Source: a virus. From it: 64,000 nt of DNA. The first letter of the stretch is position 1; the number at the start of each line of letters is the position of its first letter. The notes beneath the pieces are model-generated. The model did no database searches. It was not told the origin of the DNA and saw nothing but the letters and a program-made list of their open reading frames with translations. Location of the stretch: the IMG/VR virus record IMGVR_UViG_3300015203_000008, one strand, 5' to 3'. Below are positions 1 to 64,000 of the stretch, piece by piece. Both the position numbers and the translations under genes were made by a program.

Positions 1-77
1 TTCGCTGCTGGCATCGGCTTGCAACCGTAAGGACACGGTGTCATCACCTTCGGTCGTCCTTGCTTCCGTTTCTTCAT
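1..77 (-). CDS. Small C2HC zinc-finger-like protein (runs off the window edge), probable paralog of 50026-50394
   Basis: Hand translation MKKRKQGRPKVMTPCPYGCKPMPAA... resembles MKKRIRSKMPCGWGCGAM at 50394. Confidence 0.5.
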   Translation of the reverse strand, partial: MKKRKQGRPKVMTPCPYGCKPMPAA

Positions 78-84
78 ATACGCC

Positions 85-113
85 AGTTTGATGCCATCAT
101 TGTTTAATGTCAA
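85..113 (-). promoter_or_regulatory. sigma70-type promoter, probably leaderless
   Basis: TTGACA(113-108)-17 bp-CAAACT(90-85); ATG at 77. Confidence 0.55.
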
Positions 114-412
114 GAACTATTTTTAATTATTTCTAAAACCAGTTCCAGATGCCAGCACGACACCCCACGGCTCCGGTGGTGGTACTCTCGACAATAGCAG
201 CCCATCGGCTCGGAGTCGTCGCGGTCCTCGTCCACCTCGAGATCCACGGCAAACCATACGTCTCGTTCTGTTCGGCTCTTCACCAGAAAGTGGCGACGCC
301 CAATGATTCGAACATGCGCCCCGTCGATGCGTAGCTCTATGATTCCTGTGGATGGGGGTTGCGGGTCGGGATCTTGACGAAGTAGAGCACCAGGAGCACG
401 ACGGAACTGCAT
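110..412 (-). CDS. SWIM-type zinc-finger protein
   Basis: C-x-C...C-x-H motif (GCYCREYHHRSRGVSCWHL); TAATG coupling to the upstream gene. Confidence 0.6.
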   Translation of the reverse strand: MQFRRAPGALLRQDPDPQPPSTGIIELRIDGAHVRIIGRRHFLVKSRTERDVWFAVDLEVDEDRDDSEPMGCYCREYHHRSRGVSCWHLELVLEIIKNSS

Positions 413-795
413 TATGACGCAAGCTCAGCCAATGTGAATGGTTTGCGCTTATCGAATTTCTCCGCCACCCACTCCGGAGCATCTTCGCAGTGCGCGTGCT
501 TGTGTCGCGAGATCAGGTAGTTCAACAACGTCAGGAGATCCGCGGGCGCAAGCCAGATGCGGTTCCAGCACCAATTGCCGTACCACTCGCGGTATCCGTG
601 AATTGGGTAGATGCGGTCTCCCAACTTCAGGCGGCTCGACCGGTCGGGCTGAACCTCCCATACCATCTCGAAGTCGACGACCTTGAAGGTGTTATCAAAC
701 TCATCGCTCAGCGACACCTCGATTGCGGCAATCTTGTCGAGTGGTGTTCCGTTGTCTGGATCGTTGCAGCAGAGGTCAACAGCAATCGCCGTCAT
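412..795 (-). CDS. Hypothetical phage protein
   Basis: 127 aa ORF overlapping neighbours on both sides. Confidence 0.7.
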   Translation of the reverse strand: MTAIAVDLCCNDPDNGTPLDKIAAIEVSLSDEFDNTFKVVDFEMVWEVQPDRSSRLKLGDRIYPIHGYREWYGNWCWNRIWLAPADLLTLLNYLISRHKHAHCEDAPEWVAEKFDKRKPFTLAELAS

Positions 796-1217
796 CGCTT
801 ACTCCAATTCAACTGCTTCTCAGGATGGGCATCTCCGCCACGGTGACACACTCGGCAAGCGGCTTCGCTATTTTCAATGCCCATCAACCCGCCCCGGCCC
901 CGATGATGGCGCTCGTTTAGATCGAAGCTTTTCCAGGTGATTGGCCGGCCGCAGACCGCGCCGTCTTGTTTCACGTGCTCACACTTGCCCTGTGAACGCT
1001 CAAATACCTGATGCCGAATCTCGCCGACGGCCGCCGCTCGGTCCATGTGGATGCCGTCCACTCGTACACACGCTTGGGGATGGCAGCTTCCCAGGATGGC
1101 GATAACTCGCGCATTCCTGACTACCACGTGAACCTGATTCTTGCGAGGACGTGGCTTCAGCCAGGTCCGCTTCAGAGGCTTCGGCTTGCGCTTCGTCATC
1201 TTGGGCTTGGGAATCAT
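792..1217 (-). CDS. HNH endonuclease-like protein
   Basis: VFERSQGKCEH...CGR...HHRGRGG...NSEAACRVCH: CxxC/HNH/CxxCH pattern. Confidence 0.75.
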   Translation of the reverse strand: MIPKPKMTKRKPKPLKRTWLKPRPRKNQVHVVVRNARVIAILGSCHPQACVRVDGIHMDRAAAVGEIRHQVFERSQGKCEHVKQDGAVCGRPITWKSFDLNERHHRGRGGLMGIENSEAACRVCHRGGDAHPEKQLNWSKR

Positions 1218-1369
1218 CGCTCGACCATCCCGGTTTCGTGGCGGAAATAGATCATACGTTGACCTACATACACGATAGCGACAGCATCAGGAGTCGAGTT
1301 CAGCCAGCAGCGCTTGCCGGATTGAACGCGGCAGATTATCGTGTGACCGCCGATCACTTGGCAGGGCAT
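1214..1369 (-). CDS. Small hypothetical protein
   Basis: MPCQVIGGHTIIC...; TAATG overlap upstream and ATGA overlap downstream. Confidence 0.5.
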   Translation of the reverse strand: MPCQVIGGHTIICRVQSGKRCWLNSTPDAVAIVYVGQRMIYFRHETGMVER

Positions 1370-1563
1370 TAGGCTTTCCCAACCACAAACGCAGCGTCCA
1401 ACGATGACGAGCAACGCGGGCACTTCTGACCCGGCGCCGGCGTCAACTTTGCCTTTCGGTAAACCAGATTGGGCGATACCTCAGCTTCAGCATCGACCGT
1501 GCGGGTGCAAAGGGTGCAATAGACTTTCGCCGGGATCTTCTCTGCAATCAGTTCTTGTGTCAT
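1369..1563 (-). CDS. Small zinc-ribbon protein
   Basis: CTLC...CPRC pairs; coupled ORF. Confidence 0.65.
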   Translation of the reverse strand: MTQELIAEKIPAKVYCTLCTRTVDAEAEVSPNLVYRKAKLTPAPGQKCPRCSSSLDAAFVVGKA

Positions 1564-1772
1564 TCCCCGCCCTCCCAGAGTTTGATTACCTCGCTCAGTT
1601 TGACACCAAGTCCCTTCGTTGCCAACTCATCAAAGGCTAGAACGCCAGGAACATGCTGGTCCCGCTCGTAGGTTCCTATTTGGGTTCTCTTCATCCGGCA
1701 CTTCTCAGCAAGTTGCGCTTGGGTCATACCACGCTGCTCACGGAACGTTCGTATCGTCTCGCCAATGGTCAT
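1560..1772 (-). CDS. XRE-family helix-turn-helix regulator
   Basis: MTIGETIRTFREQRGMTQAQLAEKC...IGTYERD..P is a canonical HTH_3 signature. Confidence 0.9.
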   Translation of the reverse strand: MTIGETIRTFREQRGMTQAQLAEKCRMKRTQIGTYERDQHVPGVLAFDELATKGLGVKLSEVIKLWEGGE

Positions 1773-2278
1773 TGAGCAGCTCCGTATTTCGATCCCCAAT
1801 GGGCTAGCAGCAAAGCGTCGGCGCGCCCGTGGTCTTTCTTTCGCGACAACGCATCAGCGGCGCATGGAAACAACTCCAGAGCCTTCTGCCGGCCAGCTTC
1901 TTTCCGCACCGACTGCTTCACCTTCGGCAAACTCAGACCGAGAGCTTTCTTCCATCGCTCGGGCGTAATCAGCCGGATCGAGATATGAAGAGTAGCAAAA
2001 ACCGTGAGCCACATCCCGTAACTATAGCCGAGACTGAATCCGCCGATCGAACCGATACCCGGCATCGGGTGAACCTCTTCGAGGACCCAAATAGCCTCTC
2101 CCTTGACCCATTCGCTTTTAATCTCGCGGACGATCCCCGCGGCTGTGTGTGGATCGCAACGCATCCGGCCGCTCGATGTCTCAAAAACAGGGGCGTCGAA
2201 GAACTTCACCCAGTTGCGGTCATCGTTGAAAATGGCGATGGCGCCCGTGATGCCCGGATCGATACCGATAAAATTCAC
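1769..2278 (-). CDS. Phage RuvC-like Holliday junction resolvase
   Basis: IGIDPGITGAIA, LEEVH, F.LG.SYG, ITP..WKK, DHGRADALLLA motifs; GTG start inferred. Confidence 0.88.
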   Translation of the reverse strand: MNFIGIDPGITGAIAIFNDDRNWVKFFDAPVFETSSGRMRCDPHTAAGIVREIKSEWVKGEAIWVLEEVHPMPGIGSIGGFSLGYSYGMWLTVFATLHISIRLITPERWKKALGLSLPKVKQSVRKEAGRQKALELFPCAADALSRKKDHGRADALLLAHWGSKYGAAQ

Positions 2279-2451
2279 TTCGCCACCGCCTCTCGCGCCG
2301 CGTTGCGCTCGTTCTCCATCCGCACTTCCTCGCGCAGTTTCTTCCCGTCTTCCGTTGTCGGGTCCCAACCTCTGCCGCCACCTTGCCGATTGTCAGGATC
2401 GAATGATCCGCCGTCGTCGTCTTGCCAGCGCATCGGTGATAGTTGGCTCAT
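2275..2451 (-). CDS. Small hypothetical protein (58 aa, absent from the ORF track)
   Basis: Hand translation MSQLSPMRWQDDDGG...EAVAK; 4-nt overlaps at both ends. Confidence 0.55.
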   Translation of the reverse strand: MSQLSPMRWQDDDGGSFDPDNRQGGGRGWDPTTEDGKKLREEVRMENERNAAREAVAK

Positions 2452-2903
2452 GCTGATTCTCCCGGCGGCAACGCCTTGAATCGCTGCTCTGTGATGACCT
2501 CGAAGAGAGTCTTACCGCTCGGCTCTTGCATGTACGGCAGAAACACTTCTTCGGCCTGTACCATGTGAGTCTGGATCATCGCCAGTTGCGCTTGGAGCCA
2601 GCGAAACAATTGGCGCCACGCCACGCGCTCGGCCTGCTCGCGATCCAGCTTGGCGTAAGCGCCGCGATTGTATGACCGTCCACCATTGATCGTCTTGAAA
2701 ACTGGATCAACGCGGACGGGCAGTTTGAACGATACCGGCAGGAGATTAACCACGAGGAAGAACGCTACACCAATCGGCTTGCAGGTGGCGTCGTAATCGG
2801 TCATGATCTGGCGCGCGCCGGATTGAACGAGCAAGCTGTGTACCTCGGCGCAGGTCTTCTCGACCGGAACCTCAGTTGTACCCATGAAGGTGGTTTTTTT
2901 CAT
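2448..2903 (-). CDS. Conserved phage protein of unknown function
   Basis: QAERVAWRQLFRWLQAQLAMI...EEVFLPYM motif recalled from phage hypotheticals. Confidence 0.75.
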   Translation of the reverse strand: MKKTTFMGTTEVPVEKTCAEVHSLLVQSGARQIMTDYDATCKPIGVAFFLVVNLLPVSFKLPVRVDPVFKTINGGRSYNRGAYAKLDREQAERVAWRQLFRWLQAQLAMIQTHMVQAEEVFLPYMQEPSGKTLFEVITEQRFKALPPGESA

Positions 2904-3064
2904 GCGGTTTCCTTGAGGTACTTCAGAATGGCCATCTCTGCGACGCCCGACGCTGGCTTTCGCAACTCCGCAGCTTTCTGCTTCAATCGAATGTGAGTGA
3001 TTGGATCAAGCGTGAACGAGAACCGCTCTCGCTTCGGCTTCTTTGTTTTGGGATTTATATACAT
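2900..3064 (-). CDS. Ribbon-helix-helix DNA-binding protein
   Basis: RERFSFTLDPITHIRLKQKAAELRKPASGVAEMAILKYL: beta-alpha-alpha pattern. Confidence 0.7.
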   Translation of the reverse strand: MYINPKTKKPKRERFSFTLDPITHIRLKQKAAELRKPASGVAEMAILKYLKETA

Positions 3065-3071
3065 GAGTACC

Positions 3072-3299
3072 CTACCAGCCGCCAAACTCCGGCAGTGCAT
3101 CAATCTCGGCCTTCGTCATCTCCCGATAGGTCAGAGTGATCACGTTGCCGTCATCTTCCCCGACCAGTTCATCTTCCAGAGAAAAACCACGGAGCGGCAT
3201 GAGGCAAAAAGTATCCTCGCCGTGAGTCGAGAAACGGCGCACTTCAACCATCGCAATTTTCGGTTCTGTTCCAACTTCTTTCATAATGCTTTCAGCCAT
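3072..3299 (-). CDS. Hypothetical protein, first gene of the left operon
   Basis: Strong GGAGG RBS; lies downstream of the promoter at 3356-3384. Confidence 0.7.
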   Translation of the reverse strand: MAESIMKEVGTEPKIAMVEVRRFSTHGEDTFCLMPLRGFSLEDELVGEDDGNVITLTYREMTKAEIDALPEFGGW

Positions 3300-3355
3300 T
3301 TGAGTCCTCCTGGGTACTCATGTATATAAATCCCTTTGTTTTTGGCATGGTGTGT

Positions 3356-3384
3356 ATTATGCACGCCTGATACACACGTGTCAA
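3356..3384 (-). promoter_or_regulatory. Leftward sigma70 promoter with an overlapping inverted repeat
   Basis: TTGACA(3384-3379)-17 bp-CATAAT(3361-3356); TGTGTA...TACACA inverted repeat across it. Confidence 0.8.
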
Positions 3385-3404
3385 GAAATCTTTTCAGGAA
3401 TTTG

Positions 3405-3433
3405 AAAAGGCTGGCTCGTGAGAACCAGCCTTT
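3405..3433. terminator. Intrinsic terminator-like hairpin, possibly bidirectional
   Basis: AAAAGGCTGG-ctcgtgagaa-CCAGCCTTT. Confidence 0.55.
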
Positions 3434-3547
3434 GGTGGGAGAACCGCTGTCGAAGAAGGCCCCGGCTCGGAAGGGGTCACTCAGGTCGGCGAAACGCAAA
3501 TGAACGCTTGCCCGAGGCCACGTATAGAATACCACTGAAGAAAGTTC

Positions 3548-3575
3548 TTGACATTCTTTTTTTTAAGAGTACTCT
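3548..3575 (+). promoter_or_regulatory. Rightward sigma70 promoter for the replication operon
   Basis: TTGACA(3548-3553)-16 bp T-rich spacer-TACTCT. Confidence 0.6.
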
Positions 3576-4007
3576 GAGTTTGGCGAAACGTAACACATGA
3601 ACGATTACCACCAACACGATTCTTTGATGGCAACGCTCACAGCCAAGGGTGGAGACAGCTTACCGTAGCTGTTGTAACTCCGCCTTGATGCGGAGCGACC
3701 CACATCTGAACTGGCAAGACGTTCGTTCGCTGCGTCACCTAGCGCGTGCTGTACTCGCGTGCTCTGAGACGTTGTCGCGATCCTGCTATGGGTGCGCGTC
3801 TGCTTCACCGGCGGAACTGGCCCACCCGCATATACAGGGGGCCCTTCCTTTCAGTGGAGCGAAACGAAGTGGAGCGGCGCTTCGCAGTTAGCCTGTAACA
3901 AAGTGAAAGGCTTCCGGAACGCTTCATTTCATTACGCTCTCTCGGAAAAGGCAACACAACTTCCCTGATAATTCGGGAGGGGTGTAACTACAGATAAGGG
4001 GGAGTTT

Positions 4008-4547
4008 ATGAAGCATTCAGCGAGCAGGTTGACTTTGAGGATAGATCTTGACCAGCTTGCCGCTCGCCTCCGATCCATTGAAGGTAAGACCATCGAAGAT
4101 GAGATCAAGCGATGGTACGCCGAGTTGTATCCGGCTCTGGATTTAGTTGACGCCAATCAAGCGCTGCAACTGATCTGTCATGAACTTTGGGCCGTTAGGT
4201 CGACCCTGGACAGCACACCGCACGCCTCAGTTCCCGCCAAGGTTGAGCATGTAAACCTTCCATCGCTGAATACGTCCAAGCAGTTCTTGCGAAACCTAAA
4301 TGGATTGCCTGACAATGCCAAGGCTCGCGCTATCGAAGGCAGGGACGATGCGATCCGCGAAGCGACGTACTCTGCTTTGAACAATTGCCGTCTAGTAGCC
4401 GCCCGTGAATGCAATCGCGCCAAGACTCCTGAAGCGAAAGAGTCATGGCAGCATATCCTGCGATTCTGCAAAGACGGCGGCGTAACTGGTAGCGTTCTAA
4501 GGGATGCGCCAGCCCTCGCCAAGGACATCGAAAAGGAGAAACCATGA
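4008..4547 (+). CDS. Hypothetical protein
   Basis: GGGGGAG RBS; 179 aa; coupled to the next gene. Confidence 0.75.
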   Translation: MKHSASRLTLRIDLDQLAARLRSIEGKTIEDEIKRWYAELYPALDLVDANQALQLICHELWAVRSTLDSTPHASVPAKVEHVNLPSLNTSKQFLRNLNGLPDNAKARAIEGRDDAIREATYSALNNCRLVAARECNRAKTPEAKESWQHILRFCKDGGVTGSVLRDAPALAKDIEKEKP

Positions 4548-5065
4548 CACCAGAGCAATTCGGATTGCTGAGCGAAGAGGAACTTGCCGAGTTGGAGAGG
4601 TCCGCATCGAAGGTTGAGCGCGTCTTGATCGCCAACATCCACACGCTCTGGAAGGAAAAGGTGCAGGACGTGGCACTGCTAGGAATTGCTGGACAGGCGC
4701 TAAAGCAAGCCGAGGCCCGAGAAAACGCCAAGCCCGACATCGGCATCTCGGCTGAGGAACTGGCGTCGATGAAGGCGCGGTGCGATGCGGCCACGCCGGG
4801 ACCGTGGAATGAGCCGGATTTGTGGATTCGATGCCGACCGGAAGACTATGGAGTCAAAGTCACGATCGGGGATGGAAACGAAGAGAGAAGCCTCTTTGAC
4901 ACTTTCAATCGGGATAGCCGAATCGTTATTCTTGATCAAGAAGTCGATGAAAGCGGGATATGTCTTAGTGATCACCAGGCACACAAGGACCTATTCTTTG
5001 CTGCCAACGCTCGCACCGACCTACCCCGCCTGATCGCGGCCCTTGAGAAGCTGGTGAAGCCATGA
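4544..5065 (+). CDS. Ead/Ea22-like phage protein
   Basis: EELASMKARCDAATPGPW...FAANARTDLPRLIAALE motif. Confidence 0.65.
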   Translation: MTPEQFGLLSEEELAELERSASKVERVLIANIHTLWKEKVQDVALLGIAGQALKQAEARENAKPDIGISAEELASMKARCDAATPGPWNEPDLWIRCRPEDYGVKVTIGDGNEERSLFDTFNRDSRIVILDQEVDESGICLSDHQAHKDLFFAANARTDLPRLIAALEKLVKP

Positions 5066-5256
5066 AAGCAATAATCGAGTTCGTTGACAACCGCCCACAC
5101 ATCTGGGACTGGGACGATCCGTCTCAGGTTCCGACTTTGCGATGCTTCAGGAATATGGCGGAAGCGAAGCAGTACGACAAGGACAACGGCTCCGTAAGCG
5201 ACTGGCGGCAAGTCGAGATCAGGGAAGTGAAGTCGAATGAGGCACAGGCTGATTGA
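5062..5256 (+). CDS. Small hypothetical protein
   Basis: ATGA-coupled 64 aa ORF. Confidence 0.65.
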   Translation: MKAIIEFVDNRPHIWDWDDPSQVPTLRCFRNMAEAKQYDKDNGSVSDWRQVEIREVKSNEAQAD

Positions 5257-6677
5257 AAAAGAAAGCCCCTGACGTGCTTGTCGAGCGCGGCCTACCTGCC
5301 AGCCCGGAAGCTGAGAAAGCCGTTCTAGGCGCGGTGTTGCTCGACAACTACGCCTACGAACTGATCAGCGACACGCTATCCGCCGATGATTTCTCGGTCG
5401 ATGCCAACCGGCGCATCTATCAGCGCATGATCGCATTGCGCAGGGGGGCGCCGCCGCGTCCGATCGATTACACGACGCTCACCGAAGAACTGCTCGCGAC
5501 CAAAGAACTCGATGTCATCGGCGGCGTCTCGTATCTCTCGACGTTAACTGATGGCCTGCCGCGAGCCGTAAACACTGAGCATCACGCGCGCATCGTCAAA
5601 GACAAGAGCACCCTTCGCCGACTGATCTACACCGCGAGAGACATTGCTAAAGAAGCCATCAGCGGGGGATACCATGACGGAGAAGAAAACTCCAGCGACG
5701 CTTTTCTGTCACTCCTAGACCGCGCGGAATCTTCGATCATGGCGGTACGCCCGGCGTGCAAATCTGGGCTGATAAGCGTGGCTGACATCATCCCGAATCT
5801 AAGAAGACCACAGCGGCCGCTCGGCGTCTCAACGGGGTTCCCGAGCATTGACGACAAGATGGCTTGCGGAGGATGGGCGACCGGGGAATTGAGTTTCATT
5901 CTTGCGCGGACGTCGCACGGGAAAACGTCGATGATGCTGAACCAGATGTACTTGCAAGCGTGCGCCGGCAAAGTGGTAGCCTGCTTCTCTCTGGAGACAG
6001 CCAAAGAGCGCCTGGTGAATCGGCTGTGCTGCCAGATATCAGGTGTAAGCCTGTTCAAGCAAATGCACGACATGCTGAACATGTGGGAAGTGGATCTGAT
6101 CGAAGATGCGCGCAAGGAGGTTGCCCGGCTTCCGATCTACATCAACGACATGGCCGGTTTGAACGCGATCGAGGTCAACGCGCAAGTTCGGCGCCTGAAA
6201 CGAGACGTGGGGGCAGTGGATATCGTGTGGGGGGACTTCCTGAGGCTGCTGAAACACAATCCTGGCAAGTTTGGAACCACCAACGACGCGGTTGCTGAGA
6301 CGGTAACGACCCTGAAACGCGGCGCGCAAGAGTTCGGATGCCCATACGTTTGGCTGAGCCAGATCGGGAGATTCCAGACTGACAAGAAAAGCGGGAAGCC
6401 AGAGCCGCCGCCGACGATCAGCGATGCTCGAGACTGCGGAGAAATTGAAAACCAGTCGTATACGATGGTGGGGTTGTATCGCGAAGATCAGGCAATGAAA
6501 ATGGTCAATCCGGATTGGGTCAAGAATGGGACGGCTCAGTTCGATCTATTGAAAGACAAGGATGGGCCTTGCGGGGTGATCCCGCTGCATTTCGTAGGGT
6601 CTTCAATGAACTTCGCAGAGATTGAGAGCGCAGCACCGGCACCGACCGCAGCAGAACAAAGGAGCTTACCGAAATGA
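5253..6677 (+). CDS. dnaB: Replicative DNA helicase (DnaB family)
   Basis: LPASPEAEKAVLGAVLLDN N-domain; GVSTGFPSID; Walker A ARTSHGKTS; LSQ motif. Confidence 0.93.
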   Translation: MKKKAPDVLVERGLPASPEAEKAVLGAVLLDNYAYELISDTLSADDFSVDANRRIYQRMIALRRGAPPRPIDYTTLTEELLATKELDVIGGVSYLSTLTDGLPRAVNTEHHARIVKDKSTLRRLIYTARDIAKEAISGGYHDGEENSSDAFLSLLDRAESSIMAVRPACKSGLISVADIIPNLRRPQRPLGVSTGFPSIDDKMACGGWATGELSFILARTSHGKTSMMLNQMYLQACAGKVVACFSLETAKERLVNRLCCQISGVSLFKQMHDMLNMWEVDLIEDARKEVARLPIYINDMAGLNAIEVNAQVRRLKRDVGAVDIVWGDFLRLLKHNPGKFGTTNDAVAETVTTLKRGAQEFGCPYVWLSQIGRFQTDKKSGKPEPPPTISDARDCGEIENQSYTMVGLYREDQAMKMVNPDWVKNGTAQFDLLKDKDGPCGVIPLHFVGSSMNFAEIESAAPAPTAAEQRSLPK

Positions 6678-6838
6678 ACGAACCGATAGGCCAACTGGCC
6701 AGACGAGAAGCATCTGCCGCTTGGGAGGCAGTGATTAGCAGCAAGTCCAACCGGGAGTGGTGGAAGGAAATACTGAAGGCGCACTGCGATGGGACCTGCG
6801 ATGAGTGCAAGCGCATGAAGGAATCGAGGGCAAAGTGA
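6674..6838 (+). CDS. Small hypothetical protein (54 aa)
   Basis: Hand translation MNEPIGQLARRE...HCDGTCDECK; overlapping start and stop codons. Confidence 0.55.
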   Translation: MNEPIGQLARREASAAWEAVISSKSNREWWKEILKAHCDGTCDECKRMKESRAK

Positions 6839-7002
6839 AGAAGTCAACGAAGCGAAAACCAATAATGGCGTGGGCTGTGATAGACGTGAACGGAGGCGTC
6901 TGGACTTTTGAGTTATCCCGCAGAGGCGCAAGCGAATGGGCGCGTTGCAGAGAAATGAAGGGCTATCGCATCGTCAAACTAGTGGAATCGAGGGAAAAGT
7001 GA
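6835..7002 (+). CDS. Small hypothetical protein
   Basis: GTGA-coupled ORF. Confidence 0.5.
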   Translation: MKKSTKRKPIMAWAVIDVNGGVWTFELSRRGASEWARCREMKGYRIVKLVESREK

Positions 7003-7643
7003 AGGGCATTCTATTCAAACCTGAGATGAACTTGGCGATCCGCGAGGACCGGAAGACGCAGACGCGGAGGCTAGTCAAGATCAGGGAATGGGACGGCGAT
7101 GATCCGCTCTGGTCTGATCGCAACGGAGATATCCACGAACTGATTGATGCCGCCCGCTACCGCGTCGGGGAAGTGGTGTATTTGAAGGAAGGCTGGTTCC
7201 CTGATCCGCCGATTGACGGCACGTGGGATAACTACTCTTTCGATGATGGTGCGCTGTTCAACTTCGATGTGTTACCGAAGCGATTCAAGACATCAAAGCA
7301 CGTGCTCTATCGCGTGGGGTGGGACGGAATCGACCTACGTTGGCGCTCCGCCATGTTCATGCCGGAATGGGCCGCTCGCACGTTCCTTGAAATCACCGCT
7401 GTTCGCGTCGAGCGCTTGCAGGACATCAGCGAGGAAGACGCGAAGGCGGAAGGCTGCGTTTCGATCTTCGAGCGTATCGAAAATATGAGCCAAGAGCAGA
7501 CATTTACCAGCGGCGGGCGCATGTATGATCGCCCCTTCGCCGCGTCCTACGCCTGCCTGTGGGACGAGATCAACGATGAAGTGGCGACGTGGAAGAGCAA
7601 CCCTTTCACCTTCGCCTACACGTTCAAGCGGGTGCAGCGATGA
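6999..7643 (+). CDS. ASCH/PUA-like phage protein
   Basis: ILFKPEM..AI...RKTQTRR and SAMFMPEWAAR..LEIT.VRVERLQDISEEDA.AEG motifs. Confidence 0.82.
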   Translation: MKGILFKPEMNLAIREDRKTQTRRLVKIREWDGDDPLWSDRNGDIHELIDAARYRVGEVVYLKEGWFPDPPIDGTWDNYSFDDGALFNFDVLPKRFKTSKHVLYRVGWDGIDLRWRSAMFMPEWAARTFLEITAVRVERLQDISEEDAKAEGCVSIFERIENMSQEQTFTSGGRMYDRPFAASYACLWDEINDEVATWKSNPFTFAYTFKRVQR

Positions 7644-7996
7644 GCGACACACTCGACCTCGCAGATCAGATGGTGTCCTACGCCTGGGAAGCGCACGTCC
7701 GATACTTCGGAGGCGATCCGCACCCGCGAGACTTCAACCCAATGTGGATTTACGATCTGATAGGCCGATACCGGGATCTAGACCTAGCGCAGTTCTCAGC
7801 CGCCATTGACGAGCAGATGGCATCAGGCAAGTTCCGCGGCCTGCGCTGGTTCTGTCAAGACTTCCGGCCACGTCCCAAGGTGCAGGTAGCGGCGAAGAAG
7901 GCGTATTGCGAGACGTGCGATGGCACCGGGCGAGTGGTGGTAAGGAAACGCGGAGAAGCGCCCGTAACCGGGCCATGTGGCGAGTGCAGTAAATAA
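7640..7996 (+). CDS. Hypothetical protein with a C-terminal DnaJ-like zinc finger
   Basis: CETCDGTG...PCGEC. Confidence 0.65.
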   Translation: MSDTLDLADQMVSYAWEAHVRYFGGDPHPRDFNPMWIYDLIGRYRDLDLAQFSAAIDEQMASGKFRGLRWFCQDFRPRPKVQVAAKKAYCETCDGTGRVVVRKRGEAPVTGPCGECSK

Positions 7997-7998
7997 GA

Positions 7999-8036
7999 TT
8001 GACAACATTGTTAAACAAGGTTAGAATCCGTTGTCA
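7999..8036 (+). promoter_or_regulatory. Near-consensus sigma70 promoter bracketed by an inverted repeat; leaderless
   Basis: TTGACA(7999-8004)-17 bp-TAGAAT(8022-8027); TGACAAC(8000-8006)/GTTGTCA(8030-8036); ATG at 8036. Confidence 0.8.
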
Positions 8037-8212
8037 TGAACAAACGTAAACCCGCAAGAGCCAAACCCGACAAGATCATCGGATGCCGTTTCGACTCAGA
8101 GCAATCCGCTAAGTTGAATCGCATCGCAGACGCACACGGCGTTTCCGTGTCTGTTGTATTACGCTGGGCCGTCAAGCAATTCAAAGACGTGACTCTTCCA
8201 GGTTCCAAATGA
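8036..8212 (+). CDS. CopG/RHH-like regulator (58 aa, absent from the ORF track)
   Basis: Hand translation MNKRKPARAKPDKIIGCRFDSEQSAKLNRIADAHGVSVSVVLRWAVKQF...; ATGA overlap with the helicase-MTase gene. Confidence 0.75.
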   Translation: MNKRKPARAKPDKIIGCRFDSEQSAKLNRIADAHGVSVSVVLRWAVKQFKDVTLPGSK

Positions 8213-11200
8213 GCGCCACGAAGCCTGTATCAGACAACCACCTCATCGACATGCTGCCAGTGCATCTGCCATGTGATCCGCGCTCCCCACGAGCGGAGTA
8301 CGATTCTTTGCTCAAATCGAAAGCCGTCATCGCGGTAGACCACGGATACGATGGCCCGGTCAAGATCAACAATGCGTTGACCGGGCGCTTCGGCTTCCAA
8401 GGCGATGTCGCCCGATGGGGAATCACAGGCGGCAACCGGGCCTACTTCCTATCCTTCGGAATGGGCAAGACAGTCATTCAGATTCAGACCCTTCTCTCGA
8501 TTCTGAAGGCGTTCCCCGGCGGCGACGCCTTGATCGTTTGCCCGCTCGGTGTGCGTGGCGAGTTCGTTCACGATGCCCTGAAGTTCTTCAAGTTGAAATT
8601 GGAGTACTTGCGGACAAACGCAGAATACGACGCTGCCTTGAAAGATCGCCCTAGCGTTGAATCGAAGCCGGGGCGAATTTACCTGACGAACTATGAGCGC
8701 GTGCGCGACGGTGACATCGATCCTAACCGGTTTGTGGCAGTGTCGCTAGACGAGGCGGCCGTGTTGAGATCCTTCGGCTCCAAGACCTACCAAACGTTCT
8801 TGACCTTGTTCGACAAGGTGCGCTTCAAGTTCGTCGCAACAGCCACCCCGAGTCCCAATAGATTCAAGGAGCTTATCCACTACGCTGCGTTCTTGGGCGT
8901 AATGGACAGCGGACAGGCCTTGACGCGCTTCTTCAAACGCGATTCGTCCCAAGCTGGAAACCTGACGATTCACCCGCACAAGGTCCGCGAGTTCCGGCTG
9001 TGGCTCGCAACCTGGGCTGTGTTCGTTCAGAAGCCGAGCGACATGTGCGACTCCCGCGGCGTCCCTTACTCCGATGAGGGCTACGACTTGCCGCCAGCGC
9101 GGATAACGAAACACCGACTGCCGGCGGATCACGCCACGGCCGGGTTTGATTCATGGGGCCAAGGGAAGCTCATCCGCGATGCGGCCACGTCGCTCCAAGA
9201 TGCGTCGAAGGAAAAGCGCGATTCCATCGGCGTGCGCGTTGCGCGCATGGTCGAGATCGTAAAGGGCTATCAGCAACCCGATGGGAGCTATCCGCAGTTC
9301 ATCGTCTGGTGTGAATTGAACGATGAGCAAGATGCTGTCGAACGGGCCCTGAAGGGTCTAGGAATCACGGTCTGTACCTTGCGCGGCGCCGATCGCGACG
9401 AAACGGATTACATGGAATCCGAGCTTCAACAGTGGAAAGACGGGAACCGCACGGCCTTTGTTAGCAAGCTCTCGATGTACGGCGCGGGCGTCAATTTCCA
9501 GCAGTGCCACATTTCTATCAACCTTGGACTGAATCACAAGTTCTATCAGTTCATCCAGGGAGTGATGCGCGTGCAACGCTTCGGCCAGCAGCACGAGGTA
9601 GACCTGCACCTCGTCTACACCGAAGCCGAAGACGGGATCTACGAAGATCTGATGGAGAAGTGGGAGCAACACAAAGAACTGCACTGCGAGATGGCTGCAA
9701 TCATCAAGGAGTATGGCTTGAGCAAGATCAAAATAGGAGCGGAAATGCAACGGTCAATCGGCGTCACTCGACAAGAGCACAAGGGCCAGTTGTTCACCTG
9801 CGTCAATAACGACTGCGTCGATGAAATGGACCGGCTGGCCGAAAACTCTGTCGGCTTGGCCGTCTCGAGTTGGCCTTTCTCGGATCACTACGAGTACACC
9901 GAGTCCTATGAGGACTTCGGCCACAACGACGGCGACCGCGGGTTCTTCGCGCAGATGGATCACCTGACACCCAAGGTTATCCGGGCTCTGCAGCCCGGGC
10001 GCATGTACTGCGTTCACGCGAAAGACCGGATCGTCTACGGATCCGTCTCCGGCGATGGCATGTACACAGTCAACCCTTTCAGCGATAAATGCGTTGCGCA
10101 CTGCATCAAGCACGGCCTGAGATTTTGCGGACGCATCACGGTCGTTACCGACGTCGTGCGCGAGAACGGGCAAACCTACCGTCTCGGCTGGTCTGAGAAC
10201 GCCAAGGACGGAACGAAGATGGGCGTGGGCAGTTCTGAATACGTGCTCCTATTCCGCAAGCTGCCATCCGACAAGGCGAACAGCTACGCCGATGTCCCGG
10301 TGGTCAAGTCGAAGGAAGACTACACCCGCGCGCGCTGGCAGTTTGATGCTCATGCCTTTTGGCGCAGCCGTGGCGATCGCTTCCTAACGCCGGAAGAAGT
10401 GGCGGGGATGCCGATGGATCAGGTACGGTCGTTCTGGAGGTCGTACACGGATCGCAAGGTCTACAATTTCGAGGAGCACGTTGAAGTGGCCAAGGCAATG
10501 GATAATCTTGGAATTTTGCCATCGTCGTTCATGGCTCTCGATGTCGTCAACCCCGGAGCGGGGAACGTTTGGGACGACATCACGCGGATGCGAACGCTGA
10601 ACACCGAGCAGGGCCGGAAGGGTTGGGAGCAGCACGTGTGCTTGGCGGTCGGATCGCTCGTGTTGACGAAAGAACGCGGATACGTTTCAATCCAAGATGT
10701 GCTCGTGGGCGAACATGCGCTTACGCACATGGGACGCTGGCGCGCCGTTCTGGCGGTGCAGAATACCGGCATTCGACCGGCAATTACAGTAAGGGCGCAA
10801 GGCGTTCCTGGACTGACATTGACGCCGGATCATAAACTCTGGTTGAGACAATCGAAGCGCGTTCGAGAGCGCGAAGGCGCGGAATACGCTGAACCTGAAT
10901 GGGTGGAGGCGAAAGACTCGCTCGTCGGTGGTTACGTCAATTTCAAACTGCCACCTGTTGACGAAGGGACGCCTCATAGCTTTCTAGACTGGTGGATTAT
11001 CGGCCGATGGCTGGCAGATGGGCACTGGGAAACTAGGGGCGGCATTTCGATTTCTTGCGGTCGTCACGAAACCGATACGCTGATCGAATCGCTACAGGGC
11101 CACGCAGGCGCGGTGAGGGACACCGGGACGTCACACCAGATAACTGTGACCAATTCCAAGACAATCCGGGACGTACTCCGCCATTGCGGGCATGGTGCAT

Positions 11201-11892
11201 CCGGCAAGCACCTGCCACCTGAAGCGTTCACGATGCCGACAGATGCCGCGCGCGCGCTTCTGACCGGCTACCTTTCCGGCGATGGTCATTTCGACCCGGA
11301 ACGGAATCGGTATTCGGCAAGCTCTGTAAGTAAGACTCTTGCTTTAGGCATAGCATTCTTAGCACAACGGGCATTCGGCGCGATCGCTAGTGTTTATGCA
11401 GGCAGGCCGGAGCGTGATTCGGAAATCGAAGGGCGTTCGGTCAAATGCAAGCAGGACTGGATTATTAGCTTCGATGTCGCGGCAGGAGATCGTTACAAGC
11501 AACCGTTTGTGCTCGCCGATGGCGCGTGGAAAAAGGTGCGCGGCCTAGAAGGCGCGGGCGAAGTGGAAACGTGGAATCTTCGAGTAGATGAAGACGAGAG
11601 CTTCACCGCTGAGGGGTGCATCGTCAAGAACTGCCCCCTGCAACTCGACATCGTAGAGCGCCTGATTGAGCGCTACTCGAATCCAGGAGACTTGGTCTTG
11701 GATATGTTCGGCGGGTTGGGCACCGTGGCTTACTGCGCGGTCTTGGCGGGACGCCGGGGATATTCGATTGAGTTGAGCGAGGGGTATTGGAAGGACAGCA
11801 TCTCCTACTGCCGAGCAGCGGAGCAAAAGGTTTCGATGCCGTCACTGTTCGATTCCCTACCAGAAGAACTTCTGGATTCGCGGGATCACTGA
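8209..11892 (+). CDS. SNF2-like helicase fused to a beta-class adenine/N4C DNA methyltransferase, interrupted by an intein
   Basis: FGMGKT, LDEAA, TATPSPN, GVNFQ, RVQRFGQ helicase motifs; SSWPF (SPPF-like motif IV) and DMFGGLGT (motif I). Confidence 0.9.
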   Translation: MSATKPVSDNHLIDMLPVHLPCDPRSPRAEYDSLLKSKAVIAVDHGYDGPVKINNALTGRFGFQGDVARWGITGGNRAYFLSFGMGKTVIQIQTLLSILKAFPGGDALIVCPLGVRGEFVHDALKFFKLKLEYLRTNAEYDAALKDRPSVESKPGRIYLTNYERVRDGDIDPNRFVAVSLDEAAVLRSFGSKTYQTFLTLFDKVRFKFVATATPSPNRFKELIHYAAFLGVMDSGQALTRFFKRDSSQAGNLTIHPHKVREFRLWLATWAVFVQKPSDMCDSRGVPYSDEGYDLPPARITKHRLPADHATAGFDSWGQGKLIRDAATSLQDASKEKRDSIGVRVARMVEIVKGYQQPDGSYPQFIVWCELNDEQDAVERALKGLGITVCTLRGADRDETDYMESELQQWKDGNRTAFVSKLSMYGAGVNFQQCHISINLGLNHKFYQFIQGVMRVQRFGQQHEVDLHLVYTEAEDGIYEDLMEKWEQHKELHCEMAAIIKEYGLSKIKIGAEMQRSIGVTRQEHKGQLFTCVNNDCVDEMDRLAENSVGLAVSSWPFSDHYEYTESYEDFGHNDGDRGFFAQMDHLTPKVIRALQPGRMYCVHAKDRIVYGSVSGDGMYTVNPFSDKCVAHCIKHGLRFCGRITVVTDVVRENGQTYRLGWSENAKDGTKMGVGSSEYVLLFRKLPSDKANSYADVPVVKSKEDYTRARWQFDAHAFWRSRGDRFLTPEEVAGMPMDQVRSFWRSYTDRKVYNFEEHVEVAKAMDNLGILPSSFMALDVVNPGAGNVWDDITRMRTLNTEQGRKGWEQHVCLAVGSLVLTKERGYVSIQDVLVGEHALTHMGRWRAVLAVQNTGIRPAITVRAQGVPGLTLTPDHKLWLRQSKRVREREGAEYAEPEWVEAKDSLVGGYVNFKLPPVDEGTPHSFLDWWIIGRWLADGHWETRGGISISCGRHETDTLIESLQGHAGAVRDTGTSHQITVTNSKTIRDVLRHCGHGASGKHLPPEAFTMPTDAARALLTGYLSGDGHFDPERNRYSASSVSKTLALGIAFLAQRAFGAIASVYAGRPERDSEIEGRSVKCKQDWIISFDVAAGDRYKQPFVLADGAWKKVRGLEGAGEVETWNLRVDEDESFTAEGCIVKNCPLQLDIVERLIERYSNPGDLVLDMFGGLGTVAYCAVLAGRRGYSIELSEGYWKDSISYCRAAEQKVSMPSLFDSLPEELLDSRDH
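10639..11631 (+). mobile_element. Intein (331 aa) with a LAGLIDADG-type endonuclease
   Basis: Starts CLAVGSLV, block B LTPDHKL, GRWLADGH and LLTGYLSGDGH, ends FTAEGCIVKN; +1 Cys; excision restores HV-CPLQLD. Confidence 0.9.
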
Positions 11893-11994
11893 CGAAGCTA
11901 CAGGCCCTTGCACAATTCGCCAAGTTGAATGGCACGCACCAGGCTTGTGACATCGCCAGCGTGTTCTTGAATCCAGAATATCCATGAGGGACGC

Positions 11995-13509
11995 CTACCG
12001 CCTCCGGTAGCTGATCGGGCGTCCTTCGTCTTGCATTGCGGCTCGTTCTTCCCGTAGCCGGATGGCTCGCGACGTCGGGTCCACGTCCTTCAGTTCCGCA
12101 GCAATTCGTTTCAAGCGAACGTCGTTCGGCTCACGCGCCGGCCGGAAGTAGCTGTAGTACGGATACCGTAGAACACCATCCCAGGTATCATCGAGGGAGT
12201 CGCCAACGTCTTTCCGGACTTTGCGGGAGTCGTCGGGGTCAATCTGGCGGGTCTGCAAACAGCGTATTGCCTCTTTGCAATTGTCGGCTATGAGCAAGTC
12301 GCTATTGTCTAGGCCGGAATACACCAAGAGCGCTCCACCGGCGCGATCGTTAGACGCTTCTTCCCATCCGAACCCAGACCCATCAATCATTTGATCCGCA
12401 ATCGTATGCTGATCGTCTCGGACAGACCATGAGTCAGGCCCTAGATACCCCGTGAGGACACGTCTCGTCTTGCCGTCTGACGCATCTAACCATCGCTTCT
12501 TAAGGCTGCGACCGAAGGCGTCAGGAGCTTCATTTCTGGCCACGTACTCGTCAATCAGAATCGAACAAGGTCTAGGGTTAGGATTCAAGGTCGAAGGCGG
12601 CGGCGCTGGCCTTCTCACCCACAATCCAGCCGCAGCAGCCGATCCGCGAAATCCATAATCCGCGCCCATCCAATGATTCCACCACCATTCATCCCCGACC
12701 TTCTGCCGCGGAATCACCATCGTCCTGATATCGAAGTTGCTGAAGTAGTTTCCTTCCAGAGAGAGCCAGCAACCTTCTTTGAGCTTCTTGCGGTCGGCGG
12801 CCGTCAGAGTCGCCAGCGTTTCCGTTTCATAGTTCGGCAGGAGGTTGTGATCCGACAACTTGCCGGGAATGAAGCACGTGCTCATGCCGATCTGGTGGCG
12901 ATCGCTTTCCCACTCCGCATTCCGGTAGATCTGGTACGGCTCTCGGGTCAGCCGGTTCCCTTGCTCATCCCTTTCGATTGTGCAGTGATGGCAGCCAGGT
13001 CCAATGAAAGCGTGCTTCATGAAACTAACGCCCGGGCCGTTGGGGTTTGTATACAGGCGCACGCGCAAGCGGTTTTGAAGCGAAGGATCTGAGGTTCGAT
13101 TACGGGCGATCAGCCATCGAATAGGCTTCTCAACGAACATGCCCGCTTCGTCTCCGCCCATGTAGTCAAATTCCCAGCTCTGCCACTGGTAGATGCCCTT
13201 ATCGTCTTTCCCGGCGCCGGTCATGTAAACACGCATCCCTGACGGGAAAATGTAGTGACGGTTGTAGGTTCCGCCGCGCGGCTCTGCCCCAAACTGGCGA
13301 TAGAGTTCGTCGCCGCGTTCGATCATTTGCAACATTTCTTTGGAGGTTTTACGAAATAGGAGGGATTTGGCGCGGGGGTTCTCGCGATACTTGATCGCGT
13401 CCATCAGAGCTGTTTCCGTCTTTAGGGCCCCAGCGGCTCCGCCAAATAGCAGAAAGCGCGCAGGGCATTCGAGAGCTTGGCGTTGCGGCCAGCTTTTGGG
13501 TACCCACAT
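11995..13509 (-). CDS. terL: Terminase large subunit
   Basis: PQRQAL, LLFGGAAGALKT, Walker B GGDEAG, YTNPNGPG, GADYG and DDTWDG nuclease motifs. Confidence 0.92.
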   Translation of the reverse strand: MWVPKSWPQRQALECPARFLLFGGAAGALKTETALMDAIKYRENPRAKSLLFRKTSKEMLQMIERGDELYRQFGAEPRGGTYNRHYIFPSGMRVYMTGAGKDDKGIYQWQSWEFDYMGGDEAGMFVEKPIRWLIARNRTSDPSLQNRLRVRLYTNPNGPGVSFMKHAFIGPGCHHCTIERDEQGNRLTREPYQIYRNAEWESDRHQIGMSTCFIPGKLSDHNLLPNYETETLATLTAADRKKLKEGCWLSLEGNYFSNFDIRTMVIPRQKVGDEWWWNHWMGADYGFRGSAAAAGLWVRRPAPPPSTLNPNPRPCSILIDEYVARNEAPDAFGRSLKKRWLDASDGKTRRVLTGYLGPDSWSVRDDQHTIADQMIDGSGFGWEEASNDRAGGALLVYSGLDNSDLLIADNCKEAIRCLQTRQIDPDDSRKVRKDVGDSLDDTWDGVLRYPYYSYFRPAREPNDVRLKRIAAELKDVDPTSRAIRLREERAAMQDEGRPISYRRR

Positions 13510-13512
13510 GGG

Positions 13513-14094
13513 CTATTGTTCCTTGCGGCTCGCTAGCGGCAGCGCATTGATTGCGATCTTCTCGCCATGCTTCGATTCACGTGTCCAATCCGCTTCGGTG
13601 GGGTTGCCTGGAACGTATCCGACAGTTTGACGCATCTCGATTGTCTGATCGTTGGCTTCAGCCGGTGGGAGGACGGGCGGCGGTTCTTTGTAATAAGACG
13701 AATGCCCGAGTTGGCTAGCGGCCAGAGCCTTGATGATCCCGCCGCACGAATCGACGTGCTTCAGGAGACGGTCTGACATTCTGTCACTGACGTTCAACCT
13801 GACCTTTTTAGCTCCGCGCTCAATCAACGCTCGGTTGTGGACTTCCAGTTGATTCAAGGCAGCCACCGATTGGTTGATGAAGTCGTAGCAGCGCATCTCG
13901 CATTCGTAGATCGCCTTTTCGAGGTTGGCTACGCGCTCAGCGCGCAGGTCTGGAATCTCAATCGGGGGGATGATGATCACCAGCGGCTTATGGTTCTGGT
14001 CGCGCTTATCGGAGCGGATGCGGTTGCGCGGCGGCTTCCCTTGGCCTCGTCTATGGGCGGCTGCGGCTATCGCACTTTTGGTTCTGGGGGACAT
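13513..14094 (-). CDS. Hypothetical protein, candidate terminase small subunit
   Basis: Lies directly upstream of terL; basic N-terminus and helical core; call by position only. Confidence 0.45.
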   Translation of the reverse strand: MSPRTKSAIAAAAHRRGQGKPPRNRIRSDKRDQNHKPLVIIIPPIEIPDLRAERVANLEKAIYECEMRCYDFINQSVAALNQLEVHNRALIERGAKKVRLNVSDRMSDRLLKHVDSCGGIIKALAASQLGHSSYYKEPPPVLPPAEANDQTIEMRQTVGYVPGNPTEADWTRESKHGEKIAINALPLASRKEQ

Positions 14095-17000
14095 CAGTTT
14101 CCTAGTTGGCCCAAGGTCCCGCCATACCCATTTACTTTGCCGGGCGGATTGGAATTGCCGGCTGGCTGTTGAGGTAAGCTCGGGTTCCCTCGAGGACTCG
14201 GTCCTTGGACTCCGGGGAAAGCTTCTGATACGGCGTCCCGGACTGCTTTGTAAGCTGAGGCTTTGACGGCATTGGGTTCCTTCCCGTTCGCGAGTTCTGA
14301 GGCTGCATGGTTCAGCGCGTCCGACACCGGACCTACCCCCGAACTGAGACGATTATATAACTCTTCGACCTGTGCCGCCTCTTGAGAAATTTTCTGACTC
14401 TCGCCAACGTTGATGACGTTGCCGCCGCGGGCTAGTTCTTCGGCGCGTCCTCCCTTCGCAACAAAACCGAATAGGCGTCGATCTTTGGCGAGTTGGTCTT
14501 TGATGTAGCTCGAGACTTCAGCTTTCTCGATCGCCAGATTGCGAGTCTGTTCCTGCGCGCCGAATAGAGATTCTTGCGTCGAGGTCTGCTGTCCGGCTTC
14601 GCGGACGAATCGGGCAAGCTCGGACACCGTTCCCTCGTTGACGGTCTTTCCGCGTTTCTCCGCTTCGCCGATCATTTTCAGAATAGACCACTGCTGCGCG
14701 GCGTCCGCCGTGGCTTCGCCGATTGCGATCGCGCGAGACACCGGCAAGTTTCCAGTGCTGACAAGGTGAAAGATTGGGTCATCCAATCGGGCGAGCGCCA
14801 TACCATCCTGCGCGACAGCCTCCCGCAGACGGATGCCTTTCGCTCTGAGATCATCCGCGGTGAGTCCTGAGTCTCGAAAGAACTTGGCGGCGTCGACGGG
14901 CGTGCCCTGTCCTTCGGCGATGTTCTGAAGCGCGCCGGTTGAGCGTGCATCTGCTGCATTCGCCGCGGGAATGCTGTTGACGTTGACCGAATCTGCTCCC
15001 GTGCGCTTGGCGAGGTCTAGGCGGTGATGCCCGTTAACGACGTAGGTCTTGCCGTCCGCCGGATCGGTCCACACGGACACCACGCCTGCGAGTTCTGGGT
15101 TGTACTTGCTCACGTCCTTCAGCTTGTTTGAAACACCCGCCTCACCGGTTCCGGCTTTGTACTGGAATCGATCTGGGTCAGCCGAGATATCCTGAACTCG
15201 CATCTTGCCGACGCTGCCTGGCGGCGGAGGTTGGTTCGGCATCCCTTCGGGCACTGCGGCGGCCTGCGGCGGCGCGGCGGGGCCTTTCGGAACCTCTGGC
15301 AACTGCCCTAAAGCCTGCCCTTGGCTCGGAGGACCGCCAGACGTTGCTTGCGCCGGTCCACGAACCGCTGTGGGCGCTTGAATCGGCGCTGGGGCTTGCG
15401 TTGGGCCATTTGGCACCTCTGGGGCTAGGATTGGTGAAGCTGGAGCATTAGGATTGCCCTGTGTGGGAGCACGCGGCGAAGGAGGTGGCAATTGCCCAAG
15501 GGGTTGCGGTGGGGCCGCGCCGGGACCGGCTGGCCCTCCGCTGGCGATTTCCCCGACTCCTTTAGCCGCTGGTTGCGGTCCTGTAGGCTTCGGACGTGCC
15601 GCAGCTTTGGCCGATGCTTCAAGGCGAGCTATCTGGCCCGGGCGAAGGTTTTCAATCCCAGCATCAAGTAGCTTGGCCGTGGCCGGATCCGCGCGAAGTC
15701 GTTCCTTCACGCCGGGAATTTCCAAAGCCTTAGCGAGTGCCGATGGGACTTGGGGTGCTGGTTCCGATGGGGCTGAGACTTCACCGCGCGCTGTGAGGCG
15801 CACAGGTTCACCGTCACGCAGCACCCATGATTCAACCTGCTTCGTTTCAGGATTCTCGAAACGATGGATGGTTTCTTCGCCCTGCTTGAAAAGCTCCTTG
15901 GGAGGCGTCCAACCTTCGGGCGTGAGTTTTCCGGGCCGCGTAGCATCGTAGGCGATCTTATTCTCAAGGGTGGCATTCGGCTGGGCGGCAGGCGCGCCAC
16001 GATCACCGAGGCGCTGCGCTCCGGGCAACCGAGAATCAGGGGGTGGCGTTGACGGCGTTGCGGTGCGTTGCGGTGCCCCCGCCGGATCATAGATACGGTT
16101 GGGCGATCCCGATGGAGCGACCGGGGAATCGAGCATCGGCTCATCAGCGTGATAGACGCCGCGCTCTGGCGTCCCGAACTGGCCCAATCGCTGGCGGCCG
16201 GCGAGGGTTTGCTCTGCTGTTGGCTGTGGCGATCCGGCAGGCTCAGGAGCGTGCAATGGCTGTTCTTCCGCAGGAGTGCTCGCCAGCGTGCGCGCTTCCT
16301 CCTCAGTCAATCCACGGCGCATGTAGTCGAGTACTCGTCCGGCGAAGTCGCGCGCTCCGGTGGTGGGGCTACCTTCCGCGCCACGAATGAGGCGTCCGCT
16401 CGCGTCTTGTGACCACGTTGGATGGTCAATGGAATCGGCTGTGGCGGCTGCCTTGCGGCGTTCCCAGAAAAAGGGGTCAGAAGGCGAACCATCAGCGTTG
16501 CGCATGGCCGCCGGAACATTGGGCGCTTCGGCGCGCGCGGGTTGATCTGCAAATCGGCCGGCGGTGGGGGTATTAGCGACTTCGGGACGGGCGCCGATCG
16601 GCCCGGCATTGACCTCGCGGGAGAATCGGGCGTCGGGGAGGGTGGTAACTGGAACTTCCGCGCGGGACGGCAGGCTCACATTCTGGCCAGGCGCTTGTGG
16701 GCGGCGTCCCGTCGCTACAGGTCCGACGGTTCCGGGGTTCCGCAGGTTGGCAGCAACTTCTGGCGGAATTTCAGGCCGCGTCGCGGGTCCAATTTCGATC
16801 TTGCGTAGGGCATTGGCGAGCGTGATGTCCGGGTGGGTCATCTCCGGCGGGAAGAACTTACTTCCAACAACGTCTCCGAGGGCAGCACCGACCGGCGCGG
16901 CTACGGCTGAACCGACAACGCCCAACGGAGATCCAAGAGCAGCGCCAGCAGCAGCTCCCGCTCCAGTCGCGACATTCCTACCTACCGAACGCTCTGTCGA

Positions 17001-18530
17001 TGGAGTTGGGTTCGTCACATCCGCGCGGTCGGCGGCGTGCGCCGCGGCGCGGCGAAGTGCCGCGGTCCTCCCTGCGCGCTGATCCGACGCTAGAAATTGA
17101 TCGCCTTGACCATCTCCGAGGTGCTGATCGATGAGATCTTTAATGCCCCCTTGGAGGTGAGAGGAAACATCGTTGGCGATCGTGGCGAGGTTTGAATCGT
17201 GCATCCCAACAGGATTATCGTGCATCGGCTGAGCGATGGCGTTGAGGCGCGCTTTCAATGGGAATGCGTCACCGGCGGAAATCTCGCCTGTCTTCAACGC
17301 CTTTCGCACAATGGCGGCCGATTCTGGTTCTGCAAGGCTGGTAGTCGTATCTCCGAATAGATGCTCCAATTGGGGCCGAACCGCTTCAATCGAAATCGGC
17401 TCGTTCCCAACTTGGTTGACCCAGTTCGCCTTTGTCAATTCGTAGTGTTGGGCGGCTTGATCCGCGAGAGCATCGTGGATGCGGCGGGTTGCGCCCGCTT
17501 CCTGCCCAGGTTCCCCGATCACATCTTTGAGCGTACCGTCTGCGGCCATCTGGTTGACAGCTTCGCGTAGCGTCGGCGCAGCGTCGGCCTTGAGAGCCTT
17601 CGCGAGCTTTTCCTTGCCGAGAACGCCGACAGCTTCGTTGGTTCCGGCTAGCGTAGCGGTCTTGGTAGCTTCAGCGGCCTTTGCGGTTTTCGCGGCGGTA
17701 CGCGCTGCGCGGGCGTCTCCTACTGTGTCCGCGACAGCGCGCGCGCCGGCGGCGACCTTTCCGGGCAACTCGCTGATGGGTCCGTTAGCAGCGGCAACGG
17801 GACTGAGCGCACCACCCGCTCCAAATGCGACCCCGCCAGCAGCTTGAAGGTTTCTTTGTAAGGTATCGGCATCCGTTTCTCCCGGACGCGCCCCGCCAAA
17901 TTCTGTCGCGGCATTAGCCGCGAAGGTTGCACCTGCCACTGGACCCGCCACCTTCATGGCCGTGCCGACCTTTGGGGCCGCATTGATGAGTTTCCCGGTA
18001 GTGGACGCCAGTTCCGCCGCGCGCGCCGCCGCTGCGGTGTTGCCAGCAGCAGCAGCAACTTTACCCGCCCGTGCCATGTTCGCCGCTTGAAGCGCTTTGC
18101 CAGCACCTACTCCCGTCGCCATCAGAGCAACCGAAGCCGGGGAAGTGAAGCTGCTGCCAACGCCTGCGGTGTCTTGGAGTGAACCACGGAAAAACTCGCG
18201 CATCGCAGCGTGCGACGGCGTTTCCCCTTCGTAGGGAGACATCTCTTTGTCGAAGTCTTCGGAGCTCATCCCGGTCGCCGCATTGACGAGATGCTCCTTG
18301 GTGATTAGGCCGCGATTCATCCAGTCCCAAGCGCTTTTCAGGAGTCCGGGCTTCTCTTGCTCCTTCGGTTTGTCTGGCGCGGTCTGCCCGGTCGCGCCAG
18401 CCTTTTTCGCCAGCGCGTCGTAATCAACAGCCGGAGCTGGCGCAAGAGTCGAACCGGTAGCCCCCGCTTTCTTGGCGAGAGCATCGTAGTCAATAGTCTG
18501 CGGATCGGTTTCCAGTTCGGCTACCGGCAT
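14094..18530 (-). CDS. Large internal virion/ejection protein with a C-terminal ParB-like domain
   Basis: 1478 aa, Ala/Pro/Gly-rich; duplicated N-terminal DYDALAKKAGATG; DPDRFQYK...YVVNGHHRL ParB-like motif. Confidence 0.72.
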   Translation of the reverse strand: MPVAELETDPQTIDYDALAKKAGATGSTLAPAPAVDYDALAKKAGATGQTAPDKPKEQEKPGLLKSAWDWMNRGLITKEHLVNAATGMSSEDFDKEMSPYEGETPSHAAMREFFRGSLQDTAGVGSSFTSPASVALMATGVGAGKALQAANMARAGKVAAAAGNTAAAARAAELASTTGKLINAAPKVGTAMKVAGPVAGATFAANAATEFGGARPGETDADTLQRNLQAAGGVAFGAGGALSPVAAANGPISELPGKVAAGARAVADTVGDARAARTAAKTAKAAEATKTATLAGTNEAVGVLGKEKLAKALKADAAPTLREAVNQMAADGTLKDVIGEPGQEAGATRRIHDALADQAAQHYELTKANWVNQVGNEPISIEAVRPQLEHLFGDTTTSLAEPESAAIVRKALKTGEISAGDAFPLKARLNAIAQPMHDNPVGMHDSNLATIANDVSSHLQGGIKDLIDQHLGDGQGDQFLASDQRAGRTAALRRAAAHAADRADVTNPTPSTERSVGRNVATGAGAAAGAALGSPLGVVGSAVAAPVGAALGDVVGSKFFPPEMTHPDITLANALRKIEIGPATRPEIPPEVAANLRNPGTVGPVATGRRPQAPGQNVSLPSRAEVPVTTLPDARFSREVNAGPIGARPEVANTPTAGRFADQPARAEAPNVPAAMRNADGSPSDPFFWERRKAAATADSIDHPTWSQDASGRLIRGAEGSPTTGARDFAGRVLDYMRRGLTEEEARTLASTPAEEQPLHAPEPAGSPQPTAEQTLAGRQRLGQFGTPERGVYHADEPMLDSPVAPSGSPNRIYDPAGAPQRTATPSTPPPDSRLPGAQRLGDRGAPAAQPNATLENKIAYDATRPGKLTPEGWTPPKELFKQGEETIHRFENPETKQVESWVLRDGEPVRLTARGEVSAPSEPAPQVPSALAKALEIPGVKERLRADPATAKLLDAGIENLRPGQIARLEASAKAAARPKPTGPQPAAKGVGEIASGGPAGPGAAPPQPLGQLPPPSPRAPTQGNPNAPASPILAPEVPNGPTQAPAPIQAPTAVRGPAQATSGGPPSQGQALGQLPEVPKGPAAPPQAAAVPEGMPNQPPPPGSVGKMRVQDISADPDRFQYKAGTGEAGVSNKLKDVSKYNPELAGVVSVWTDPADGKTYVVNGHHRLDLAKRTGADSVNVNSIPAANAADARSTGALQNIAEGQGTPVDAAKFFRDSGLTADDLRAKGIRLREAVAQDGMALARLDDPIFHLVSTGNLPVSRAIAIGEATADAAQQWSILKMIGEAEKRGKTVNEGTVSELARFVREAGQQTSTQESLFGAQEQTRNLAIEKAEVSSYIKDQLAKDRRLFGFVAKGGRAEELARGGNVINVGESQKISQEAAQVEELYNRLSSGVGPVSDALNHAASELANGKEPNAVKASAYKAVRDAVSEAFPGVQGPSPRGNPSLPQQPAGNSNPPGKVNGYGGTLGQLGN

Positions 18531-20480
18531 TTATTTGATCCCCGCATCTTTCTTGAACTTATCGGCCGCTGCCTGATTCGGGAAGTGGTGAACGACGCCG
18601 CGCGGGTCGGCAACGTCAAATTGCCCAGCGCCGGATGGGGCCGGTCCAGCAGTTGGATTGATCGCGTGCTTGTCGTAGACCGCGCGCGCCGACGGCAACA
18701 CCGGGGACCATACCGTATCGTTCGGAATCTGCTGGCGGTATCGCTCTTGATACGTGTTCAGCTTGGCTGCCAAGGTGTGAAGATGCGTGTCGATGACACC
18801 CGCCAATTGCTCTGGAGATCCAGCGCTGCGAACAGCCTTCGATAGATTCGCAATTTCCGGATCGGTAGCGTTGCCCTTCAATCCGTTCGCAAGCTCGCCG
18901 ACTACGGCCGACTTTAGCGCTTCGAAGTTGTTCGGCGGAGCTGATCCAAACCACGTTGCGACCTTGTTGTAAATTTCGTTTCCTGGTACGAACGAACCGT
19001 TCTTCAAAGCTTTCGCAGCTTCCCCAAGTTGATCGAGGTGGACCGTTGCGGTATTCAGTGCTCCGATATTCCGGCCATCATTGCCACTCGTGAACGCCTT
19101 GCGAATCTGGGCGCGTTGATCGCTAAATTCGGGGTCGTATTGCGCTACCTGGTCTTTGAAAGCGAGCAGTTCTTTCCCGCGCGGAAGACTTGTGGTGCGT
19201 CCTTCGGCGTAGGCGCGAATCTGCGCGGCGCGGCCCGGCGGAAGTTTCGCAAGGAACGCCTCGCCCGTCAGCGGACGCCCATCCGGTCCAGCGAAAGCAG
19301 GATTATTCTGTCCCTGCGCTTGCGCTTGTTCGATCGTCACGCGCGCCATAGGTGCCCAAGCCGCTTTTGCCTGTGCGAAGTCAGAAGGGCCCTTCCCGGG
19401 ATGTTTCTTGAGCCAGTCCGCCATGATCTGCTGCTCGGCAGCATCTTGCTTATCCGATCCTGGGCGAGCCACATTCGCGGTGATGTCTTTACCCGTCGCC
19501 GGGTCTGTATATTTTCCGGTAGACGGATCGAAGTTGGCGTTGCCTTCCGTGCCGTCTTTCAAGACAACAGGCTTGGCTTCAAAGTGGGACGTTGGGCCCG
19601 GCTTGCCAGCGCTCTTCTCCCGCTCCAACTGATCGTTGTACTTCTGCGCCCATTTCTTGACCACAGGATTCTCATCTGGGTCGGCGTTAGGGTTTTGCTT
19701 CAATGCGGCTGAGCGGGCATCTTGCCATCCATTGGCGAATTCTTCCGCCATTGGAGAGGAGTATTTATAGTCGCTTCCGGCCTTCGGCGTGTTCAACTTC
19801 GCGTTGGCCGCTTGCGCGCGCTCCTGAATCGGCGCGTTGATCTGGCCCAGCCGCTCTTCTTGGTCAGCCAAGGTCTTCGCCTGGTTCCAACGCTCGCCAA
19901 GTTGATGCAGCTTTGAATCGTATGTTGATTGCGCTTGCCGGAGAGGAGCGCCAGACAGCATTTTATAGCCTCCGACGCCTGCCAATGGATTCATCGTCGC
20001 CGCGCCAAGAGCTATTCCCCCAAGGATATCCCCAGCCTTGCGCCATCCGTGATGAGCTTGTGGTCCATTGGGGTCTGTGAGATCGGCATTCGACGCGGGA
20101 CGCGCTCCGAGGGCGGTATGCTCCTTTTCAAGATCCGCTTCGGTCTTCATATGGGGTGCTTCGACCTGCGGGATGGTGATCGGTCCCGCGGCGCGCGACG
20201 GCACCTGTCCAAGGCTTCCCGGCGTGGCCGCAGGGCTAGCGCCTAGCACCGGAGACGGCGCTGCTTCGGCGCCAAGGCCCGGCTGCTGCTGAACCTTGGA
20301 TGCACCTGGGAGGAAGGATTCTTCGTCTGTCGGGATTGTGGCGTCGGGAATCTGTTGGGATTGACCTTGGAGCATCTCGGGCGAGATTTGGCCGTTCTGG
20401 TAGGCCGCCATGAGCCAAGGCGGTAGTCTCTGCTGGGTTTGCGTCGGAGTAGTGCCGAGTTGTCCTAGTGTGTCGGCCAT
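18531..20480 (-). CDS. DNA ejection/transfer protein
   Basis: Central hydrophobic Gly/Ala segment and helical C-domain; middle gene of a three-gene ejection-like cluster. Confidence 0.6.
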   Translation of the reverse strand: MADTLGQLGTTPTQTQQRLPPWLMAAYQNGQISPEMLQGQSQQIPDATIPTDEESFLPGASKVQQQPGLGAEAAPSPVLGASPAATPGSLGQVPSRAAGPITIPQVEAPHMKTEADLEKEHTALGARPASNADLTDPNGPQAHHGWRKAGDILGGIALGAATMNPLAGVGGYKMLSGAPLRQAQSTYDSKLHQLGERWNQAKTLADQEERLGQINAPIQERAQAANAKLNTPKAGSDYKYSSPMAEEFANGWQDARSAALKQNPNADPDENPVVKKWAQKYNDQLEREKSAGKPGPTSHFEAKPVVLKDGTEGNANFDPSTGKYTDPATGKDITANVARPGSDKQDAAEQQIMADWLKKHPGKGPSDFAQAKAAWAPMARVTIEQAQAQGQNNPAFAGPDGRPLTGEAFLAKLPPGRAAQIRAYAEGRTTSLPRGKELLAFKDQVAQYDPEFSDQRAQIRKAFTSGNDGRNIGALNTATVHLDQLGEAAKALKNGSFVPGNEIYNKVATWFGSAPPNNFEALKSAVVGELANGLKGNATDPEIANLSKAVRSAGSPEQLAGVIDTHLHTLAAKLNTYQERYRQQIPNDTVWSPVLPSARAVYDKHAINPTAGPAPSGAGQFDVADPRGVVHHFPNQAAADKFKKDAGIK

Positions 20481-20483
20481 AAG

Positions 20484-21494
20484 TTAAGGCTTTCCTGCCG
20501 CAGCCGCGCCAACTTGCCCAGCGCTTTGCATACCCTGAAGCGCCAACTGCTGTAAAAAACTCTGCTTCGGCATTCCGTTGATGAGGCTGGTATTGTTCGA
20601 TCCCAGTTGGTTGTATTCACCGGAGTAGGTGTCCACTGGCTTGTACGCCAAACTAGCGTTCCCCTGCTGTAACGATGCCTGAGATCCAAGATCATGCGTG
20701 ATTTGGGATTGCCCCGCCGTAACGCCCTGATCGGCGCTGACGACGCCTTGACGGCCCTGCGTGACCCCCTGACGTCCTGCGGTAACCCCCTGCTGTGCGC
20801 CTACGACACCCGCACGGCCCTGAGTAACCCCCTGCTGGCCCTGGACAACCTGCCCCTGTGAATTGACCACGCCAGCCTGCTGACCAGGAAGCGCCTCGCG
20901 CTCTTGAAGTGCTGCGTCTGCCGCCCGTGTGTCAATGTTGGTCGCTCCACTATTCGCCGCGATTGCCCGATTCTGGGCAAGCTGGCCGAGTTGGGTGTAT
21001 TGCCCGACGTTCCCGCCGGCATTCGCCGATCCTTGCTTGATCTGGTCGATGGCTCCGCCGTAGGCCGCGTGCGTCTGCCCGGCCGCATTCGCCTTCATCG
21101 CCGCTACTTCGGCGTCTGAATATCCCGGATGGGCGCCGAGTTGGTCAACGTAGCCCTGCTGCTTGTTAACCTGGCCTTGTTGCTGATTGACGGTCCCCTG
21201 CTGCTGGTTGACGCTCTGCGTGAGCGGGTCGATTGCCTCTTGCTGTAGATCAACGCTTCTATCCTGTTGGTCTACGCTCTGCTTCAGAGGGTCGATGTCG
21301 GCTTGCTGTTGGTCCAAAGACTTCTGGGACTTGTCAATGCTCCCCGACATGCCCTTGACGTACTCATTGGCCGAACCAAGTTGCTTGCCGAACTCGGCTA
21401 GCGAGGCATTCTGCCCTGCCATAGCTTCCTGCTGCTGCTGCTGATTCCGAGCGAGCTGATCCTTCTCTTGTTTTGATCCGGCGGACTGTCCCAT
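20484..21494 (-). CDS. Gln-rich ejection/pilot protein with heptad repeats
   Basis: QQQ..VN and .QGVT.G heptads; C-terminal LALQGMQSAGQVGAAAAG. Confidence 0.6.
   Translation of the reverse strand: MGQSAGSKQEKDQLARNQQQQQEAMAGQNASLAEFGKQLGSANEYVKGMSGSIDKSQKSLDQQQADIDPLKQSVDQQDRSVDLQQEAIDPLTQSVNQQQGTVNQQQGQVNKQQGYVDQLGAHPGYSDAEVAAMKANAAGQTHAAYGGAIDQIKQGSANAGGNVGQYTQLGQLAQNRAIAANSGATNIDTRAADAALQEREALPGQQAGVVNSQGQVVQGQQGVTQGRAGVVGAQQGVTAGRQGVTQGRQGVVSADQGVTAGQSQITHDLGSQASLQQGNASLAYKPVDTYSGEYNQLGSNNTSLINGMPKQSFLQQLALQGMQSAGQVGAAAAGKP
20705..20885 (-). repeat. 21-bp-period coding tandem repeat (Q-G-V-T/V heptads)
   Basis: QQAGVVN SQGQVVQ GQQGVTQ GRAGVVG AQQGVTA GRQGVTQ GRQGVVS ADQGVTA. Confidence 0.8.
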
Positions 21495-21904
21495 TAACGA
21501 ACCTCCAGTGCGAAAGCTGTCAAGTTCTCCACCGGAAAGAAACCGGCTTTCTTCAAAGCCCTACCCTGAGAACGCTTGTGCTTGTCGAGAACAAACACGT
21601 AAACCCGTCCCACGCCAGCATCCTTGAGAATGCCGCGCACGGCGTCGCCGCCTTGAAGCAACTCGCGAAAGTCGGCGGGCGTCTCGGCAACCGAGATTAC
21701 TTCGGCCACCGCATGAAATACAAGCGCCCCTGTTACCCGGCCATCACGCTCAACCACCGCCGCGAACGTCTGTTTCGGGTCCGTCAAGTCGGGTAGGTCC
21801 TTCAGCCAGCAATCGGCGGGTAGGCTTGCGTCTTCCTTGGCGCGGTTCGTGTCGTAGATGGCGTGGAGTGCTGGGATGTCTTCAGGTTTGAGGTGACGAA
21901 GCAT
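21494..21904 (-). CDS. GNAT-fold virion assembly protein (P22 gp14-like position)
   Basis: LRHLKPEDIPAL...GRALKKAGF; lies upstream of the ejection genes. Confidence 0.55.
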   Translation of the reverse strand: MLRHLKPEDIPALHAIYDTNRAKEDASLPADCWLKDLPDLTDPKQTFAAVVERDGRVTGALVFHAVAEVISVAETPADFRELLQGGDAVRGILKDAGVGRVYVFVLDKHKRSQGRALKKAGFFPVENLTAFALEVR

Positions 21905-21912
21905 GTTTTGTG

Positions 21913-22860
21913 TTATCCGACCTGCACGAGCCAAGCGAAAGCGTCGTAAACCCCAGCGAACCCCGTACCGATGACCGATAGCGTGATGTCCCCCGCTGCC
22001 GCCGCGATTCCTCCAACCAACATTGGAAACGCTCCGGCGACGGCCGCCGACACCCCGTCAGCCCCAACTTCATTCATCAGCCGAAATACCTGAGTCCTCG
22101 CCACGCCGTGAGGATCCGTGTAAGCCAACTGCACCCGGATCGACCCAGCCGCTACCGATTGAAGGCTGACGTATCCGCCAACCTGGTATGCCCCTGCTCC
22201 ACCGGGGAACGTGAATATCTGAGCATCGGTCGTCAACCCTTCGCCCAACCCGGACGCCACGGTCCCAAGCGATGGAATCACAACCGGCGCGGCGATCGCT
22301 ACCCACGGCGTTGGGCTCGAGTTTTGATACCGCGCGCGAACCCGCACAAAGTACGATCCAGCGGCCACCGGAACCACAAAGAACAGGGAATCGTCCGGCC
22401 CGAGTTTGTTTACGCCCCCGCCGTCGTCGTAGTTCGCATCCGTCGCGTACTGAACCTCGTAGAGTATCCGGCGGTATCGCTGGCGCGCCGACGATACAAG
22501 ATTCACCGGACTGGATGGCTTGCCGATCGGCAGCGGCTGCGCGCTCGTCGCCAGCGGCTGAGCCGTTCTGTCCACCAACTCCTGCGGTATCTGAATCTGA
22601 ACCGAGAACAAGCCTTGATACGCCGTCACCGTGAACTGCGGGTTCGGCGGGGCGGGCATCGTCTGCGGCCCACCTTGGCTGCTTCCCGATCCGCTGGACG
22701 ATGGCGCATTTGAAACACCGGGGCTTACCCCGATCTCTTGGCTGATTGTCTGGATGCCTTGATAGCAGGCGTTCAACACCCTGAACATTGAATCGCGGTC
22801 GTTGTGATAGGCTGCGGCGTTGATTACGTCGGCACTTAGAGCGAAACCGGATGAGGCCAT
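21913..22860 (-). CDS. Tail-associated protein with FN3-like/beta-rich domains
   Basis: Beta-rich; YEVQYATD and YFVRVRARY strands; follows the nozzle gene. Confidence 0.5.
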   Translation of the reverse strand: MASSGFALSADVINAAAYHNDRDSMFRVLNACYQGIQTISQEIGVSPGVSNAPSSSGSGSSQGGPQTMPAPPNPQFTVTAYQGLFSVQIQIPQELVDRTAQPLATSAQPLPIGKPSSPVNLVSSARQRYRRILYEVQYATDANYDDGGGVNKLGPDDSLFFVVPVAAGSYFVRVRARYQNSSPTPWVAIAAPVVIPSLGTVASGLGEGLTTDAQIFTFPGGAGAYQVGGYVSLQSVAAGSIRVQLAYTDPHGVARTQVFRLMNEVGADGVSAAVAGAFPMLVGGIAAAAGDITLSVIGTGFAGVYDAFAWLVQVG

Positions 22861-22861
22861 G

Positions 22862-25543
22862 CTACGATCCCGATCTTCCGGCGTCCGCCTTCGTGTTCGC
22901 CGCGTACAACGGAGCCATGAATAGCGTCAGGTCCCACATCTCCCACCACGCGCCCGGCGATTGTCCGCCAGTTCCAATCCGGACGCCGAACTGAAGCCCA
23001 ATCGTCCGTACCTGCTTGCGAAACAGGTTCTTCGGATTCAAAGCCAATGCCAGCGGAGCACCCATCTGCACCGGGGTTTCATTGAATGGCACGTACGACA
23101 CTTGAACCGCCCCGTTCCCCTTGATTCCCAAACTGCAACCGCCAAATCTGCTGATCGCTCCCGGTCCTTGATGCGATGCGCACTCGTAGATATCGTTGAT
23201 GCCCATCCCGTTGTCGTCGTACACGTCCGGCACTTCGATGTTTACGACGCCATCGGTGTCCGACGATGCGAACATGAGCTGCGTTGTCGCAATCCGCGGG
23301 TCAATCGGCAGACTCGGATTCAACGATGTCAAAGTCCGATCGGCGCGCAGAATCGAGTGAACCGCATAATCGTCAATCGACCACTTTCGTTCTGGGACCG
23401 ATATATCTGTTCCAGCGATCGCTCCGTAGTGGATAGGATCGTCAATGCCACGCTTGAAGTCGCACGTGAACGTGATGTTCGGCAAGGTCGAGTTGCCGTA
23501 GGGAACGCTGAAGAAGATGCGCTTCGTCTCGAAATCGATCGTCACTGAGATCAAATGGCCGTATAGCCAGTTGATCCCGTCCCACGTCTCCATCTGCTCG
23601 GTAGCATTCGGGTCAACCGGCCCACCTTGCGCATGAGTCGATATTTCCTTGCTGATCCAGACCGGGGTTCCCGTCCCGGTGTAAATGTAGGCTCCCGACC
23701 GATGCGCGAAAGCAACGAAATCGGGACACGAATCGAACGCGCGCGCGCCGCAGGGCCCTACCTTGTCCCAACGCTGTTGAGGAACCCAGTTAATAGGATC
23801 GTTGCCAGCTATATTCAACGCCACCCATCCGCCGCGCTCTTTCAGGACGTAGACCGTGTTTTTCCAGTCCAGCGATCCCCACACTCTTTGCCCGTCGTCC
23901 TTCCCGAAGTACTGAAATCCAGTATCGCCGTAGAATGTTCCGTAGTCGCCAGGTTCCGAGCAACGCAAGAGCGTCGGCTGTCCGGACTCGCCACAGGTCA
24001 AGATACGGTCTGTGATCTTGCTGTAGTGAACGTTGAGTTGCGGAGGGATCCGAATCTTGCGCGTGAAGTTGGTGACGTCGGCTTCCTGTAGCGCTTCATC
24101 GGTGAAGTTGAATGTGATTGGCGTAACGCCGTCGCCGTCATCGAGATTGCCCGGTACGATGGTCGAACTAATCAGAGTCCCATTGATCAAAGCCGATTCT
24201 CCGATGTAGTAGAACGGCCCCGCGCTTACTTGGCCCGCCGGCGTGAATGCAACGATGCGGTTTAGAACGTTTGACGGTCCAATCGGAAGGTGGCGGATTT
24301 GGATGTCGCGGTCCGGCGCCAACGGCTGCACTTCAAACACGGCCGCAAGCGTAGGTCCGCTGAATCCGCTGATGTTCCCGGCGCGGTTCGTATTCAAGAT
24401 CGCGAAGAAACGAGAGCCAATGCTCGGCACGGTTCCAGATCCAGTAATCCACGCGCTGGGGACCGGCGGAGGCCCACCGGTAACGCCAATCGCCGTCAGT
24501 GTGAATCCAGCACCCAAACTCGATACCGTAAATTGAAAGTGAAAATCCCCGATTGCGGGCGCGGCTGATCCAGTTGGAACCGAAGCAACGTACACATCGT
24601 ACTTTGTCGGCTGAAGAGCGGTCGGTAGGCCCAATTGCCAGTCAACCCCAGTTCCTTGATTGAATCGCAGCGTGTTCACGTCGATCGATACAGCAGGAGG
24701 GCCACCGGTTCCCGGAGTGTCTGTAGCGATGATCTGAATCGGCGAAGGCGTTCCGACACCGCCTCCATCCTGCACGAGCGCAACGACAGCATACACGTCC
24801 AATCCCGTCCCGATTGTCCCGCCAGTTGCATGAACAACGATGTTCGTCAGGTCGTACCAATATGCGCTGAGGCAGTTGAACACCTCGGGAGTGTTCTCAA
24901 CCCACGTAATCGAACCGTCTGCGACGCTTGATCCTTGACCAGTCGGAAAGGTCGGCTCGCCTGCTCCTGTGGTTCCAGAATTCTGCGCCCGGTAGAGCCG
25001 ATTGTTCCCGATGACCGGAGTGACGCAATCGCCCTCCAGATACGACGTGCTGGCAAGCCACGTGCCGCCAACCGGCCACTGCGTCATGGGATCAAGATAT
25101 GAGCCGTCGTAGGTCGCGTTGGTTCCGACCCCGACCAGCCCATCGCCAAAGACCATGTACTCCCGTCCGGCAACGAGCGCATCTTGCTTGTAGGCATTCG
25201 CTGGCAACGTGAACAGCGTAGAAAACAGGTCCAGCATCTGTCCGCTGCCCGTGGGACTCTCGATGTAGAGGTTCCCCGCAGAGCTGAACGCGATCGGGAT
25301 GTAAACCGTCGTTCCTTGCGATTGCACGAGAACGCTGAGGCCAGTCACGCGCTTTTTGTCAGGCAGTTGAAACCCGCCTGGATACTGCCACCGCAATCCG
25401 TAGCGCGTTGCTACGGTATCAAGGCAGAATCGAACATTCCGCAAGGCTGGAGACACCCCGGACGCCAAAGTCTCGCTGGCAAAGGCTGTCACCAGCCCGC
25501 CAAACTTCGCTACAGGTACCGGGGTGTATCCGTCCCAAGACAT
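22862..25543 (-). CDS. Tail nozzle / tubular protein B-like (packaged DNA stabilisation)
   Basis: 893 aa beta-rich; LRCSEPGD...KERG...GPCGARAF propeller-like blades; position after the adaptor. Confidence 0.65.
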   Translation of the reverse strand: MSWDGYTPVPVAKFGGLVTAFASETLASGVSPALRNVRFCLDTVATRYGLRWQYPGGFQLPDKKRVTGLSVLVQSQGTTVYIPIAFSSAGNLYIESPTGSGQMLDLFSTLFTLPANAYKQDALVAGREYMVFGDGLVGVGTNATYDGSYLDPMTQWPVGGTWLASTSYLEGDCVTPVIGNNRLYRAQNSGTTGAGEPTFPTGQGSSVADGSITWVENTPEVFNCLSAYWYDLTNIVVHATGGTIGTGLDVYAVVALVQDGGGVGTPSPIQIIATDTPGTGGPPAVSIDVNTLRFNQGTGVDWQLGLPTALQPTKYDVYVASVPTGSAAPAIGDFHFQFTVSSLGAGFTLTAIGVTGGPPPVPSAWITGSGTVPSIGSRFFAILNTNRAGNISGFSGPTLAAVFEVQPLAPDRDIQIRHLPIGPSNVLNRIVAFTPAGQVSAGPFYYIGESALINGTLISSTIVPGNLDDGDGVTPITFNFTDEALQEADVTNFTRKIRIPPQLNVHYSKITDRILTCGESGQPTLLRCSEPGDYGTFYGDTGFQYFGKDDGQRVWGSLDWKNTVYVLKERGGWVALNIAGNDPINWVPQQRWDKVGPCGARAFDSCPDFVAFAHRSGAYIYTGTGTPVWISKEISTHAQGGPVDPNATEQMETWDGINWLYGHLISVTIDFETKRIFFSVPYGNSTLPNITFTCDFKRGIDDPIHYGAIAGTDISVPERKWSIDDYAVHSILRADRTLTSLNPSLPIDPRIATTQLMFASSDTDGVVNIEVPDVYDDNGMGINDIYECASHQGPGAISRFGGCSLGIKGNGAVQVSYVPFNETPVQMGAPLALALNPKNLFRKQVRTIGLQFGVRIGTGGQSPGAWWEMWDLTLFMAPLYAANTKADAGRSGS

Positions 25544-25935
25544 TACGCTAGGGTTTTGGCGTCAAATCCAGCGATGAGCGAGGACAGCGCGGTAGCGGCG
25601 ATGATTCCAGCCGGGTACGTGGCTGCGGCAAGCTCTGTGGCCGATGTGGTGTAAACCTTCATGTAGTACTGATACGGCTGCCCCGACACCGGAATAAACT
25701 CCACGTCGTATCCGCCGGGAACCTGCAACTGGTAGGGACCGGCGATCAGAGCGTCAAGGAAGCTCTTGAACCCGTCGATCTGCGGCGTGTTGACGATCAA
25801 CGAAAGGTCGATTAGTTCGCCAGCCGCCGGGCTTGCAACGTACTGAACGTAAGCGCCCGAAAGCGCAATCGAGATTTTGCGGACGGTGGTCACTCCACCG
25901 ACTGCCATGCTTAGAGCTGTGAGAACGTTGGCCAT
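25543..25935 (-). CDS. Small structural protein
   Basis: TAATG-coupled within the head-tail block. Confidence 0.6.
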   Translation of the reverse strand: MANVLTALSMAVGGVTTVRKISIALSGAYVQYVASPAAGELIDLSLIVNTPQIDGFKSFLDALIAGPYQLQVPGGYDVEFIPVSGQPYQYYMKVYTTSATELAAATYPAGIIAATALSSLIAGFDAKTLA

Positions 25936-25956
25936 GAGATTGTTTCCTTTTCGGGT

Positions 25957-26667
25957 TTACGGCAGGAAGAACCCGTCCTGCCAGTCTTGATCTGTATTGG
26001 TGACGAAAGCGCCCATGCGCATCCGAATCAACTGCTGAGCCATGATGATCTGAGCGATAAGCGAATCTTTGGCCGCCATATGCTTCGCTTCATACCCCTG
26101 CGCTAGCGTATTGTTGCCATGCCCGAAGGCGAACGCCGCCGCCGTGCCGAACCGTAACACCGTTTTGGTCTGTGGCGGGATTGGGCTGGCCCCGCTCGCG
26201 ATCGCTTGAACGTTCCAGCTTGCAAAGAACATCATGTCGAGCGCCTGAGTAGCGCCCGGTAAGCGAATGTCCTGTGTCCCGTTCACGTCGCTGGTGGCCT
26301 GATACACCCCGTTGTAGAGCGCAGGGATGCACGGCAGGATGATGCTCCCACGGCTCATGCGCGAGTAGTATTGCGGCTGCACTCCAGCCTGCTTCTCCCA
26401 CATGAATTGAACTTCTTCCAGCATCTCCAACGGACCGCCAGGCGCGAAATACCCAGCCGCAGCAAGTGAGGTTGTTCCCGCCGGAACCGCAGGAATCACT
26501 ACGTAAGATTTGAACTTGTCGATGTTCGGGTTCGTCAGGACCGTTTCAATGAGGTCATCGAGAACAAGCTGCAGGCGCGGACGCATCGCGTCATCGGTGA
26601 CATACTGCTGCTCGTCATCGTCCAACATGGACGGTACGATGCTGAATACGTCCGCTGCCGTGGGCAT
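25957..26667 (-). CDS. Head-tail adaptor (tubular protein A/gp4-like)
   Basis: Size, position and helix-beta-helix layout (LRFGTAAAFAF...GYEAKH). Confidence 0.55.
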   Translation of the reverse strand: MPTAADVFSIVPSMLDDDEQQYVTDDAMRPRLQLVLDDLIETVLTNPNIDKFKSYVVIPAVPAGTTSLAAAGYFAPGGPLEMLEEVQFMWEKQAGVQPQYYSRMSRGSIILPCIPALYNGVYQATSDVNGTQDIRLPGATQALDMMFFASWNVQAIASGASPIPPQTKTVLRFGTAAAFAFGHGNNTLAQGYEAKHMAAKDSLIAQIIMAQQLIRMRMGAFVTNTDQDWQDGFFLP

Positions 26668-26670
26668 TTA

Positions 26671-27615
26671 TTACTCGGAGGCTTCCGGCTTCTTCTTGCC
26701 TTTGACTTTGGGCCCGGCCAATTCCCCACCGCCGGCCAAAACCATCGCTTCGGCAACCTCGGCTTCGAAGCCGGGCTGCACGTTCTGGCACGTCGCGCAG
26801 ATGCGCGCGCGTTGCAGGATGTTCGAAGCGCAGAAGAAGCATTCCTTGAACTGAGCGTTGGCCGATCGCGTCGCGCTGGCCCATTCGGGCATCACGCGGA
26901 TTTCTCCGATGTCGAACAGATGCTTCGCCGCGGCTACGTGCGAATCGGAGATCACTTTGGGGTTGCCCTCGCTCTTGCGCCACTGGCTTTCCGCTTCGCG
27001 ATAGCAAAAGAGCATGTAGGGCTTCATCCGCTTGCCAGCGTCAGCGAGCTTTTCCTTGATGCGTTCCAGCGGCGCCGTGTATTGCTCGTCGGAGTTCTGG
27101 ATGAACCGCTGCCAGCAGACGCCGCCGAACGGCCCATACTCCTTGTCGAAGTCCGCTCCGATGTCGGAAGGCGCTACGGCCTTGATGATGTACTTGGCGT
27201 CGCCCTGGTCGCCCGGGTCCATCGGCGTGTCGATGCCAGCGCCGCGCACGATCAGTAAGGCCACTTTGCCAGCGTATTCGCGGGTGAACTCCGGAAGCCC
27301 CAACTGATCCAGACTCGCGCGTCCTTCAGGCGAATCCGGAGCGGGAATCTCCTTCAGTCCGAGATACCCCATTTCACGGCGGATTGGCCACGGGAGCATG
27401 TTGAAGATGACGACGGGCTGCACGCCAACGCGCGTCACTGAGTTCAACTCTTCCATCGCGTTCTGATTGCGCCGTTTGTCGGCGGCTCCGCCCATGACCA
27501 AGTTCCCCTTACCATCACGGCGAATATCGAACGCCTCTCCGAAACCATCGCGATCGGCAGCGACAGCCCCATTCACTGGCGCGTCAAGAACTGGGGACAA
27601 AGTAGCAGTGTTCAT
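26671..27615 (-). CDS. Hypothetical protein with a C-terminal double zinc ribbon
   Basis: KECFFCAS...ARICATCQ. Confidence 0.65.
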   Translation of the reverse strand: MNTATLSPVLDAPVNGAVAADRDGFGEAFDIRRDGKGNLVMGGAADKRRNQNAMEELNSVTRVGVQPVVIFNMLPWPIRREMGYLGLKEIPAPDSPEGRASLDQLGLPEFTREYAGKVALLIVRGAGIDTPMDPGDQGDAKYIIKAVAPSDIGADFDKEYGPFGGVCWQRFIQNSDEQYTAPLERIKEKLADAGKRMKPYMLFCYREAESQWRKSEGNPKVISDSHVAAAKHLFDIGEIRVMPEWASATRSANAQFKECFFCASNILQRARICATCQNVQPGFEAEVAEAMVLAGGGELAGPKVKGKKKPEASE

Positions 27616-29321
27616 AAACTTCCTTTCGTTTTCCGTCGAAAGACGGTCAATTCTGTATATCGGGTGTCGAGATCGTAGTCATCAAGGATCGCTCGACCGA
27701 ACGTCACTCCGTAGAACGGTGCATCCCAACGGCAAAAAATCAACGTATCGAACCGCATGTCCTGCCAACGCTGAATGATAGATTCCGTCGTCTCTTTCGG
27801 AAATGCGCTAACCGGGTCCCACCAGATCGGCAGCCCAACCGGCGATTTCCTGCCGGTGGCTGCGTACATCCATTCCAGGCGCGGCCCATAAAAGACGTTG
27901 GGAGCATCCATATCGATGCACAGTCCATTTTTATTGCAGAACTTCGCCGGTCCAGCAACTGCGGCCAACTCAGCTTGTTCGATGGTCCTTTTCAGCGTCC
28001 CGCTGCCGTAGAAACCTTTGAAAAAGGCTGTGGGAGGCTGCACCTCGTCTTGGTTGTACTCATGGAAGCGATGTTCGCCGATCGTTGCCACACGATACCG
28101 GGACAGTCCCATGTAGAATCCGCAGATAATCAGCACAGCGAGGGCCATTGCGGAGATTCTCTTCGCAATGCCAGATCCGCAACTGACGGCAACCGCAACC
28201 ACGAGCAGCGCGCAGTCAACCTCTTTCATTTCCCCGTTCGTTGTCATTGCTAGCAGCGCGATCGCCGCGCACGTCCACGAGAGCCAACGCGCCGACCTCC
28301 GAGCCGCGATCAAAGCCGCGAGAAACAGGCTCACCTGAACGAATGCCCGCAAGTTGTCATCTAATCCATTGATCCGCCAACCGATCCAGGGATCTGAATA
28401 GCCGCGCCCAGTGGCAATCATCAGATAATCGGCGAAGAGATTTTCCACGGAGATTCCCTGAAGAGCAAGAGCGGAGAATGCGAGCAACCCGGCGCCAAGA
28501 GTTTCTACTACGACACTCCGGTCAACCCGAAGTACGAAGATAAAGCCCGCGAGAAGCACTAGCGCTGCGGTATTCGGTTTGCCGAGGGCTAATATCGCCA
28601 TCGACGCACAGAAGGACAGCCGCACACTCCAACTCGGAGGTGACGAACGTGCCCATGCGAAACAAGACAGCGCAAAGATGGTCGCTATGACTGCCGTGCT
28701 GTTGTTGTACCACCAGAACGACAGCGACACCATCGATCCAACCTCGATCGCGAGCGCCGCCAGTGCGGGATACTCACAGCCTGATTTCTTGAATAGCCAG
28801 CTCAGCCAATAGAACGTCCCGCAGGCGAATGCGGCGGCGAGAATCTGGAGAGCATACCAATGAACTCCAAACACTCGAAAAGCTCCCGCCGCCGGCAGGA
28901 AGAATAACGGCGGCAAGCTGCAAAAGAAATCTCGGTATGGAATATGCCCTTGAAGCACTCGGTACGCCGATTCTACCGTCACTGCGAAGTCATAGCCGCC
29001 GAACTGGTGCATACCAAACCAATAGACGCAAGTGGCCACCGCAGGGCCTAGGGCCCACTTTTCCTTTTCGATCCACGGAGAGACATACGACGCGGAAACT
29101 ATCGCGATGACGATTAGAACCGCTGTCACGATTTCCCAATGAAGCAACTGGGGGACGCGCGCCGATTTGCCAAACACGACGCAGTTGACGCCCAACCATA
29201 AAGCTTTGGGAAGCGGAGCCACCTCGCGGCATTCTTTGATATTGAAGGCAATGACTGCATCGGCGATCCGCACCACTGACCATCCAATGGCACAGATCGC
29301 CGCTAGCGCAGGAAGACGCAT
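27612..29321 (-). CDS. Polytopic membrane protein, GT-C (ArnT/PMT-2-like) glycosyltransferase
   Basis: About 12-14 hydrophobic segments; YD...SAYRVLQGHIPYRDFFCSLPPL loop typical of GT-C; soluble C-terminal domain. Confidence 0.65.
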   Translation of the reverse strand: MRLPALAAICAIGWSVVRIADAVIAFNIKECREVAPLPKALWLGVNCVVFGKSARVPQLLHWEIVTAVLIVIAIVSASYVSPWIEKEKWALGPAVATCVYWFGMHQFGGYDFAVTVESAYRVLQGHIPYRDFFCSLPPLFFLPAAGAFRVFGVHWYALQILAAAFACGTFYWLSWLFKKSGCEYPALAALAIEVGSMVSLSFWWYNNSTAVIATIFALSCFAWARSSPPSWSVRLSFCASMAILALGKPNTAALVLLAGFIFVLRVDRSVVVETLGAGLLAFSALALQGISVENLFADYLMIATGRGYSDPWIGWRINGLDDNLRAFVQVSLFLAALIAARRSARWLSWTCAAIALLAMTTNGEMKEVDCALLVVAVAVSCGSGIAKRISAMALAVLIICGFYMGLSRYRVATIGEHRFHEYNQDEVQPPTAFFKGFYGSGTLKRTIEQAELAAVAGPAKFCNKNGLCIDMDAPNVFYGPRLEWMYAATGRKSPVGLPIWWDPVSAFPKETTESIIQRWQDMRFDTLIFCRWDAPFYGVTFGRAILDDYDLDTRYTELTVFRRKTKGSL

Positions 29322-29322
29322 G

Positions 29323-30429
29323 CTAGTTGACGTATTTGATTGATTGAACACGCTGGGCCATTCGGCTCGTCGCCACCGATGCGCTAAACATCGTCTGCAA
29401 AGCAATCGTGTTCGCCGCCGTCAGATCGACCGTTTGAGTCGTGACGTTGGTGTCATCGTAGTAGGCCGATGTAGCCGTGGTTCCGCTCACCGCCGATGCG
29501 AGATCGGCCGTGCAGTGAGATTCCAGCGTTCCGGTCGCGCCAGTGCTTGCCGTGATCAGGTCGGCGTGGAACTTCCACGGGTAGTTAGAGGCTGCCGTTG
29601 CCATGCCTGCGGTGGTGATGTCGCAGACTGGGACCGTCCCGACAAGCAGATAGAACCGAACGGTTGCCGTACCTGCGGTGCCAGCCGTCGCATACCCGAC
29701 GCCATCGTAAGACAGCTTGCGACCAACGAAGTTCTGCTGACCCGCAACCTGCGCCTGGGTCATCAAACTTGTCGGCGTCGTAATCGGATTGACCAGCAAG
29801 ACCGTCGCTAGATTTCCGCTCGGATTCTGGATGTAATTGGTCCCGTTCCACACGAATTCAACCGGGTATCCAGAGTGGTTCCAGATCAGCTTCGTGTCCA
29901 CAAAGCCCGCTGCCCCGGTCATTGTGGTTAATGAACCAGGGAATCCCGAATGGACGATGACGTTTCCGCCAGAACCACCGTGCGCGTAGTTGATGGCCTC
30001 TTGCAGCCCATAAGTTCCGGATACGATCCGTGAACCGGAGCCGTGAACGTAGGTGAACGATGCCGTGAAAGTGCAACTCGACGGCTGTTGGTTCGGACCT
30101 TGGCTACACGCCGACCCGACCGCAGTCGGCGTCACCGTTTCGCTGTTGGCGTCCAAGATGGTGATCGGGGCATTGGTCGAAAGCGGACTCAACGACAGGC
30201 CATCGCCCAGTGTCACCGTTCCACTCGCAACCGAGAGCGTTGAGGAACCGGTGGCATTTACGCCCGTCACTTGCAACTGCCAAGCATTGAAGGACGGTAC
30301 GTAAACGATGTCGTTACCCGACTCACGGGAGGGCAACCGGGAACTCGTGGGACCTTGCGCGATCACCACGGCTACAATCAAGAGGCAGGCCAATGCCCCC
30401 AGGCTTAACGCCTTTGAATTGAAGTTCAT
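29323..30429 (-). CDS. Signal-peptide-bearing Thr/Ser/Gly-rich structural-like protein
   Basis: MNFNSKALSLGALACLLIVAVVIA|Q; paired Cys; beta-sandwich-like C-terminus. Confidence 0.7.
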   Translation of the reverse strand: MNFNSKALSLGALACLLIVAVVIAQGPTSSRLPSRESGNDIVYVPSFNAWQLQVTGVNATGSSTLSVASGTVTLGDGLSLSPLSTNAPITILDANSETVTPTAVGSACSQGPNQQPSSCTFTASFTYVHGSGSRIVSGTYGLQEAINYAHGGSGGNVIVHSGFPGSLTTMTGAAGFVDTKLIWNHSGYPVEFVWNGTNYIQNPSGNLATVLLVNPITTPTSLMTQAQVAGQQNFVGRKLSYDGVGYATAGTAGTATVRFYLLVGTVPVCDITTAGMATAASNYPWKFHADLITASTGATGTLESHCTADLASAVSGTTATSAYYDDTNVTTQTVDLTAANTIALQTMFSASVATSRMAQRVQSIKYVN

Positions 30430-30445
30430 AAAAGATCTCCTGTTC

Positions 30446-31297
30446 TTAAAATGCGTGATTTCGATAACCCAAGGCTTCTAGTTCGCGGCTGGCTTGCGCC
30501 TGCCCTCCTAGGCTCTTGGCGTCGAATGGGTTGTAGGTGTTGGCGAGCGCCTCGCGAGTCGCCGCCATTCGCAGTTCTGACTTTTGGACATTTTCGGCTT
30601 CTGCTTGACTGACGGCCAGCGCGATGCGTGCGTTGGGATTCTCAGGAACCTCGGCTAGACCTTGCTCGATCATGCCGACGATCCGAAGAACCCAATCCTC
30701 GCTGAGTTGCGTCGGCGAGAAGCTAAACCCGGTTGTGACCCAATCCCCGCGATGTGGATATGATCCCAAAGCAGGAACGGTTTTGCTCTGTTTGGTGACC
30801 ATCGTTCCTCCAAGTTCCTGCGGCATCTCCCAAAGCTCAGGAGTGCCCCACGCTTCGGCTCCTCGCCAGCGTTCAAGAACCCAGCGACCACGCAACTCCC
30901 AGTAGATCGGGATCGCGCGGACCTCCACAACGCTCCGAATTGGAACATTGCCGCCCCACTGCCGGCCACCTTCGGCAACCGAAGATACCCGATCTGCAGA
31001 GCAGCAACGCGGACACGGCTTAGGCTTCGTCTTTCCAACGATCATGGCCCCGCCGCATACCTTGCAACCGTCAACATCCGCGAAGGATACCTGACGCCCG
31101 ACGGGGTTGCGTTCGGCTACCGAAAGGTTTTCGTTCCAATCGAGCCATTCTCCGCCGGATTCGACAAATCGACCTTCTGCCCAAACGAGGCGATACAGAG
31201 GCTCCCCGTAAGGATTGGAAGGATGCCCCAGCGCGCGAACAATGTGCGCTGGGGCATCCAAGGCGTTGACACCGGTATACAGCGTGCGGCCATCCAT
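30446..31297 (-). CDS. Protein downstream of the capsid gene, with a zinc-finger insert
   Basis: Start MDGRTLY 5 nt after the MCP stop; YRLVW motif; CKVC...CPRC. Confidence 0.65.
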   Translation of the reverse strand: MDGRTLYTGVNALDAPAHIVRALGHPSNPYGEPLYRLVWAEGRFVESGGEWLDWNENLSVAERNPVGRQVSFADVDGCKVCGGAMIVGKTKPKPCPRCCSADRVSSVAEGGRQWGGNVPIRSVVEVRAIPIYWELRGRWVLERWRGAEAWGTPELWEMPQELGGTMVTKQSKTVPALGSYPHRGDWVTTGFSFSPTQLSEDWVLRIVGMIEQGLAEVPENPNARIALAVSQAEAENVQKSELRMAATREALANTYNPFDAKSLGGQAQASRELEALGYRNHAF

Positions 31298-31302
31298 GAT
31301 GT

Positions 31303-32568
31303 TTAGACCCAGCCAGTCGGAACGGCCAGCGAAGTGATGGCACCGATCGCCAGCGGGTTGTCCACGAAGAACTGGATACCGCAGGCGAAGTAGAAGAGGC
31401 TCGAGGATTCCGGCGCGCCGTCCGGGGCGTATGCCGAGAACAGCCACGTGCCGTCCTTCAAGGTGTAGTAGTCAACCGCTTTCCACTCCGCACGGCCCCA
31501 GGTATCGAGGTTGAGCAGGTCGACGCGGGTGATGTCCTGGTAGATGTGGCACTTCACCGGGATTCCGAGAATCTGGCCTTCTTCATCGTCGGTGATCAGA
31601 TCGATGTTCTCGCGGCCCGCGCCCTTTTGCTTCATGATGCGGGTGATGGCCTGTTCGATCTCCGCGTACGCGGCGAACTGGGCTTCATGCATCAGCCAGC
31701 GAAGCGCCTTCTGCTTTTTGGCAGTTTCGACGCCAACCGCCTGCTTGACCGCTCCCCACAATTGGCGGAAGTGGCCCAATGCTAGCGCCTGGCTCCCCGC
31801 ATTGAAGATGTTGGCCTGCATGTAGTTGTTTCCACGGCTGATGCCCATGACCGTGCCCGTGGAGGTGTTCGTGGCGAAATACGGGATGCCGTAGATGCCG
31901 ACCGGGTTCGCGCCGCTCAAACCAGCCGCGACAATGACGTCGGTGCCAGTCGTTCCAGCCGGAACAGCATCGACCAAGACGGTCTGTGTCTGCCCGAGGC
32001 GCGCATTGACATCGACCACGTTGAAGGATCCGCGGTTGGTAGTCAACGCCGAGTTGTAAATCTGGTACGGCGCCGTCTTGCGGATCAGGCGCGCACCGAA
32101 CGGCGTGCTCGTCATCGTGATCGTGTTGCCCGACACCGAGGACACCGTACCGTGAACGCCGTTGCCGGCGGTCAGCAGTTGGCGATCGATGGCGTTCCGG
32201 AACTCTTCGATTCCGTATGCGCTTTCCGCTTCGAAAGCCTTCTTGACGGCCTTCTGGTCCGAGTCCGTCGCGAACTCTTGCAGAGCCGTGGTTTCGACCG
32301 CGAGCAGCATGCCCAGCGGGGTGATCTGGAACCGATCGTAAATCGAGGAGGTACCGCGGCCCAGACCTTGACCGTCAAACCCGTTGTACCGGAACGCCGC
32401 CGGCGGGCTAACACGCAAAGGTCCGTTGACCGCGCGCGTCGATGATTTCACAACGTCACCGCGGGTCATGATGAGCTGATACACCATGTCCCCTTCGTTC
32501 ATCAGGTTCGGAACGATTTTGCGGTATTCTTCCTTCTGCACACCGAGGTAATCGGCATTGGATGGCAT
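31303..32568 (-). CDS. Major capsid protein (HK97 fold)
   Basis: 421 aa after the scaffold; FRNAIDRQLL.G.G, GIYGIP and final GAITSL features; strong RBS. Confidence 0.8.
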   Translation of the reverse strand: MPSNADYLGVQKEEYRKIVPNLMNEGDMVYQLIMTRGDVVKSSTRAVNGPLRVSPPAAFRYNGFDGQGLGRGTSSIYDRFQITPLGMLLAVETTALQEFATDSDQKAVKKAFEAESAYGIEEFRNAIDRQLLTAGNGVHGTVSSVSGNTITMTSTPFGARLIRKTAPYQIYNSALTTNRGSFNVVDVNARLGQTQTVLVDAVPAGTTGTDVIVAAGLSGANPVGIYGIPYFATNTSTGTVMGISRGNNYMQANIFNAGSQALALGHFRQLWGAVKQAVGVETAKKQKALRWLMHEAQFAAYAEIEQAITRIMKQKGAGRENIDLITDDEEGQILGIPVKCHIYQDITRVDLLNLDTWGRAEWKAVDYYTLKDGTWLFSAYAPDGAPESSSLFYFACGIQFFVDNPLAIGAITSLAVPTGWV

Positions 32569-32601
32569 AGTAGTGTCCTTTTCTTTCGAAGGTCTTTATG
32601 G

Positions 32602-34038
32602 TTAACTGGCCTTGGAAGCCGCTAGCAGCATCGCCCACTCTTCGAGCATTTCTCCGGTGGTTGCTCCTAGCTTCTCCTGGGTCGTAAGTTCGTCTGAATT
32701 GAATCCGTTGACGCCAGCCGCCTTGAGAGCCATTTTCAGCTTCTTAGCTTCGGCGAGACGCGCCTGCGGACCTGGCATCGTGGGGCTAGGTGCGCCGCCT
32801 CCGCCGCGGGGTTCCGCTTGCTGTTTCTGTTTATCAGTGCGCGCTCCAAGCTGCTGGTGAGTGGCTTGGTTCTTCTGGACTGCCGCCTGATTCTTTTCTG
32901 CCGCCATCTCTTTCAAGATTGCGGGCATCAAGTTCTGAGCGACGTTCGCGCAATACTTCGCCATGTTCGCGATGCCGGCAGGCCCGGTTTGGCGCATCAA
33001 GGCTCGGTAGTTCTGCATAAACATTGGATTCGACAACACCGCCTTTGAGAACTTGGCATACGCGCCTTCGAAGAGCGCATCCCGTTCCTCAGGCTTCAGT
33101 GTCGGCGTGATTTTTTCCAGATAGCTACCCAGACGGCCACGAATCTCCGTCTTGGTTCCTGCGGCACGTTCATTGTTGTAGCGCACTGTCTCAGCCGTCT
33201 TCGCTTCTTGCCCCTGGAGGGTGAGGGCTTTTGCTTCCTCCAATTGTCGGCGAACGTCGGCAGGTAAGGTGCTTGGATCTGTGGCGGCCGGAACTCCGGC
33301 CACTTCATCAATGTATTGCTTTATCGCATCCAGCGTCTCAATCACATCGGGACGCTGGCCCTTCTCGGCGTGTGAGCGGAGCGACGCGAAAAGGTCCTCG
33401 CGCACCGCCTTGCAAATCTCTTGAAATCTCCCGGTGTACTGCGGTTGGCCGTCCTTTACAACCGGCTTCCCGTCTTCTCCGAGTACTGCGGTTCGATCGC
33501 GTAGCGCCTGCAAAAACGAATAGGCGCTTTCCATTCCGTCTTTGAACGGCTGCCCTGTGGCGCGGTTGAACCCGTCGCCCTCGAACAACTCGCTCAACGT
33601 TCCGAATTCTTTGGCTTGCTCAGCCGCGAACTGGGCAATATCGACCGTTGGAAACAGATCGCGGTACTTCCCGGCTTCTTCCGCGCGCGCGGCCTGCGAG
33701 TACAGGAAGTTCTTGAGGCTAGGATCGGCGTCCACAACCGCTTTCAGTTGCGGATTCTTCTCCAAGCGCTGGTTGAGCAGCTTGCGAGACACCGGTTCGT
33801 CTTCCAACGGCGGTTCAGGGGCCTTCGCGGGCGCGGCGGCTGGTTTCGGAGGCGCTGGCGCAGCCGGGGCCGCCGGAGGTGCAGGTTGCTCAGCTTCAGG
33901 CGGTACGAAATCCTCAATCTCAGCGGGCGGCGCTTCGATAACGGGCGCTGATTCGACTACAGGGGCGGCTTCAACGGATGATGCTACTTCGCCTGCTGGC
34001 ACTTCGGTGCTAACCGCACCTTCAACTGGGTCAAGCAT
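32602..34038 (-). CDS. Scaffolding-like protein
   Basis: Acidic Pro/Ala N-terminus and long helical body between portal and MCP. Confidence 0.6.
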   Translation of the reverse strand: MLDPVEGAVSTEVPAGEVASSVEAAPVVESAPVIEAPPAEIEDFVPPEAEQPAPPAAPAAPAPPKPAAAPAKAPEPPLEDEPVSRKLLNQRLEKNPQLKAVVDADPSLKNFLYSQAARAEEAGKYRDLFPTVDIAQFAAEQAKEFGTLSELFEGDGFNRATGQPFKDGMESAYSFLQALRDRTAVLGEDGKPVVKDGQPQYTGRFQEICKAVREDLFASLRSHAEKGQRPDVIETLDAIKQYIDEVAGVPAATDPSTLPADVRRQLEEAKALTLQGQEAKTAETVRYNNERAAGTKTEIRGRLGSYLEKITPTLKPEERDALFEGAYAKFSKAVLSNPMFMQNYRALMRQTGPAGIANMAKYCANVAQNLMPAILKEMAAEKNQAAVQKNQATHQQLGARTDKQKQQAEPRGGGGAPSPTMPGPQARLAEAKKLKMALKAAGVNGFNSDELTTQEKLGATTGEMLEEWAMLLAASKAS

Positions 34039-34089
34039 GGTATTCTCCTGGTTTTTTGCCTACGCCGAGGCTGGGATTAACGAAATGTT

Positions 34090-34356
34090 CTACTTTTTCT
34101 TGTTTCTGAAGTATTCGATGGCTTCCGCGAACTTGCGTTCAACGTCGTCTTCAGAGAAGACAACTGCCAGCCTAATAGTTGGGTCTGAATCGCTCTCGCA
34201 GAGGTATGAGACATGATTTCCGGTCGGTAATCCGTCAGAACCAAACTCATCGAAGACCACCTGTCCACGACATACCTTTGGCGAGAATAAATGCAATCCC
34301 TTGATAGCTAGAATGGGGCGGTAACACTCAACTGTCGTCTCTAAAGCGCGCATCAT
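34090..34356 (-). CDS. Small hypothetical protein between portal and scaffold
   Basis: MMRALETT...FRNKKK; ATGA overlap with the portal stop; appears more AT-rich than its flanks. Confidence 0.5.
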   Translation of the reverse strand: MMRALETTVECYRPILAIKGLHLFSPKVCRGQVVFDEFGSDGLPTGNHVSYLCESDSDPTIRLAVVFSEDDVERKFAEAIEYFRNKKK

Positions 34357-36773
34357 GCTCCTTGTGCTGCTTGTTGTGGCGCTGCCGCGGGCGCTGGCGT
34401 GGCTTGCGGCGGTTTCTTTAACCCTGGAATGGTCTGTGGAGACGGAGGCGGTAGGATACCCGCCTGAATCTCCATACCGAGCTTCTGAACTTGCGCCTGG
34501 ACCGTTAACTGACCGATCTTGTGCGCCAAAAAGTGAGCCATGACGTTGTTGAACCCGAGCGGGTTCTCTTTCGATGCCGTGATGCCCTTGTCGTCGTCGC
34601 ACCACTCTTGAATCGTCGCCATTTCGATCTCGTGATTGTCCGTCCAGATGTGAACCGGCTGCGACGGGATGCCGTAAGGGTTCAAATTCAGCGGATCTGG
34701 CGTCGATTGCCCATCTAAGAGCGCATCAATCTCGCGCCATTGCTTCTCGCGAGACTGTTCGAGCGGGAAAACCAACTCCGGAATGCCGATGAAGCGCCTG
34801 GCTAATGGCGCATTCGACGGCAGCGCGAATAGCTGCTGCAACTGTTCGGCAATCTGCGGGTTCTTGGCGAGCCCAACGAGGCGATCGACTGATTCAGCCC
34901 ACGTTGTTGGAAACCCATCGTCGGCTTCCGGCTCCGCTAGGATATTGCCCTTCAACTGATCTAGGCGAATGTACTTCGCGGCGAACTCTCCGCTCTTATC
35001 GACTACCGTCAAATCGGTGTCTTGATCGCGGTTTCGTCGGAAGCACTCGACCGCCAAAAGCATCAGAGACGAATGAAACTCGGTGACGGCCGCCCACAGG
35101 AGCATGTACTGCCCCAGCGTTTGATTCAGAGCCTGTTGGTATCCGCTTGCCGTGTCGATATGCTGGATGCCGCCGCCCCAGAGCGCCGGCTGCGCGCCGC
35201 TGACCGACTGCATCGCCTCAACCATGTCCTTCCGACGGGCCATGACATCGCTGCCCATCGTAGACTTGAATTCGTAGAACAACTCCTGCATCGTGTACTG
35301 CCGACCGCCCTTTTCCAGCTTGATCGGGATGAACGATCCGGGCTCCGCTACTTTTCCTTGCAAAGCCTGCCCGTTGATGATCTCGGAGTTGAACGCGATC
35401 GGCGTAAATGCCGCCCGCTCCATGTATTCGGCAATCAGGTTGTCAACGTTGTTGAACTGCTTCTGAGAATCGAGACACGACCAGCCCCAAGGCTCACGAT
35501 AAGCGCCTTGCCCGGGCATCGGCATACACAGGCACCAGCAGGTGTCCATGTCCTCCGGCGTGACACGCAGGCAAACCTTACCGGCGATGTCGATCCGCGC
35601 GCCATCTGGCAACTTTTCGAGCAACTCATCGCGGACTTCCTCGTCATCGATGTCCCAGAACGCCTCTGGACGTATCCACGCCCGCTTGTAGGTCAGAAGC
35701 GAGCTGAACGGCATCGTATAGCCGCTCGTCGTCCTACCTTGTCCGCCAACGCCTCCGAACAACTGAAGCCGAGCACGGCGCTCGTAGGTGTCCTCCGCAG
35801 ATCCTTCCGAGAAATCGATCTCTTTGGCCTTCTCGGGGAATGCCGCACGGAGCGCCGCACGGTGTTTCTCTTCACAGCAGATCAGATACAGCGTTTCGTC
35901 TTGGCTGTTCGCATTCGGCATCACCTTGAGATTCAAGGCGCCATAGATCGAAATAACCTCTTGTCCATCGGGATAGACCTTTGACCCGCTGACCACGGGA
36001 ACCTCTGCGGTTTCCCCTTCGTGGAAGTCGGCCTGGTCAAGTGCCGTCCCGCATTGCGGGCAAGCCAACTGCCCACTGCCCACAACCGCCTCTTCCGGCG
36101 TTTTCGCTTGGCATTGCGGACACTGGAAGTAATCGTCTTCCACCTTGACGGTGGACATTTCCATGACCGGCTCTTTGTGAGTGCCGAACTTCTTGTCTAC
36201 GAGGTAGCGAACGTAGCCGCCCCACATACCCTGCGTCCATCCAAGATACGCTTCGCGAATCGCCAGCAACTTCAGCTTATTGTTGCTCTCGATCAGGTCA
36301 CAAATGTCGGAAGCGGCCTTCGCGGTCGCCAAATCTTCCTCACGCCAGGCGCTCTTGGGCATGAATCGGACCTTCGGACGTCGCTCCGCACACGCTGCAA
36401 TGACCGAAAGCCCAAAGCGCTGGAAATAGTTCGTTACGTAGCGTCGACGCCCGCCGCCCGGCTCTGCTTGCCCTTGCATCTGCGACCACTGCTCAGGAGA
36501 GAAGTAGTTGAAGGCGGTATTGTTCCAGATCAGGTCTTGGTTGCCCTTCCAGAACTGCTCCGCTTCCAGGTACCGGCGAACATTCCATTTGCGGACGATA
36601 TCGGTTTCCTGTTCGAACTTGTTGACCAGATCAACCAGTCGTCGTTCGATCTTCTTCTGCTTGACCTTGTCGCCTCCACCCAGAGAAATCAGTGGCGCGT
36701 CGCCGGTGGGTTCTTCGCCCTTGTTTAACGCTGGCTTGCGGCCGGCAACGGCCAATACCTCCGAGTTGGGCAT
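34353..36773 (-). CDS. Portal protein (P22-like) with a zinc-ribbon insertion
   Basis: EAEQFWKGNQ, NYFQRF, RPKVRFMP...DLATAKAA, QKQFNN, SGAQPALWG portal-like motifs. Confidence 0.85.
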   Translation of the reverse strand: MPNSEVLAVAGRKPALNKGEEPTGDAPLISLGGGDKVKQKKIERRLVDLVNKFEQETDIVRKWNVRRYLEAEQFWKGNQDLIWNNTAFNYFSPEQWSQMQGQAEPGGGRRRYVTNYFQRFGLSVIAACAERRPKVRFMPKSAWREEDLATAKAASDICDLIESNNKLKLLAIREAYLGWTQGMWGGYVRYLVDKKFGTHKEPVMEMSTVKVEDDYFQCPQCQAKTPEEAVVGSGQLACPQCGTALDQADFHEGETAEVPVVSGSKVYPDGQEVISIYGALNLKVMPNANSQDETLYLICCEEKHRAALRAAFPEKAKEIDFSEGSAEDTYERRARLQLFGGVGGQGRTTSGYTMPFSSLLTYKRAWIRPEAFWDIDDEEVRDELLEKLPDGARIDIAGKVCLRVTPEDMDTCWCLCMPMPGQGAYREPWGWSCLDSQKQFNNVDNLIAEYMERAAFTPIAFNSEIINGQALQGKVAEPGSFIPIKLEKGGRQYTMQELFYEFKSTMGSDVMARRKDMVEAMQSVSGAQPALWGGGIQHIDTASGYQQALNQTLGQYMLLWAAVTEFHSSLMLLAVECFRRNRDQDTDLTVVDKSGEFAAKYIRLDQLKGNILAEPEADDGFPTTWAESVDRLVGLAKNPQIAEQLQQLFALPSNAPLARRFIGIPELVFPLEQSREKQWREIDALLDGQSTPDPLNLNPYGIPSQPVHIWTDNHEIEMATIQEWCDDDKGITASKENPLGFNNVMAHFLAHKIGQLTVQAQVQKLGMEIQAGILPPPSPQTIPGLKKPPQATPAPAAAPQQAAQGA

Positions 36774-36776
36774 CAG

Positions 36777-37082
36777 CTACTCGGACATCTCTGCGGCCTG
36801 CTCCATCGGCGGGATCGGAGACGCCGCGGATGATCCGGCCGGAGTAACCCCTACCTTGTCGGCGATCTGCTGAAGAAGGCCTTGCATTCCGTCCACTTTT
36901 TGGCTCAGGTCCATCATGGGATCGCCAGTGCCTCCGCCAGTCGCCGGCGGCATCGCGTCTTGCGTGGCGTCGGGATCGACGGGCGCGCTGTCCATCGTGG
37001 CCCCATCGGGCTTGTTTCCGAGCAGCTTCCCGCGCTTCATCGCTAAAAGCATGTCGTTACCGCCCATCTTAGGTGCTGGCAT
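36777..37082 (-). CDS. Low-complexity hypothetical protein
   Basis: AGGAG RBS; Pro/Met-rich. Confidence 0.6.
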   Translation of the reverse strand: MPAPKMGGNDMLLAMKRGKLLGNKPDGATMDSAPVDPDATQDAMPPATGGGTGDPMMDLSQKVDGMQGLLQQIADKVGVTPAGSSAASPIPPMEQAAEMSE

Positions 37083-37458
37083 ATTCTTTCTCCTTGATCA
37101 CGGCTAGCGTGACGTGCTGCTCGAATTTCTCATCCAACCTTGCGGATTCTCTTTGCGCTTCGGCAAGCCATGTCCTTTGGCTCGCCGCGCTCGACCTTGC
37201 GGGTTCCGGAGCGGCTTCCGTCTTTGGTTCAGGCGCTTCCACTTGAGGCGCTGGCGGGTTGGCATTGGCCAGGTAGAAGACGCGATCCAGAAGCGACCGA
37301 TTCTCTGCGTTCAGGTCTTTAACTTGCTGATCCAACCGGATCACCAGGGTACTCAAATTGCAGTTCCGCTCCGTAAGGACTGCATGGGCTAGACTGATTT
37401 TTCCCAACTCAGTCCGCAACGCTTCCAACTGTCTTTCGTGATCCTTGAAGCAGAGCAT
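37069..37458 (-). CDS. Coiled-coil hypothetical protein
   Basis: TAAATG coupling; heptad pattern. Confidence 0.6.
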   Translation of the reverse strand: MLCFKDHERQLEALRTELGKISLAHAVLTERNCNLSTLVIRLDQQVKDLNAENRSLLDRVFYLANANPPAPQVEAPEPKTEAAPEPARSSAASQRTWLAEAQRESARLDEKFEQHVTLAVIKEKEYAST

Positions 37459-39261
37459 TTATCGCACCAGCAACACTGGCAAGTTGCCGACAATCCCCGT
37501 CGATGAAATCAAGATGCCGATCACCTGCCCCATTCCTGAAGGATATGAGGTAGTCGCCGGCACTCCGCTGTCCATGCACCAGTCAGGATTCGCTGGGTTA
37601 GAGGACGTGACGACCCAGTTCCCAACCGTGTATCCGCCACTAAACGAGCAGTACGCTACGCCTTCACGTGCGATTTTTACGTTCCCGCTTGTCCCCGCGT
37701 TCGCTACTGCGATCCCAAGAACACCGTGCGCTTGCGAAGCCGACGCCGCCGTAGCAGTGCAAACCGAAGAAGTGCAGGTCAGCGTGACCAGTTTATTCAG
37801 GTGCGGCGCCGCAGCTCCATTGTTGGGAAGCTCGAAGACTCCCGCCTGATAAGCGCCAAGGTCCAAAGCTATCGTGCTCGAAGATCCGCCCATCGGCGCG
37901 TATCCACCCAAGGGCGCGGAACCGAGCACAGGAGAGTTCGATAAGACTACCGAGCCCCTGCCCGTCGAAGCCGTGTATGTCGGAGTAAGCGCGTTCGTGC
38001 CGTCGCCGGTTGACGTATAGAACTTCGGTTGCGTGGTCGTGTTCGCGGGCATATTCCTCCAGACGAATTTCCCGCCACCGACCGGGCCGAGGAACAAGGT
38101 GTCGTATGCCGCCCCCGGAATCACGTCGGTAGACAATAGGCGTTGGTTCCTGCCGTTGGCGTTGGCAACGAAATAAGACCCGCTCGGATCTAGCCATAGC
38201 TCCCCGCCCATCGTGGACGTTGGCGCGTTTTCCGCGACCGGGATGCGGAGCGAAGGCCGCGAAGTCGTAGCAGCCGGGAAAAGCATAGACAGGCCGAATG
38301 TCACATTCGCTCCGTCTGTGACGTAGAAGAGTTCATCGTGCGCGGCGTTCGTGACCATGAACGTCCCGCCAGGATTCAAGCTAAACGAAGACGACCCGCC
38401 AGATACCCCTGTCGTCGTGTGAACAGTCAGCGCCGCATCGCCGTAGTTGTGTCCTTGCGATTTCGCCGTCACGCTAAATGAATCCACCGCGAACCCAACC
38501 TGCATCGTGTTGTCCAGTTCGCAAGAAATCCAAGTCATAAAGCGAAGCGTGTTGTCGTTGACTCCCGCGCCGCCTTGAATCTGCCCTCCGACTTGGTTTG
38601 TCCAAAGCATGTAGTTCTCTCTGGCTGCGGCGCTCAGAACGAACGTGGTGCTATCTGCATCCGCTATCGGCGCGGAAAGCGTCAAGTGCTGGCTGTCGAT
38701 AACGTCTGCGATCTTAGAAGCAATTGGAACGCGGTTTCCGGCGATCACAGGCTGTGCGTTTACCCATGCTCCGGTTATGTCGAAAACACCTCCCGAGATC
38801 CACGTTACATCCGTTCCAGAGACAGACACGACTGACGAAACGTATTGATTGTTGCACCCGCTCGTCCAGTAATGAGGTTCATTGACAATAGTGATGCCGC
38901 CCGTCAAAGTATTCGGTTGCCACCCGAAGCTCGCTACGTTGTCGCTCTGCGGATCGACGCCTTGCGATGTATTGTACTGTCCGTTTGTAGCGAGGTGATT
39001 CCCGAACATCGCGACTCCGAACTCTCCGTTGAGAGGGTATTCGCTGGGCCGAACCAGCCAAGGAATCTGCGCGCTGATGTTGCCTGTCGCCCCGGGCGCT
39101 CCGACGAAACGAAGAGTTCCAGTTACGGGATCGACAACCACCTTCGCTGATCCTACGAAGCCGCCCGATCCGTCCGCAACTTGTACCGCGTTTTGCGGGC
39201 CGGTAGATTGCGCGTAAACGAGAGTCGCGAAAAATAGGATAGCAAGCGCGGGTTTTTTCAT
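37459..39261 (-). CDS. Signal-peptide-bearing fibre protein with a C-terminal DUF2190/capsid-cement-like domain
   Basis: MKKPALAILFFATLVYA|Q; C-terminal GVLGIAVANAGTSGNVKIAREGVA...GNWVV...QVIGI. Confidence 0.65.
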   Translation of the reverse strand: MKKPALAILFFATLVYAQSTGPQNAVQVADGSGGFVGSAKVVVDPVTGTLRFVGAPGATGNISAQIPWLVRPSEYPLNGEFGVAMFGNHLATNGQYNTSQGVDPQSDNVASFGWQPNTLTGGITIVNEPHYWTSGCNNQYVSSVVSVSGTDVTWISGGVFDITGAWVNAQPVIAGNRVPIASKIADVIDSQHLTLSAPIADADSTTFVLSAAARENYMLWTNQVGGQIQGGAGVNDNTLRFMTWISCELDNTMQVGFAVDSFSVTAKSQGHNYGDAALTVHTTTGVSGGSSSFSLNPGGTFMVTNAAHDELFYVTDGANVTFGLSMLFPAATTSRPSLRIPVAENAPTSTMGGELWLDPSGSYFVANANGRNQRLLSTDVIPGAAYDTLFLGPVGGGKFVWRNMPANTTTQPKFYTSTGDGTNALTPTYTASTGRGSVVLSNSPVLGSAPLGGYAPMGGSSSTIALDLGAYQAGVFELPNNGAAAPHLNKLVTLTCTSSVCTATAASASQAHGVLGIAVANAGTSGNVKIAREGVAYCSFSGGYTVGNWVVTSSNPANPDWCMDSGVPATTSYPSGMGQVIGILISSTGIVGNLPVLLVR

Positions 39262-39704
39262 TTGGCTGCTGGTTGAGATGTTTGCTGCTGCTGTATTACT
39301 TGCGCCTTGACTGCGGCTGAAGGTTTCGGCACCGCACCATCCGCCGTGGTTGAATCGACTTGCTGCGTCCGAATCTTATCCAAAATTTGCCGCAGCCGTG
39401 CGTCTGTCAGGGCGTCCTGGTATAAGCCTTTTACGATGCCGTCCAAGGTTGCTGAAGTTCCAGTGGCGTTGTATTCGCTGATGATGCGTTGCCCTTCATC
39501 TCGGGTAAATCCGCCGTGCCGCGCGCGGCGCGTAAGTCCCGATTCTTGCACCGTAACCAAAACGTCGATTCCTTCACCTTCGCGGCTATCTGTGATATCA
39601 ACCGAAAAGGCTGGTCCGGGCGCTGCTCCGCGCAGAAGGACGCCCATAGCGAGTACGCCAGCTATTGCCAACGCGGCTACACCATACGACATCTTCTTTA
39701 GCAT
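39258..39704 (-). CDS. Signal-peptide/TM-anchored protein
   Basis: MLKKMSYGVAALAIAGVLAMGVLLRGA. Confidence 0.7.
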   Translation of the reverse strand: MLKKMSYGVAALAIAGVLAMGVLLRGAAPGPAFSVDITDSREGEGIDVLVTVQESGLTRRARHGGFTRDEGQRIISEYNATGTSATLDGIVKGLYQDALTDARLRQILDKIRTQQVDSTTADGAVPKPSAAVKAQVIQQQQTSQPAAK

Positions 39705-40465
39705 GTTGTGGCACTCCCCGCGCAGATTTCAGACCCAACTTGGCCGCCGTAAACAACGGCAACAACCATCTGACCCGCGCTGAACGTCCCGGTCGTTGTG
39801 AACGTAATCGCGGTTCCGGTACCCAAATATGTCTTTGTGTTGAACGTGCCAACGTTCTTGCCCTGCGTGATGTTAGCGGTTACCGTGCTGGCTAAGTACT
39901 GCACCGAGGTTGTATCGTTGCTTTGCACCGTTACGGCTGTGCCGCCAACCGCGCCCTGCCCGGTCATGCAATAGAAGTTGATGAAGACGATCTGGACCCC
40001 GTTACCGTTGCCTGACAGATTGCGGGATGTAGCCAGAGTATAGGTTCCCGCCGCGCCGCCCGATGTCAAATCGAGCGTAAATTCCTTCATGCCGCCGTGC
40101 CAATTACCCGATGTCGGACCAGCAGACTGGAACGGAGACAATCCCGGCTTGAGAGCCAATACAGGACTGCTAGCGTATAAAGAGCTTGCGTCCCAACGCC
40201 TCCCAGTGCTTCGATAAGAAGCCGCGTCCAGTTCGGCTTGCGGCGTCAAGTTCAAGGCTCCACCTGCTTGCCGCACGAAATCATTGACGATGCCGGAAGG
40301 GAGACCCGCGTAGTCGTTTTCGCTTACTCGCGTGTCTTGGACCACCGTCATAATCGTAGGCATGTAGTGGCGCAAGATTTGTGGCAAAAACTGGTGAGCG
40401 AGAGAAAACACGCTGGCCAGAATCAACACCGCGCCCAGCATTCCAGACCAAAGTTGTTTAATCAT
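39698..40465 (-). CDS. Signal-peptide-bearing beta-rich protein
   Basis: MIKQLWSGMLGAVLILASVFSLA; C-domain paralogous to 40465-40929. Confidence 0.7.
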   Translation of the reverse strand: MIKQLWSGMLGAVLILASVFSLAHQFLPQILRHYMPTIMTVVQDTRVSENDYAGLPSGIVNDFVRQAGGALNLTPQAELDAASYRSTGRRWDASSLYASSPVLALKPGLSPFQSAGPTSGNWHGGMKEFTLDLTSGGAAGTYTLATSRNLSGNGNGVQIVFINFYCMTGQGAVGGTAVTVQSNDTTSVQYLASTVTANITQGKNVGTFNTKTYLGTGTAITFTTTGTFSAGQMVVAVVYGGQVGSEICAGSATTC

Positions 40466-40929
40466 TAAGAAAGGAGTCCTCCGGTAGCGGCAGGCGAATA
40501 CTTACAAGTCGCCTGAATCGCGCCCGCCGTGCCGTTTGTACCGACGATGCTCAACTGAATATGCTTGCCCGAAGGCAGATACGTCGGAGTATTGTAGGTT
40601 GTCAGAGGCTTGCCGCCAGTAAGCGCCGCTACCACAACAGACGCCAGCATGACAGTGGGAGTGGTGTCGTCCGTCTGGACAGTGACAGATGTCAACCCCG
40701 TGACCGTGGTTGTTACCTCAAAGGTGCAGTATTCCACCACCACGGCTGCGGTGCTTGCCGTAAAAATGGTGTAGGTTCCGACGTTCTGGTTTGTGGACGT
40801 GCTGCCGTTAGCTATGGCGGTTTGGCCGGGAAGAGTTGCTATCGAGAAGTTGTCAGCCTTTGGGCGAACAACAACCGCAGCGAGGATGGCTGTCAGGACT
40901 AAGAGAGATAGCTTTTGTCTGTTTGTCAT
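40465..40929 (-). CDS. Signal-peptide-bearing beta-rich protein
   Basis: MTNRQKLSLLVLTAILAAVVVRPKA|D; two Cys. Confidence 0.72.
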   Translation of the reverse strand: MTNRQKLSLLVLTAILAAVVVRPKADNFSIATLPGQTAIANGSTSTNQNVGTYTIFTASTAAVVVEYCTFEVTTTVTGLTSVTVQTDDTTPTVMLASVVVAALTGGKPLTTYNTPTYLPSGKHIQLSIVGTNGTAGAIQATCKYSPAATGGLLS

Positions 40930-40931
40930 GA

Positions 40932-42857
40932 CTAATTCACGTTATACCCGGAAACCGAAACCGACTGAATGAGATTCGCCAGCGACGCTGACCATTCCAA
41001 TGTCATGGCCGTATTCGTAGTACCGGGCAGGTTCAATCCGCAAACGCTGAACGGAGAAATATTCTGCCCTGTGGCCGCGAGCACTACAGTTTGGTACGTC
41101 CAGATGATCGTGCCCGCGCCTGTCGCTCCGTCACGAAGATTGACGGTAAGCGCCGTTGCTACGGGCGCGGATGTAGACGCCGCCGAGAACGCGATGCAAT
41201 CCGCAACGTGCCGCACCGCCGATTCTGCCGCAATTGACGCCGTAGCTTGTGACCCCGCCGCAGGATTTGATATTACGGAAAATCGCGAACCTTTTTCCGT
41301 GAAGATCGCTCCCGCTTCGTTGCGAGCCGTCAACGTCGTGGCAGTCGGCATATTGGCGAGCGTAACGTTCGCCATCTGGTCGCTACCAATCACTACGCGA
41401 GGCGATCCGTTATTGGAAGCGCCAGTCCCACCAGGGACCTGCCCGCCTGTGCTTGCAAGTGTGTTGATGTTGATGTTTGTGGAATTTGCGCCGCTTGACC
41501 CTTGCGGAACCGATTGACCGTTGCTGCCCATCACCATATTCACTGGTTGCAGCGCGGTGGTCAACAGGATCGCAGTAGTTCCGGTAACGGCAGTAGGCCG
41601 CAGCCTGAATCCTGTGGTGCCGAGAGGCAGGTAGAATCGGTAGATACCCGATGTGGTGATATTGGCGGTGTTGTCCGACGACTGGCCGCCTGCGTTGTTC
41701 AAGATGTCGTATCGGAAATTGTTGGCGGCTACCGTCCAGTTAAATGGGGCCGAACTCGCTGTCGCCGCGACGCCGCTGAAATTGTAATCAAAAGCGATTT
41801 CGGGCACCAGCGTATTGCTTCCTCCAACGCTGATGTTAGCGGTCACCACGTTGTACCCCTGCACCGCGATCCACGCAGAATTAGCTTGCCCTGTCGCAGT
41901 TATGGAGTACGTCAAACCCTGGCCCGAAAGTATCGGATTGGGATTGCTGCCACCGTTGACAGTTCCTACTCCTGTCGCGCCTTGCGTCTGTAGTGCGGAT
42001 GTGCCGGTCTGACCGGCGTTGATCTTAACTAGCGTGTTACCGGAGCTATCGCACTGTACGTTGGAGTAATTTCCTGTGGTTATGGTCGTCGGCGAGTTGT
42101 TGAACATGCAGTAGCCGGAAGCGGCCAACAATCCATTACCTTGAACGTTCTGCCCAATCGCTGAATCTCGAACACGACTCCACGATGAGCCATTGTAGGC
42201 ATACAGCCAAACCGCCAATCCTCCCGGCGATGCGAGCGGAAACGTTTGATTTGTATTCGCGATAGAGTCCGCACCCGAACCAGTGACGCCGATTGGGAAG
42301 CCCCCGCTATTCGATGCCGGAACAACGCTGGTGGAATTGGCTGCTGTCTGCACGCCCTGCCCGTTCGCTGTTACTGCAACGCTCGCGGCAGGGGTTTGAT
42401 TACCGAGAGGTCCGGTGATCGTGGTAGTTCCACCTCCACCGCCGGAGCTCGTCGTCACATTCCATTGACTGAAGCATGCCGTCAACGCAACGCTACCCGA
42501 TCCGGTGAACGTTGCGTTGTTCACAAACCAGTATCTATAGGCTCCCGCCGCGCTCCCCATGTCAGTCGCCGTTGTCGCCGTGGACGCGCTGATCTTGGAG
42601 AATGTATTGCTCGCGCTCGCCGCAGCAGTCTGTCCAGCCACAATTGCCGCCGAGAAGGTTGTAACGGTACCAGTGGGAACGTAAGTCACCGTGACTGATA
42701 CCGTGCTCCAATTCTGAGGCGGATCGGTGGGCCAGATTTGAACGTAGGTCCCTGCCGTCGCAGTGCTCAGGGTTGTGGTCTTGCACACCTGGCTAGGCAA
42801 TTGGGCATGACTTACAGTCGCCGCGAGAAGCAGCGTCAAGAAGAGGAACTTTTTCAT
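40932..42857 (-). CDS. Signal-peptide-bearing multi-domain spike/fibre-like protein
   Basis: MKKFLFLTLLLAATVSHA|Q; Thr/Ser/Gly-rich; three Cys pairs. Confidence 0.72.
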   Translation of the reverse strand: MKKFLFLTLLLAATVSHAQLPSQVCKTTTLSTATAGTYVQIWPTDPPQNWSTVSVTVTYVPTGTVTTFSAAIVAGQTAAASASNTFSKISASTATTATDMGSAAGAYRYWFVNNATFTGSGSVALTACFSQWNVTTSSGGGGGTTTITGPLGNQTPAASVAVTANGQGVQTAANSTSVVPASNSGGFPIGVTGSGADSIANTNQTFPLASPGGLAVWLYAYNGSSWSRVRDSAIGQNVQGNGLLAASGYCMFNNSPTTITTGNYSNVQCDSSGNTLVKINAGQTGTSALQTQGATGVGTVNGGSNPNPILSGQGLTYSITATGQANSAWIAVQGYNVVTANISVGGSNTLVPEIAFDYNFSGVAATASSAPFNWTVAANNFRYDILNNAGGQSSDNTANITTSGIYRFYLPLGTTGFRLRPTAVTGTTAILLTTALQPVNMVMGSNGQSVPQGSSGANSTNININTLASTGGQVPGGTGASNNGSPRVVIGSDQMANVTLANMPTATTLTARNEAGAIFTEKGSRFSVISNPAAGSQATASIAAESAVRHVADCIAFSAASTSAPVATALTVNLRDGATGAGTIIWTYQTVVLAATGQNISPFSVCGLNLPGTTNTAMTLEWSASLANLIQSVSVSGYNVN

Positions 42858-42864
42858 GGATTAT

Positions 42865-43281
42865 CTACTCCGAGATGAGCGGTGTACAGGTACCGGCGTC
42901 CATTGAGTTGACGCGGAACTTGAGAAACTTGCAACCCTGCGTATTGATACCCACTTTGGCATCGCTGACGGGCAGATTGAACGGCTGGAGGCTCACGGCA
43001 TAGGTGACACCATCAATACTGCCCAGAAGCTCCCCGTCGAATGCCGTCACGCCAACCAGAGTCAACTGCACCGCCACGAACGTTCCTGGACGGCCGTGGT
43101 GAGTCGGTAGCGCGATCGCATCGCTCAGTTGAGGCACAACGATAGGCCCGGTGAAGACGGTGGGGTACGCCGCTTCATTTGAGTTTATCGGGCCAGCCTG
43201 GAACTGGAACCCATCGCAAAGGCTGTTGTGCGGCCCGTAGCCGATCGGACTTCCGGTCGAGATTGACGTGTTTAGAGGCAT
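42865..43281 (-). CDS. Small beta-sandwich structural-like protein without a signal peptide
   Basis: VAVQLTLVG...ELLGSIDGVTY...KFLKFRV strand pattern. Confidence 0.55.
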   Translation of the reverse strand: MPLNTSISTGSPIGYGPHNSLCDGFQFQAGPINSNEAAYPTVFTGPIVVPQLSDAIALPTHHGRPGTFVAVQLTLVGVTAFDGELLGSIDGVTYAVSLQPFNLPVSDAKVGINTQGCKFLKFRVNSMDAGTCTPLISE

Positions 43282-43282
43282 G

Positions 43283-43606
43283 TCACTTTTTCCCTTTCGC
43301 GGCTTCGAGTTCTTTCTTGGCAGCTTCGAGCGCCGCCTCTGCCGCCTCTGCGCGCTTCTTCCAAGATTCCACCTGACGGGTCAAAGAACGAACCGCAATG
43401 CCGCGATCGGCGTATTGATCCGAGAGATCCTTGTAAGCCTGAAGCAGATCCGCAGGGATGGCCTGATCTGCGATTGGAGCTTTCAACGGGTCCTGAGGTG
43501 CGGTAGCAGCCGGAGGACCCGCAGGCACCGGCGCCGGGGTTTGGGGGTAGAGCGCCAGTGAAGCCAATAGCACCAAGGGAATCATAACAATGCGTGCAGT
43601 TTTCAT
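43283..43606 (-). CDS. N-terminal TM/signal plus coiled coil (i-spanin-like architecture)
   Basis: MKTARIVMIPLVLLASLALYPQ, Pro-rich linker, C-terminal coiled coil. Confidence 0.5.
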   Translation of the reverse strand: MKTARIVMIPLVLLASLALYPQTPAPVPAGPPAATAPQDPLKAPIADQAIPADLLQAYKDLSDQYADRGIAVRSLTRQVESWKKRAEAAEAALEAAKKELEAAKGKK

Positions 43607-43623
43607 ATTCGCCTTTATCCTTG

Positions 43624-43827
43624 TTACAAACTGTGGCAGGAGTAGCACTCCGGCGGGTAGGGCGCCGACTTGGTGCAGCTATCGGGGTCCACGTTCGGAT
43701 TTGTGATGCAACCATCCGCGAAGCGCGCAACCCGCGGACGAAAGGTCATCGGCGCGGGCTTGCCGTGGATCGCCCAAACAAGAGACGACAATAACAGCAG
43801 CGTGAACAGCAGAAAGCGTGCGATCAT
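43624..43827 (-). CDS. Small exported Cys-rich peptide ending in CxxCH
   Basis: MIARFLLFTLLLLSSLVWA...PECYSCHSL-stop; GAGGGAAGG RBS-like sequence. Confidence 0.55.
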   Translation of the reverse strand: MIARFLLFTLLLLSSLVWAIHGKPAPMTFRPRVARFADGCITNPNVDPDSCTKSAPYPPECYSCHSL

Positions 43828-43968
43828 TCGGGAAACCTTCCCTCTTTCATTAGTTTGAGAATCTTGCGTACCTGCGCGATCATGATCTCCGAGTAGTCCG
43901 GCTGCCACCATCGGCGAGTTTTCTGATAACTGATGGCGTTAAGCAGAAGCAGGAGAGAATACCCAATC

Positions 43969-44358
43969 TCACGTTCTCGCCGCGTCGAGGCGGTGTTCGA
44001 GTCCTTTGAATCGCTGGTCGGCCTCTCGGCTCCCAAGAAATCGGGCTTCCGTCCATTCCCTAATTTCATCGGCCAATGCGCGATTTGAGTTTTCCATCTT
44101 AGCCGGCGTAACCATATTGTCCCTGATCTCACGCAGCTCTTGCTTGATCCACGCCTTGTCAGAGCGCGCTTGGAGGACGAGCCAAGCGATGACGCCGAGC
44201 GCGAGGATGCGAATCCATGTCTCGTTTGCGAGGACAGCATTGATCATGCCTCCAACGTCTCCACCCTCGGAGCGCCGCGCAGCAGACCATGCGAATGACG
44301 CTCCGAGCGTGAATAGGATGGAATATAGCAATAGGCCCCACAGTGCGCGGCGTAGCAT
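43969..44358 (-). CDS. Two-TM protein with a coiled-coil tail (holin-like)
   Basis: MLRRALWGLLLYSILFTLGASFAWSA and WIRILALGVIAWLVL. Confidence 0.5.
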   Translation of the reverse strand: MLRRALWGLLLYSILFTLGASFAWSAARRSEGGDVGGMINAVLANETWIRILALGVIAWLVLQARSDKAWIKQELREIRDNMVTPAKMENSNRALADEIREWTEARFLGSREADQRFKGLEHRLDAART

Positions 44359-44362
44359 CGTG

Positions 44363-44911
44363 TTATTTCTTAAACAGGTTCGACACGTCGTACCCTGCTC
44401 CGACCGAATATTCCTTGAATCGGGAGCCGGTGATGTTCCCGTTGGTCGGTTCCCACGACCCGCAGAGGCCGAACTTACTACCGACACGCGATAGGTAGAA
44501 TCCAGTCTTCGCGCCGTAATTGTACCCAACGTTTTGACCCGTTGTGGTGGCACCGACCGTGCCGCCGACGCCGAAGGTAATTCGGTAATTCGCGCTGAGC
44601 ATCTTGTCGTAGACGGGGAGCCATGCGCCCGTACTGCAATCGTTGGCCTGCGCGGTTGCCGAGGACGTCTTGCTCAGGATCTGGCGAAAGTTGTATGTGG
44701 TGCATTTCGTGAACGAGTAGATGTGGCCGTGGTCGCCATTGCTGAATCCGGTATCCTTCAGCAACTCTACCCAGTAGTTGGCGCTGCCGTTGTTTCCGTA
44801 GCCGGTGGCTACGATCGTATTCGGAAGCGGAGGCAACGGCGCGATGGTCTGCGCGAAGACGGAAAGCGAAAGAGCGAAGGTCAAGACGAGCAGTGTTGCG
44901 AAGTTCTTCAT
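44363..44911 (-). CDS. Signal-peptide-bearing protein, possible small outer-membrane beta-barrel
   Basis: MKNFATLLVLTFALSLSVFA|Q; amphipathic strands ITFGVGGTVG, YNYGAKTGFYL, YSVGAGYD. Confidence 0.6.
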   Translation of the reverse strand: MKNFATLLVLTFALSLSVFAQTIAPLPPLPNTIVATGYGNNGSANYWVELLKDTGFSNGDHGHIYSFTKCTTYNFRQILSKTSSATAQANDCSTGAWLPVYDKMLSANYRITFGVGGTVGATTTGQNVGYNYGAKTGFYLSRVGSKFGLCGSWEPTNGNITGSRFKEYSVGAGYDVSNLFKK

Positions 44912-44927
44912 TGCGATTCTCCTGTTT

Positions 44928-45146
44928 TTACGCTGATGCTGCGAAACTCGATGGCTTGCCGATTCCACGGATGCGAAGAACATAGTCGGCGCGATTGTCG
45001 GCTCCGGTCTTCTGAAACACCGCCATCAGGTGATTCTTGACGGTCTGCTCTGCGATGTCCATGCGTTGCGCGATTTCCTTGTTGCGGAGTCCCAAACAGA
45101 ACAAGTCGGCTACTTGCTGCTGGCGGCGAGAGATATTGGAGTTCAT
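44928..45146 (-). CDS. Stand-alone LuxR/GerE-type HTH regulator
   Basis: ISRRQQQVADLFCLGLRNKEIAQRMDIAEQTVKNHLMAVFQKTG..NR. Confidence 0.88.
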   Translation of the reverse strand: MNSNISRRQQQVADLFCLGLRNKEIAQRMDIAEQTVKNHLMAVFQKTGADNRADYVLRIRGIGKPSSFAASA

Positions 45147-45439
45147 GGCTTCACCGGCGAAATCACGATGCCGTTCTTGTACATCGCGATCACTTCGCGC
45201 AATTCTTGAAGAGCTGATGCGAAGGGAATAACCAGCGCGTTGACGCTCACGATTGCAGCTTTCGCCTCTACCAACACCGGCTGGAGCAGGTTCAAGTCAT
45301 CGCGCGCGGCGTTCGCCGTCCCATCGATTTCCTGAAGCGCCTTTTCAAGGCTGGCCACGATACCAGCGATCTTCTCCGGCGGAGCGGCCTTCAGTTCCAG
45401 CAGCAGCGCATCAACCGCGGGTTTCAGTCCGATGTCCAT
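45143..45439 (-). CDS. Helical hypothetical protein
   Basis: ATGA-coupled amphipathic helical ORF. Confidence 0.6.
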   Translation of the reverse strand: MDIGLKPAVDALLLELKAAPPEKIAGIVASLEKALQEIDGTANAARDDLNLLQPVLVEAKAAIVSVNALVIPFASALQELREVIAMYKNGIVISPVKP

Positions 45440-45445
45440 GATGGC

Positions 45446-45628
45446 TTACCGGTAGTGCGGGAATCCACCGATGCCGCCTCCGAAGAGGTAGACCAGCAGG
45501 ACCACGAGCAGAATCAGCCCGAGGCCACCGCCGTATCCCCAGCCTGGACCGTTGCCCCATCGGGATCCGCCGTAGAATCCTCCGCCACCGCCGAACAACA
45601 GGATCAAAACGATAATCAAAATCAGCAT
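45446..45628 (-). CDS. DUF3309-like small two-TM Gly-rich membrane protein
   Basis: MLILIIVLILLFGGGGGFYGGSRWG...GGGLGLILLVVLLVYLFGG. Confidence 0.7.
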   Translation of the reverse strand: MLILIIVLILLFGGGGGFYGGSRWGNGPGWGYGGGLGLILLVVLLVYLFGGGIGGFPHYR

Positions 45629-45641
45629 GTGATGCTCCTTT

Positions 45642-45953
45642 TTACTTCGGGTCGGGCGTCTTCGCCACGGCTTTTTCCATCTCAACTTCGTGATCGCGCG
45701 AACGCTTCTCAGCCGCTGCGGCGCGCTCGCGATGAGCGGCAGAGCCGCTGAAGTCGGCAAACTCGCGGGCCAACTCCGCGTGGTCCTTCATCAGCGTACC
45801 CAGAGGCCCGTCGACGATATCCACAACTCCCTGAATCGCCGCGTTGGTCTTCTTCGATTCCTGCTTGGCGTCGTATCGACGCATGAAGTACAGCCCTACC
45901 TGCGTTGCAACCACCGTAGCGAATCCCCAAAACGCAGGACTCGGCTCAGTCAC
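45642..45953 (-). CDS. Single-TM protein (holin/antiholin-like)
   Basis: FWGFATVVATQVGLYF followed by a charged tail. Confidence 0.5.
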   Translation of the reverse strand: MTEPSPAFWGFATVVATQVGLYFMRRYDAKQESKKTNAAIQGVVDIVDGPLGTLMKDHAELAREFADFSGSAAHRERAAAAEKRSRDHEVEMEKAVAKTPDPK

Positions 45954-46321
45954 GGCTTTATTTCTTCGGCAGCTTTGCCCACTGAGGCAAGCGGCTCGGA
46001 AACGGGTGCAACTTCCGTCTTTACCTTTACGAGAGTATCCCTGGTGACGATGCTAGCGCCTTCCATCTCTACAGAATGAGTTTCGGTAGTCTTGGTCCAC
46101 TCAGGCAAGGGCCGCTTCTGGAGGTAGGCAAAGACGTGCGTGAGTCCGGACATCATGAAAATGGCCGCGGTGAGCTTTACCGTGTGCCCCAGGCCTGCGC
46201 CAAGGTTGAACGTTTCGGGGGCAATCAGCGCCGCTGCACTGCCGCCAGCGAAAGCAGACGATCCACCGCCGATAAAGGCAGTCCCGAGCCCGTATAGCCA
46301 GTCTCGCACTTGGTCTGTCAT
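45950..46321 (-). CDS. Two-TM holin-like protein
   Basis: WLYGLGTAFIGGG... and AAIFMMSGLTHVFAYLQKRPLP. Confidence 0.5.
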   Translation of the reverse strand: MTDQVRDWLYGLGTAFIGGGSSAFAGGSAAALIAPETFNLGAGLGHTVKLTAAIFMMSGLTHVFAYLQKRPLPEWTKTTETHSVEMEGASIVTRDTLVKVKTEVAPVSEPLASVGKAAEEIKP

Positions 46322-47514
46322 TTTATCCCTTTCGTCATGTAGACATCTGCACGGCTCGGCTCGCCTGCGCTATTCGGAGGCGCATCAAAGTTGCTGGCCC
46401 ATACCAACTTCGATCCGTCGCGCGACACGCTCAGCTTCGGCTGAGAGACGTAATCGCCTTGGTATCCAATCAGGCTCCTATGATGCGCCAGTCGCAAGAT
46501 CAGCCCATCCGGGTTCAATGAGACTCGGAACAACTCATCGGCGTGCAGCGGCCACGAGGTTTCGCCCGGGTTGCGGTACGTCTCAACGAAGACATAGCCC
46601 TTGTCGGTTCCGGAGATGTGAACGTTCAACGCCCAGTCCAGCGACAGTAGGCAGGTTTGCAGCCCGTCGCGCAGACGGATCTTGACCAGCGCGTTACTGC
46701 CACACGTCGGCATCTTGTCGCCAGAATTGCACCATACCAAGCACGGCTCACCATCGCAGTCGCGGCAGAGGTCCATGTGCCCTCCGGCGTGTGCCAGTTG
46801 CCACACGAAGCGAATATTCGGTCCCTCCTTGGGGTCCTCGAACTCCTCGAACAACTCGATGCCGGTGAAGCGCGGGCCTTGCCCGCTGATCCCCTTGGGC
46901 GTCGGCTCCTTCCAAGTTACCGTGAACTGATTATCCGGCGTGATGTACAGCGAGTCGAATGCGTGACCCTCAGTCTCAAGAACTGGCCCTTTGGTATCGT
47001 GCAGCAAGTCGTAAACGAAGATCGCGTGCCCGTCGCCACAGAGCACCAGGTGGTTTCCGTCCTCGCTGATGTCGCTCTCGCCCGCCCCGTTCACACCTGC
47101 GTATTCCGTGAACGCTCGCAAGATTCGCGATTCGTCCTTGCCGCTGTCGTACATCAGCACCTTGTTGCCGTTGACGTAGAACAGAAAGTCGGGAAACTTC
47201 CGGCTCCACCGCGGCTCGCTCGAAGCGTTGATCGAGAACGGCAGGTTGCGGATAAACACGCCGTCGCCATCGTACAGGCCGTAATAGCTCTCGTGGAGCA
47301 GCAGCAGCCGCGTGTTGTCGCAATTGAACGGGCAGCAGGTCGAATACTCGGTCCCGATCCAGTTCAGGTTGCCGCGTCCGGCGGCGTTTGGCGTCGCGCG
47401 GGCATCGGTGAGGCGCTTGATCGAGGTGCCGAAAACCCCTTCTTTGTACACTTTCCCGACTGGTGGCGCGAAGTTCTGGTATTCGGGGACGTGTGGCAAT
47501 GGATTCTCCTTCAC
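46318..47514 (-). CDS. Beta-propeller protein (TolB/oligogalacturonate-lyase-like repeats)
   Basis: Repeats EPRWS, DISEDG, ITPDN, QPKLSVSRDGSKLVWASN; LAHHRS; GTG start inferred. Confidence 0.6.
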   Translation of the reverse strand: MKENPLPHVPEYQNFAPPVGKVYKEGVFGTSIKRLTDARATPNAAGRGNLNWIGTEYSTCCPFNCDNTRLLLLHESYYGLYDGDGVFIRNLPFSINASSEPRWSRKFPDFLFYVNGNKVLMYDSGKDESRILRAFTEYAGVNGAGESDISEDGNHLVLCGDGHAIFVYDLLHDTKGPVLETEGHAFDSLYITPDNQFTVTWKEPTPKGISGQGPRFTGIELFEEFEDPKEGPNIRFVWQLAHAGGHMDLCRDCDGEPCLVWCNSGDKMPTCGSNALVKIRLRDGLQTCLLSLDWALNVHISGTDKGYVFVETYRNPGETSWPLHADELFRVSLNPDGLILRLAHHRSLIGYQGDYVSQPKLSVSRDGSKLVWASNFDAPPNSAGEPSRADVYMTKGIK

Positions 47515-47909
47515 TGAACCAGATGCGAAACGATCCAAAGCACAAACAGATGCAGCACGTTGTCCACAACGATCACCGACCACGGCGCAAGGAACTGGAG
47601 GAATCCCGCCTGCCCCTTGTTTCGCATCCACCACGCGACAAGCTCAGTGCGATCCTGCGCGAAGTGCGTCAGGAATAGAATCGGAAGAGTCCATAGTGGC
47701 CACGGCTTCGATGCCGCTTGGCATCCCCAAACCGCGAGCGCCCAGATGAGGCAGTGAACGGCGCACGGAAACGTCGATGGAAGGCTAGGAACCGCCCCCA
47801 AGAGCATCGCTTCCATTTCGTCGCCAATGGCAACTTTCTTCTTGTTCAGCGCCATCCAATCGTTCTGAAGCAGGTAGTCGCCGACGAGATGCCCGATGAG
47901 CCAGTCCAT
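47511..47909 (-). CDS. DUF3307-family membrane protein
   Basis: GHLVGDYLLQNDWMA..K, VHCLIW, THFAQD, DNVLH motifs. Confidence 0.82.
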   Translation of the reverse strand: MDWLIGHLVGDYLLQNDWMALNKKKVAIGDEMEAMLLGAVPSLPSTFPCAVHCLIWALAVWGCQAASKPWPLWTLPILFLTHFAQDRTELVAWWMRNKGQAGFLQFLAPWSVIVVDNVLHLFVLWIVSHLVQ

Positions 47910-47927
47910 TTGCGTCTCCAACTTCAA

Positions 47928-48152
47928 TCAGGCCGTCGGCGATCTCGTCACCCAATCGGTGCCGTTGTTTATCCGATCAGACTTTTGGGCTTCGCTCAGT
48001 TCGTCTCTGCCGCCGGACGACAACCGCGTCAACGGTGCGCCACGCTGGAGAGAGCGTAATTCGCGGGTCCTTTCCTGCTCGGCAGCGAAAGAAAGTTCGT
48101 TGCGCTTCGGGGCAGCGTAGAAGCCACCGGTTTCGTAGTCTCGTCCGGTCAC
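47928..48152 (-). CDS. Hypothetical protein
   Basis: GTGA-coupled ORF. Confidence 0.45.
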   Translation of the reverse strand: MTGRDYETGGFYAAPKRNELSFAAEQERTRELRSLQRGAPLTRLSSGGRDELSEAQKSDRINNGTDWVTRSPTA

Positions 48153-48517
48153 GCCTTCACCAGGTATCGATTTACTTTCCGGTGTAGCAGACAATACCAA
48201 ACCACGCGACGTAGGCCAAACCACTCACCAAAAGCCCATTGCCGCAGATACCACCAGATGAACTTATTGACCGCCTCGCGACGCAGAAGACAAAGCCACT
48301 TGTCAGGGTATCCGATTCCGATCTCGAAGGCATCTACGAATGAGAACACGTAGTCGCACCCTTGAGGGTCTTTGTATTCCATCGTCCTTTGCGACAGCGG
48401 GACGGTGACGTTACCGCACCACTTCTCGCCCAGAAGATCGAATAGCACGTCCTCAATATCACGGCTCAGAAAGATTCTTAGGCGTGACCGAGTTTCAACG
48501 GCACTAGCGTGGATCAA
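48149..48517 (-). CDS. Trp-rich hypothetical protein
   Basis: Coupled ORF; start uncertain. Confidence 0.55.
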   Translation of the reverse strand: MIHASAVETRSRLRIFLSRDIEDVLFDLLGEKWCGNVTVPLSQRTMEYKDPQGCDYVFSFVDAFEIGIGYPDKWLCLLRREAVNKFIWWYLRQWAFGEWFGLRRVVWYCLLHRKVNRYLVKA

Positions 48518-48521
48518 TTTG

Positions 48522-48761
48522 CTACGCCTCTTGCATTTTTACGTTTGCGTCTCGCGTGAGCGATCGCCGCAGGTTGACCATGTTGCGGTAGGCTCGCCAG
48601 AACGAAACGATAACGGCTAGCGCGTGGTGCTTATTCTCTGGCCCAAACCCTACAGTCTGGTGCTCCTCCAGCGTGTACTGCCGAGGTGTTTGAACGCCAG
48701 CGTGCAGAATACAAACCCATCGCAGTTGCCAGCGTTGAAACTCGATATTTCGGATTCTCAT
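48522..48761 (-). CDS. Hypothetical protein
   Basis: ATGA overlap with the lipoprotein stop. Confidence 0.5.
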   Translation of the reverse strand: MRIRNIEFQRWQLRWVCILHAGVQTPRQYTLEEHQTVGFGPENKHHALAVIVSFWRAYRNMVNLRRSLTRDANVKMQEA

Positions 48762-49435
48762 TTGCAAGCTCCTAGATCCTGCTTCACTGTGATCATACCG
48801 CCGGGTGCCGGATTGGAATAGCTGCCAACTCCACAGTAAAACGTTGTCATATCCGCCAAGTCCTCGTACCGCTCGATCAACTGCGCATTGCCGGCCAGTG
48901 GAATCGTCAGCCTCGTGCGATCGCTTACCCTGCCGTGCGCCGCGTCGCCGATCTGCGCGCCGGTGGTGGTGTCATAGTGCGTCCAGGTCCAGTTGAACTC
49001 GTGGAGGCCGCTATCGATCTCGGGGCCACCGGACGTCGCGGACAATTCTTTGATCCAGCACGGCGACTCGTTCTGTGTGTCACCATAAATCTGGATAGCC
49101 TGAAGTGCGCCGGTTGCGTGAATTCGCGTCTCTTCCTGCACTACTGCGATGCAGTTGCGCACTGGATCAATCTCGTAAAGTGAGTGCGTGTCGATTTCCT
49201 CACCGTTCAGGCCGAGATGATTGTTCAGCGTGTAGGTCGTGCGCCGGATGCGTCCATTCGCCTCGCGCTTGTCGCACACCGTTGTTCCGCCGCCGATGTC
49301 ACGGCAGTTGGTCGAGAACAGCAGGCTCATGATGTCCACTGCGGCCGGGGTAGGAGTAGGTGGATTCACCGGAATGCGCGCCGGAGTGCCGCAGGCCGTC
49401 AGGGTGAGGATCAGAGCAAGAGCGAAGCGCTTCAT
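48758..49435 (-). CDS. Lipoprotein
   Basis: MKRFALALILTLTA|CG lipobox; Pro-rich linker; several further Cys. Confidence 0.78.
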   Translation of the reverse strand: MKRFALALILTLTACGTPARIPVNPPTPTPAAVDIMSLLFSTNCRDIGGGTTVCDKREANGRIRRTTYTLNNHLGLNGEEIDTHSLYEIDPVRNCIAVVQEETRIHATGALQAIQIYGDTQNESPCWIKELSATSGGPEIDSGLHEFNWTWTHYDTTTGAQIGDAAHGRVSDRTRLTIPLAGNAQLIERYEDLADMTTFYCGVGSYSNPAPGGMITVKQDLGACK

Positions 49436-49815
49436 CAGATCCGCGCGTAACCTTCCTCGAACGCCTTCGCCCGCTGGATATTGATCTCAATGGTCAACTC
49501 GCTACCGTCCAGACACGGATACTGCCCGATCTCGCGGATGATGCCGCTCTTGTCGGTGGAGTCGCTCAACTTCTCCGTGAACGACTCTGCCACCTGACCA
49601 ACGCGAGCCATCAGCGTATCCGGCTCGCTAGGTGAATTGGCGTCTGTGATGATGGCCGCGACGCGATGCTTGAACTCTTCGTCCGTCTCGCGAAGGCTTC
49701 GGCTGTCCTCTAGCCCCTGCATGATGCGGTAGGCTAATTCATCTATCGCCCGCGCGTCCTCCGCTGGACCGTTCGGCTCTCGCCATTCACCTTCACGAAT
49801 GTAAATTTTGATCAT
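49435..49815 (-). CDS. Hypothetical protein
   Basis: Coupled ORF. Confidence 0.6.
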   Translation of the reverse strand: MIKIYIREGEWREPNGPAEDARAIDELAYRIMQGLEDSRSLRETDEEFKHRVAAIITDANSPSEPDTLMARVGQVAESFTEKLSDSTDKSGIIREIGQYPCLDGSELTIEINIQRAKAFEEGYARI

Positions 49816-49931
49816 TGCTCAGCCTCGTCGTTTCCTTCGTTGCGCACATCGTCGGAGGTCTTACAAAACACGGCTAGAAGCAGCAGAAACGGAATCGCTA
49901 GGCACGTTAGGAAGATCGTTATTCCGATCAC
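49812..49931 (-). CDS. Tiny single-TM peptide (39 aa)
   Basis: Hand translation VIGITIFLTCLAIPFLLLLAVFCKTSDD...; 4-nt overlaps at both ends. Confidence 0.45.
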   Translation of the reverse strand: MIGITIFLTCLAIPFLLLLAVFCKTSDDVRNEGNDEAEQ

Positions 49932-50029
49932 GCTACACCTCCTCCGGTATTCGGCGGGTCATGCTTACTCAACGCGACTGCAAGCGAGAGCACCAGGGCA
50001 ATCACGAGCAACGCAGCGTCAAACCTCAT
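49928..50029 (-). CDS. Tiny single-TM peptide (33 aa)
   Basis: MRFDAALLVIALVLSLAVALSKH...; ATGA overlap. Confidence 0.45.
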   Translation of the reverse strand: MRFDAALLVIALVLSLAVALSKHDPPNTGGGVA

Positions 50030-50394
50030 CGCGCTTTTCTCTCGCCCGGCTTCAACAGCGGACCTCGCCACGGTTGAGGCTTCGCAACATGCACAGGTGC
50101 CAGCGTAGCTACCGCCTCTGAGTATTTGATCTTCGGAAGACCCGCCATAATCGAACCTAGCCGCAATCCAACAGATGCCCGGTGCGCTTCGATCTTCGCA
50201 ACTGCTGCCGGTTTCGGCTTGCGAGGCCGCAGCAGTTTGATCGCCTTGAACGGCGGGAGAACCACGTCGCCAGGCTTCGCCGCGTTCCCCGGCCGCTTCG
50301 GGCACGCTGTGAAGTGCTTACGCATCTCGCGCGCCGTGAGCATGGCACCGCAGCCCCATCCGCACGGCATCTTTGAACGGATTCGCTTCTTCAC
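50026..50394 (-). CDS. Basic protein with a C2HC zinc finger
   Basis: PCGWGC...MRKHFTACPKRP. Confidence 0.6.
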   Translation of the reverse strand: MKKRIRSKMPCGWGCGAMLTAREMRKHFTACPKRPGNAAKPGDVVLPPFKAIKLLRPRKPKPAAVAKIEAHRASVGLRLGSIMAGLPKIKYSEAVATLAPVHVAKPQPWRGPLLKPGERKAR

Positions 50395-50400
50395 TCAGAT

Positions 50401-50582
50401 ATAGTGACACAATTAACGGCATTTGTGTCACTATCTTTCCCCTGAGTGGTCACACTCGCAAACCACACGCCGATTGACACTTCGCGTCCAGTGGGGTGAC
50501 ATATTTTGTCACCGCTTGTTTTCAGTGAGATGCACGAAACGTCAACTACTTGCGGTTGTTTCAGGATGACAAATAGTGTCAC
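50401..50582. promoter_or_regulatory. Cluster of (G/A)TGACA...TGTCAC palindromic operators
   Basis: 12-bp inverted repeat 50401-50412/50423-50434; GTGACA-N5-TGTCAC at 50496-50512; ATGACA-N5-TGTCAC at 50566-50582. Confidence 0.65.
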
Positions 50583-50631
50583 TGTCGCCCGTTGTTCAAA
50601 TATGCCTCTAGCGTATTCAGCTACTTAGCGT

Positions 50632-50648
50632 TTGGCGCGTGGTTTGCA
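50632..50648 (+). promoter_or_regulatory. sigma54 (-24/-12) promoter
   Basis: TTGGCGCG-TGGT-TTGCA matches TGGCACG-N4-TTGC with exact spacing; ATG at 50661. Confidence 0.6.
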
Positions 50649-50660
50649 ATGTATATAGGC

Positions 50661-50933
50661 ATGGCAAACGTAAGTAAGTCGGTGATGGTTGGCAGCGAAG
50701 CGGATCTCGGCTTGACGCGCTACCTCATCACTAACGGCAAGAACCCTGTAGACGATAAAGCTTCGCGCTACTTTGAGAACACATTCGATAGCGCCATTGC
50801 CGAATGTGTAGCGATGGTTGAAGACCCGATGAGCCGCAAGCGCAAGACATGGAAAGTCTTTGCTGTCGCTACCACTCACGATTGCTGGCAGTTCACCAAG
50901 TGGGAACTGCTCGCTGAAGTCAACCGCAGTTAG
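50661..50933 (+). CDS. Hypothetical protein, first gene of the plus-strand island
   Basis: MANVSKSV...; starts next to the predicted TSS. Confidence 0.6.
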   Translation: MANVSKSVMVGSEADLGLTRYLITNGKNPVDDKASRYFENTFDSAIAECVAMVEDPMSRKRKTWKVFAVATTHDCWQFTKWELLAEVNRS

Positions 50934-50938
50934 CATGT

Positions 50939-50993
50939 TCGCTGGTTATCCGCTCACCCAGCGGATTAAATACGTGGGGACGTAGCAGTACCA
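50939..50993 (+). ncRNA. Structured intergenic motif, copy 1
   Basis: ATCCGC-TCACCCA-GCGGAT, TAAA linker, TACGT-GGGG-ACGTA. Confidence 0.5.
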
Positions 50994-51011
50994 AATAAAA
51001 GGAGAAACAAA

Positions 51012-51266
51012 ATGAAGCGACTCAAAACATTTTGGCGGAATCTGCAAAACAGCATCCAATGCAAGCGCGCTAAGAGCGACTGCTGCGCACGTTGCGGGCG
51101 CTGGCTGCACAACGCCAAAACCAAGCCATCGGGAGATGCAGAAATGCCCCGGATGCACATGCGCGGCGCTTGCCAGCGGATCGAGCGCTATAAGGCCGTG
51201 GCCGCCCAAGAGCGCGCAGAAGTCGAAGGTACCAGGATCTATATGTCTCGGCTGAATGGGGCGTAA
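51012..51266 (+). CDS. Hypothetical protein
   Basis: AAGGAG RBS. Confidence 0.65.
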   Translation: MKRLKTFWRNLQNSIQCKRAKSDCCARCGRWLHNAKTKPSGDAEMPRMHMRGACQRIERYKAVAAQERAEVEGTRIYMSRLNGA

Positions 51267-51291
51267 AGAAGCCATGGAGGAATAAGCACGA

Positions 51292-51343
51292 TCGCTGGTT
51301 CCCCCCACCCAGGGGATTAAATACGTGGGAACGTGGCCAGCGA
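51292..51343 (+). ncRNA. Structured intergenic motif, copy 2
   Basis: TCGCTGG/CCAGCGA closing stem; TCCCC-CCACCCA-GGGGA; TACGT-GGGA-ACGTG. Confidence 0.5.
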
Positions 51344-51366
51344 AACAACCTAGGGAGACAAGGAAC

Positions 51367-51567
51367 ATGAGCCAAGTAATGCAAGCCGGAATCCTCAAGA
51401 ACCGCTCTTATCATCAGGCTGTGAAGATCCTCGACCAAGCCGCAAGCGATGCGGTATCGACGCTGGACGGCGCTACATCGGCGCAAGCGATCAAAGAAGC
51501 TCTCGCAGCTCGCCGGAAGATGTTTCACGCGATCAAGCACCTATCGACCGATGGGAGGATCAACTAG
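51367..51567 (+). CDS. Hypothetical protein
   Basis: AAGGA RBS; MSQVMQAG... Confidence 0.6.
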   Translation: MSQVMQAGILKNRSYHQAVKILDQAASDAVSTLDGATSAQAIKEALAARRKMFHAIKHLSTDGRIN

Positions 51568-51569
51568 CC

Positions 51570-51749
51570 ATGTCTCTAACCCCTCAGTGCCCGAAGTGTG
51601 ACGCCCGGATCCGCGAGACGATCCAACTTGCCGATCGCGACGTGATGTACTGCGCCAAGGGACACCGGACAGAGCAGCTTCGCTTGTTCCCGCCGGCGGC
51701 CCCTGCGCTTGATCTGTTCGCTGCTGTACAAATCAACGGAGGTAACTGA
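51570..51749 (+). CDS. Small zinc-ribbon protein (59 aa)
   Basis: Hand translation MSLTPQCPKC...YCAKGH; GGAGG RBS. Confidence 0.55.
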   Translation: MSLTPQCPKCDARIRETIQLADRDVMYCAKGHRTEQLRLFPPAAPALDLFAAVQINGGN

Positions 51750-51750
51750 A

Positions 51751-51921
51751 ATGAGCGAGCCAAACTACTGCGGTCGATGTGGTGGCGATCCTTGCCAGTG
51801 CTGCAAGACCTGCGGAGAATCACCATACGGGTTTTGCGAGTGCGGGGATTATGTCACCGTGCCAGCAACCATCGTGGAAGGCCCCAGGCCAGTCAGCACC
51901 AGAAAGCAGGTACAGCCGTGA
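51751..51921 (+). CDS. Cys-rich miniprotein
   Basis: YCGRCGGDPCQCCKTCGESPYGFCEC; GGAGG RBS. Confidence 0.55.
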   Translation: MSEPNYCGRCGGDPCQCCKTCGESPYGFCECGDYVTVPATIVEGPRPVSTRKQVQP

Positions 51922-52145
51922 CAATTGAACTTGAACTGACCGCAAATCAGGTAGGCGACGCGATAGCTGTAGCGACGATCATAAGCCGCCTTGCGGATAT
52001 CGACTTGAATGAGCGCCTCGAAGAAGACCCCAACCGCGACGGTAGAGCAATCGCTCTCTCGATCCTGCGTTTTCTTGAGAATCGTCTACCAAGTCCAGCT
52101 TATATCGCTGGGATGGTCGAGAGCCGATCAAGGGTTGGGCAATGA
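51918..52145 (+). CDS. Hypothetical protein
   Basis: GTGA-coupled ORF. Confidence 0.55.
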   Translation: MTIELELTANQVGDAIAVATIISRLADIDLNERLEEDPNRDGRAIALSILRFLENRLPSPAYIAGMVESRSRVGQ

Positions 52146-52567
52146 GCCACTACCCCGAAGACGCAACCGCCGAGCGCGACGAACAACTTTACGCCGACTT
52201 CCTCGCCACGTATGGGATTCCTCACGTCTGCTTGACCTGTGGCGAGCGCGAGGTCATTGACCCACGTTCCCGGCACTACCTAGCCCATAGCGTGTTCTGC
52301 GGCCAATGCACGCATGAAATGCTACCCGAAGATGAGATCACCCCGGAACTAGCCGGTAAGCTGCTTTGCAAGCGCGCCGGCATCACAACAGATCACCGGA
52401 TGAGAAACTGGTTCGATCACTCATGGACTGGTCCGCACGTGCTGCACTACGTCAGACCACAGGCACTAGAGGACGCAGTAATAAACGGTGTTTCGGAGAA
52501 TCGCCTTGTTCCCGTGGGCAGTGAATCCGACGCAGGCGGCGCCAGGGGCGACGGCATCCTGCGTTGA
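52142..52567 (+). CDS. Zinc-finger hypothetical protein; 3' end overlaps the convergent fibre gene
   Basis: CLTC...CGQC; ATGA-coupled. Confidence 0.55.
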   Translation: MSHYPEDATAERDEQLYADFLATYGIPHVCLTCGEREVIDPRSRHYLAHSVFCGQCTHEMLPEDEITPELAGKLLCKRAGITTDHRMRNWFDHSWTGPHVLHYVRPQALEDAVINGVSENRLVPVGSESDAGGARGDGILR

Positions 52568-55500
52568 GTTCTTGCAATCAGTACACCAGAATTCGTACCC
52601 ATCGCCAAGAACCGTAGATGCGGCAGCGAGAGTCAGGGACGGCAGCTTGATCGGGCCATTGGTCGAGTACGTAGTTACCTGAGAAATCCCGGCGTTGATT
52701 CTTATCGTTGATCCCGCCGTAATATCCACCGTGCTGGAAACGGAATAGAGACTTAAGGCATTTGACGCCCCAGTTGAACCAAAGGCCGTCCCTGAGGGTT
52801 GACTGGCCAATGTGGAAACAACGCTACCACCGGAAGCAAAATCAATCTCCGCTAGTGACCCGTTTACGACCATTGTGTTAGTCGCGTTGGTATTCACCGT
52901 CAATGACGCGTTGGCGCTATATGGCGCTCCAAAGATTGAAACGTTGGGCACATGCGTTCCATTGTTCGGCGTGATTCGCAGTGCTTCTGTCACCGATCCA
53001 TCAACTCCGAAATACATCTTCGCCGTCGTGTTTCCGTTGGTCGTGTAGCGCATGTCGGTGCCATCGGAATAGATCGCGGCGTTGGCTGTTCCTTGACCCT
53101 TTAAGATCATGAAGGCATTCAAGCCGGAAGCCGCTGGTGTATCGATTTCCAGACCATAGTTTCCAGCCCGACCAATCAGCGTAAGCTGATTAGTGCTTGT
53201 ACAGGGACTGCTGGATATCCCGAGAACCATGCAGACATTTCCTACAATCGAGGTGCCCGTCAATCTGAGAGCGCCATTGGCGGCAACCGTGAAGGCCGGG
53301 ACGGTACTATCGGTGGTCAATGTGCCCTGTGTCACGCTGCTGTTCGTTAGAACAACAGTGGTCGCCGTTCCCGTGCTATCAAATCCGGCATTCGTTGCGG
53401 ACGCACCGGAGAACACACAGAACACTCCCGCTCCGCAGCTCGTATTCGGTCCGACAATGACCTTTTGCGCTGCCGTGATATACATCGCCTGTGCCGAGTT
53501 CGTCGCGATACCAAACGCGCCTGTATTCAACAGCCCAATGAAGTAAGGCCCCGCTCCCGGATTATTGTAGGTCCCGCTCCCTGCGGCTGTACCGATCGGC
53601 CAGCCGGAACCACCGCCGCCGGCGAGTTGCGCGTAGGCTCCACCGTTCTCCGAGAAGTAGAAGTGTTGTAAGGTGCTGTCGTAAATGATCCGTCCATCAC
53701 TAGCAGGAGATACGCCAACGGCTCCGGTTGCCACACCCAAGAACTCCGCACCGCCTACGAATTGTCCAATCCTATCTCCACCGCTGAAGTACGCCTTGAA
53801 AACCTGTGTACTATTTGGATTCAGCGTTATCGGCGTCGCTCCAACTGTTGAGATCGCCATCGCCGAAGACTTTGCAGCCAAGATCGTCGCGGCCAGGGTC
53901 GATGTCTCGTAAAATTCCATTTGCGTCCCGACACCGCCTGTCGCTGGCCCCGTAAGCCGCATAGGGATACCGCCAGTGTCCGCAATGTCCACGACTCGCG
54001 CCGGTGCTGTCGTGTTGAATCCCCACAAGCCCGCGCCGGTCACGCGGCCACGCTCAAGCTGATTCGTTACAAACGCCATCGCCGCGGCTGCCGTGTTGTT
54101 TCCGCCCAGGTAGGTGGTTCCAGTGTTCGAATTGGTTCCTGCGAGCGTGCTGGATGCGTTCCACGATGTTCCGCCGCCGCTGCCGCACGTACCGCCCGAC
54201 AAGCACAACTGCGTGTACGCCCCGCCATTTTCACTGGCGTAGAAGTGCTGCAACGAACTGTCGTAGATGATCCGGCCTTTATTGCTGGCAGGCACGCCAA
54301 CCGCTCCGGTCGCAACGCCTACCCACTCCGCGCCGGCTTGAAAAGCTCCGATTGAATCGCCACTGGTTCGATAGGTTTGAAAGGACAAGCTGCCAGCGTT
54401 GTACAAATTGATCGGCGTGCTTATTGCCGTGGCGATCGAGAAGCCAGCGCCAGCAGCCGCCGTAAGCTGCGCCGTAGCAGTCGAACCTTCATAGAACTGC
54501 ATCGCCACGCCAAGCCCACCTGTATTCGGTCCGACAATCCGTAACGGAACGCCTGCCGCGTCGGTTATTTGAACTGGCGTCGCTGGAACCGTACATCCGA
54601 AGCACCATGCGCCGCCTGCGGTCACACGCGCGCGCTCCACGCCGTTCGTTACGAACGCTACTGGATTGCCAGAACCGCTCGTTCCCGGCATCGTCCCAAG
54701 GAAATAGGTGGTAGTCCCGTTGCCGTTCCCGACGTAGTTTCCAGTGCCGGCGGCCGTGCCAACCGGCCAAGAGAACGACGCCACCGTACTGAGCAAGTCG
54801 ATCGCGTTGCCCGTTCCATCCTGATAGAAGATCGTGGATTCAAGAGGCGAATGCGCTCCTGAGAGCTTGGTGTATAGCCAACCCGCGCTGCTGTTGATCG
54901 TCGTCGGCGCCGTGGTCTGATATCCCATCTGCAGATCGGGAGCAGCGAGAACGCCCGTAACGGTCAGACCGCCGTTGATGCTCTGCGTTGCTCCGCTCGA
55001 AGGGCTGGCAATGATGGCGCTCGGAAACTTAGCGCTGATGTTTCCCGCCGGCGTCATGTTTGAGATGTTGGCCGTCGATCCCGCGAAATAGTAGTTCTGG
55101 GGCCAGCCGCGCACCTGGGCGCCGTGAACGTCCTGCACAAGCATCGAATACGTGGTGTAGCTCGGAATGAACGAATCGTTGAACCAGAACGTGCATACCG
55201 AATTGTTGGTTGATGGCGGGCTGGTCACATTCAGCAGCGAGGACGATACGGTGATGTTCGTCCATCCGGCCTGGGTGACTTGAAGTTTCTCGCTTCCGCT
55301 CGTGGCTCCGACGTATGCCTTCCATCCGGTAGCCGATGGAGGGTGCAGCGACGGCGCGGTAATGATCAGTGATCCGGTCGAACTGAGGATCTGGGTTGAC
55401 TCAGGGCTTGGAAGCGTTTCAACGCTCGTCCCGTAGTAGGTGTACTTGACGTAGTAGGTTCCCGAGGCGAGCGTCCCGCTGCCGTAGTTCGTAGTCGTCG

Positions 55501-55756
55501 CCGCAGTCACCAGAGGATCCGGCAAGCCTAGGATGTTCCCCGCTTGACTGGAACTAGCCGATCCGGTGTAGCAGTAGATCGGCGACGTCGCCGAGGCGAA
55601 CGAACCGACCTTGTAAGCGGGCTGGCTCAGGGTCAGCGTGATTGTCGCGTTCGGGATACCTGAGCCGCTGGACTGCGAGATCGTACCCGTCAGAGTGCCT
55701 TGGCACACCCCCGGCGTAGCCACGAACAACGCGGCCAATACCAAGAGTTTACGCAT
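52466..55756 (-). CDS. Signal-peptide-bearing tail-fibre-like protein with an internal tandem duplication of about 190 aa
   Basis: MRKLLVLAALFVATPGVC|QG; Cna-B-like N-domain; FVTN..ER.RVT..G...G...T.P fibre repeats; Cys-rich C-terminus. Confidence 0.75.
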   Translation of the reverse strand: MRKLLVLAALFVATPGVCQGTLTGTISQSSGSGIPNATITLTLSQPAYKVGSFASATSPIYCYTGSASSSQAGNILGLPDPLVTAATTTNYGSGTLASGTYYVKYTYYGTSVETLPSPESTQILSSTGSLIITAPSLHPPSATGWKAYVGATSGSEKLQVTQAGWTNITVSSSLLNVTSPPSTNNSVCTFWFNDSFIPSYTTYSMLVQDVHGAQVRGWPQNYYFAGSTANISNMTPAGNISAKFPSAIIASPSSGATQSINGGLTVTGVLAAPDLQMGYQTTAPTTINSSAGWLYTKLSGAHSPLESTIFYQDGTGNAIDLLSTVASFSWPVGTAAGTGNYVGNGNGTTTYFLGTMPGTSGSGNPVAFVTNGVERARVTAGGAWCFGCTVPATPVQITDAAGVPLRIVGPNTGGLGVAMQFYEGSTATAQLTAAAGAGFSIATAISTPINLYNAGSLSFQTYRTSGDSIGAFQAGAEWVGVATGAVGVPASNKGRIIYDSSLQHFYASENGGAYTQLCLSGGTCGSGGGTSWNASSTLAGTNSNTGTTYLGGNNTAAAAMAFVTNQLERGRVTGAGLWGFNTTAPARVVDIADTGGIPMRLTGPATGGVGTQMEFYETSTLAATILAAKSSAMAISTVGATPITLNPNSTQVFKAYFSGGDRIGQFVGGAEFLGVATGAVGVSPASDGRIIYDSTLQHFYFSENGGAYAQLAGGGGSGWPIGTAAGSGTYNNPGAGPYFIGLLNTGAFGIATNSAQAMYITAAQKVIVGPNTSCGAGVFCVFSGASATNAGFDSTGTATTVVLTNSSVTQGTLTTDSTVPAFTVAANGALRLTGTSIVGNVCMVLGISSSPCTSTNQLTLIGRAGNYGLEIDTPAASGLNAFMILKGQGTANAAIYSDGTDMRYTTNGNTTAKMYFGVDGSVTEALRITPNNGTHVPNVSIFGAPYSANASLTVNTNATNTMVVNGSLAEIDFASGGSVVSTLASQPSGTAFGSTGASNALSLYSVSSTVDITAGSTIRINAGISQVTTYSTNGPIKLPSLTLAAASTVLGDGYEFWCTDCKNSTQDAVAPGAACVGFTAHGNKAILRNTVYYCVL

Positions 55757-55761
55757 GTGTT

Positions 55762-56160
55762 TTAGGCGCTCAGTGCTTTACCTTCACCGCGCCGGATCTG
55801 CGAGTACATCTCACTTGCTTCCTGCGCTCGGTCCATCTGCTTTGACATCCGCTCAGCTTGTTCGATGATCGGCGCGGCGTCCTCGTAAGTGATCGCGGCC
55901 AGCTCAGTCACCCGTTCCAAGATTAGCCGCAGCAACCGCTTCGGGCTGTGCTCCATCGGGCAAAGCGTCAACGTCGCGCCCATCGCCTTCTGAGCTACTT
56001 CGAACCGGATCACAAAGTGAAGCCTGAATGTTACGCCGTCAATCGGCTCGATCGCGGAGCCACGCCCATTTTCAAGCGTTACCCCGCGAGGGTAGGCGAT
56101 CTGCTCACTGACCAGCAAACCGAGTTGCTGGATCGTGCTGACTTTAGGCAGCGTTGACAT
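55762..56160 (-). CDS. Hypothetical protein
   Basis: TAATG-coupled. Confidence 0.65.
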   Translation of the reverse strand: MSTLPKVSTIQQLGLLVSEQIAYPRGVTLENGRGSAIEPIDGVTFRLHFVIRFEVAQKAMGATLTLCPMEHSPKRLLRLILERVTELAAITYEDAAPIIEQAERMSKQMDRAQEASEMYSQIRRGEGKALSA

Positions 56161-57035
56161 TAGCTATTTTCGATTGGATAGCGGCCCATGCGCGCATTGT
56201 ACGCCTCGTCGCTTTCACCTTCAAGGCGATTCAGGCTATCCGCGATGGTGCCTGCGGGTCCATTGCCGGAGGCTGCTGTAATCTGATCCACAGGGCTACG
56301 GCTGCTTGCTAGCGATAGACCGCGAACATCCGGGGACCGCTCTTGATCCGCCCGTTGATAACCCGGCGCAGCAGCGTCGGCCATCGTCGGGACCGGGCCG
56401 AGAGCCGAAGAATGACCGCCGTTGACTGCCACATCCGCGTTCACCGCTGCGATCTGATCCAGAGCCGAAGGCTTCAGCACGAGCGGTTCTCCGGTAACTC
56501 CGACGGTTCCCGCGATCCGCAACGATGCCGCAGGAGCACCAGCAGCCACAGCCGCCGTCTTCGTCGCTTCCAGTTCCTTGGTCAGCACCGCAACCTGATC
56601 TTGAAGCGCTTTGATCTGGTCATCTTTCGCGTCGCTGGCCAGTTTCAGGTTCGGCAGGAATCCGAGATCGATGAAGGCCTGTGCGAACTCCTCGCGCGTC
56701 ACTTGCCCGGCGTTCGTGTTGCCGATCGCACGGAAGAACACTTGCCCGCTATGCGCTTCGTGATGCGCATGCTCTTCTTCGATCTTCTTGCCGAGCGGGG
56801 AATCACACGCCACCTCTTCGCCAGCCGCATTCAGCACCGTTTGATCGAACGGCACCGCGTTCCCATTCGCGTCCAGTGCGACACGCCCATCACCTGCAAC
56901 TTGTCGCGGCTGATTCTTCACCGGATTCCCGTTGGCGTCCAGTTCCAGCGCCGGGCTGTATCTCCGCCGGCCGTCGTCAACCAGATGCCGGATCTCAAGA
57001 GTCTTTGCGAGTACTACTTTCTTTTCGATGATCAT
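56160..57035 (-). CDS. Hypothetical protein with LDANGN repeats and a coiled coil
   Basis: CAGGAG RBS; LDANGN twice plus LNAAGE. Confidence 0.7.
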   Translation of the reverse strand: MIIEKKVVLAKTLEIRHLVDDGRRRYSPALELDANGNPVKNQPRQVAGDGRVALDANGNAVPFDQTVLNAAGEEVACDSPLGKKIEEEHAHHEAHSGQVFFRAIGNTNAGQVTREEFAQAFIDLGFLPNLKLASDAKDDQIKALQDQVAVLTKELEATKTAAVAAGAPAASLRIAGTVGVTGEPLVLKPSALDQIAAVNADVAVNGGHSSALGPVPTMADAAAPGYQRADQERSPDVRGLSLASSRSPVDQITAASGNGPAGTIADSLNRLEGESDEAYNARMGRYPIENS

Positions 57036-57145
57036 GGTTTTCTCCTGTTGATTTCCGGCGTTTTTCCACTTGCCGTATTTCCCTATGCTGGCTTCAAATA
57101 TCGCACAAGGTTCGATTTGGTGATGTCCAATTTAGATCACTTGGT

Positions 57146-57340
57146 TCAGCGCCATTCGACCTCGTGTAGCGGTCTCTCTCTCGTCACCATAGGGGCCGTC
57201 GTCGCGTGGTGTTTGAAGGTCATCATTCGGGTGCGTTGAATCTCGGAACGGCGCACGCTCTGAATCTGCTGATCACGTAGACGCTCGCTCTCGCCCGGAA
57301 TAAGCGCGGCGCGTGCGGCCTCAATCGCCTGCTTTGTCAT
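57146..57340 (-). CDS. Small hypothetical protein
   Basis: MTKQAIEAAR...; start inferred. Confidence 0.45.
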   Translation of the reverse strand: MTKQAIEAARAALIPGESERLRDQQIQSVRRSEIQRTRMMTFKHHATTAPMVTRERPLHEVEWR

Positions 57341-57554
57341 TTGGTTTCTGGCGAGCAGCAGTGTAGTGATTGCGAATCTTGGCACCGAAGAACTTCCCAA
57401 CCGATTCGGCGGCAATGAAGGCGTCGTAAACATCCTGCGGCACGTTGGCATATTGAAACCGTGCGCCATTGGTGAAGACAACTTCGAGGCGCTTCTCGGC
57501 TTCGTCATATCCGATTTCAGAGATTACGGAGGATTGAACTTTGGTCGTTTTCAT
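57321..57554 (-). CDS. KTSC domain protein
   Basis: VQSSVISEIGYD...LEVVFTNGARFQYANVP..VYDAFIAAESVGKFF...IR. Confidence 0.92.
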   Translation of the reverse strand: MKTTKVQSSVISEIGYDEAEKRLEVVFTNGARFQYANVPQDVYDAFIAAESVGKFFGAKIRNHYTAARQKPNDKAGD

Positions 57555-57994
57555 ACCGTCACTTCCCGGACTACCTTGCGCTGAGCATCTTGGAGAGCAC
57601 CGGACAACTCAGGGTCCAATGCGAATCTCTCCAACGTGCTTGGCGATCGCTCCAACTTGCCTTTGCCGTCTTCGTCAATGATCGGCTCTCGTACCTTGCG
57701 CGTGATGGCCCGCGTTGCTTTCCCTGAGCCGTCGCGAACCAACTTCACTCCTACCGTGCGCTCAACCGTCTTCATCGCCGGCTGGTATCCACGGCTGACT
57801 CCGGACATTCCGCACGATGCGCCGCGAATCCCCGTGTCTGTGACCTCGCCCGACAGCCAGCGGTTCTCCCAGATCCACCTACGCTGTCCGAGCGCTACCA
57901 ACTCCTGCGCTTCACTCAAATCCATGTAGGGGGAATCAATGGTCGGTCTTTCTTCGTGAGGTGGGCAGATGCGGACGCGCTCTTCACGTGACAT
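57551..57994 (-). CDS. Hypothetical protein
   Basis: ATG just after the csp stop; ATGA overlap with KTSC. Confidence 0.6.
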   Translation of the reverse strand: MSREERVRICPPHEERPTIDSPYMDLSEAQELVALGQRRWIWENRWLSGEVTDTGIRGASCGMSGVSRGYQPAMKTVERTVGVKLVRDGSGKATRAITRKVREPIIDEDGKGKLERSPSTLERFALDPELSGALQDAQRKVVREVTV

Positions 57995-57995
57995 T

Positions 57996-58220
57996 TTATA
58001 GCTCTTCGACCTCGCCAGCTTCCGGGCCGCGGCGTCCATCGATCACGATGAACCTTACGCGCGCGCCGTTGTCGATTGTTTTACGACCGCCAGCAAGACC
58101 GCGAAAGTGGAAGAAGAGATTCGGGTATCCAGGCTCTTCGAGGAACCCGTAGCCTTTGTCGGCATTGAAGAACTTCACTGACGCTTCGTGCGAATCGCCT
58201 ACAACGTACTGGTTATTCAT
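57996..58220 (-). CDS. Cold-shock domain (CspA-family) RNA-binding protein
   Basis: VKFFNADKGYGF (RNP1), LFFHF (RNP2), GRRGPEA.EV. Confidence 0.9.
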   Translation of the reverse strand: MNNQYVVGDSHEASVKFFNADKGYGFLEEPGYPNLFFHFRGLAGGRKTIDNGARVRFIVIDGRRGPEAGEVEEL

Positions 58221-58224
58221 TTAC

Positions 58225-58400
58225 CCTCACAAGACGTAGTTGTGACGGCGAGGTATTCACTGCCGACTCGGGAAAGCCTTTGGTTCCGTGTGGCCCGAGC
58301 GATTCAACCCCACCGGTGAAGCATCAACCCGCAAAAACGAATTGCCCGATAGCTACTCTCTCGGAGTTAGCTACCGGGCAATCAAGGAGTGGGTCCGATG
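58225..58400 (-). other. Structured 5' leader of the csp gene
   Basis: Long hairpin TTGCCCG-TAGCTA.../...TAGCTA-CGGGCAA (58342-58381); CTCGGG/CCCGAG and TCACAA/TTGTGA stems. Confidence 0.45.
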
Positions 58401-58407
58401 CACGGAT

Positions 58408-58440
58408 ATTACATTTACATGATTACAGATGAGGTGTCAA
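58408..58440 (-). promoter_or_regulatory. Candidate leftward promoter with TGTAA direct repeats
   Basis: TTGACA(58440-58435)-17 bp-TAAATG (weak -10); three TGTAA copies over the -10 region. Confidence 0.45.
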
Positions 58441-58621
58441 GAACCTTCTTCTTGCTCTCCAGCTTCCCCCTTGTGTCTCTCTGTTCATGGCTTCGCCTTT
58501 GGGCCTCCTACATTTCCTGCTCTTGAACTAGCAGTATGCAGCGAGAGCGTTGCCTTGTTGGGGTGTTGATGTTGGTTCGGGAGCGTGGCCAACTAGAAAA
58601 CAGAGCAATGTTTTCATTCAC

Positions 58622-58820
58622 TCAACTCCGGCGGCCTTTGCGGCCATACCCATATCCACTTGTCTCGCCCAGGCCGCTGGCTCCTAGTGTCCGATCCTCA
58701 TGGTACAGACCGTGGCAGATAGCTCCCTGATTTCCACGATGCAAGGCCCCTATTTTATGCTCCCACCTTTGAAGTGCTTCGTTCGCTTCCTCAAGCGGAA
58801 TCGGAGCGAATATACACAAC
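58622..58820 (-). pseudogene. Possible truncated GNAT-like (XF1762-like) gene remnant next to the IS end
   Basis: PIPLEEANEALQRWEHKIG...HGLYH resembles the N-terminus of a recalled phage family, then degenerates. Confidence 0.3.
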
Positions 58821-58826
58821 GGAATC

Positions 58827-58955
58827 TTAAACAGCACGCTTTGCAACCTTCCTACGGTTTCGGCGTTGCCGTTTCTTCGCGGCCTTACTCTTGGGTTTCG
58901 GACGATACGCCAGGATGTGATCAACGAAGCGGTCTAACTCGTGCGGAGTTTTCAT
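58827..58955 (-). CDS. Basic 42 aa peptide following the IS1595 transposase
   Basis: GGAGG RBS; MKTPHELDRFVDHILAYRPKPKSKAAKKRQRRNRRKVAKRAV. Confidence 0.6.
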   Translation of the reverse strand: MKTPHELDRFVDHILAYRPKPKSKAAKKRQRRNRRKVAKRAV

Positions 58956-59464
58956 ACAACCTCCGCTGTGAGCTGCTTGTAGGTGATCCGCTTGCCGACA
59001 ACGGCGTCAACGAACGAGTCGAGCCGCTCGAAGGTGTGCCGCACAACGTTCGCTCCACAGAGCTTCCCGAAGTCATCGTGATTACCACAAGCCTCACGCA
59101 AGCGGGAAAGCATGAACCACGCCGTCTTCTGAGTCACGCCAATCTCTTTGGCGAGTTGCATCGAACTGATACCCTTGCTCGCCGTAACGAGCAGATACAT
59201 CGCGTAGACCCACTTGTGCAAGGGTATGTGCGAGCGCTCAAAAATCGTATTAGTGCGAATCGTGAAGTTGTGGCCGACGCTGACTTCGGGGCAGGCGTTG
59301 CAGCGATAGTATCCGCCGGTGCGCTTGGTGATCCGCTCCCCAGACTTGCACGCCGGGCACACAGGGCCGGATGGCCAGAGCCGATCTTCGAGATACTCGC
59401 GAGCGGTCCCCTCGTCGGGGAACATCTCGAAAAGTTGGAACGTGCTGATAGTGGACGCGCTCAT
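58952..59464 (-). pseudogene. IS1595 transposase with an in-frame deletion of the DDE domain
   Basis: WPSGPVCPAC...YRCNAC, FTIRTNTIFERSHIPLHKW, KGISSMQLAKEIGVTQKTAWFM..RLREAC joined directly to the C-tail GKRITYKQL. Confidence 0.85.
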
Positions 59465-59679
59465 TTACTTGACCACAGATCTTCTGTGTGCTCGTCGTCG
59501 TGCCAGACTTGCGCGTCTGCGGGGACGCTTTCATGATGCTCGCAGCCGACTTCGCAACGCGTGTAATGACTGCCGTCGATTGCCATCGCTCGAATCGCGC
59601 CCTTGTTGTCGAAGTCGATAACGTTACACATGAAAGTCTCGTTGCCGTTTGTCAGTCTGATTTGCGTCTCGTTGCCCAT
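59461..59679 (-). CDS. Passenger hypothetical protein
   Basis: AGGAGG RBS; ATGA-coupled to the transposase. Confidence 0.7.
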   Translation of the reverse strand: MGNETQIRLTNGNETFMCNVIDFDNKGAIRAMAIDGSHYTRCEVGCEHHESVPADAQVWHDDEHTEDLWSSK

Positions 59680-59716
59680 GTCCTTGCCTCCTTGTGTGCT
59701 CTCGACTACAAGAGCA

Positions 59717-59745
59717 ATTGTACATAACTACCCCAAGGTAGTCAA
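59717..59745 (-). promoter_or_regulatory. sigma70 promoter with a palindromic spacer
   Basis: TTGACT-17 bp-TACAAT; ACTACC-N4-GGTAGT (59727-59742). Confidence 0.75.
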
Positions 59746-59773
59746 GTACTTTCTTCAACTATTTTTCAACGCT

Positions 59774-60644
59774 CGTAGATCCTCAACTCCCCCGGGGGGA
59801 TCGGCGCCTCCGGCGTGAACCCCATGATCTTCATGGTTCCCTTTCTACGCCGTTCCTTTTGAACATTGCCCGTCTTTCATCTAAGGTCAACTTGGCGCAG
59901 CGCTCTCGGTTCTTCTGGTGAATCTTGGCCTGCGTCTCTGGTTTGATGCCGCGCCGCTTCGCCGCTTCACTCATTCGACGGCGCGTCTCAGCGGTTAGTA
60001 TCCGTGGCGGCCTAACCGGATTGGCGCTCCAGTACTTCTTGAGGGCATCTGAAATCTTCTTCTTGGAAGACTCGATATCTGGATTCTCGTACCAGCGCTT
60101 GCGTATCGACTTTGCACGAATCTCTGGCGTGTTCATGTGATCGGCGACCGGCTTGAGTATCGTCCCGGCTTCTCTGGCATCCTCAAGACCCTTGCGCATA
60201 TTCCGCCATGCCTTGTCTTGGGCTGCCTGATATGCAGGATCGAGCTTCGACTGCAACCTCCGGCGATGAGACTTCAGGCCACCAGCGGCGACTTGAATAT
60301 TGATCGCCAATCGGCCTTTGGCGAGGTTCTTTTTCAAGACCTCGCGGTCCACCACTGCCTTCATCACTGCCGATAATCGCTCGCTGCTTTCCTCCGCGAG
60401 AAGTGATTGTGTGACCCGAAGCTCAAAGGATTCGCGGTAATCATCGGCGGTCATATCGTGGATTCGGCGAATGTGCGATCCAAGCCCCTTGATCCACCTG
60501 CCGCAGATGTGGCACTGGTTTTTGAAGCCATCGGTTTCTAGGACACCCAAAGACCCGAACATTCTATTTCACCTTGGCGCAACTCAGCTTCCCGTTCCCC
60601 TCATTGAAAACCAGCATGTTCGCGTAGATCCTCAACTCCCCCGG
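59774..60644. repeat. 22-bp direct repeat flanking the MucR-NUMOD3 gene
   Basis: cgtagatcctcaactcccccgg at 59774-59795 and 60623-60644. Confidence 0.85.
59831..60562 (-). CDS. MucR/Ros-type zinc finger fused to NUMOD3-like basic repeats
   Basis: CHICGRWIKGLGSHIRRIHDMTADDYRESF; SKKKISDALK and ETRRRMSEAAK. Confidence 0.7.
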   Translation of the reverse strand: MFGSLGVLETDGFKNQCHICGRWIKGLGSHIRRIHDMTADDYRESFELRVTQSLLAEESSERLSAVMKAVVDREVLKKNLAKGRLAINIQVAAGGLKSHRRRLQSKLDPAYQAAQDKAWRNMRKGLEDAREAGTILKPVADHMNTPEIRAKSIRKRWYENPDIESSKKKISDALKKYWSANPVRPPRILTAETRRRMSEAAKRRGIKPETQAKIHQKNRERCAKLTLDERRAMFKRNGVEREP

Positions 60645-60926
60645 CGGTATCGGGTCTCCCGGCGGAGTGAAACCCTTGGCGCACGCCTTGAACGTAATTG
60701 CTTTGCCCGGCTCGCCGCCCCAAACAATGTTCCCGGCTGCGTTCGCTCGCCCGACTTCAGCGGAAAGATTCGGAACAATCGTCATCGTCTCGCCTGGTGC
60801 CAAGCAGGTTGTATCGTCTGGTCGGCAGGTATTCGCGACGCCAGACCTCCGCATCTCAATCAAGATCCAGACGACGGATAGCGCGACCACCACCCAGATG
60901 AAAGCCGCTTCTTTGCGTCCCATCAT
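60564..60926 (-). CDS. TM-anchored Cys-containing protein
   Basis: AAFIWVVVALSVVWILI TM segment; four Cys. Confidence 0.65.
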   Translation of the reverse strand: MMGRKEAAFIWVVVALSVVWILIEMRRSGVANTCRPDDTTCLAPGETMTIVPNLSAEVGRANAAGNIVWGGEPGKAITFKACAKGFTPPGDPIPPGELRIYANMLVFNEGNGKLSCAKVK

Positions 60927-61162
60927 TGATTAACCTCCCGGCGCTTCTGCGCCCTCAGTTCCTTCGCTGTGACCGGCGCGTTCACTTCCGGCTGCTTCGA
61001 TTCCTTGTAATACCTAGTGGCCGTCGTCAGGCTGATTCCCAAGCGTTGCGCGACGATCGACAGTGAGTTTCCATCGCGCTCTTTCAGTTCCCGCACGAGA
61101 CGTCGCAGCCGATTGACCTCATCGGGATCGGTGCGGAGTCTTCGTGGTGAGTTTCGGGGCAT
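60923..61162 (-). CDS. Small HTH DNA-binding protein
   Basis: SLSIVAQRLGISLTTATRYY. Confidence 0.75.
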   Translation of the reverse strand: MPRNSPRRLRTDPDEVNRLRRLVRELKERDGNSLSIVAQRLGISLTTATRYYKESKQPEVNAPVTAKELRAQKRREVNQ

Positions 61163-61164
61163 GG

Positions 61165-61812
61165 CTACTTCTTCCGCTTCGATAGCTTCGGCCCGGTCCC
61201 CAACTGCCGAGGAAGTGCCTTGCCAGGCTTGCCGCTCCGCGCGCCCTTCTTCTTTTCGGGTTTCGCCGACTTCTCTTTCTTCGCAACCCGACGCCGCGGA
61301 TTCTGCGCTTCCACCTCATCGAATGCCAGATCCTTTTGATCGTCATCGGCTTCGGAAACGACGGTCCCCGGCAACTCCGGTTGTCCTTCGGCGCTAACCC
61401 GCACTTCCTCACCGTAGTTGACCGCGGTGAAGCTGCTGTTCGCCTTTGTCGACCCGGCCTTGACTTGGAACGCCAGCCAGATCACATTGTCTTTGTCGCG
61501 GAAGATGCGCAACGCCTTCCCGTCGCATCCGTTGAATGCGTACTCGTCGCCCTTGGTTCCAACGGCGCCCGTCTGGACGTTGAAGGTGAAGTTCTCTTCC
61601 CACAGATCTAGGCGCACGGAACGGATCGGCCGCACCGCTTTGACGCATCGCAGTGTTTGGCGAATTGCCGGCGGAAACTGATCGACCGCGCCGATCTTGA
61701 CATGAAACTCCATGCCGAGGCTCTTGTGCTGCTGGTTGTCCGTTTTGAAACTCGACGGCTTGCGGTACACCGCCGAGGTTGTTTCTCCGAGAAACTTGCT
61801 GATTGGTCCCAT
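61165..61812 (-). CDS. Hypothetical protein with a Lys-rich tail
   Basis: GAGGAGG RBS before MGPISK. Confidence 0.65.
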   Translation of the reverse strand: MGPISKFLGETTSAVYRKPSSFKTDNQQHKSLGMEFHVKIGAVDQFPPAIRQTLRCVKAVRPIRSVRLDLWEENFTFNVQTGAVGTKGDEYAFNGCDGKALRIFRDKDNVIWLAFQVKAGSTKANSSFTAVNYGEEVRVSAEGQPELPGTVVSEADDDQKDLAFDEVEAQNPRRRVAKKEKSAKPEKKKGARSGKPGKALPRQLGTGPKLSKRKK

Positions 61813-61867
61813 ACCCCTCCTCTGTGTTTTTACGCGCGACCAGACTAACCGGCTGGTGTCGGTACTT

Positions 61868-63007
61868 CTACGTCGTCGGCCCATCCGGTTCGGCGCTTCC
61901 TTGAAATCTCCCGGCGTCTTCAGCCGATATCGGATCTTCCTTGATGTCACCTCGCGCCGCGATCAACTCTTTGGAGCGCTCTTCCAGTTTGTTTGCTAGC
62001 TTCGTCCACCATTTCTCCGCCGCCGGTTTGGTCCAGTTGAGAACTTCCTCCCACGAGTGGGAGCCTTTGGAGTCCGTCAGGTATTTCTCAGGAACCAATG
62101 CCGCTTCTTCCGGCGACGTTTCCAACAGGAAGTTGTAGGCTAGCATCGCGGCGAGAATCCATTTATGCTTGCCCTGTCCGTCAGCTTCACGGAACATCGG
62201 ATGGGCTACCGGATTGGATGGTGGCTTAGTAGCCTCTACTGGAGTAGGGAAGGGAGGAGGCGTCCCCTTCGATTCCTTCACATGCTCCTCTGGCGCGGCA
62301 TCCTCGAGATCCTGGGTGAAGATGTCGCTGCAAGCGGTCGTTACGAGCGTGGCGGCCACGAGAGCGCGCTTCTGAGCCATCTTCAGCAGCGTGTTGTGCT
62401 GCTCCCAGATATTCTCCGTGGGAACGCGATCCACTGATTGAGCCAAGATTGCTTCGTCGTCGTCGCGGAAACTGGCCCCGCATCCGTCCTTCTTCTTGAA
62501 GCAAACGAAGCCGCCCTTCTCAAAGCCTTCCAGCTTGTTGCCTTGGCGATCTTTCGGAGCAAACTCCGGCTTGCCCTTGATGATGCTGCTGGCCTTTTGA
62601 CACTGAGGACATGCGCGAGCGCCCTTCCGCCAACCGTACTTCTCTTCTCGGCTCGAGCACGATCCCATGCCGGTCCCCATGACCTGCCCGCTTGGAATGT
62701 GAATCAGGCGGCATCGGATGTCGAACAGAATGAACTTCTCGTCCTCGACTGAGCGAACGATTTCAAACTCAGGGGCCAGCCGGAAGACGAAGCAGAGCTT
62801 TTCGGCACCCGACTTCAGCAGCGTCTTCTTTCCGTTGCCGGTTCCAGGGATGACGCCGTAATGCTCGCCGTCGATCATCACGTCTTTCATCACCTGCTGG
62901 ATGTACTGCACCTGGGCGCTGGCCTTGCGAGTGTCAATCGCCGTCTCCATCAGATCCACTACAACAGGGACGCGCGGTTCTTGGACTACCATTGCTGTGC
63001 TGCCCAT
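61868..63007 (-). CDS. Putative single-strand annealing/recombination protein with a zinc-ribbon insert
   Basis: HYGVIPGT..K.TLLKSGAEKL and NTLLKMAQKRALVAA motifs; adjacent to Gp157; function inferred. Confidence 0.55.
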   Translation of the reverse strand: MGSTAMVVQEPRVPVVVDLMETAIDTRKASAQVQYIQQVMKDVMIDGEHYGVIPGTGNGKKTLLKSGAEKLCFVFRLAPEFEIVRSVEDEKFILFDIRCRLIHIPSGQVMGTGMGSCSSREEKYGWRKGARACPQCQKASSIIKGKPEFAPKDRQGNKLEGFEKGGFVCFKKKDGCGASFRDDDEAILAQSVDRVPTENIWEQHNTLLKMAQKRALVAATLVTTACSDIFTQDLEDAAPEEHVKESKGTPPPFPTPVEATKPPSNPVAHPMFREADGQGKHKWILAAMLAYNFLLETSPEEAALVPEKYLTDSKGSHSWEEVLNWTKPAAEKWWTKLANKLEERSKELIAARGDIKEDPISAEDAGRFQGSAEPDGPTT

Positions 63008-63015
63008 GATTCTCC

Positions 63016-63807
63016 TTATTTTCGAACTAATCTCACGCGGTCTGTTACCAACCGGGCGCCGGGAACCTGCCGAGGTACTTGATTCTCTCCGTTGCACTTC
63101 GGGCAGACGATCACGTCTTTAGCCGCGCATTTTCCAGTGTGAGTCGTTGGGCTTGTCTCATTGCCGCGCTCACCGTTGCAATTACAATCTGGAGAACACA
63201 CACCCAACTGTCCGCACTTCTCGCACGGCAGCATTTCCTTGAGAGCCGCGCCCAGTTCTTTCAGCTTCACCGACACCACAGCATCTTTCGATAGCGGCGG
63301 GAATCCAGCAAGCCCCTGAACATGAGCCCACGTTGCCATCGAAACCGTCATCGTCAAAGTCACTTGCTTGAACTCGTCGGGTATCTCGCGGTCGTCCAAC
63401 ACTTCCACCGATGCCGGATTCTTGGCAAGCGATAGAGTCGATGTTTTCCCCTCCAGGCGCTTCCATTTGCCTTTGTCATCCGGCCCGAGCGATTGAATGG
63501 TTTGAACCGCTAGTTTCTTCAGCCGCTCGCCGGCCGCTTCGATGCGCTTCTTCCGGGCGTTGATGCGCTCTATTTCCTCGCCAGCAAAGGCGCTTTGATT
63601 TTCGAGGAACGCCATGAACGCACAGAACGAATCGCGCTTCTCTTGAACGGCTAGGAAGGCCTTCTCAACGAGAGCTACAAGCGCATCGCTGTCCTCGCCG
63701 GATTCAAGGCCATCCGCCAGCAGTTCTTCAAGCTTCTTCCAATCGGCTTCCCGTTCGTAGAGCGAGAGCGATTTGACTTCCTGTGGTCCTAGCTGTTTTG
63801 CGCTCAT
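63016..63807 (-). CDS. Siphovirus Gp157-family protein with a zinc-finger insertion
   Basis: SLYE...EKRD......EEIERINARKKRIE...RLK; LSLAKNPASVEV.D...IPDEF; VPGARL. Confidence 0.82.
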   Translation of the reverse strand: MSAKQLGPQEVKSLSLYEREADWKKLEELLADGLESGEDSDALVALVEKAFLAVQEKRDSFCAFMAFLENQSAFAGEEIERINARKKRIEAAGERLKKLAVQTIQSLGPDDKGKWKRLEGKTSTLSLAKNPASVEVLDDREIPDEFKQVTLTMTVSMATWAHVQGLAGFPPLSKDAVVSVKLKELGAALKEMLPCEKCGQLGVCSPDCNCNGERGNETSPTTHTGKCAAKDVIVCPKCNGENQVPRQVPGARLVTDRVRLVRK

Positions 63808-63809
63808 CC

Positions 63810-64000
63810 TTATTCTGCCTTTACGAATTTTCCGTTTTCATCCAGCCGATATTTGACGTTGGGTTCAAGATCCCCGTCGCCGTCTTCGTCGCGCACATGG
63901 CCGATCACAGCTTTGTAGCGCTTGCCGTTCCAGCGCATGATGGAAATTACTCCACCACTGCCTGCCGTGGCCGTGCCTCTGTAACCTGCCGTGGCCGTGC
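63810..64000 (-). CDS. C-terminus of an octapeptide-repeat protein (AGYRGTAT repeats), partial
   Basis: TATAGYRGTATAG...LEPNVKYRLDENGKFV; 24-bp DNA repeat at 63962-64000. Confidence 0.7.
   Translation of the reverse strand, partial: TATAGYRGTATAGSGGVISIMRWNGKRYKAVIGHVRDEDGDGDLEPNVKYRLDENGKFVKAE

Follow-up and report, generated by a model that had tools for sequence, protein, structure and literature searches.

In the late structural operon of an uncultured soil phage, we found a lone gene for a membrane glycosyltransferase of the GT-C fold, which was inserted together with a gene for a secreted protein. The window analysed here is the whole 64,000-nt stretch of the IMG/VR record IMGVR_UViG_3300015203_000008. 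We propose, with a confidence somewhat short of an even chance for the explanation as a whole, that the gene encodes an active GT-C enzyme of acidobacterial origin which is expressed from a late cassette, takes its sugar from a host donor and uses the secreted protein as acceptor. The following features of the window are relevant:

26671..27615, minus strand: conserved late gene (314 aa), the right flank of the insertion; in the related phage L075 it directly follows the homologue of the 283-aa gene

27612..27615, minus strand: ATGA, shared by the stop of the GT-C gene and the start of the following 314-aa late gene

27612..29321, minus strand: gene for the GT-C fold membrane glycosyltransferase (P0002), 569 aa plus stop, recognised by its open reading frame and translation, AF2 model and GT-C matches

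27615..28100, minus strand: C-terminal soluble (predicted periplasmic) alpha/beta domain, residues 408-569, with the family motif FYGPRLEWMYAA and the invariant Tyr486, delimited by model and conservation

28101..29057, minus strand: transmembrane core of the GT-C fold (residues 89-407; about 11 helices), containing the first outer loop at 109-154 and a long outer loop at 288-319

28578..28580, minus strand: codon of Lys248 (K-P-N motif), which lies in a short outer loop and may bind the lipid phosphate

28989..28991, minus strand: codon (GAC) of Asp111, an acidic residue that is invariant, directly follows core helix 1 and is a candidate for the catalytic base

29058..29321, minus strand: N-terminal extension, residues 1-88, two hydrophobic helices before the GT-C core, modelled with low confidence (pLDDT 37-75)

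29319..29325, minus strand: TAG-C-ATG junction, at which a single base separates the end of the secreted-protein gene from the GT-C start; no Shine-Dalgarno

29323..30429, minus strand: gene for the co-inserted secreted 368-aa protein (P0159), with a Sec-type signal peptide and an AGGAG ribosome-binding site

30446..31297, minus strand: conserved 283-aa gene, the left flank of the insertion, after the capsid-protein gene; true start ATG 31297

The GT-C gene, for which the original prediction named no strand, lies on the minus strand and runs from the ATG at 29321 to the TGA at 27612-27614; the plus strand over this region contains many stops. Its start is backed by residues 1-33, which are kept within the phage clade, including a homologue of 49% identity. 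A longer variant with a TTG start at 29405 was rejected: it lacks conservation and would extend 83 nt into the upstream gene. The gaps around the gene are 16, 1 and -4 nt, and the TAG-C-ATG junction without Shine-Dalgarno suggests that translation of the enzyme is coupled to that of the secreted protein. On the coding strand, no promoter-like or terminator-like site was found at the cassette, the promoter scan covering sigma-70-type sites only. Thus, the 569-aa polytopic product, the single-base gap after a signal-peptide gene and the ATGA overlap described in the original prediction were all confirmed. The description of the gene as “built into” the head-tail operon holds in part: it does lie among the late structural genes, with the capsid-protein region on one side and an adaptor-like gene on the other, but it belongs to a two-gene insertion which is absent from the closest capsid relatives and is not ancestral.

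The AlphaFold (AF2) model of the protein (pLDDT 88.7, pTM 0.88) comprises about 13 membrane helices and the C-terminal soluble domain. Foldseek against the PDB returned GT-C enzymes for all of the top 37 matches (ArnT 5f15, E 5e-5), and the structural matches to solved GT-C enzymes overall have Z 14-18 over 290-420 residues with rmsd 4.1-5.3. By VIA-align, the best Z is that of Pmt2 (18.4; 326 aligned residues, rmsd 4.1), followed by ArnT (17.6; 405 residues, rmsd 4.9) and STT3A (17.4; 414 residues, rmsd 4.8); PIGU, a non-catalytic GT-C-fold protein, is also among the matches (Z 14.2). Among the Swiss-Prot models, RgtC, RgtA and ArnT rank first. The GT-C fold, whose failure to appear had been named beforehand as grounds for abandoning the idea, was therefore recovered in all three comparisons. 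As judged by its model, the protein is a member of the GT-C superfamily, class A (ArnT/PMT/STT3-like); since the scores of Pmt2, ArnT and STT3 are tied, the modelled fold gives no preference between protein acceptors and those of lipid or glycan type.

The assignment of the transmembrane core is based on the model helices and on Z 15-18 over 290-420 residues with Pmt2, ArnT, STT3 and ALG3. Alignments to the solved enzymes begin at residues 75-87, and those with ArnT, STT3 and AglB extend to residues 565-569. The first loop quoted in the original prediction, GYDFAVTVESAYRVLQGHIPYRDFFCSLPPL, corresponds to residues 109-139. The loops are short, and the positive-inside count is consequently weak for orientation; by homology with the solved GT-C enzymes, the active site and the C-terminal domain are probably extracytoplasmic.

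A family of 595 representatives was collected for this protein at E<=1e-3, mostly from Acidobacteriota and Verrucomicrobiota, which places the GT-C observation far beyond chance. The family has no Pfam or NCBIfam model, and P0002 gave no hit to Pfam PMT, PMT_2 or YfhO; by sequence score it falls outside PMT_2 (PF13231), PMT (PF02366) and CAZy GT39/GT83. Matches to PMT_2 below threshold, which are colinear along the full length of the profile, occur in 8 of 77 members, with a best score of 20 bits against the cutoff of 26.1. P0002 cannot be assigned to ArnT proper either, given the lack of an NCBIfam hit and of arn-like genes in the window; hhalign of the family profile with E. coli ArnT gave a probability of 0.1, a single-sequence target being too weak for this comparison. 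Searches of PDB sequences with the single sequence and with the 77-member profile produced no match. As regards further phages with this family, tblastn against 50,697 GenBank phage records revealed no family member, an IMG/VR pattern scan gave 0 confirmed matches, and a JGI metagenome scan detected one further copy of the 84% relative, its remaining matches being cellular. At E<=0.001, nothing was matched among the viral structures of BFVD, where a small number of proteins are distantly GT-C-like, e.g., from an uncultured siphovirus and a Nitrosopumilus spindle-shaped virus.

Across the 77 mostly cellular members, D111, K248 and Y486 are invariant; together with D131, the K248-P-N motif (P249 and N250 present in at least 90% of members), R306, R408 and R410, they make up the invariant or near-invariant set, all of which is kept in the phage copies. 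Asp111 lies in an FGGYD motif after the helix 89-108, where the first loop predicted to be extracytoplasmic begins, and the alignment ranges suggest that it takes the place of the catalytic Asp of ArnT and PMT. For Lys248, a role in binding the lipid phosphate can be suggested.

That the protein is a GT-C enzyme using a lipid-linked donor seems to us very probable. The nature of this donor may be judged indirectly from the cellular relatives, many of which adjoin an ArnC/PgfS-like polyprenyl-phosphate sugar synthase in sugar-nucleotide clusters. In their 59 loci, an epimerase/dehydratase occurs in 23, DegT in 10, NeuB in 10 and GT2 in 10 + 7, where the 337-aa type of GT2 matches PgfS and ArnC end to end and has PgfS as its best match. 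By analogy, the phage enzyme would use a polyprenyl-phosphate-linked sugar. No neighbouring substrate protein was found in these polysaccharide-type clusters. Pfam scans of the 61 ORFs of the window revealed no GT2, GtrA or sugar-nucleotide enzyme, which upholds the earlier remark that a GtrA/GtrB-like partner is missing. As the window contains no gene for making or flipping the donor, host lipid-linked sugars would be needed, most likely a host-made polyprenyl-phosphate-sugar.

The phage copies of the GT-C gene form one clade (support 100) nested in an Acidobacteriota subclade, and phylogenetic analysis shows that an ancestor of the phage clade captured the gene from a lineage of acidobacterial hosts. 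In the cellular sister clade nearest to the phage copies, the contexts are housekeeping genes (ValRS, QRPTase, BirA, MFS), which are uninformative on function. The cassette is carried by three related phages, namely the phage of the window, L002/L003/L077 (84% identity) and L001 (49%); they represent only two independent lineages and fall into one clade of the capsid protein (support 100), for which 89 homologues were collected. The divergence of the cassette among the carriers resembles that of the capsid and portal proteins. Contamination by a host gene or during binning was rejected, since three phages show the gene in synteny with their structural genes, from which it does not differ in divergence.

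At the same site, L075 and L076 lack the cassette, and in L075 both of its genes are absent. By tblastn, the 283-aa flanking gene was matched in L075, L076 and L001, and thus also in the cassette-free relatives. L076 has secreted Ser/Thr-rich proteins, one with the same N-terminal domain as the 368-aa protein, and no GT-C in the 21 kb available. Absence of the gene from relatives which keep the secreted proteins was to count against the original prediction; L076 partly presents this situation within the 21 kb seen.

The upstream neighbour was correctly described as a signal-peptide gene: the 368-aa protein, with homologues in the three cassette phages, has a Sec-type N-terminus; its Ser+Thr content is 24%. 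Its model (pLDDT 78.9) consists of a small N-terminal beta-barrel domain and a C-terminal jelly-roll domain, and residues 205-219 form a Thr/Pro-rich linker. No Foldseek hit was obtained at E<=1e-3, its fold matches being at background level: the N-domain (Z <=8.0) resembles a 70-residue beta-barrel that occurs also in phage tail proteins, and the C-domain (Z <=7.3) is jelly-roll/lectin-like. The Atlas features score of this protein is 0.78, which we treat as a lead only. Its Ser/Thr richness is diffuse, as in beta-rich fibres, and no long poly-Ser/Thr tract is present. Relatives of the N-domain occur in other phages with no GT-C nearby, some of them lacking a signal peptide. A predicted complex of GT-C residues 80-569 with residues 27-368 of the mature partner scored 0.00 in both runs, which counts neither way. 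Signal-peptide-like N-termini are encoded by at least eight ORFs of this strand; their Ser+Thr content is 14-27% and reaches >=19% in six.

Among the characterised systems, ArnT (GT83) and the rhizobial RgtA-D, which are lipid A/core glycosyltransferases using undecaprenyl-phosphate sugars, share the class A architecture with the phage protein, including a periplasmic alpha/beta domain at the C-terminus; the alignment with ArnT covers residues 83-566. The cellular family members also share with them the ArnB-like (DegT), ArnA-like (epimerase/dehydratase) and ArnC-like (GT2) neighbours. However, the phage protein differs from ArnT in sequence membership, in its extra N-terminal extension of about 88 residues and in the location of its gene, which is carried by a phage in a late structural operon without arnBCADEF partners. 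With PMT (GT39) it has in common the best structural Z (Pmt2) and the acidic residue after the first core helix, but only the membrane core aligns (phage residues 82-426) and the MIR domain is absent. In the Pgf (PgfM1) and streptococcal GtrB/PgtC2 systems, the acceptors are exported Ser/Thr-rich proteins, and the Pgf substrates are encoded beside the enzymes (PMC12041528). Protein glycosylation, established for Pgf and PMT, is putative here; a link to Pgf is provided by the PgfS-like GT2 of the cellular relatives.

Temperate phages of Shigella and Salmonella possess gtrA-gtrB-gtr[type] cassettes, in which the GT-C enzyme works at the periplasmic face with a lipid-phosphate sugar (PMC11127046). 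A phage-encoded GT-C is common to both cases, but the gene described here belongs to an unrelated sequence family, is paired with a secreted protein and coupled inside a late operon, and has neither gtrA, gtrB nor an integrase or att site nearby. The three-component organisation was not found, the 61 ORFs containing no GT2 or GtrA and the flanks being late structural genes; the accessory placement typical of lysogeny genes was not observed either, since the gene is coupled to the late operon and the scans of the window revealed no integrase family.

In mycobacteriophages, cytoplasmic glycosyltransferases encoded in structural operons glycosylate the virions; these enzymes are soluble and use nucleotide sugars. 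In both cases the gene is surrounded by structural genes and virion proteins are possible acceptors, whereas ours encodes a membrane GT-C with a predicted periplasmic active site, to which no proteins but the exported ones would have access.

We suppose that late in infection the secreted protein and the enzyme would be produced from one transcript, the enzyme being translated by reinitiation after the secreted-protein gene. The active enzyme would reside in the host inner membrane with the site of Asp111, Lys248 and Arg306 facing the periplasm, take the sugar from a host-made polyprenyl-phosphate-sugar and most likely move it onto its secreted cassette partner when the latter reaches the periplasm; other exported phage proteins are perhaps acceptors too. 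GT-C enzymes are known to glycosylate exported Ser/Thr-rich proteins encoded next to them, as in the Pgf cluster and GtrB/PgtC2 (PMC12041528). The acceptor step appears to be the weakest of the explanation, and we assign this role to the co-inserted protein tentatively, as a possibility just under the balance. Against it stand the Swiss-Prot neighbours, which act on LPS or lipid A, the polysaccharide-type clusters of the cellular relatives, and the phage GT-C systems that we found described, which modify the host O-antigen (PMC11127046). The missing poly-Ser/Thr tract of the partner, the relatives of its N-domain in phages with no GT-C nearby, the tied structural scores and the restriction of the cassette to two independent lineages also weigh against it. 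With still greater reserve, one can suggest that the phage exports late proteins via Sec, that at least one of these receives host lipid-linked sugars in the periplasm through the captured GT-C, and that the glycoprotein joins the virion or acts beside it after lysis.

The same observations can be read as modification of the host envelope, where the sugar is placed on LPS (lipid A, core or O-antigen), exopolysaccharide or a receptor surface protein, blocking superinfection or keeping the progeny from sticking to debris, and the secreted neighbour is unrelated or a helper. This is how the described phage GT-C systems of Gtr-type seroconversion act (PMC11127046), and the LPS-modifying RgtA-D and ArnT as the closest Swiss-Prot neighbours, together with the ArnB/ArnC-like clusters of the cellular members, fit it; related capsid genes are located on long Terriglobales MAG contigs, which suggests that the relatives are temperate. 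Nevertheless, we consider this reading somewhat less likely: no GtrA/GtrB, integrase or repressor was found among the 61 ORFs scanned, and burial of the gene in the tightly spaced late operon without a strand-matched promoter- or terminator-like site makes expression from a prophage unlikely. Late expression would alter only newly made envelope molecules, and co-insertion with a secreted protein would be unexpected.

A general maturation enzyme, glycosylating and required by all of the Sec-exported Ser/Thr-rich fibre- or decoration-like proteins, would agree with the numerous signal-peptide-like ORFs of the window, with the co-expression of the GT-C gene with exported-protein genes and with the ability of GT-C enzymes to glycosylate many exported Ser/Thr-rich proteins (PMC12041528). 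It is improbable, since L076 keeps such proteins with no visible GT-C, which argues against a general obligatory role; moreover, the cassette is limited to one small clade, the scans of IMG/VR and GenBank phages gave no family member, and the diffuse Ser/Thr content is that of ordinary beta-rich fibres. Finally, the protein could have no transferase role and serve as a membrane dock or assembly platform for its secreted neighbour, like PIGU in the GPI transamidase, or in lysis timing. The presence of PIGU among the structural matches and the lack of a recognisable endolysin in the family scans of the window are compatible with this, but retention in the phage copies of the residues conserved across cellular members, from D111 to Y486, argues for retained chemistry, and the periplasmic domain is kept as well; we regard this option as very improbable.

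To our knowledge, phage GT-C enzymes have been known only in three-gene cassettes altering the host O-antigen in lysogens. What is new here is that a lone GT-C from a large uncurated family is encoded among the late structural genes of an uncultured soil phage of Acidobacteria, a phylum which is important in soil but has received little study, and that it travels with a secreted protein. If this protein is glycosylated, phage proteins would undergo periplasmic maturation with host lipid-linked sugars, which would represent a new route to glycosylated phage parts, a new reason for phage signal peptides and the first case in which a phage enzyme glycosylates phage proteins in the periplasm from a lipid donor. 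If the host envelope is altered late instead, the known forms of phage surface remodelling in Acidobacteria would be widened. Either way, the finding flags an uncharacterised GT-C family with recurrent unusual-sugar clusters in Acidobacteriota and Verrucomicrobiota.

The GT-C gene and its upstream neighbour form a two-gene cassette:

27612–29321, minus strand: membrane glycosyltransferase of the GT-C class (which includes ArnT, PMT and STT3), 569 aa
29323–30429, minus strand: secreted partner, 368 aa

The GT-C gene runs from an ATG at 29321 to a TGA at 27612–27614, and the plus strand of 27612–29321 is full of stops. The first loop quoted in the original prediction corresponds to residues 109–139 of the minus-strand translation, and the tight junctions described there are present: the secreted gene ends in TAG-C-ATG at the GT-C start, leaving 1 nt between the two, and the downstream 314-aa gene begins in an ATGA overlap. 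A ribosome-binding site (AGGAG) is found at the secreted gene and none at the GT-C gene, which suggests that the latter is translationally coupled to the former. A longer TTG start at 29405 was rejected because it would run into the upstream gene, and the ATG is backed by the conservation of residues 1–33 in a homologue of only 49% identity. GC and GC3 of the gene are inside the range of the adjoining late genes. Since the intergenic spacing around the cassette is short (16, 1 and −4 nt) and neither a sigma-70-like promoter nor a terminator-like site was found there on the coding strand, we take the pair to be expressed together with the rest of the late operon.

Searches with the GT-C protein itself against Pfam, PHROGs, NCBIfam and PDB sequences gave no match; an exhaustive HMMER search collected 595 cluster representatives, of which 135 reach E ≤ 1e-30. 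The AlphaFold2 model, built from a 77-sequence alignment (pLDDT 88.7, pTM 0.88), is poor only at residues 21–57, and the predicted GT-C fold was recovered from it by both Foldseek and VIA-align. The first 37 Foldseek rows against PDB are all GT-C enzymes, headed by ArnT (5f15, E 5e-5), while VIA-align gives tied Z scores for yeast Pmt2 (18.4; 326 aligned, rmsd 4.1), ArnT (17.6; 405 aligned, rmsd 4.9) and human STT3A (17.4; 414 aligned, rmsd 4.8), all far over the helical-bundle background quoted by the program. Among the Swiss-Prot models nearest in structure, RgtC, RgtA and ArnT occupy the first rows. The alignments of ArnT, STT3 and AglB extend to residues 565–569, so the C-terminal soluble domain belongs to the shared architecture.

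D111, K248 and Y486 are invariant in the 77-member family alignment, and conservation is 90% or higher at further positions, among them G103, G108, D131, W203, W204, N206, P249, N250, R306, R408, R410 and G479-P-R; the phage copies keep all of these residues. On the model helices they lie on one face, whose loops alternate with short Lys/Arg-bearing loops. This face is presumably periplasmic, by homology with solved GT-C enzymes; the positive-inside signal of the protein taken alone is weak. D111 stands two residues past core helix 1 of the model, and the structural-alignment start points would place it where class A GT-C enzymes have the catalytic Asp (D55 in ArnT and D92 in Pmt2). Eight of the 77 relatives match Pfam PMT_2 below threshold, yet colinearly across the entire profile, and ESM Atlas neighbours fall into clusters with PMT_2 in 14–34% of members. 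We consider the protein a true GT-C enzyme whose family has no name in curated libraries: it would work like ArnT, PMT and Gtr-type enzymes, but curated thresholds do not admit its sequence to GT83, GT39 or PMT_2.

Relatives of the protein are encoded at 66 loci (one genome per species), mostly from Acidobacteriota and Verrucomicrobiota (33 and 15, respectively, of the 57 tree rows from genomes), with a few from Planctomycetota, Myxococcota, Gemmatimonadota and Pseudomonadota. Clustering of the genes within five of the GT-C gene at 59 cellular loci revealed NAD-dependent sugar epimerases/dehydratases (23 loci; often several, upstream on the same strand), NeuB-like proteins (10), DegT-type aminotransferases (10), GT2 enzymes (10 + 7), TPP enzymes (9) and DHQ-synthase-like proteins (6). 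The 337-aa GT2 type is a polyprenyl-phosphate sugar synthase, since its matches to PgfS of streptococci and ArnC of E. coli cover the full length. Single cellular contigs have like neighbourhoods, at times with extra GT-C genes (PMT_2, GT87) and UbiA. These clusters follow the known three-component logic of periplasmic glycosylation, i.e., synthase, flippase and GT-C (PMC11127046). The closest cellular sister clade of the phage proteins lies among housekeeping genes instead. In five cellular loci (L023:3256-9661, L009, L017, L018 and L039) the family members are found in recurrent sugar clusters with an epimerase/dehydratase, DegT, TPP-dependent enzyme, NeuB-like and DHQ-synthase-like proteins, FkbM methyltransferase and ArnC/PgfS-like GT2, which points to Acidobacteriota and Verrucomicrobiota having a pathway for an unusual sugar of the branched or amino type.

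By its gene content, the window is phage DNA:

11995–13509, minus strand: large terminase
giant phrog_21 protein, 1478 aa
portal, weak match
capsid protein, weak match
DnaB helicase
Mu Gam-like protein
Gp157
HNH endonuclease

In the region 11995–18530 (minus strand), the terminase follows the phrog_21 protein and closes the long late strand at its downstream end; with respect to portal and capsid, a packaging gene is unusual in such a position. A 1227-aa ORF (8209–11892, plus strand) combines a phage SNF2-type helicase (phrog_16), LAGLIDADG_3 (residues 1014–1070) and the C-terminal end only of an N6/N4 DNA methylase (residues 1146–1195); its appearance is that of a helicase-methylase into which an intein or homing endonuclease has inserted. 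Capsid proteins 42–44% identical to that of the window (P0216, P0227, P0230 and P0235) are located on Terriglobales MAG contigs of 111–294 kb, so relatives of the phage are probably prophages integrated in Terriglobales.

Among the 61 window ORFs scanned, GT2 and GtrA are absent, in agreement with the predicted lack of a GtrA/GtrB-like partner, and no sugar-nucleotide enzyme or integrase was found. A maximum-likelihood tree unites the three phage GT-C proteins in a single clade (SH-aLRT 100) and places it inside a Terriglobia/Bryobacteraceae/Acidobacteriaceae subclade (supports 92 and 88), and this nesting indicates that the gene was captured from the host lineage.

The window shares with two related phages (contigs L002/L003/L077 and L001) the gene order portal, scaffold-like, capsid, 283-aa, secreted 368-aa, GT-C, 314-aa, 236-aa, 130-aa and 893-aa. 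The GT-C protein is 84% identical to the window copy in the former phage and 49% in L001, and against L001 the cassette (secreted protein 52% identical) has diverged to about the same degree as the capsid protein and the portal, which are 52% and 51% identical. Both cassette genes are absent from this site in the two nearest other capsid relatives, L076 (capsid 44% identical) and L075 (49%); in L075 the order is capsid, 255-aa, 314-aa, 224-aa (adaptor-like), 125-aa and 842-aa. The tree of capsid proteins groups the three carriers as a single clade with support 100, and L075 falls in its sister group. The simplest reading of these comparisons is that the cassette was gained once and then descended vertically. 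The ORF after the capsid gene (30446–31447, minus strand) is listed with a GTG start at 31447 that overlaps the capsid gene; its true start is most likely ATG 31297, giving 283 aa, in line with the 283-aa gene of L002.

The secreted protein and its two close homologues have a Sec-type signal peptide, and its Ser+Thr content is 24%. In the model of this protein (pLDDT 78.9), a Thr/Pro-rich linker of low confidence (residues 205–219) joins two domains, a small N-terminal beta-barrel and a C-terminal jelly-roll; fold matches are at background level only and include phage tail/tailspike insertion domains as well as jelly-rolls of lectin or TNF-like type. The N-domain is met again in phage proteins of roughly 490–580 aa, with a signal peptide in some and not in others, and in a 959-aa signal-peptide protein of L076; none of them has a visible neighbour gene of GT-C size. 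This domain defines a phage protein family (P0163–P0197), some members of which begin straight at the mature motif FAGxYxAxDYAYG while others have a Sec-type signal peptide ahead of it. Seven further late-strand ORFs of the window (37459–44983 and 52466–55756, minus strand; 1096, 206, 154, 255, 148 and 600 aa, and a weaker case of 641 aa) have signal-peptide-like N-termini and Ser+Thr of 14–27%. The cassette-less L076 also encodes signal-peptide, Ser/Thr-rich proteins (L076:14705-17584 and L076:1385-4163): a 959-aa protein sharing the N-domain (32% identity) and a 394-aa protein related to the 1096-aa protein at 52466–55756.

As to the acceptor of the sugar, we tentatively suppose, at somewhat short of an even chance, that it is the co-inserted secreted protein, perhaps plus other exported proteins. 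In favour of this, an enzyme facing the periplasm would have access to exported proteins only. The two genes would have been gained and inherited together, with translational coupling and late expression, and GT-C enzymes encoded beside exported Ser/Thr-rich substrates are known from the Pgf cluster (PMC12041528), an adjacency that also argues for the co-inserted protein. Modification of a host envelope glycan is somewhat less likely in our estimation. In its favour, the phage GT-C systems we found described act on host O-antigen (PMC11127046), LPS is the target of the structurally closest annotated proteins and the cellular relatives lie in polysaccharide-like clusters; against it, no means of expressing the gene in a lysogen is visible, and late expression would reach newly made envelope molecules only.

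The broader suggestion that the enzyme matures all exported phage proteins is improbable, because their Ser/Thr residues are diffuse rather than in tracts and L076 keeps such proteins with no GT-C in the 21 kb seen. The case of L076 counts in part against the original prediction, which expected the gene in relatives that keep the secreted proteins. A non-catalytic role of the GT-C protein is more improbable still, and we leave the remaining odds unassigned.

A pattern scan of IMG/VR and a search of 50,697 GenBank phage records found no members of the family, and the viral GT-C-like models in BFVD are few and distant. Unlike in Gtr cassettes, the defining partners and genomic placement are absent around the GT-C gene. 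We regard as new the placement of a lone GT-C of host origin in a late structural operon, where it is coupled to a secreted protein.

Follow-up and report, generated by a model that had tools for sequence, protein, structure and literature searches.

An uncatalogued, clade-restricted structured RNA candidate repeated between small genes of a tailed-phage operon

Clustered hammerhead ribozymes flank variable single genes in prophages, where they cleave as predicted (Perreault et al. 2011, PMC3088659). Unrelated ribozyme classes replace one another at such sites (PMC6765202), and many of the motifs taken from these sites failed to cleave when tested (PMC6765202, PMC10085705). The same was reported for many RAGATH and HRIMA motifs (PMC5737381, PMC10085705), and the traits used for selecting ribozyme candidates are invariant unpaired residues, small size and pseudoknot potential (PMC10085705). 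The element described here carries invariant unpaired residues, is about 55-60 nt long and has pseudoknot potential. It is like the clustered prophage ribozymes (PMC3088659) in that a repeated small RNA is placed between a stop codon and the next RBS in a variable operon of small genes, but it has neither a hammerhead core nor a match to a ribozyme family, and cleavage is only a candidate function. It is also like the RAGATH and HRIMA motifs (PMC5737381, PMC10085705) in being a small structured RNA, as yet uncharacterised, among genes of the kind that accompany ribozymes, although no Rfam RAGATH family matches it, and the likeness to HRIMA motifs, which are mostly derived from metatranscriptomes (PMC10085705), is by description only. 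A further comparison is with the PeSL cassettes of T4-like phages (PMC4122927), which are likewise short intergenic repeats at junctions of unrelated genes in a variable region; unlike those cassettes, the element has no internal promoter or terminator, and an RNA fold is suggested by its covariation together with its invariant loops. The element is a candidate structured RNA, uncatalogued and restricted to one clade, whose arrangement is of a known kind; it lies outside every family tested, and its likeness to a ribozyme spacer is one of position only.

Two copies in an operon of small orphan genes

The window, that is, the whole stretch of 64,000 nucleotides that was analysed, covers nearly all of a 64,617-bp contig of a tailed phage, and its tailed-phage genes include DnaB and a methylase as well as matches to terminase, portal and capsid. 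Small orphan ORFs make up the short + strand operon that contains the element (50661-52567, Table 1), and because a sigma54-type site stands at the head of this operon, the + strand is likely to be the transcribed one. Comparison of the window with itself by BLAST aligned 50932-50986 with 51285-51337 (84% over 55 nt, E 2.5e-8), the top-scoring intergenic repeat of the whole window and more than chance would produce. The 13-nt invariant core, searched for with a tolerance of 2 mismatches, was found in the window at 50966 and 51317 only, exact in both places, and an unfiltered covariance-model search returned no further copy there.

All of the sequence features that the first-pass annotation had listed for the two copies were present at the positions given. 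The repeat it had described was also found, but the homology begins 7 nt further 5′ than the starts it had given, at the upstream stop codon (50932 and 51285), and the unit common to all copies ends at 50986 and 51337. Every copy, including a third one described below, begins at a stop codon, ends 9-13 nt before an RBS and is flanked by unrelated genes, with an A-rich leader and the RBS standing after it. The distance is 13 nt from the end of copy 1 to AGGAG (51000), and 9 nt from copy 2 with its outer stem to GGGAG (51353). An AGGA(G)-type RBS had been annotated after both copies; this was correct for copy 1, whereas the likely RBS after copy 2 is GGGAG, since AAGGAA at 51360 lies only 1 nt from the ATG.

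Table 1. Positions of the element, its parts and the neighbouring features in the window.
Feature	Position	Strand	Remarks
sigma54-type -24/-12 site	50633..50648	+	operon head; present in related phage too
90-aa ORF, upstream of copy 1	50661..50933	+	homolog in L186 followed by type II hammerhead
Copy 1, conserved unit	50932..50986	+	covariance model 83.9 bits; starts within stop of ORF 50661-50933
Copy 1 hairpin 1	50949..50965	+	5-bp stem, 7-nt loop ending CACCCA; pair G50952-C50962
Copy 1 linker TTAAATA	50966..50972	+	invariant, A-rich
Copy 1 hairpin 2	50971..50984	+	alternative: pseudoknot strand 50975-50978 plus 3′ arm of long-range helix with 50933-50940
RBS AGGAG of 84-aa ORF	51000..51004	+	predicted open, unpaired probability 0.74-0.96
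84-aa orphan ORF between copies 1 and 2	51012..51266	+	
Copy 2 including 7-bp outer stem	51285..51343	+	covariance model 90.9 bits; starts at mini-ORF stop
Copy 2 hairpin 1	51300..51316	+	swapped pair C51303-G51313
Copy 2 hairpin 2	51322..51335	+	closing pair U-G, not U-A
RBS GGGAG of 66-aa ORF (start 51367)	51353..51357	+	mostly open (predicted)
66-aa orphan ORF, downstream of copy 2	51367..51567	+	

Several other features were observed in the window. A three-codon mini-ORF (M-E-E-stop, 51274-51285) lies between ORF 51012-51266 and copy 2, and its stop codon is the start of the element, as is the case with the stop codons at the other two copies. The divergent control region at 50401-50648 contains, besides the sigma54-type site, several GTGACA/TGTCAC palindromes (50404-50431, 50496-50512 and about 50567-50582); a related phage has kept the site and similar palindromes, and an HNH gene is inserted in its control region. 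Divergent from the operon is a small zinc-finger ORF (50026-50394, - strand), whose finger is 85% identical in the related phage, and similar fingers occur beside integrases in other elements. A second direct repeat (59774-59826 / 60623-60678, 80% over 56 nt) flanks a 243-aa ORF (59831-60562) and is perhaps a gene end that was duplicated by an insertion. The 170-aa ORF at 58952-59464 (- strand) bears a zinc ribbon and resembles an IS1595-family transposase fragment, while a 1227-aa protein (8209-11892) has helicase-like, LAGLIDADG and DNA methylase domains and possibly contains an intein.

No intrinsic terminator and no U-tract were found in or after the element, nor was any RBS-sequestering (anti-SD) helix conserved across the copies, and these two results argue against a riboswitch, which was rejected as having no expression platform (no terminator match, RBS mostly unpaired in the window copies). 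A sigma70 promoter or terminator was also rejected, as none is present in the element. The earlier suggestion of an undescribed cis-regulatory RNA was retained as to a structured and uncatalogued RNA, while a riboswitch-like regulator became less likely. Another kind of non-cutting signal, either a nut/put-like antitermination site or a switch between folds that adjusts the following RBS, appears unlikely. In its favour are the location in the first part of an operon headed by a sigma54-type site, alternative helices of similar energy, a distance of 9-13 nt to the RBS, and a possible loose resemblance of the 5′ octamer of the element to lambda boxA. However, such a signal is at odds with the missing terminator, with an RBS that is predicted to be open in both window copies and with downstream genes that are unrelated to each other.

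A third copy and its conservation

A metagenome scan found a third copy at locus L033, the sole genuine homolog obtained there (L033, L162 and L170-L172 are one phage and were counted once). The operon that carries this copy is the same one, with the same sigma54-type site ahead of the copy and a homolog of the 141-aa ORF after it, and its immediate neighbours are unrelated to those in the window. The contig of this related phage belongs to a Bryobacteraceae genome bin, from which we infer an acidobacterial host. The L033 copy and copy 2 are identical at 58 of 62 positions, while the orthologous coding DNA of the two phages shares 66% of its bases and their four-fold sites are 47% identical (439/927). 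The excess of 58/62 over the level at four-fold sites suggests that selection is likely to act on the element, with the caveat that this site may have been exchanged recently. Copy 2 and the L033 copy differ at four positions, of which two make up the compensatory pair of hairpin 1 and the other two are in loops, a pattern matched by 0.75% of random placements; the corresponding value for copies 1 and 2 was 1.2%.

The same comparison bears on two further readings. It is highly unlikely that the element is a neutral remnant, meaning a functionless junction sequence that was recently exchanged or duplicated: substitutions between the copies respect hairpins 1 and 2 in a pattern with a chance of about 1%, and the borders of homology are sharp and coincide with helix ends, with unrelated sequence on the flanks. 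Two observations nevertheless point to a remnant, namely the loss of the outer stem in copy 1 and the mosaicism of phages, which could make this site younger than the synonymous divergence across the genomes implies. Rather unlikely, too, is an element acting at the level of DNA, such as a PeSL-like site for protein binding or recombination where cassettes meet, in which the hairpins are incidental. This would agree with the location of all three copies between unrelated genes, with the bracketing of one ORF by the window copies as direct repeats, and with a 16-nt core that is invariant and includes two palindromic ACGT words. On the other hand, the compensatory swap and the G-U-tolerant changes indicate a single-stranded RNA, the promoter and terminator that define PeSL cassettes are missing, and a simple crossover between the two window copies would not yield the one copy in L033.

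Further searches did not extend the family. Pattern scans of IMG/VR yielded no copy among the matches listed; those inspected had neither the hairpin nor the rest of the motif, and the BLAST table contained no full-length match. Protein-led scans of IMG/VR gave nothing new. Metagenome and GTDB scans returned only the one related phage, and no new homolog came from INPHARED and PLSDB or from the phylum, order and family, each represented by 151-401 genomes that were searched by pattern, BLAST, covariance model and protein profile. The best weak match (L307), which is antisense within a protein gene, was rejected, as were the recurring host matches that were inspected, which have no hairpins and look like coding sequence. 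The element was absent from the loci with homologs of neighbouring genes (L164-L169, L173, L174, L185, L186, L308, L309 and L313). An antisense 150-aa ORF was also rejected, since only the motif stretch is shared with the related phage. The element is known from three copies in two phages only.

Hairpins and competing folds

Hairpin 1 pairs in all copies, and it is the only one among all helices with a compensatory change, which confirmed the swap reported for the first stem (G50952-C50962 versus C51303-G51313). This single change, seen among three sequences only, is not above the shuffle control (179/500 and 154/500). H-type pseudoknots typically have an A-rich linker following stem 1, and the TTAAATA linker is a candidate for the minor-groove strand of such a pseudoknot. 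The pairing of loop 1 with TGGG is invariant in all three copies, without covariation. Since the T of TGGG also forms the final pair of hairpin 2, the kissing interaction is limited to 3 bp as long as this hairpin is intact, and the partner strand of loop 1 competes with hairpin 2.

The fold proposed at first (fold B) combines hairpin 2 with the 7-bp outer stem, and has energies of -21.9 kcal/mol in copy 2, -21.6 kcal/mol in L033 and -4.5 kcal/mol in copy 1. Its closing stem is perfect in copy 2 (51292-51298/51337-51343) and identical in L033, but in copy 1 five of the seven pairs are broken in register, leaving a shifted stem of at most 4 bp. In fold A, 50933-50940 is paired with 50978-50986, hairpin 2 is open, and loop 1 forms a pseudoknot with the downstream TGG(G). 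Fold A pairs 95.8% of the cells versus 91.7% for fold B, and its ends coincide with the homology borders; it contains an A-A mismatch in two copies, with lower stability in those two. According to this modelling, a pseudoknot closed by the long-range helix appears to fit the three copies at least as well. The model of a three-way junction with a kissing loop is not established, because the kissing pairs show no covariation, the closing stem is broken in copy 1 and the rival fold pairs more. The element contains several alternative helices of similar energy, the three copies have no single agreed minimum-energy fold, and the thermodynamic support is modest (z -0.8 to -2.6).

Known ribozymes and a possible role in transcript processing

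The covariance-model search of the window against Rfam 15, which had been proposed as a check, matched no family at the gathering threshold (0 matches). The best local matches below threshold had E values of 0.65 (mostly over the RBS) and 4, and the weak matches to freshwater-2 and the L31 leader were treated as noise. The claim of an undescribed structured RNA was borne out by this result, by a third copy far above neutral conservation and by substitutions that respect hairpins 1 and 2, and we consider it quite probable that the element is a selected RNA structure.

No known catalytic core was found in the element. The pistol ribozyme (Rfam RF02679; PMC4604425) needs a P2 between its linker and its pseudoknot strand. 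Like pistol, the element has a 5-bp hairpin (P1) followed by an A-rich linker, UUAAAUA, with a loop that can pair downstream, and a phage context; unlike pistol, its loop-complementary strand comes 2 nt after the linker, which leaves no room for P2, and the pairing is of 3-4 bp. No helix corresponding to P2 is common to all copies, and neither P3 nor the two-nucleotide GU junction is present, in normal or permuted order, among the helices compatible with all copies. Pistol was thus rejected in both orders on P2, P3, the junction and the lack of a model match, in agreement with the doubt about its topology that the first-pass annotation had expressed. Hammerheads (types I-III as well as non-circular forms) were rejected because CUGAnGA occurs on neither strand and GAAA only outside the shared core. 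Twister (PMC5408937) has a conserved A at its U-A cleavage site in J1-2 and a double pseudoknot, T1 and T2, with stems P1, P2 and P4. Fold A echoes T1, as its hairpin loop ending in CCCA pairs with GGG just 5′ of the closing helix and is preceded by a G. Twister was rejected, however, since the element has no U-A cleavage dinucleotide (C-G-C follows the closing helix), no T2, no real P2 and no model match. HDV-like ribozymes have a 7-bp P1, a 3-bp P3 directly before the 3′ strand of P1, and a J4/2 with the catalytic C and adenines. These were rejected as well, as the candidate P1 is 4 bp and the hairpin 5 bp with 7 nt intervening, and there is neither an A-rich J4/2 nor an Rfam match.

A clue to function comes from the relatives of the 90-aa ORF upstream of copy 1, which has two homologs, in L186 and L185. 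The homolog in L186 is 42-45% identical, and at its stop codon begins a type II hammerhead whose core is complete; the gene after that (DUF932) is followed by a type I hammerhead. The scores of the two, 20.7 and 31.8 bits, are below the Rfam threshold, and their cores are complete when read by hand. They occupy L186:7788-7850 (type II) and L186:8698-8757 (type I), each just after a stop codon, and in both cases a repeated short hairpin is next, before the following RBS. No element was found after the homolog in L185, so that the place of copy 1 is taken by a ribozyme in only one of the two homologs. In L164, the shared downstream genes are present without the element, and this gene order indicates that the front part of the operon is exchangeable. 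The region L164:5189-10309 shares the 59-, 56- and 141-aa ORFs and has ArdC-like and AAA genes upstream.

From these comparisons of sequence and position, we tentatively favour a compact cis-acting RNA that may cut the polycistronic small-gene transcript into separate messages, most likely by self-cleavage. The operon would be transcribed on the + strand from the sigma54-type site; the loop of hairpin 1 would pair with the downstream GGG, as a pseudoknot or a kiss, with the A-rich linker docking against stem 1; the outer helix would close the RNA domain; and cleavage would release each downstream gene with a short leader and a stability of its own. Self-cleavage is favoured by the conservation, the substitution pattern, the invariant unpaired residues and the hammerhead in the same slot of L186, and by the absence of a terminator, promoter or conserved RBS pairing that would suggest another job. 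It is weakened by the small set of three sequences from two phages, whose one compensatory change is within the shuffle control, by the lack of a known catalytic core, by the lack of a copy in IMG/VR, given that ribozyme classes are usually widespread, by the absence of the element from L185 and L164, by the inactivity of many motifs from such sites, and by minimum-energy folds that differ between the copies.

Ranking close behind self-cleavage is a non-catalytic structured RNA, which is a possibility of its own: a target of an RNase or RNA-binding protein of host or phage, or a stabilising 5′ or 3′ knot that sets cistron-specific mRNA levels. The same evidence of conservation and position applies to it, no catalytic consensus is present, and the invariant loops fit protein contact just as the restricted distribution fits a clade-specific partner. 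Nevertheless, no candidate partner gene was found near the element, a long stem such as RNase III targets have is missing from it, and it occupies the hammerhead slot of a relative. A CRISPR-repeat mimic (an RNA anti-CRISPR, Racr) or a Cas6 processing site is very improbable. Over its first 35-37 nt, which comprise hairpin 1 and the A-rich tail, the element has a layout similar to that of type I-E/III repeats. Solitary CRISPR repeat units occur in phages (PMC10651486). However, the element has no Rfam CRISPR-repeat match and its conservation runs about 20 nt past the repeat length. No array with this or a looser pattern was found in 401 Acidobacteriota genomes or in 121 family genomes, and a GTDB scan gave none either; the mimic was rejected as no near-identical repeat array occurs in the genomes searched.

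Within the favoured reading of self-cleavage, the element may represent a new class of small self-cleaving ribozyme of about 55 nt, a pseudoknot with an A-rich linker that replaces hammerheads in phages of Acidobacteriota-like hosts to cut the early operon transcript; we regard this more specific proposal as speculative. Few small self-cleaving classes are known, and pistol, hatchet and twister-sister came from this gene context. If the element does not cleave, it would be another clade-specific structured RNA, of modest interest. If it is self-cleaving, a catalytic fold would be added to those known, along with an operon carrying two copies for studying the still unexplained cutting by phages of their own transcripts.
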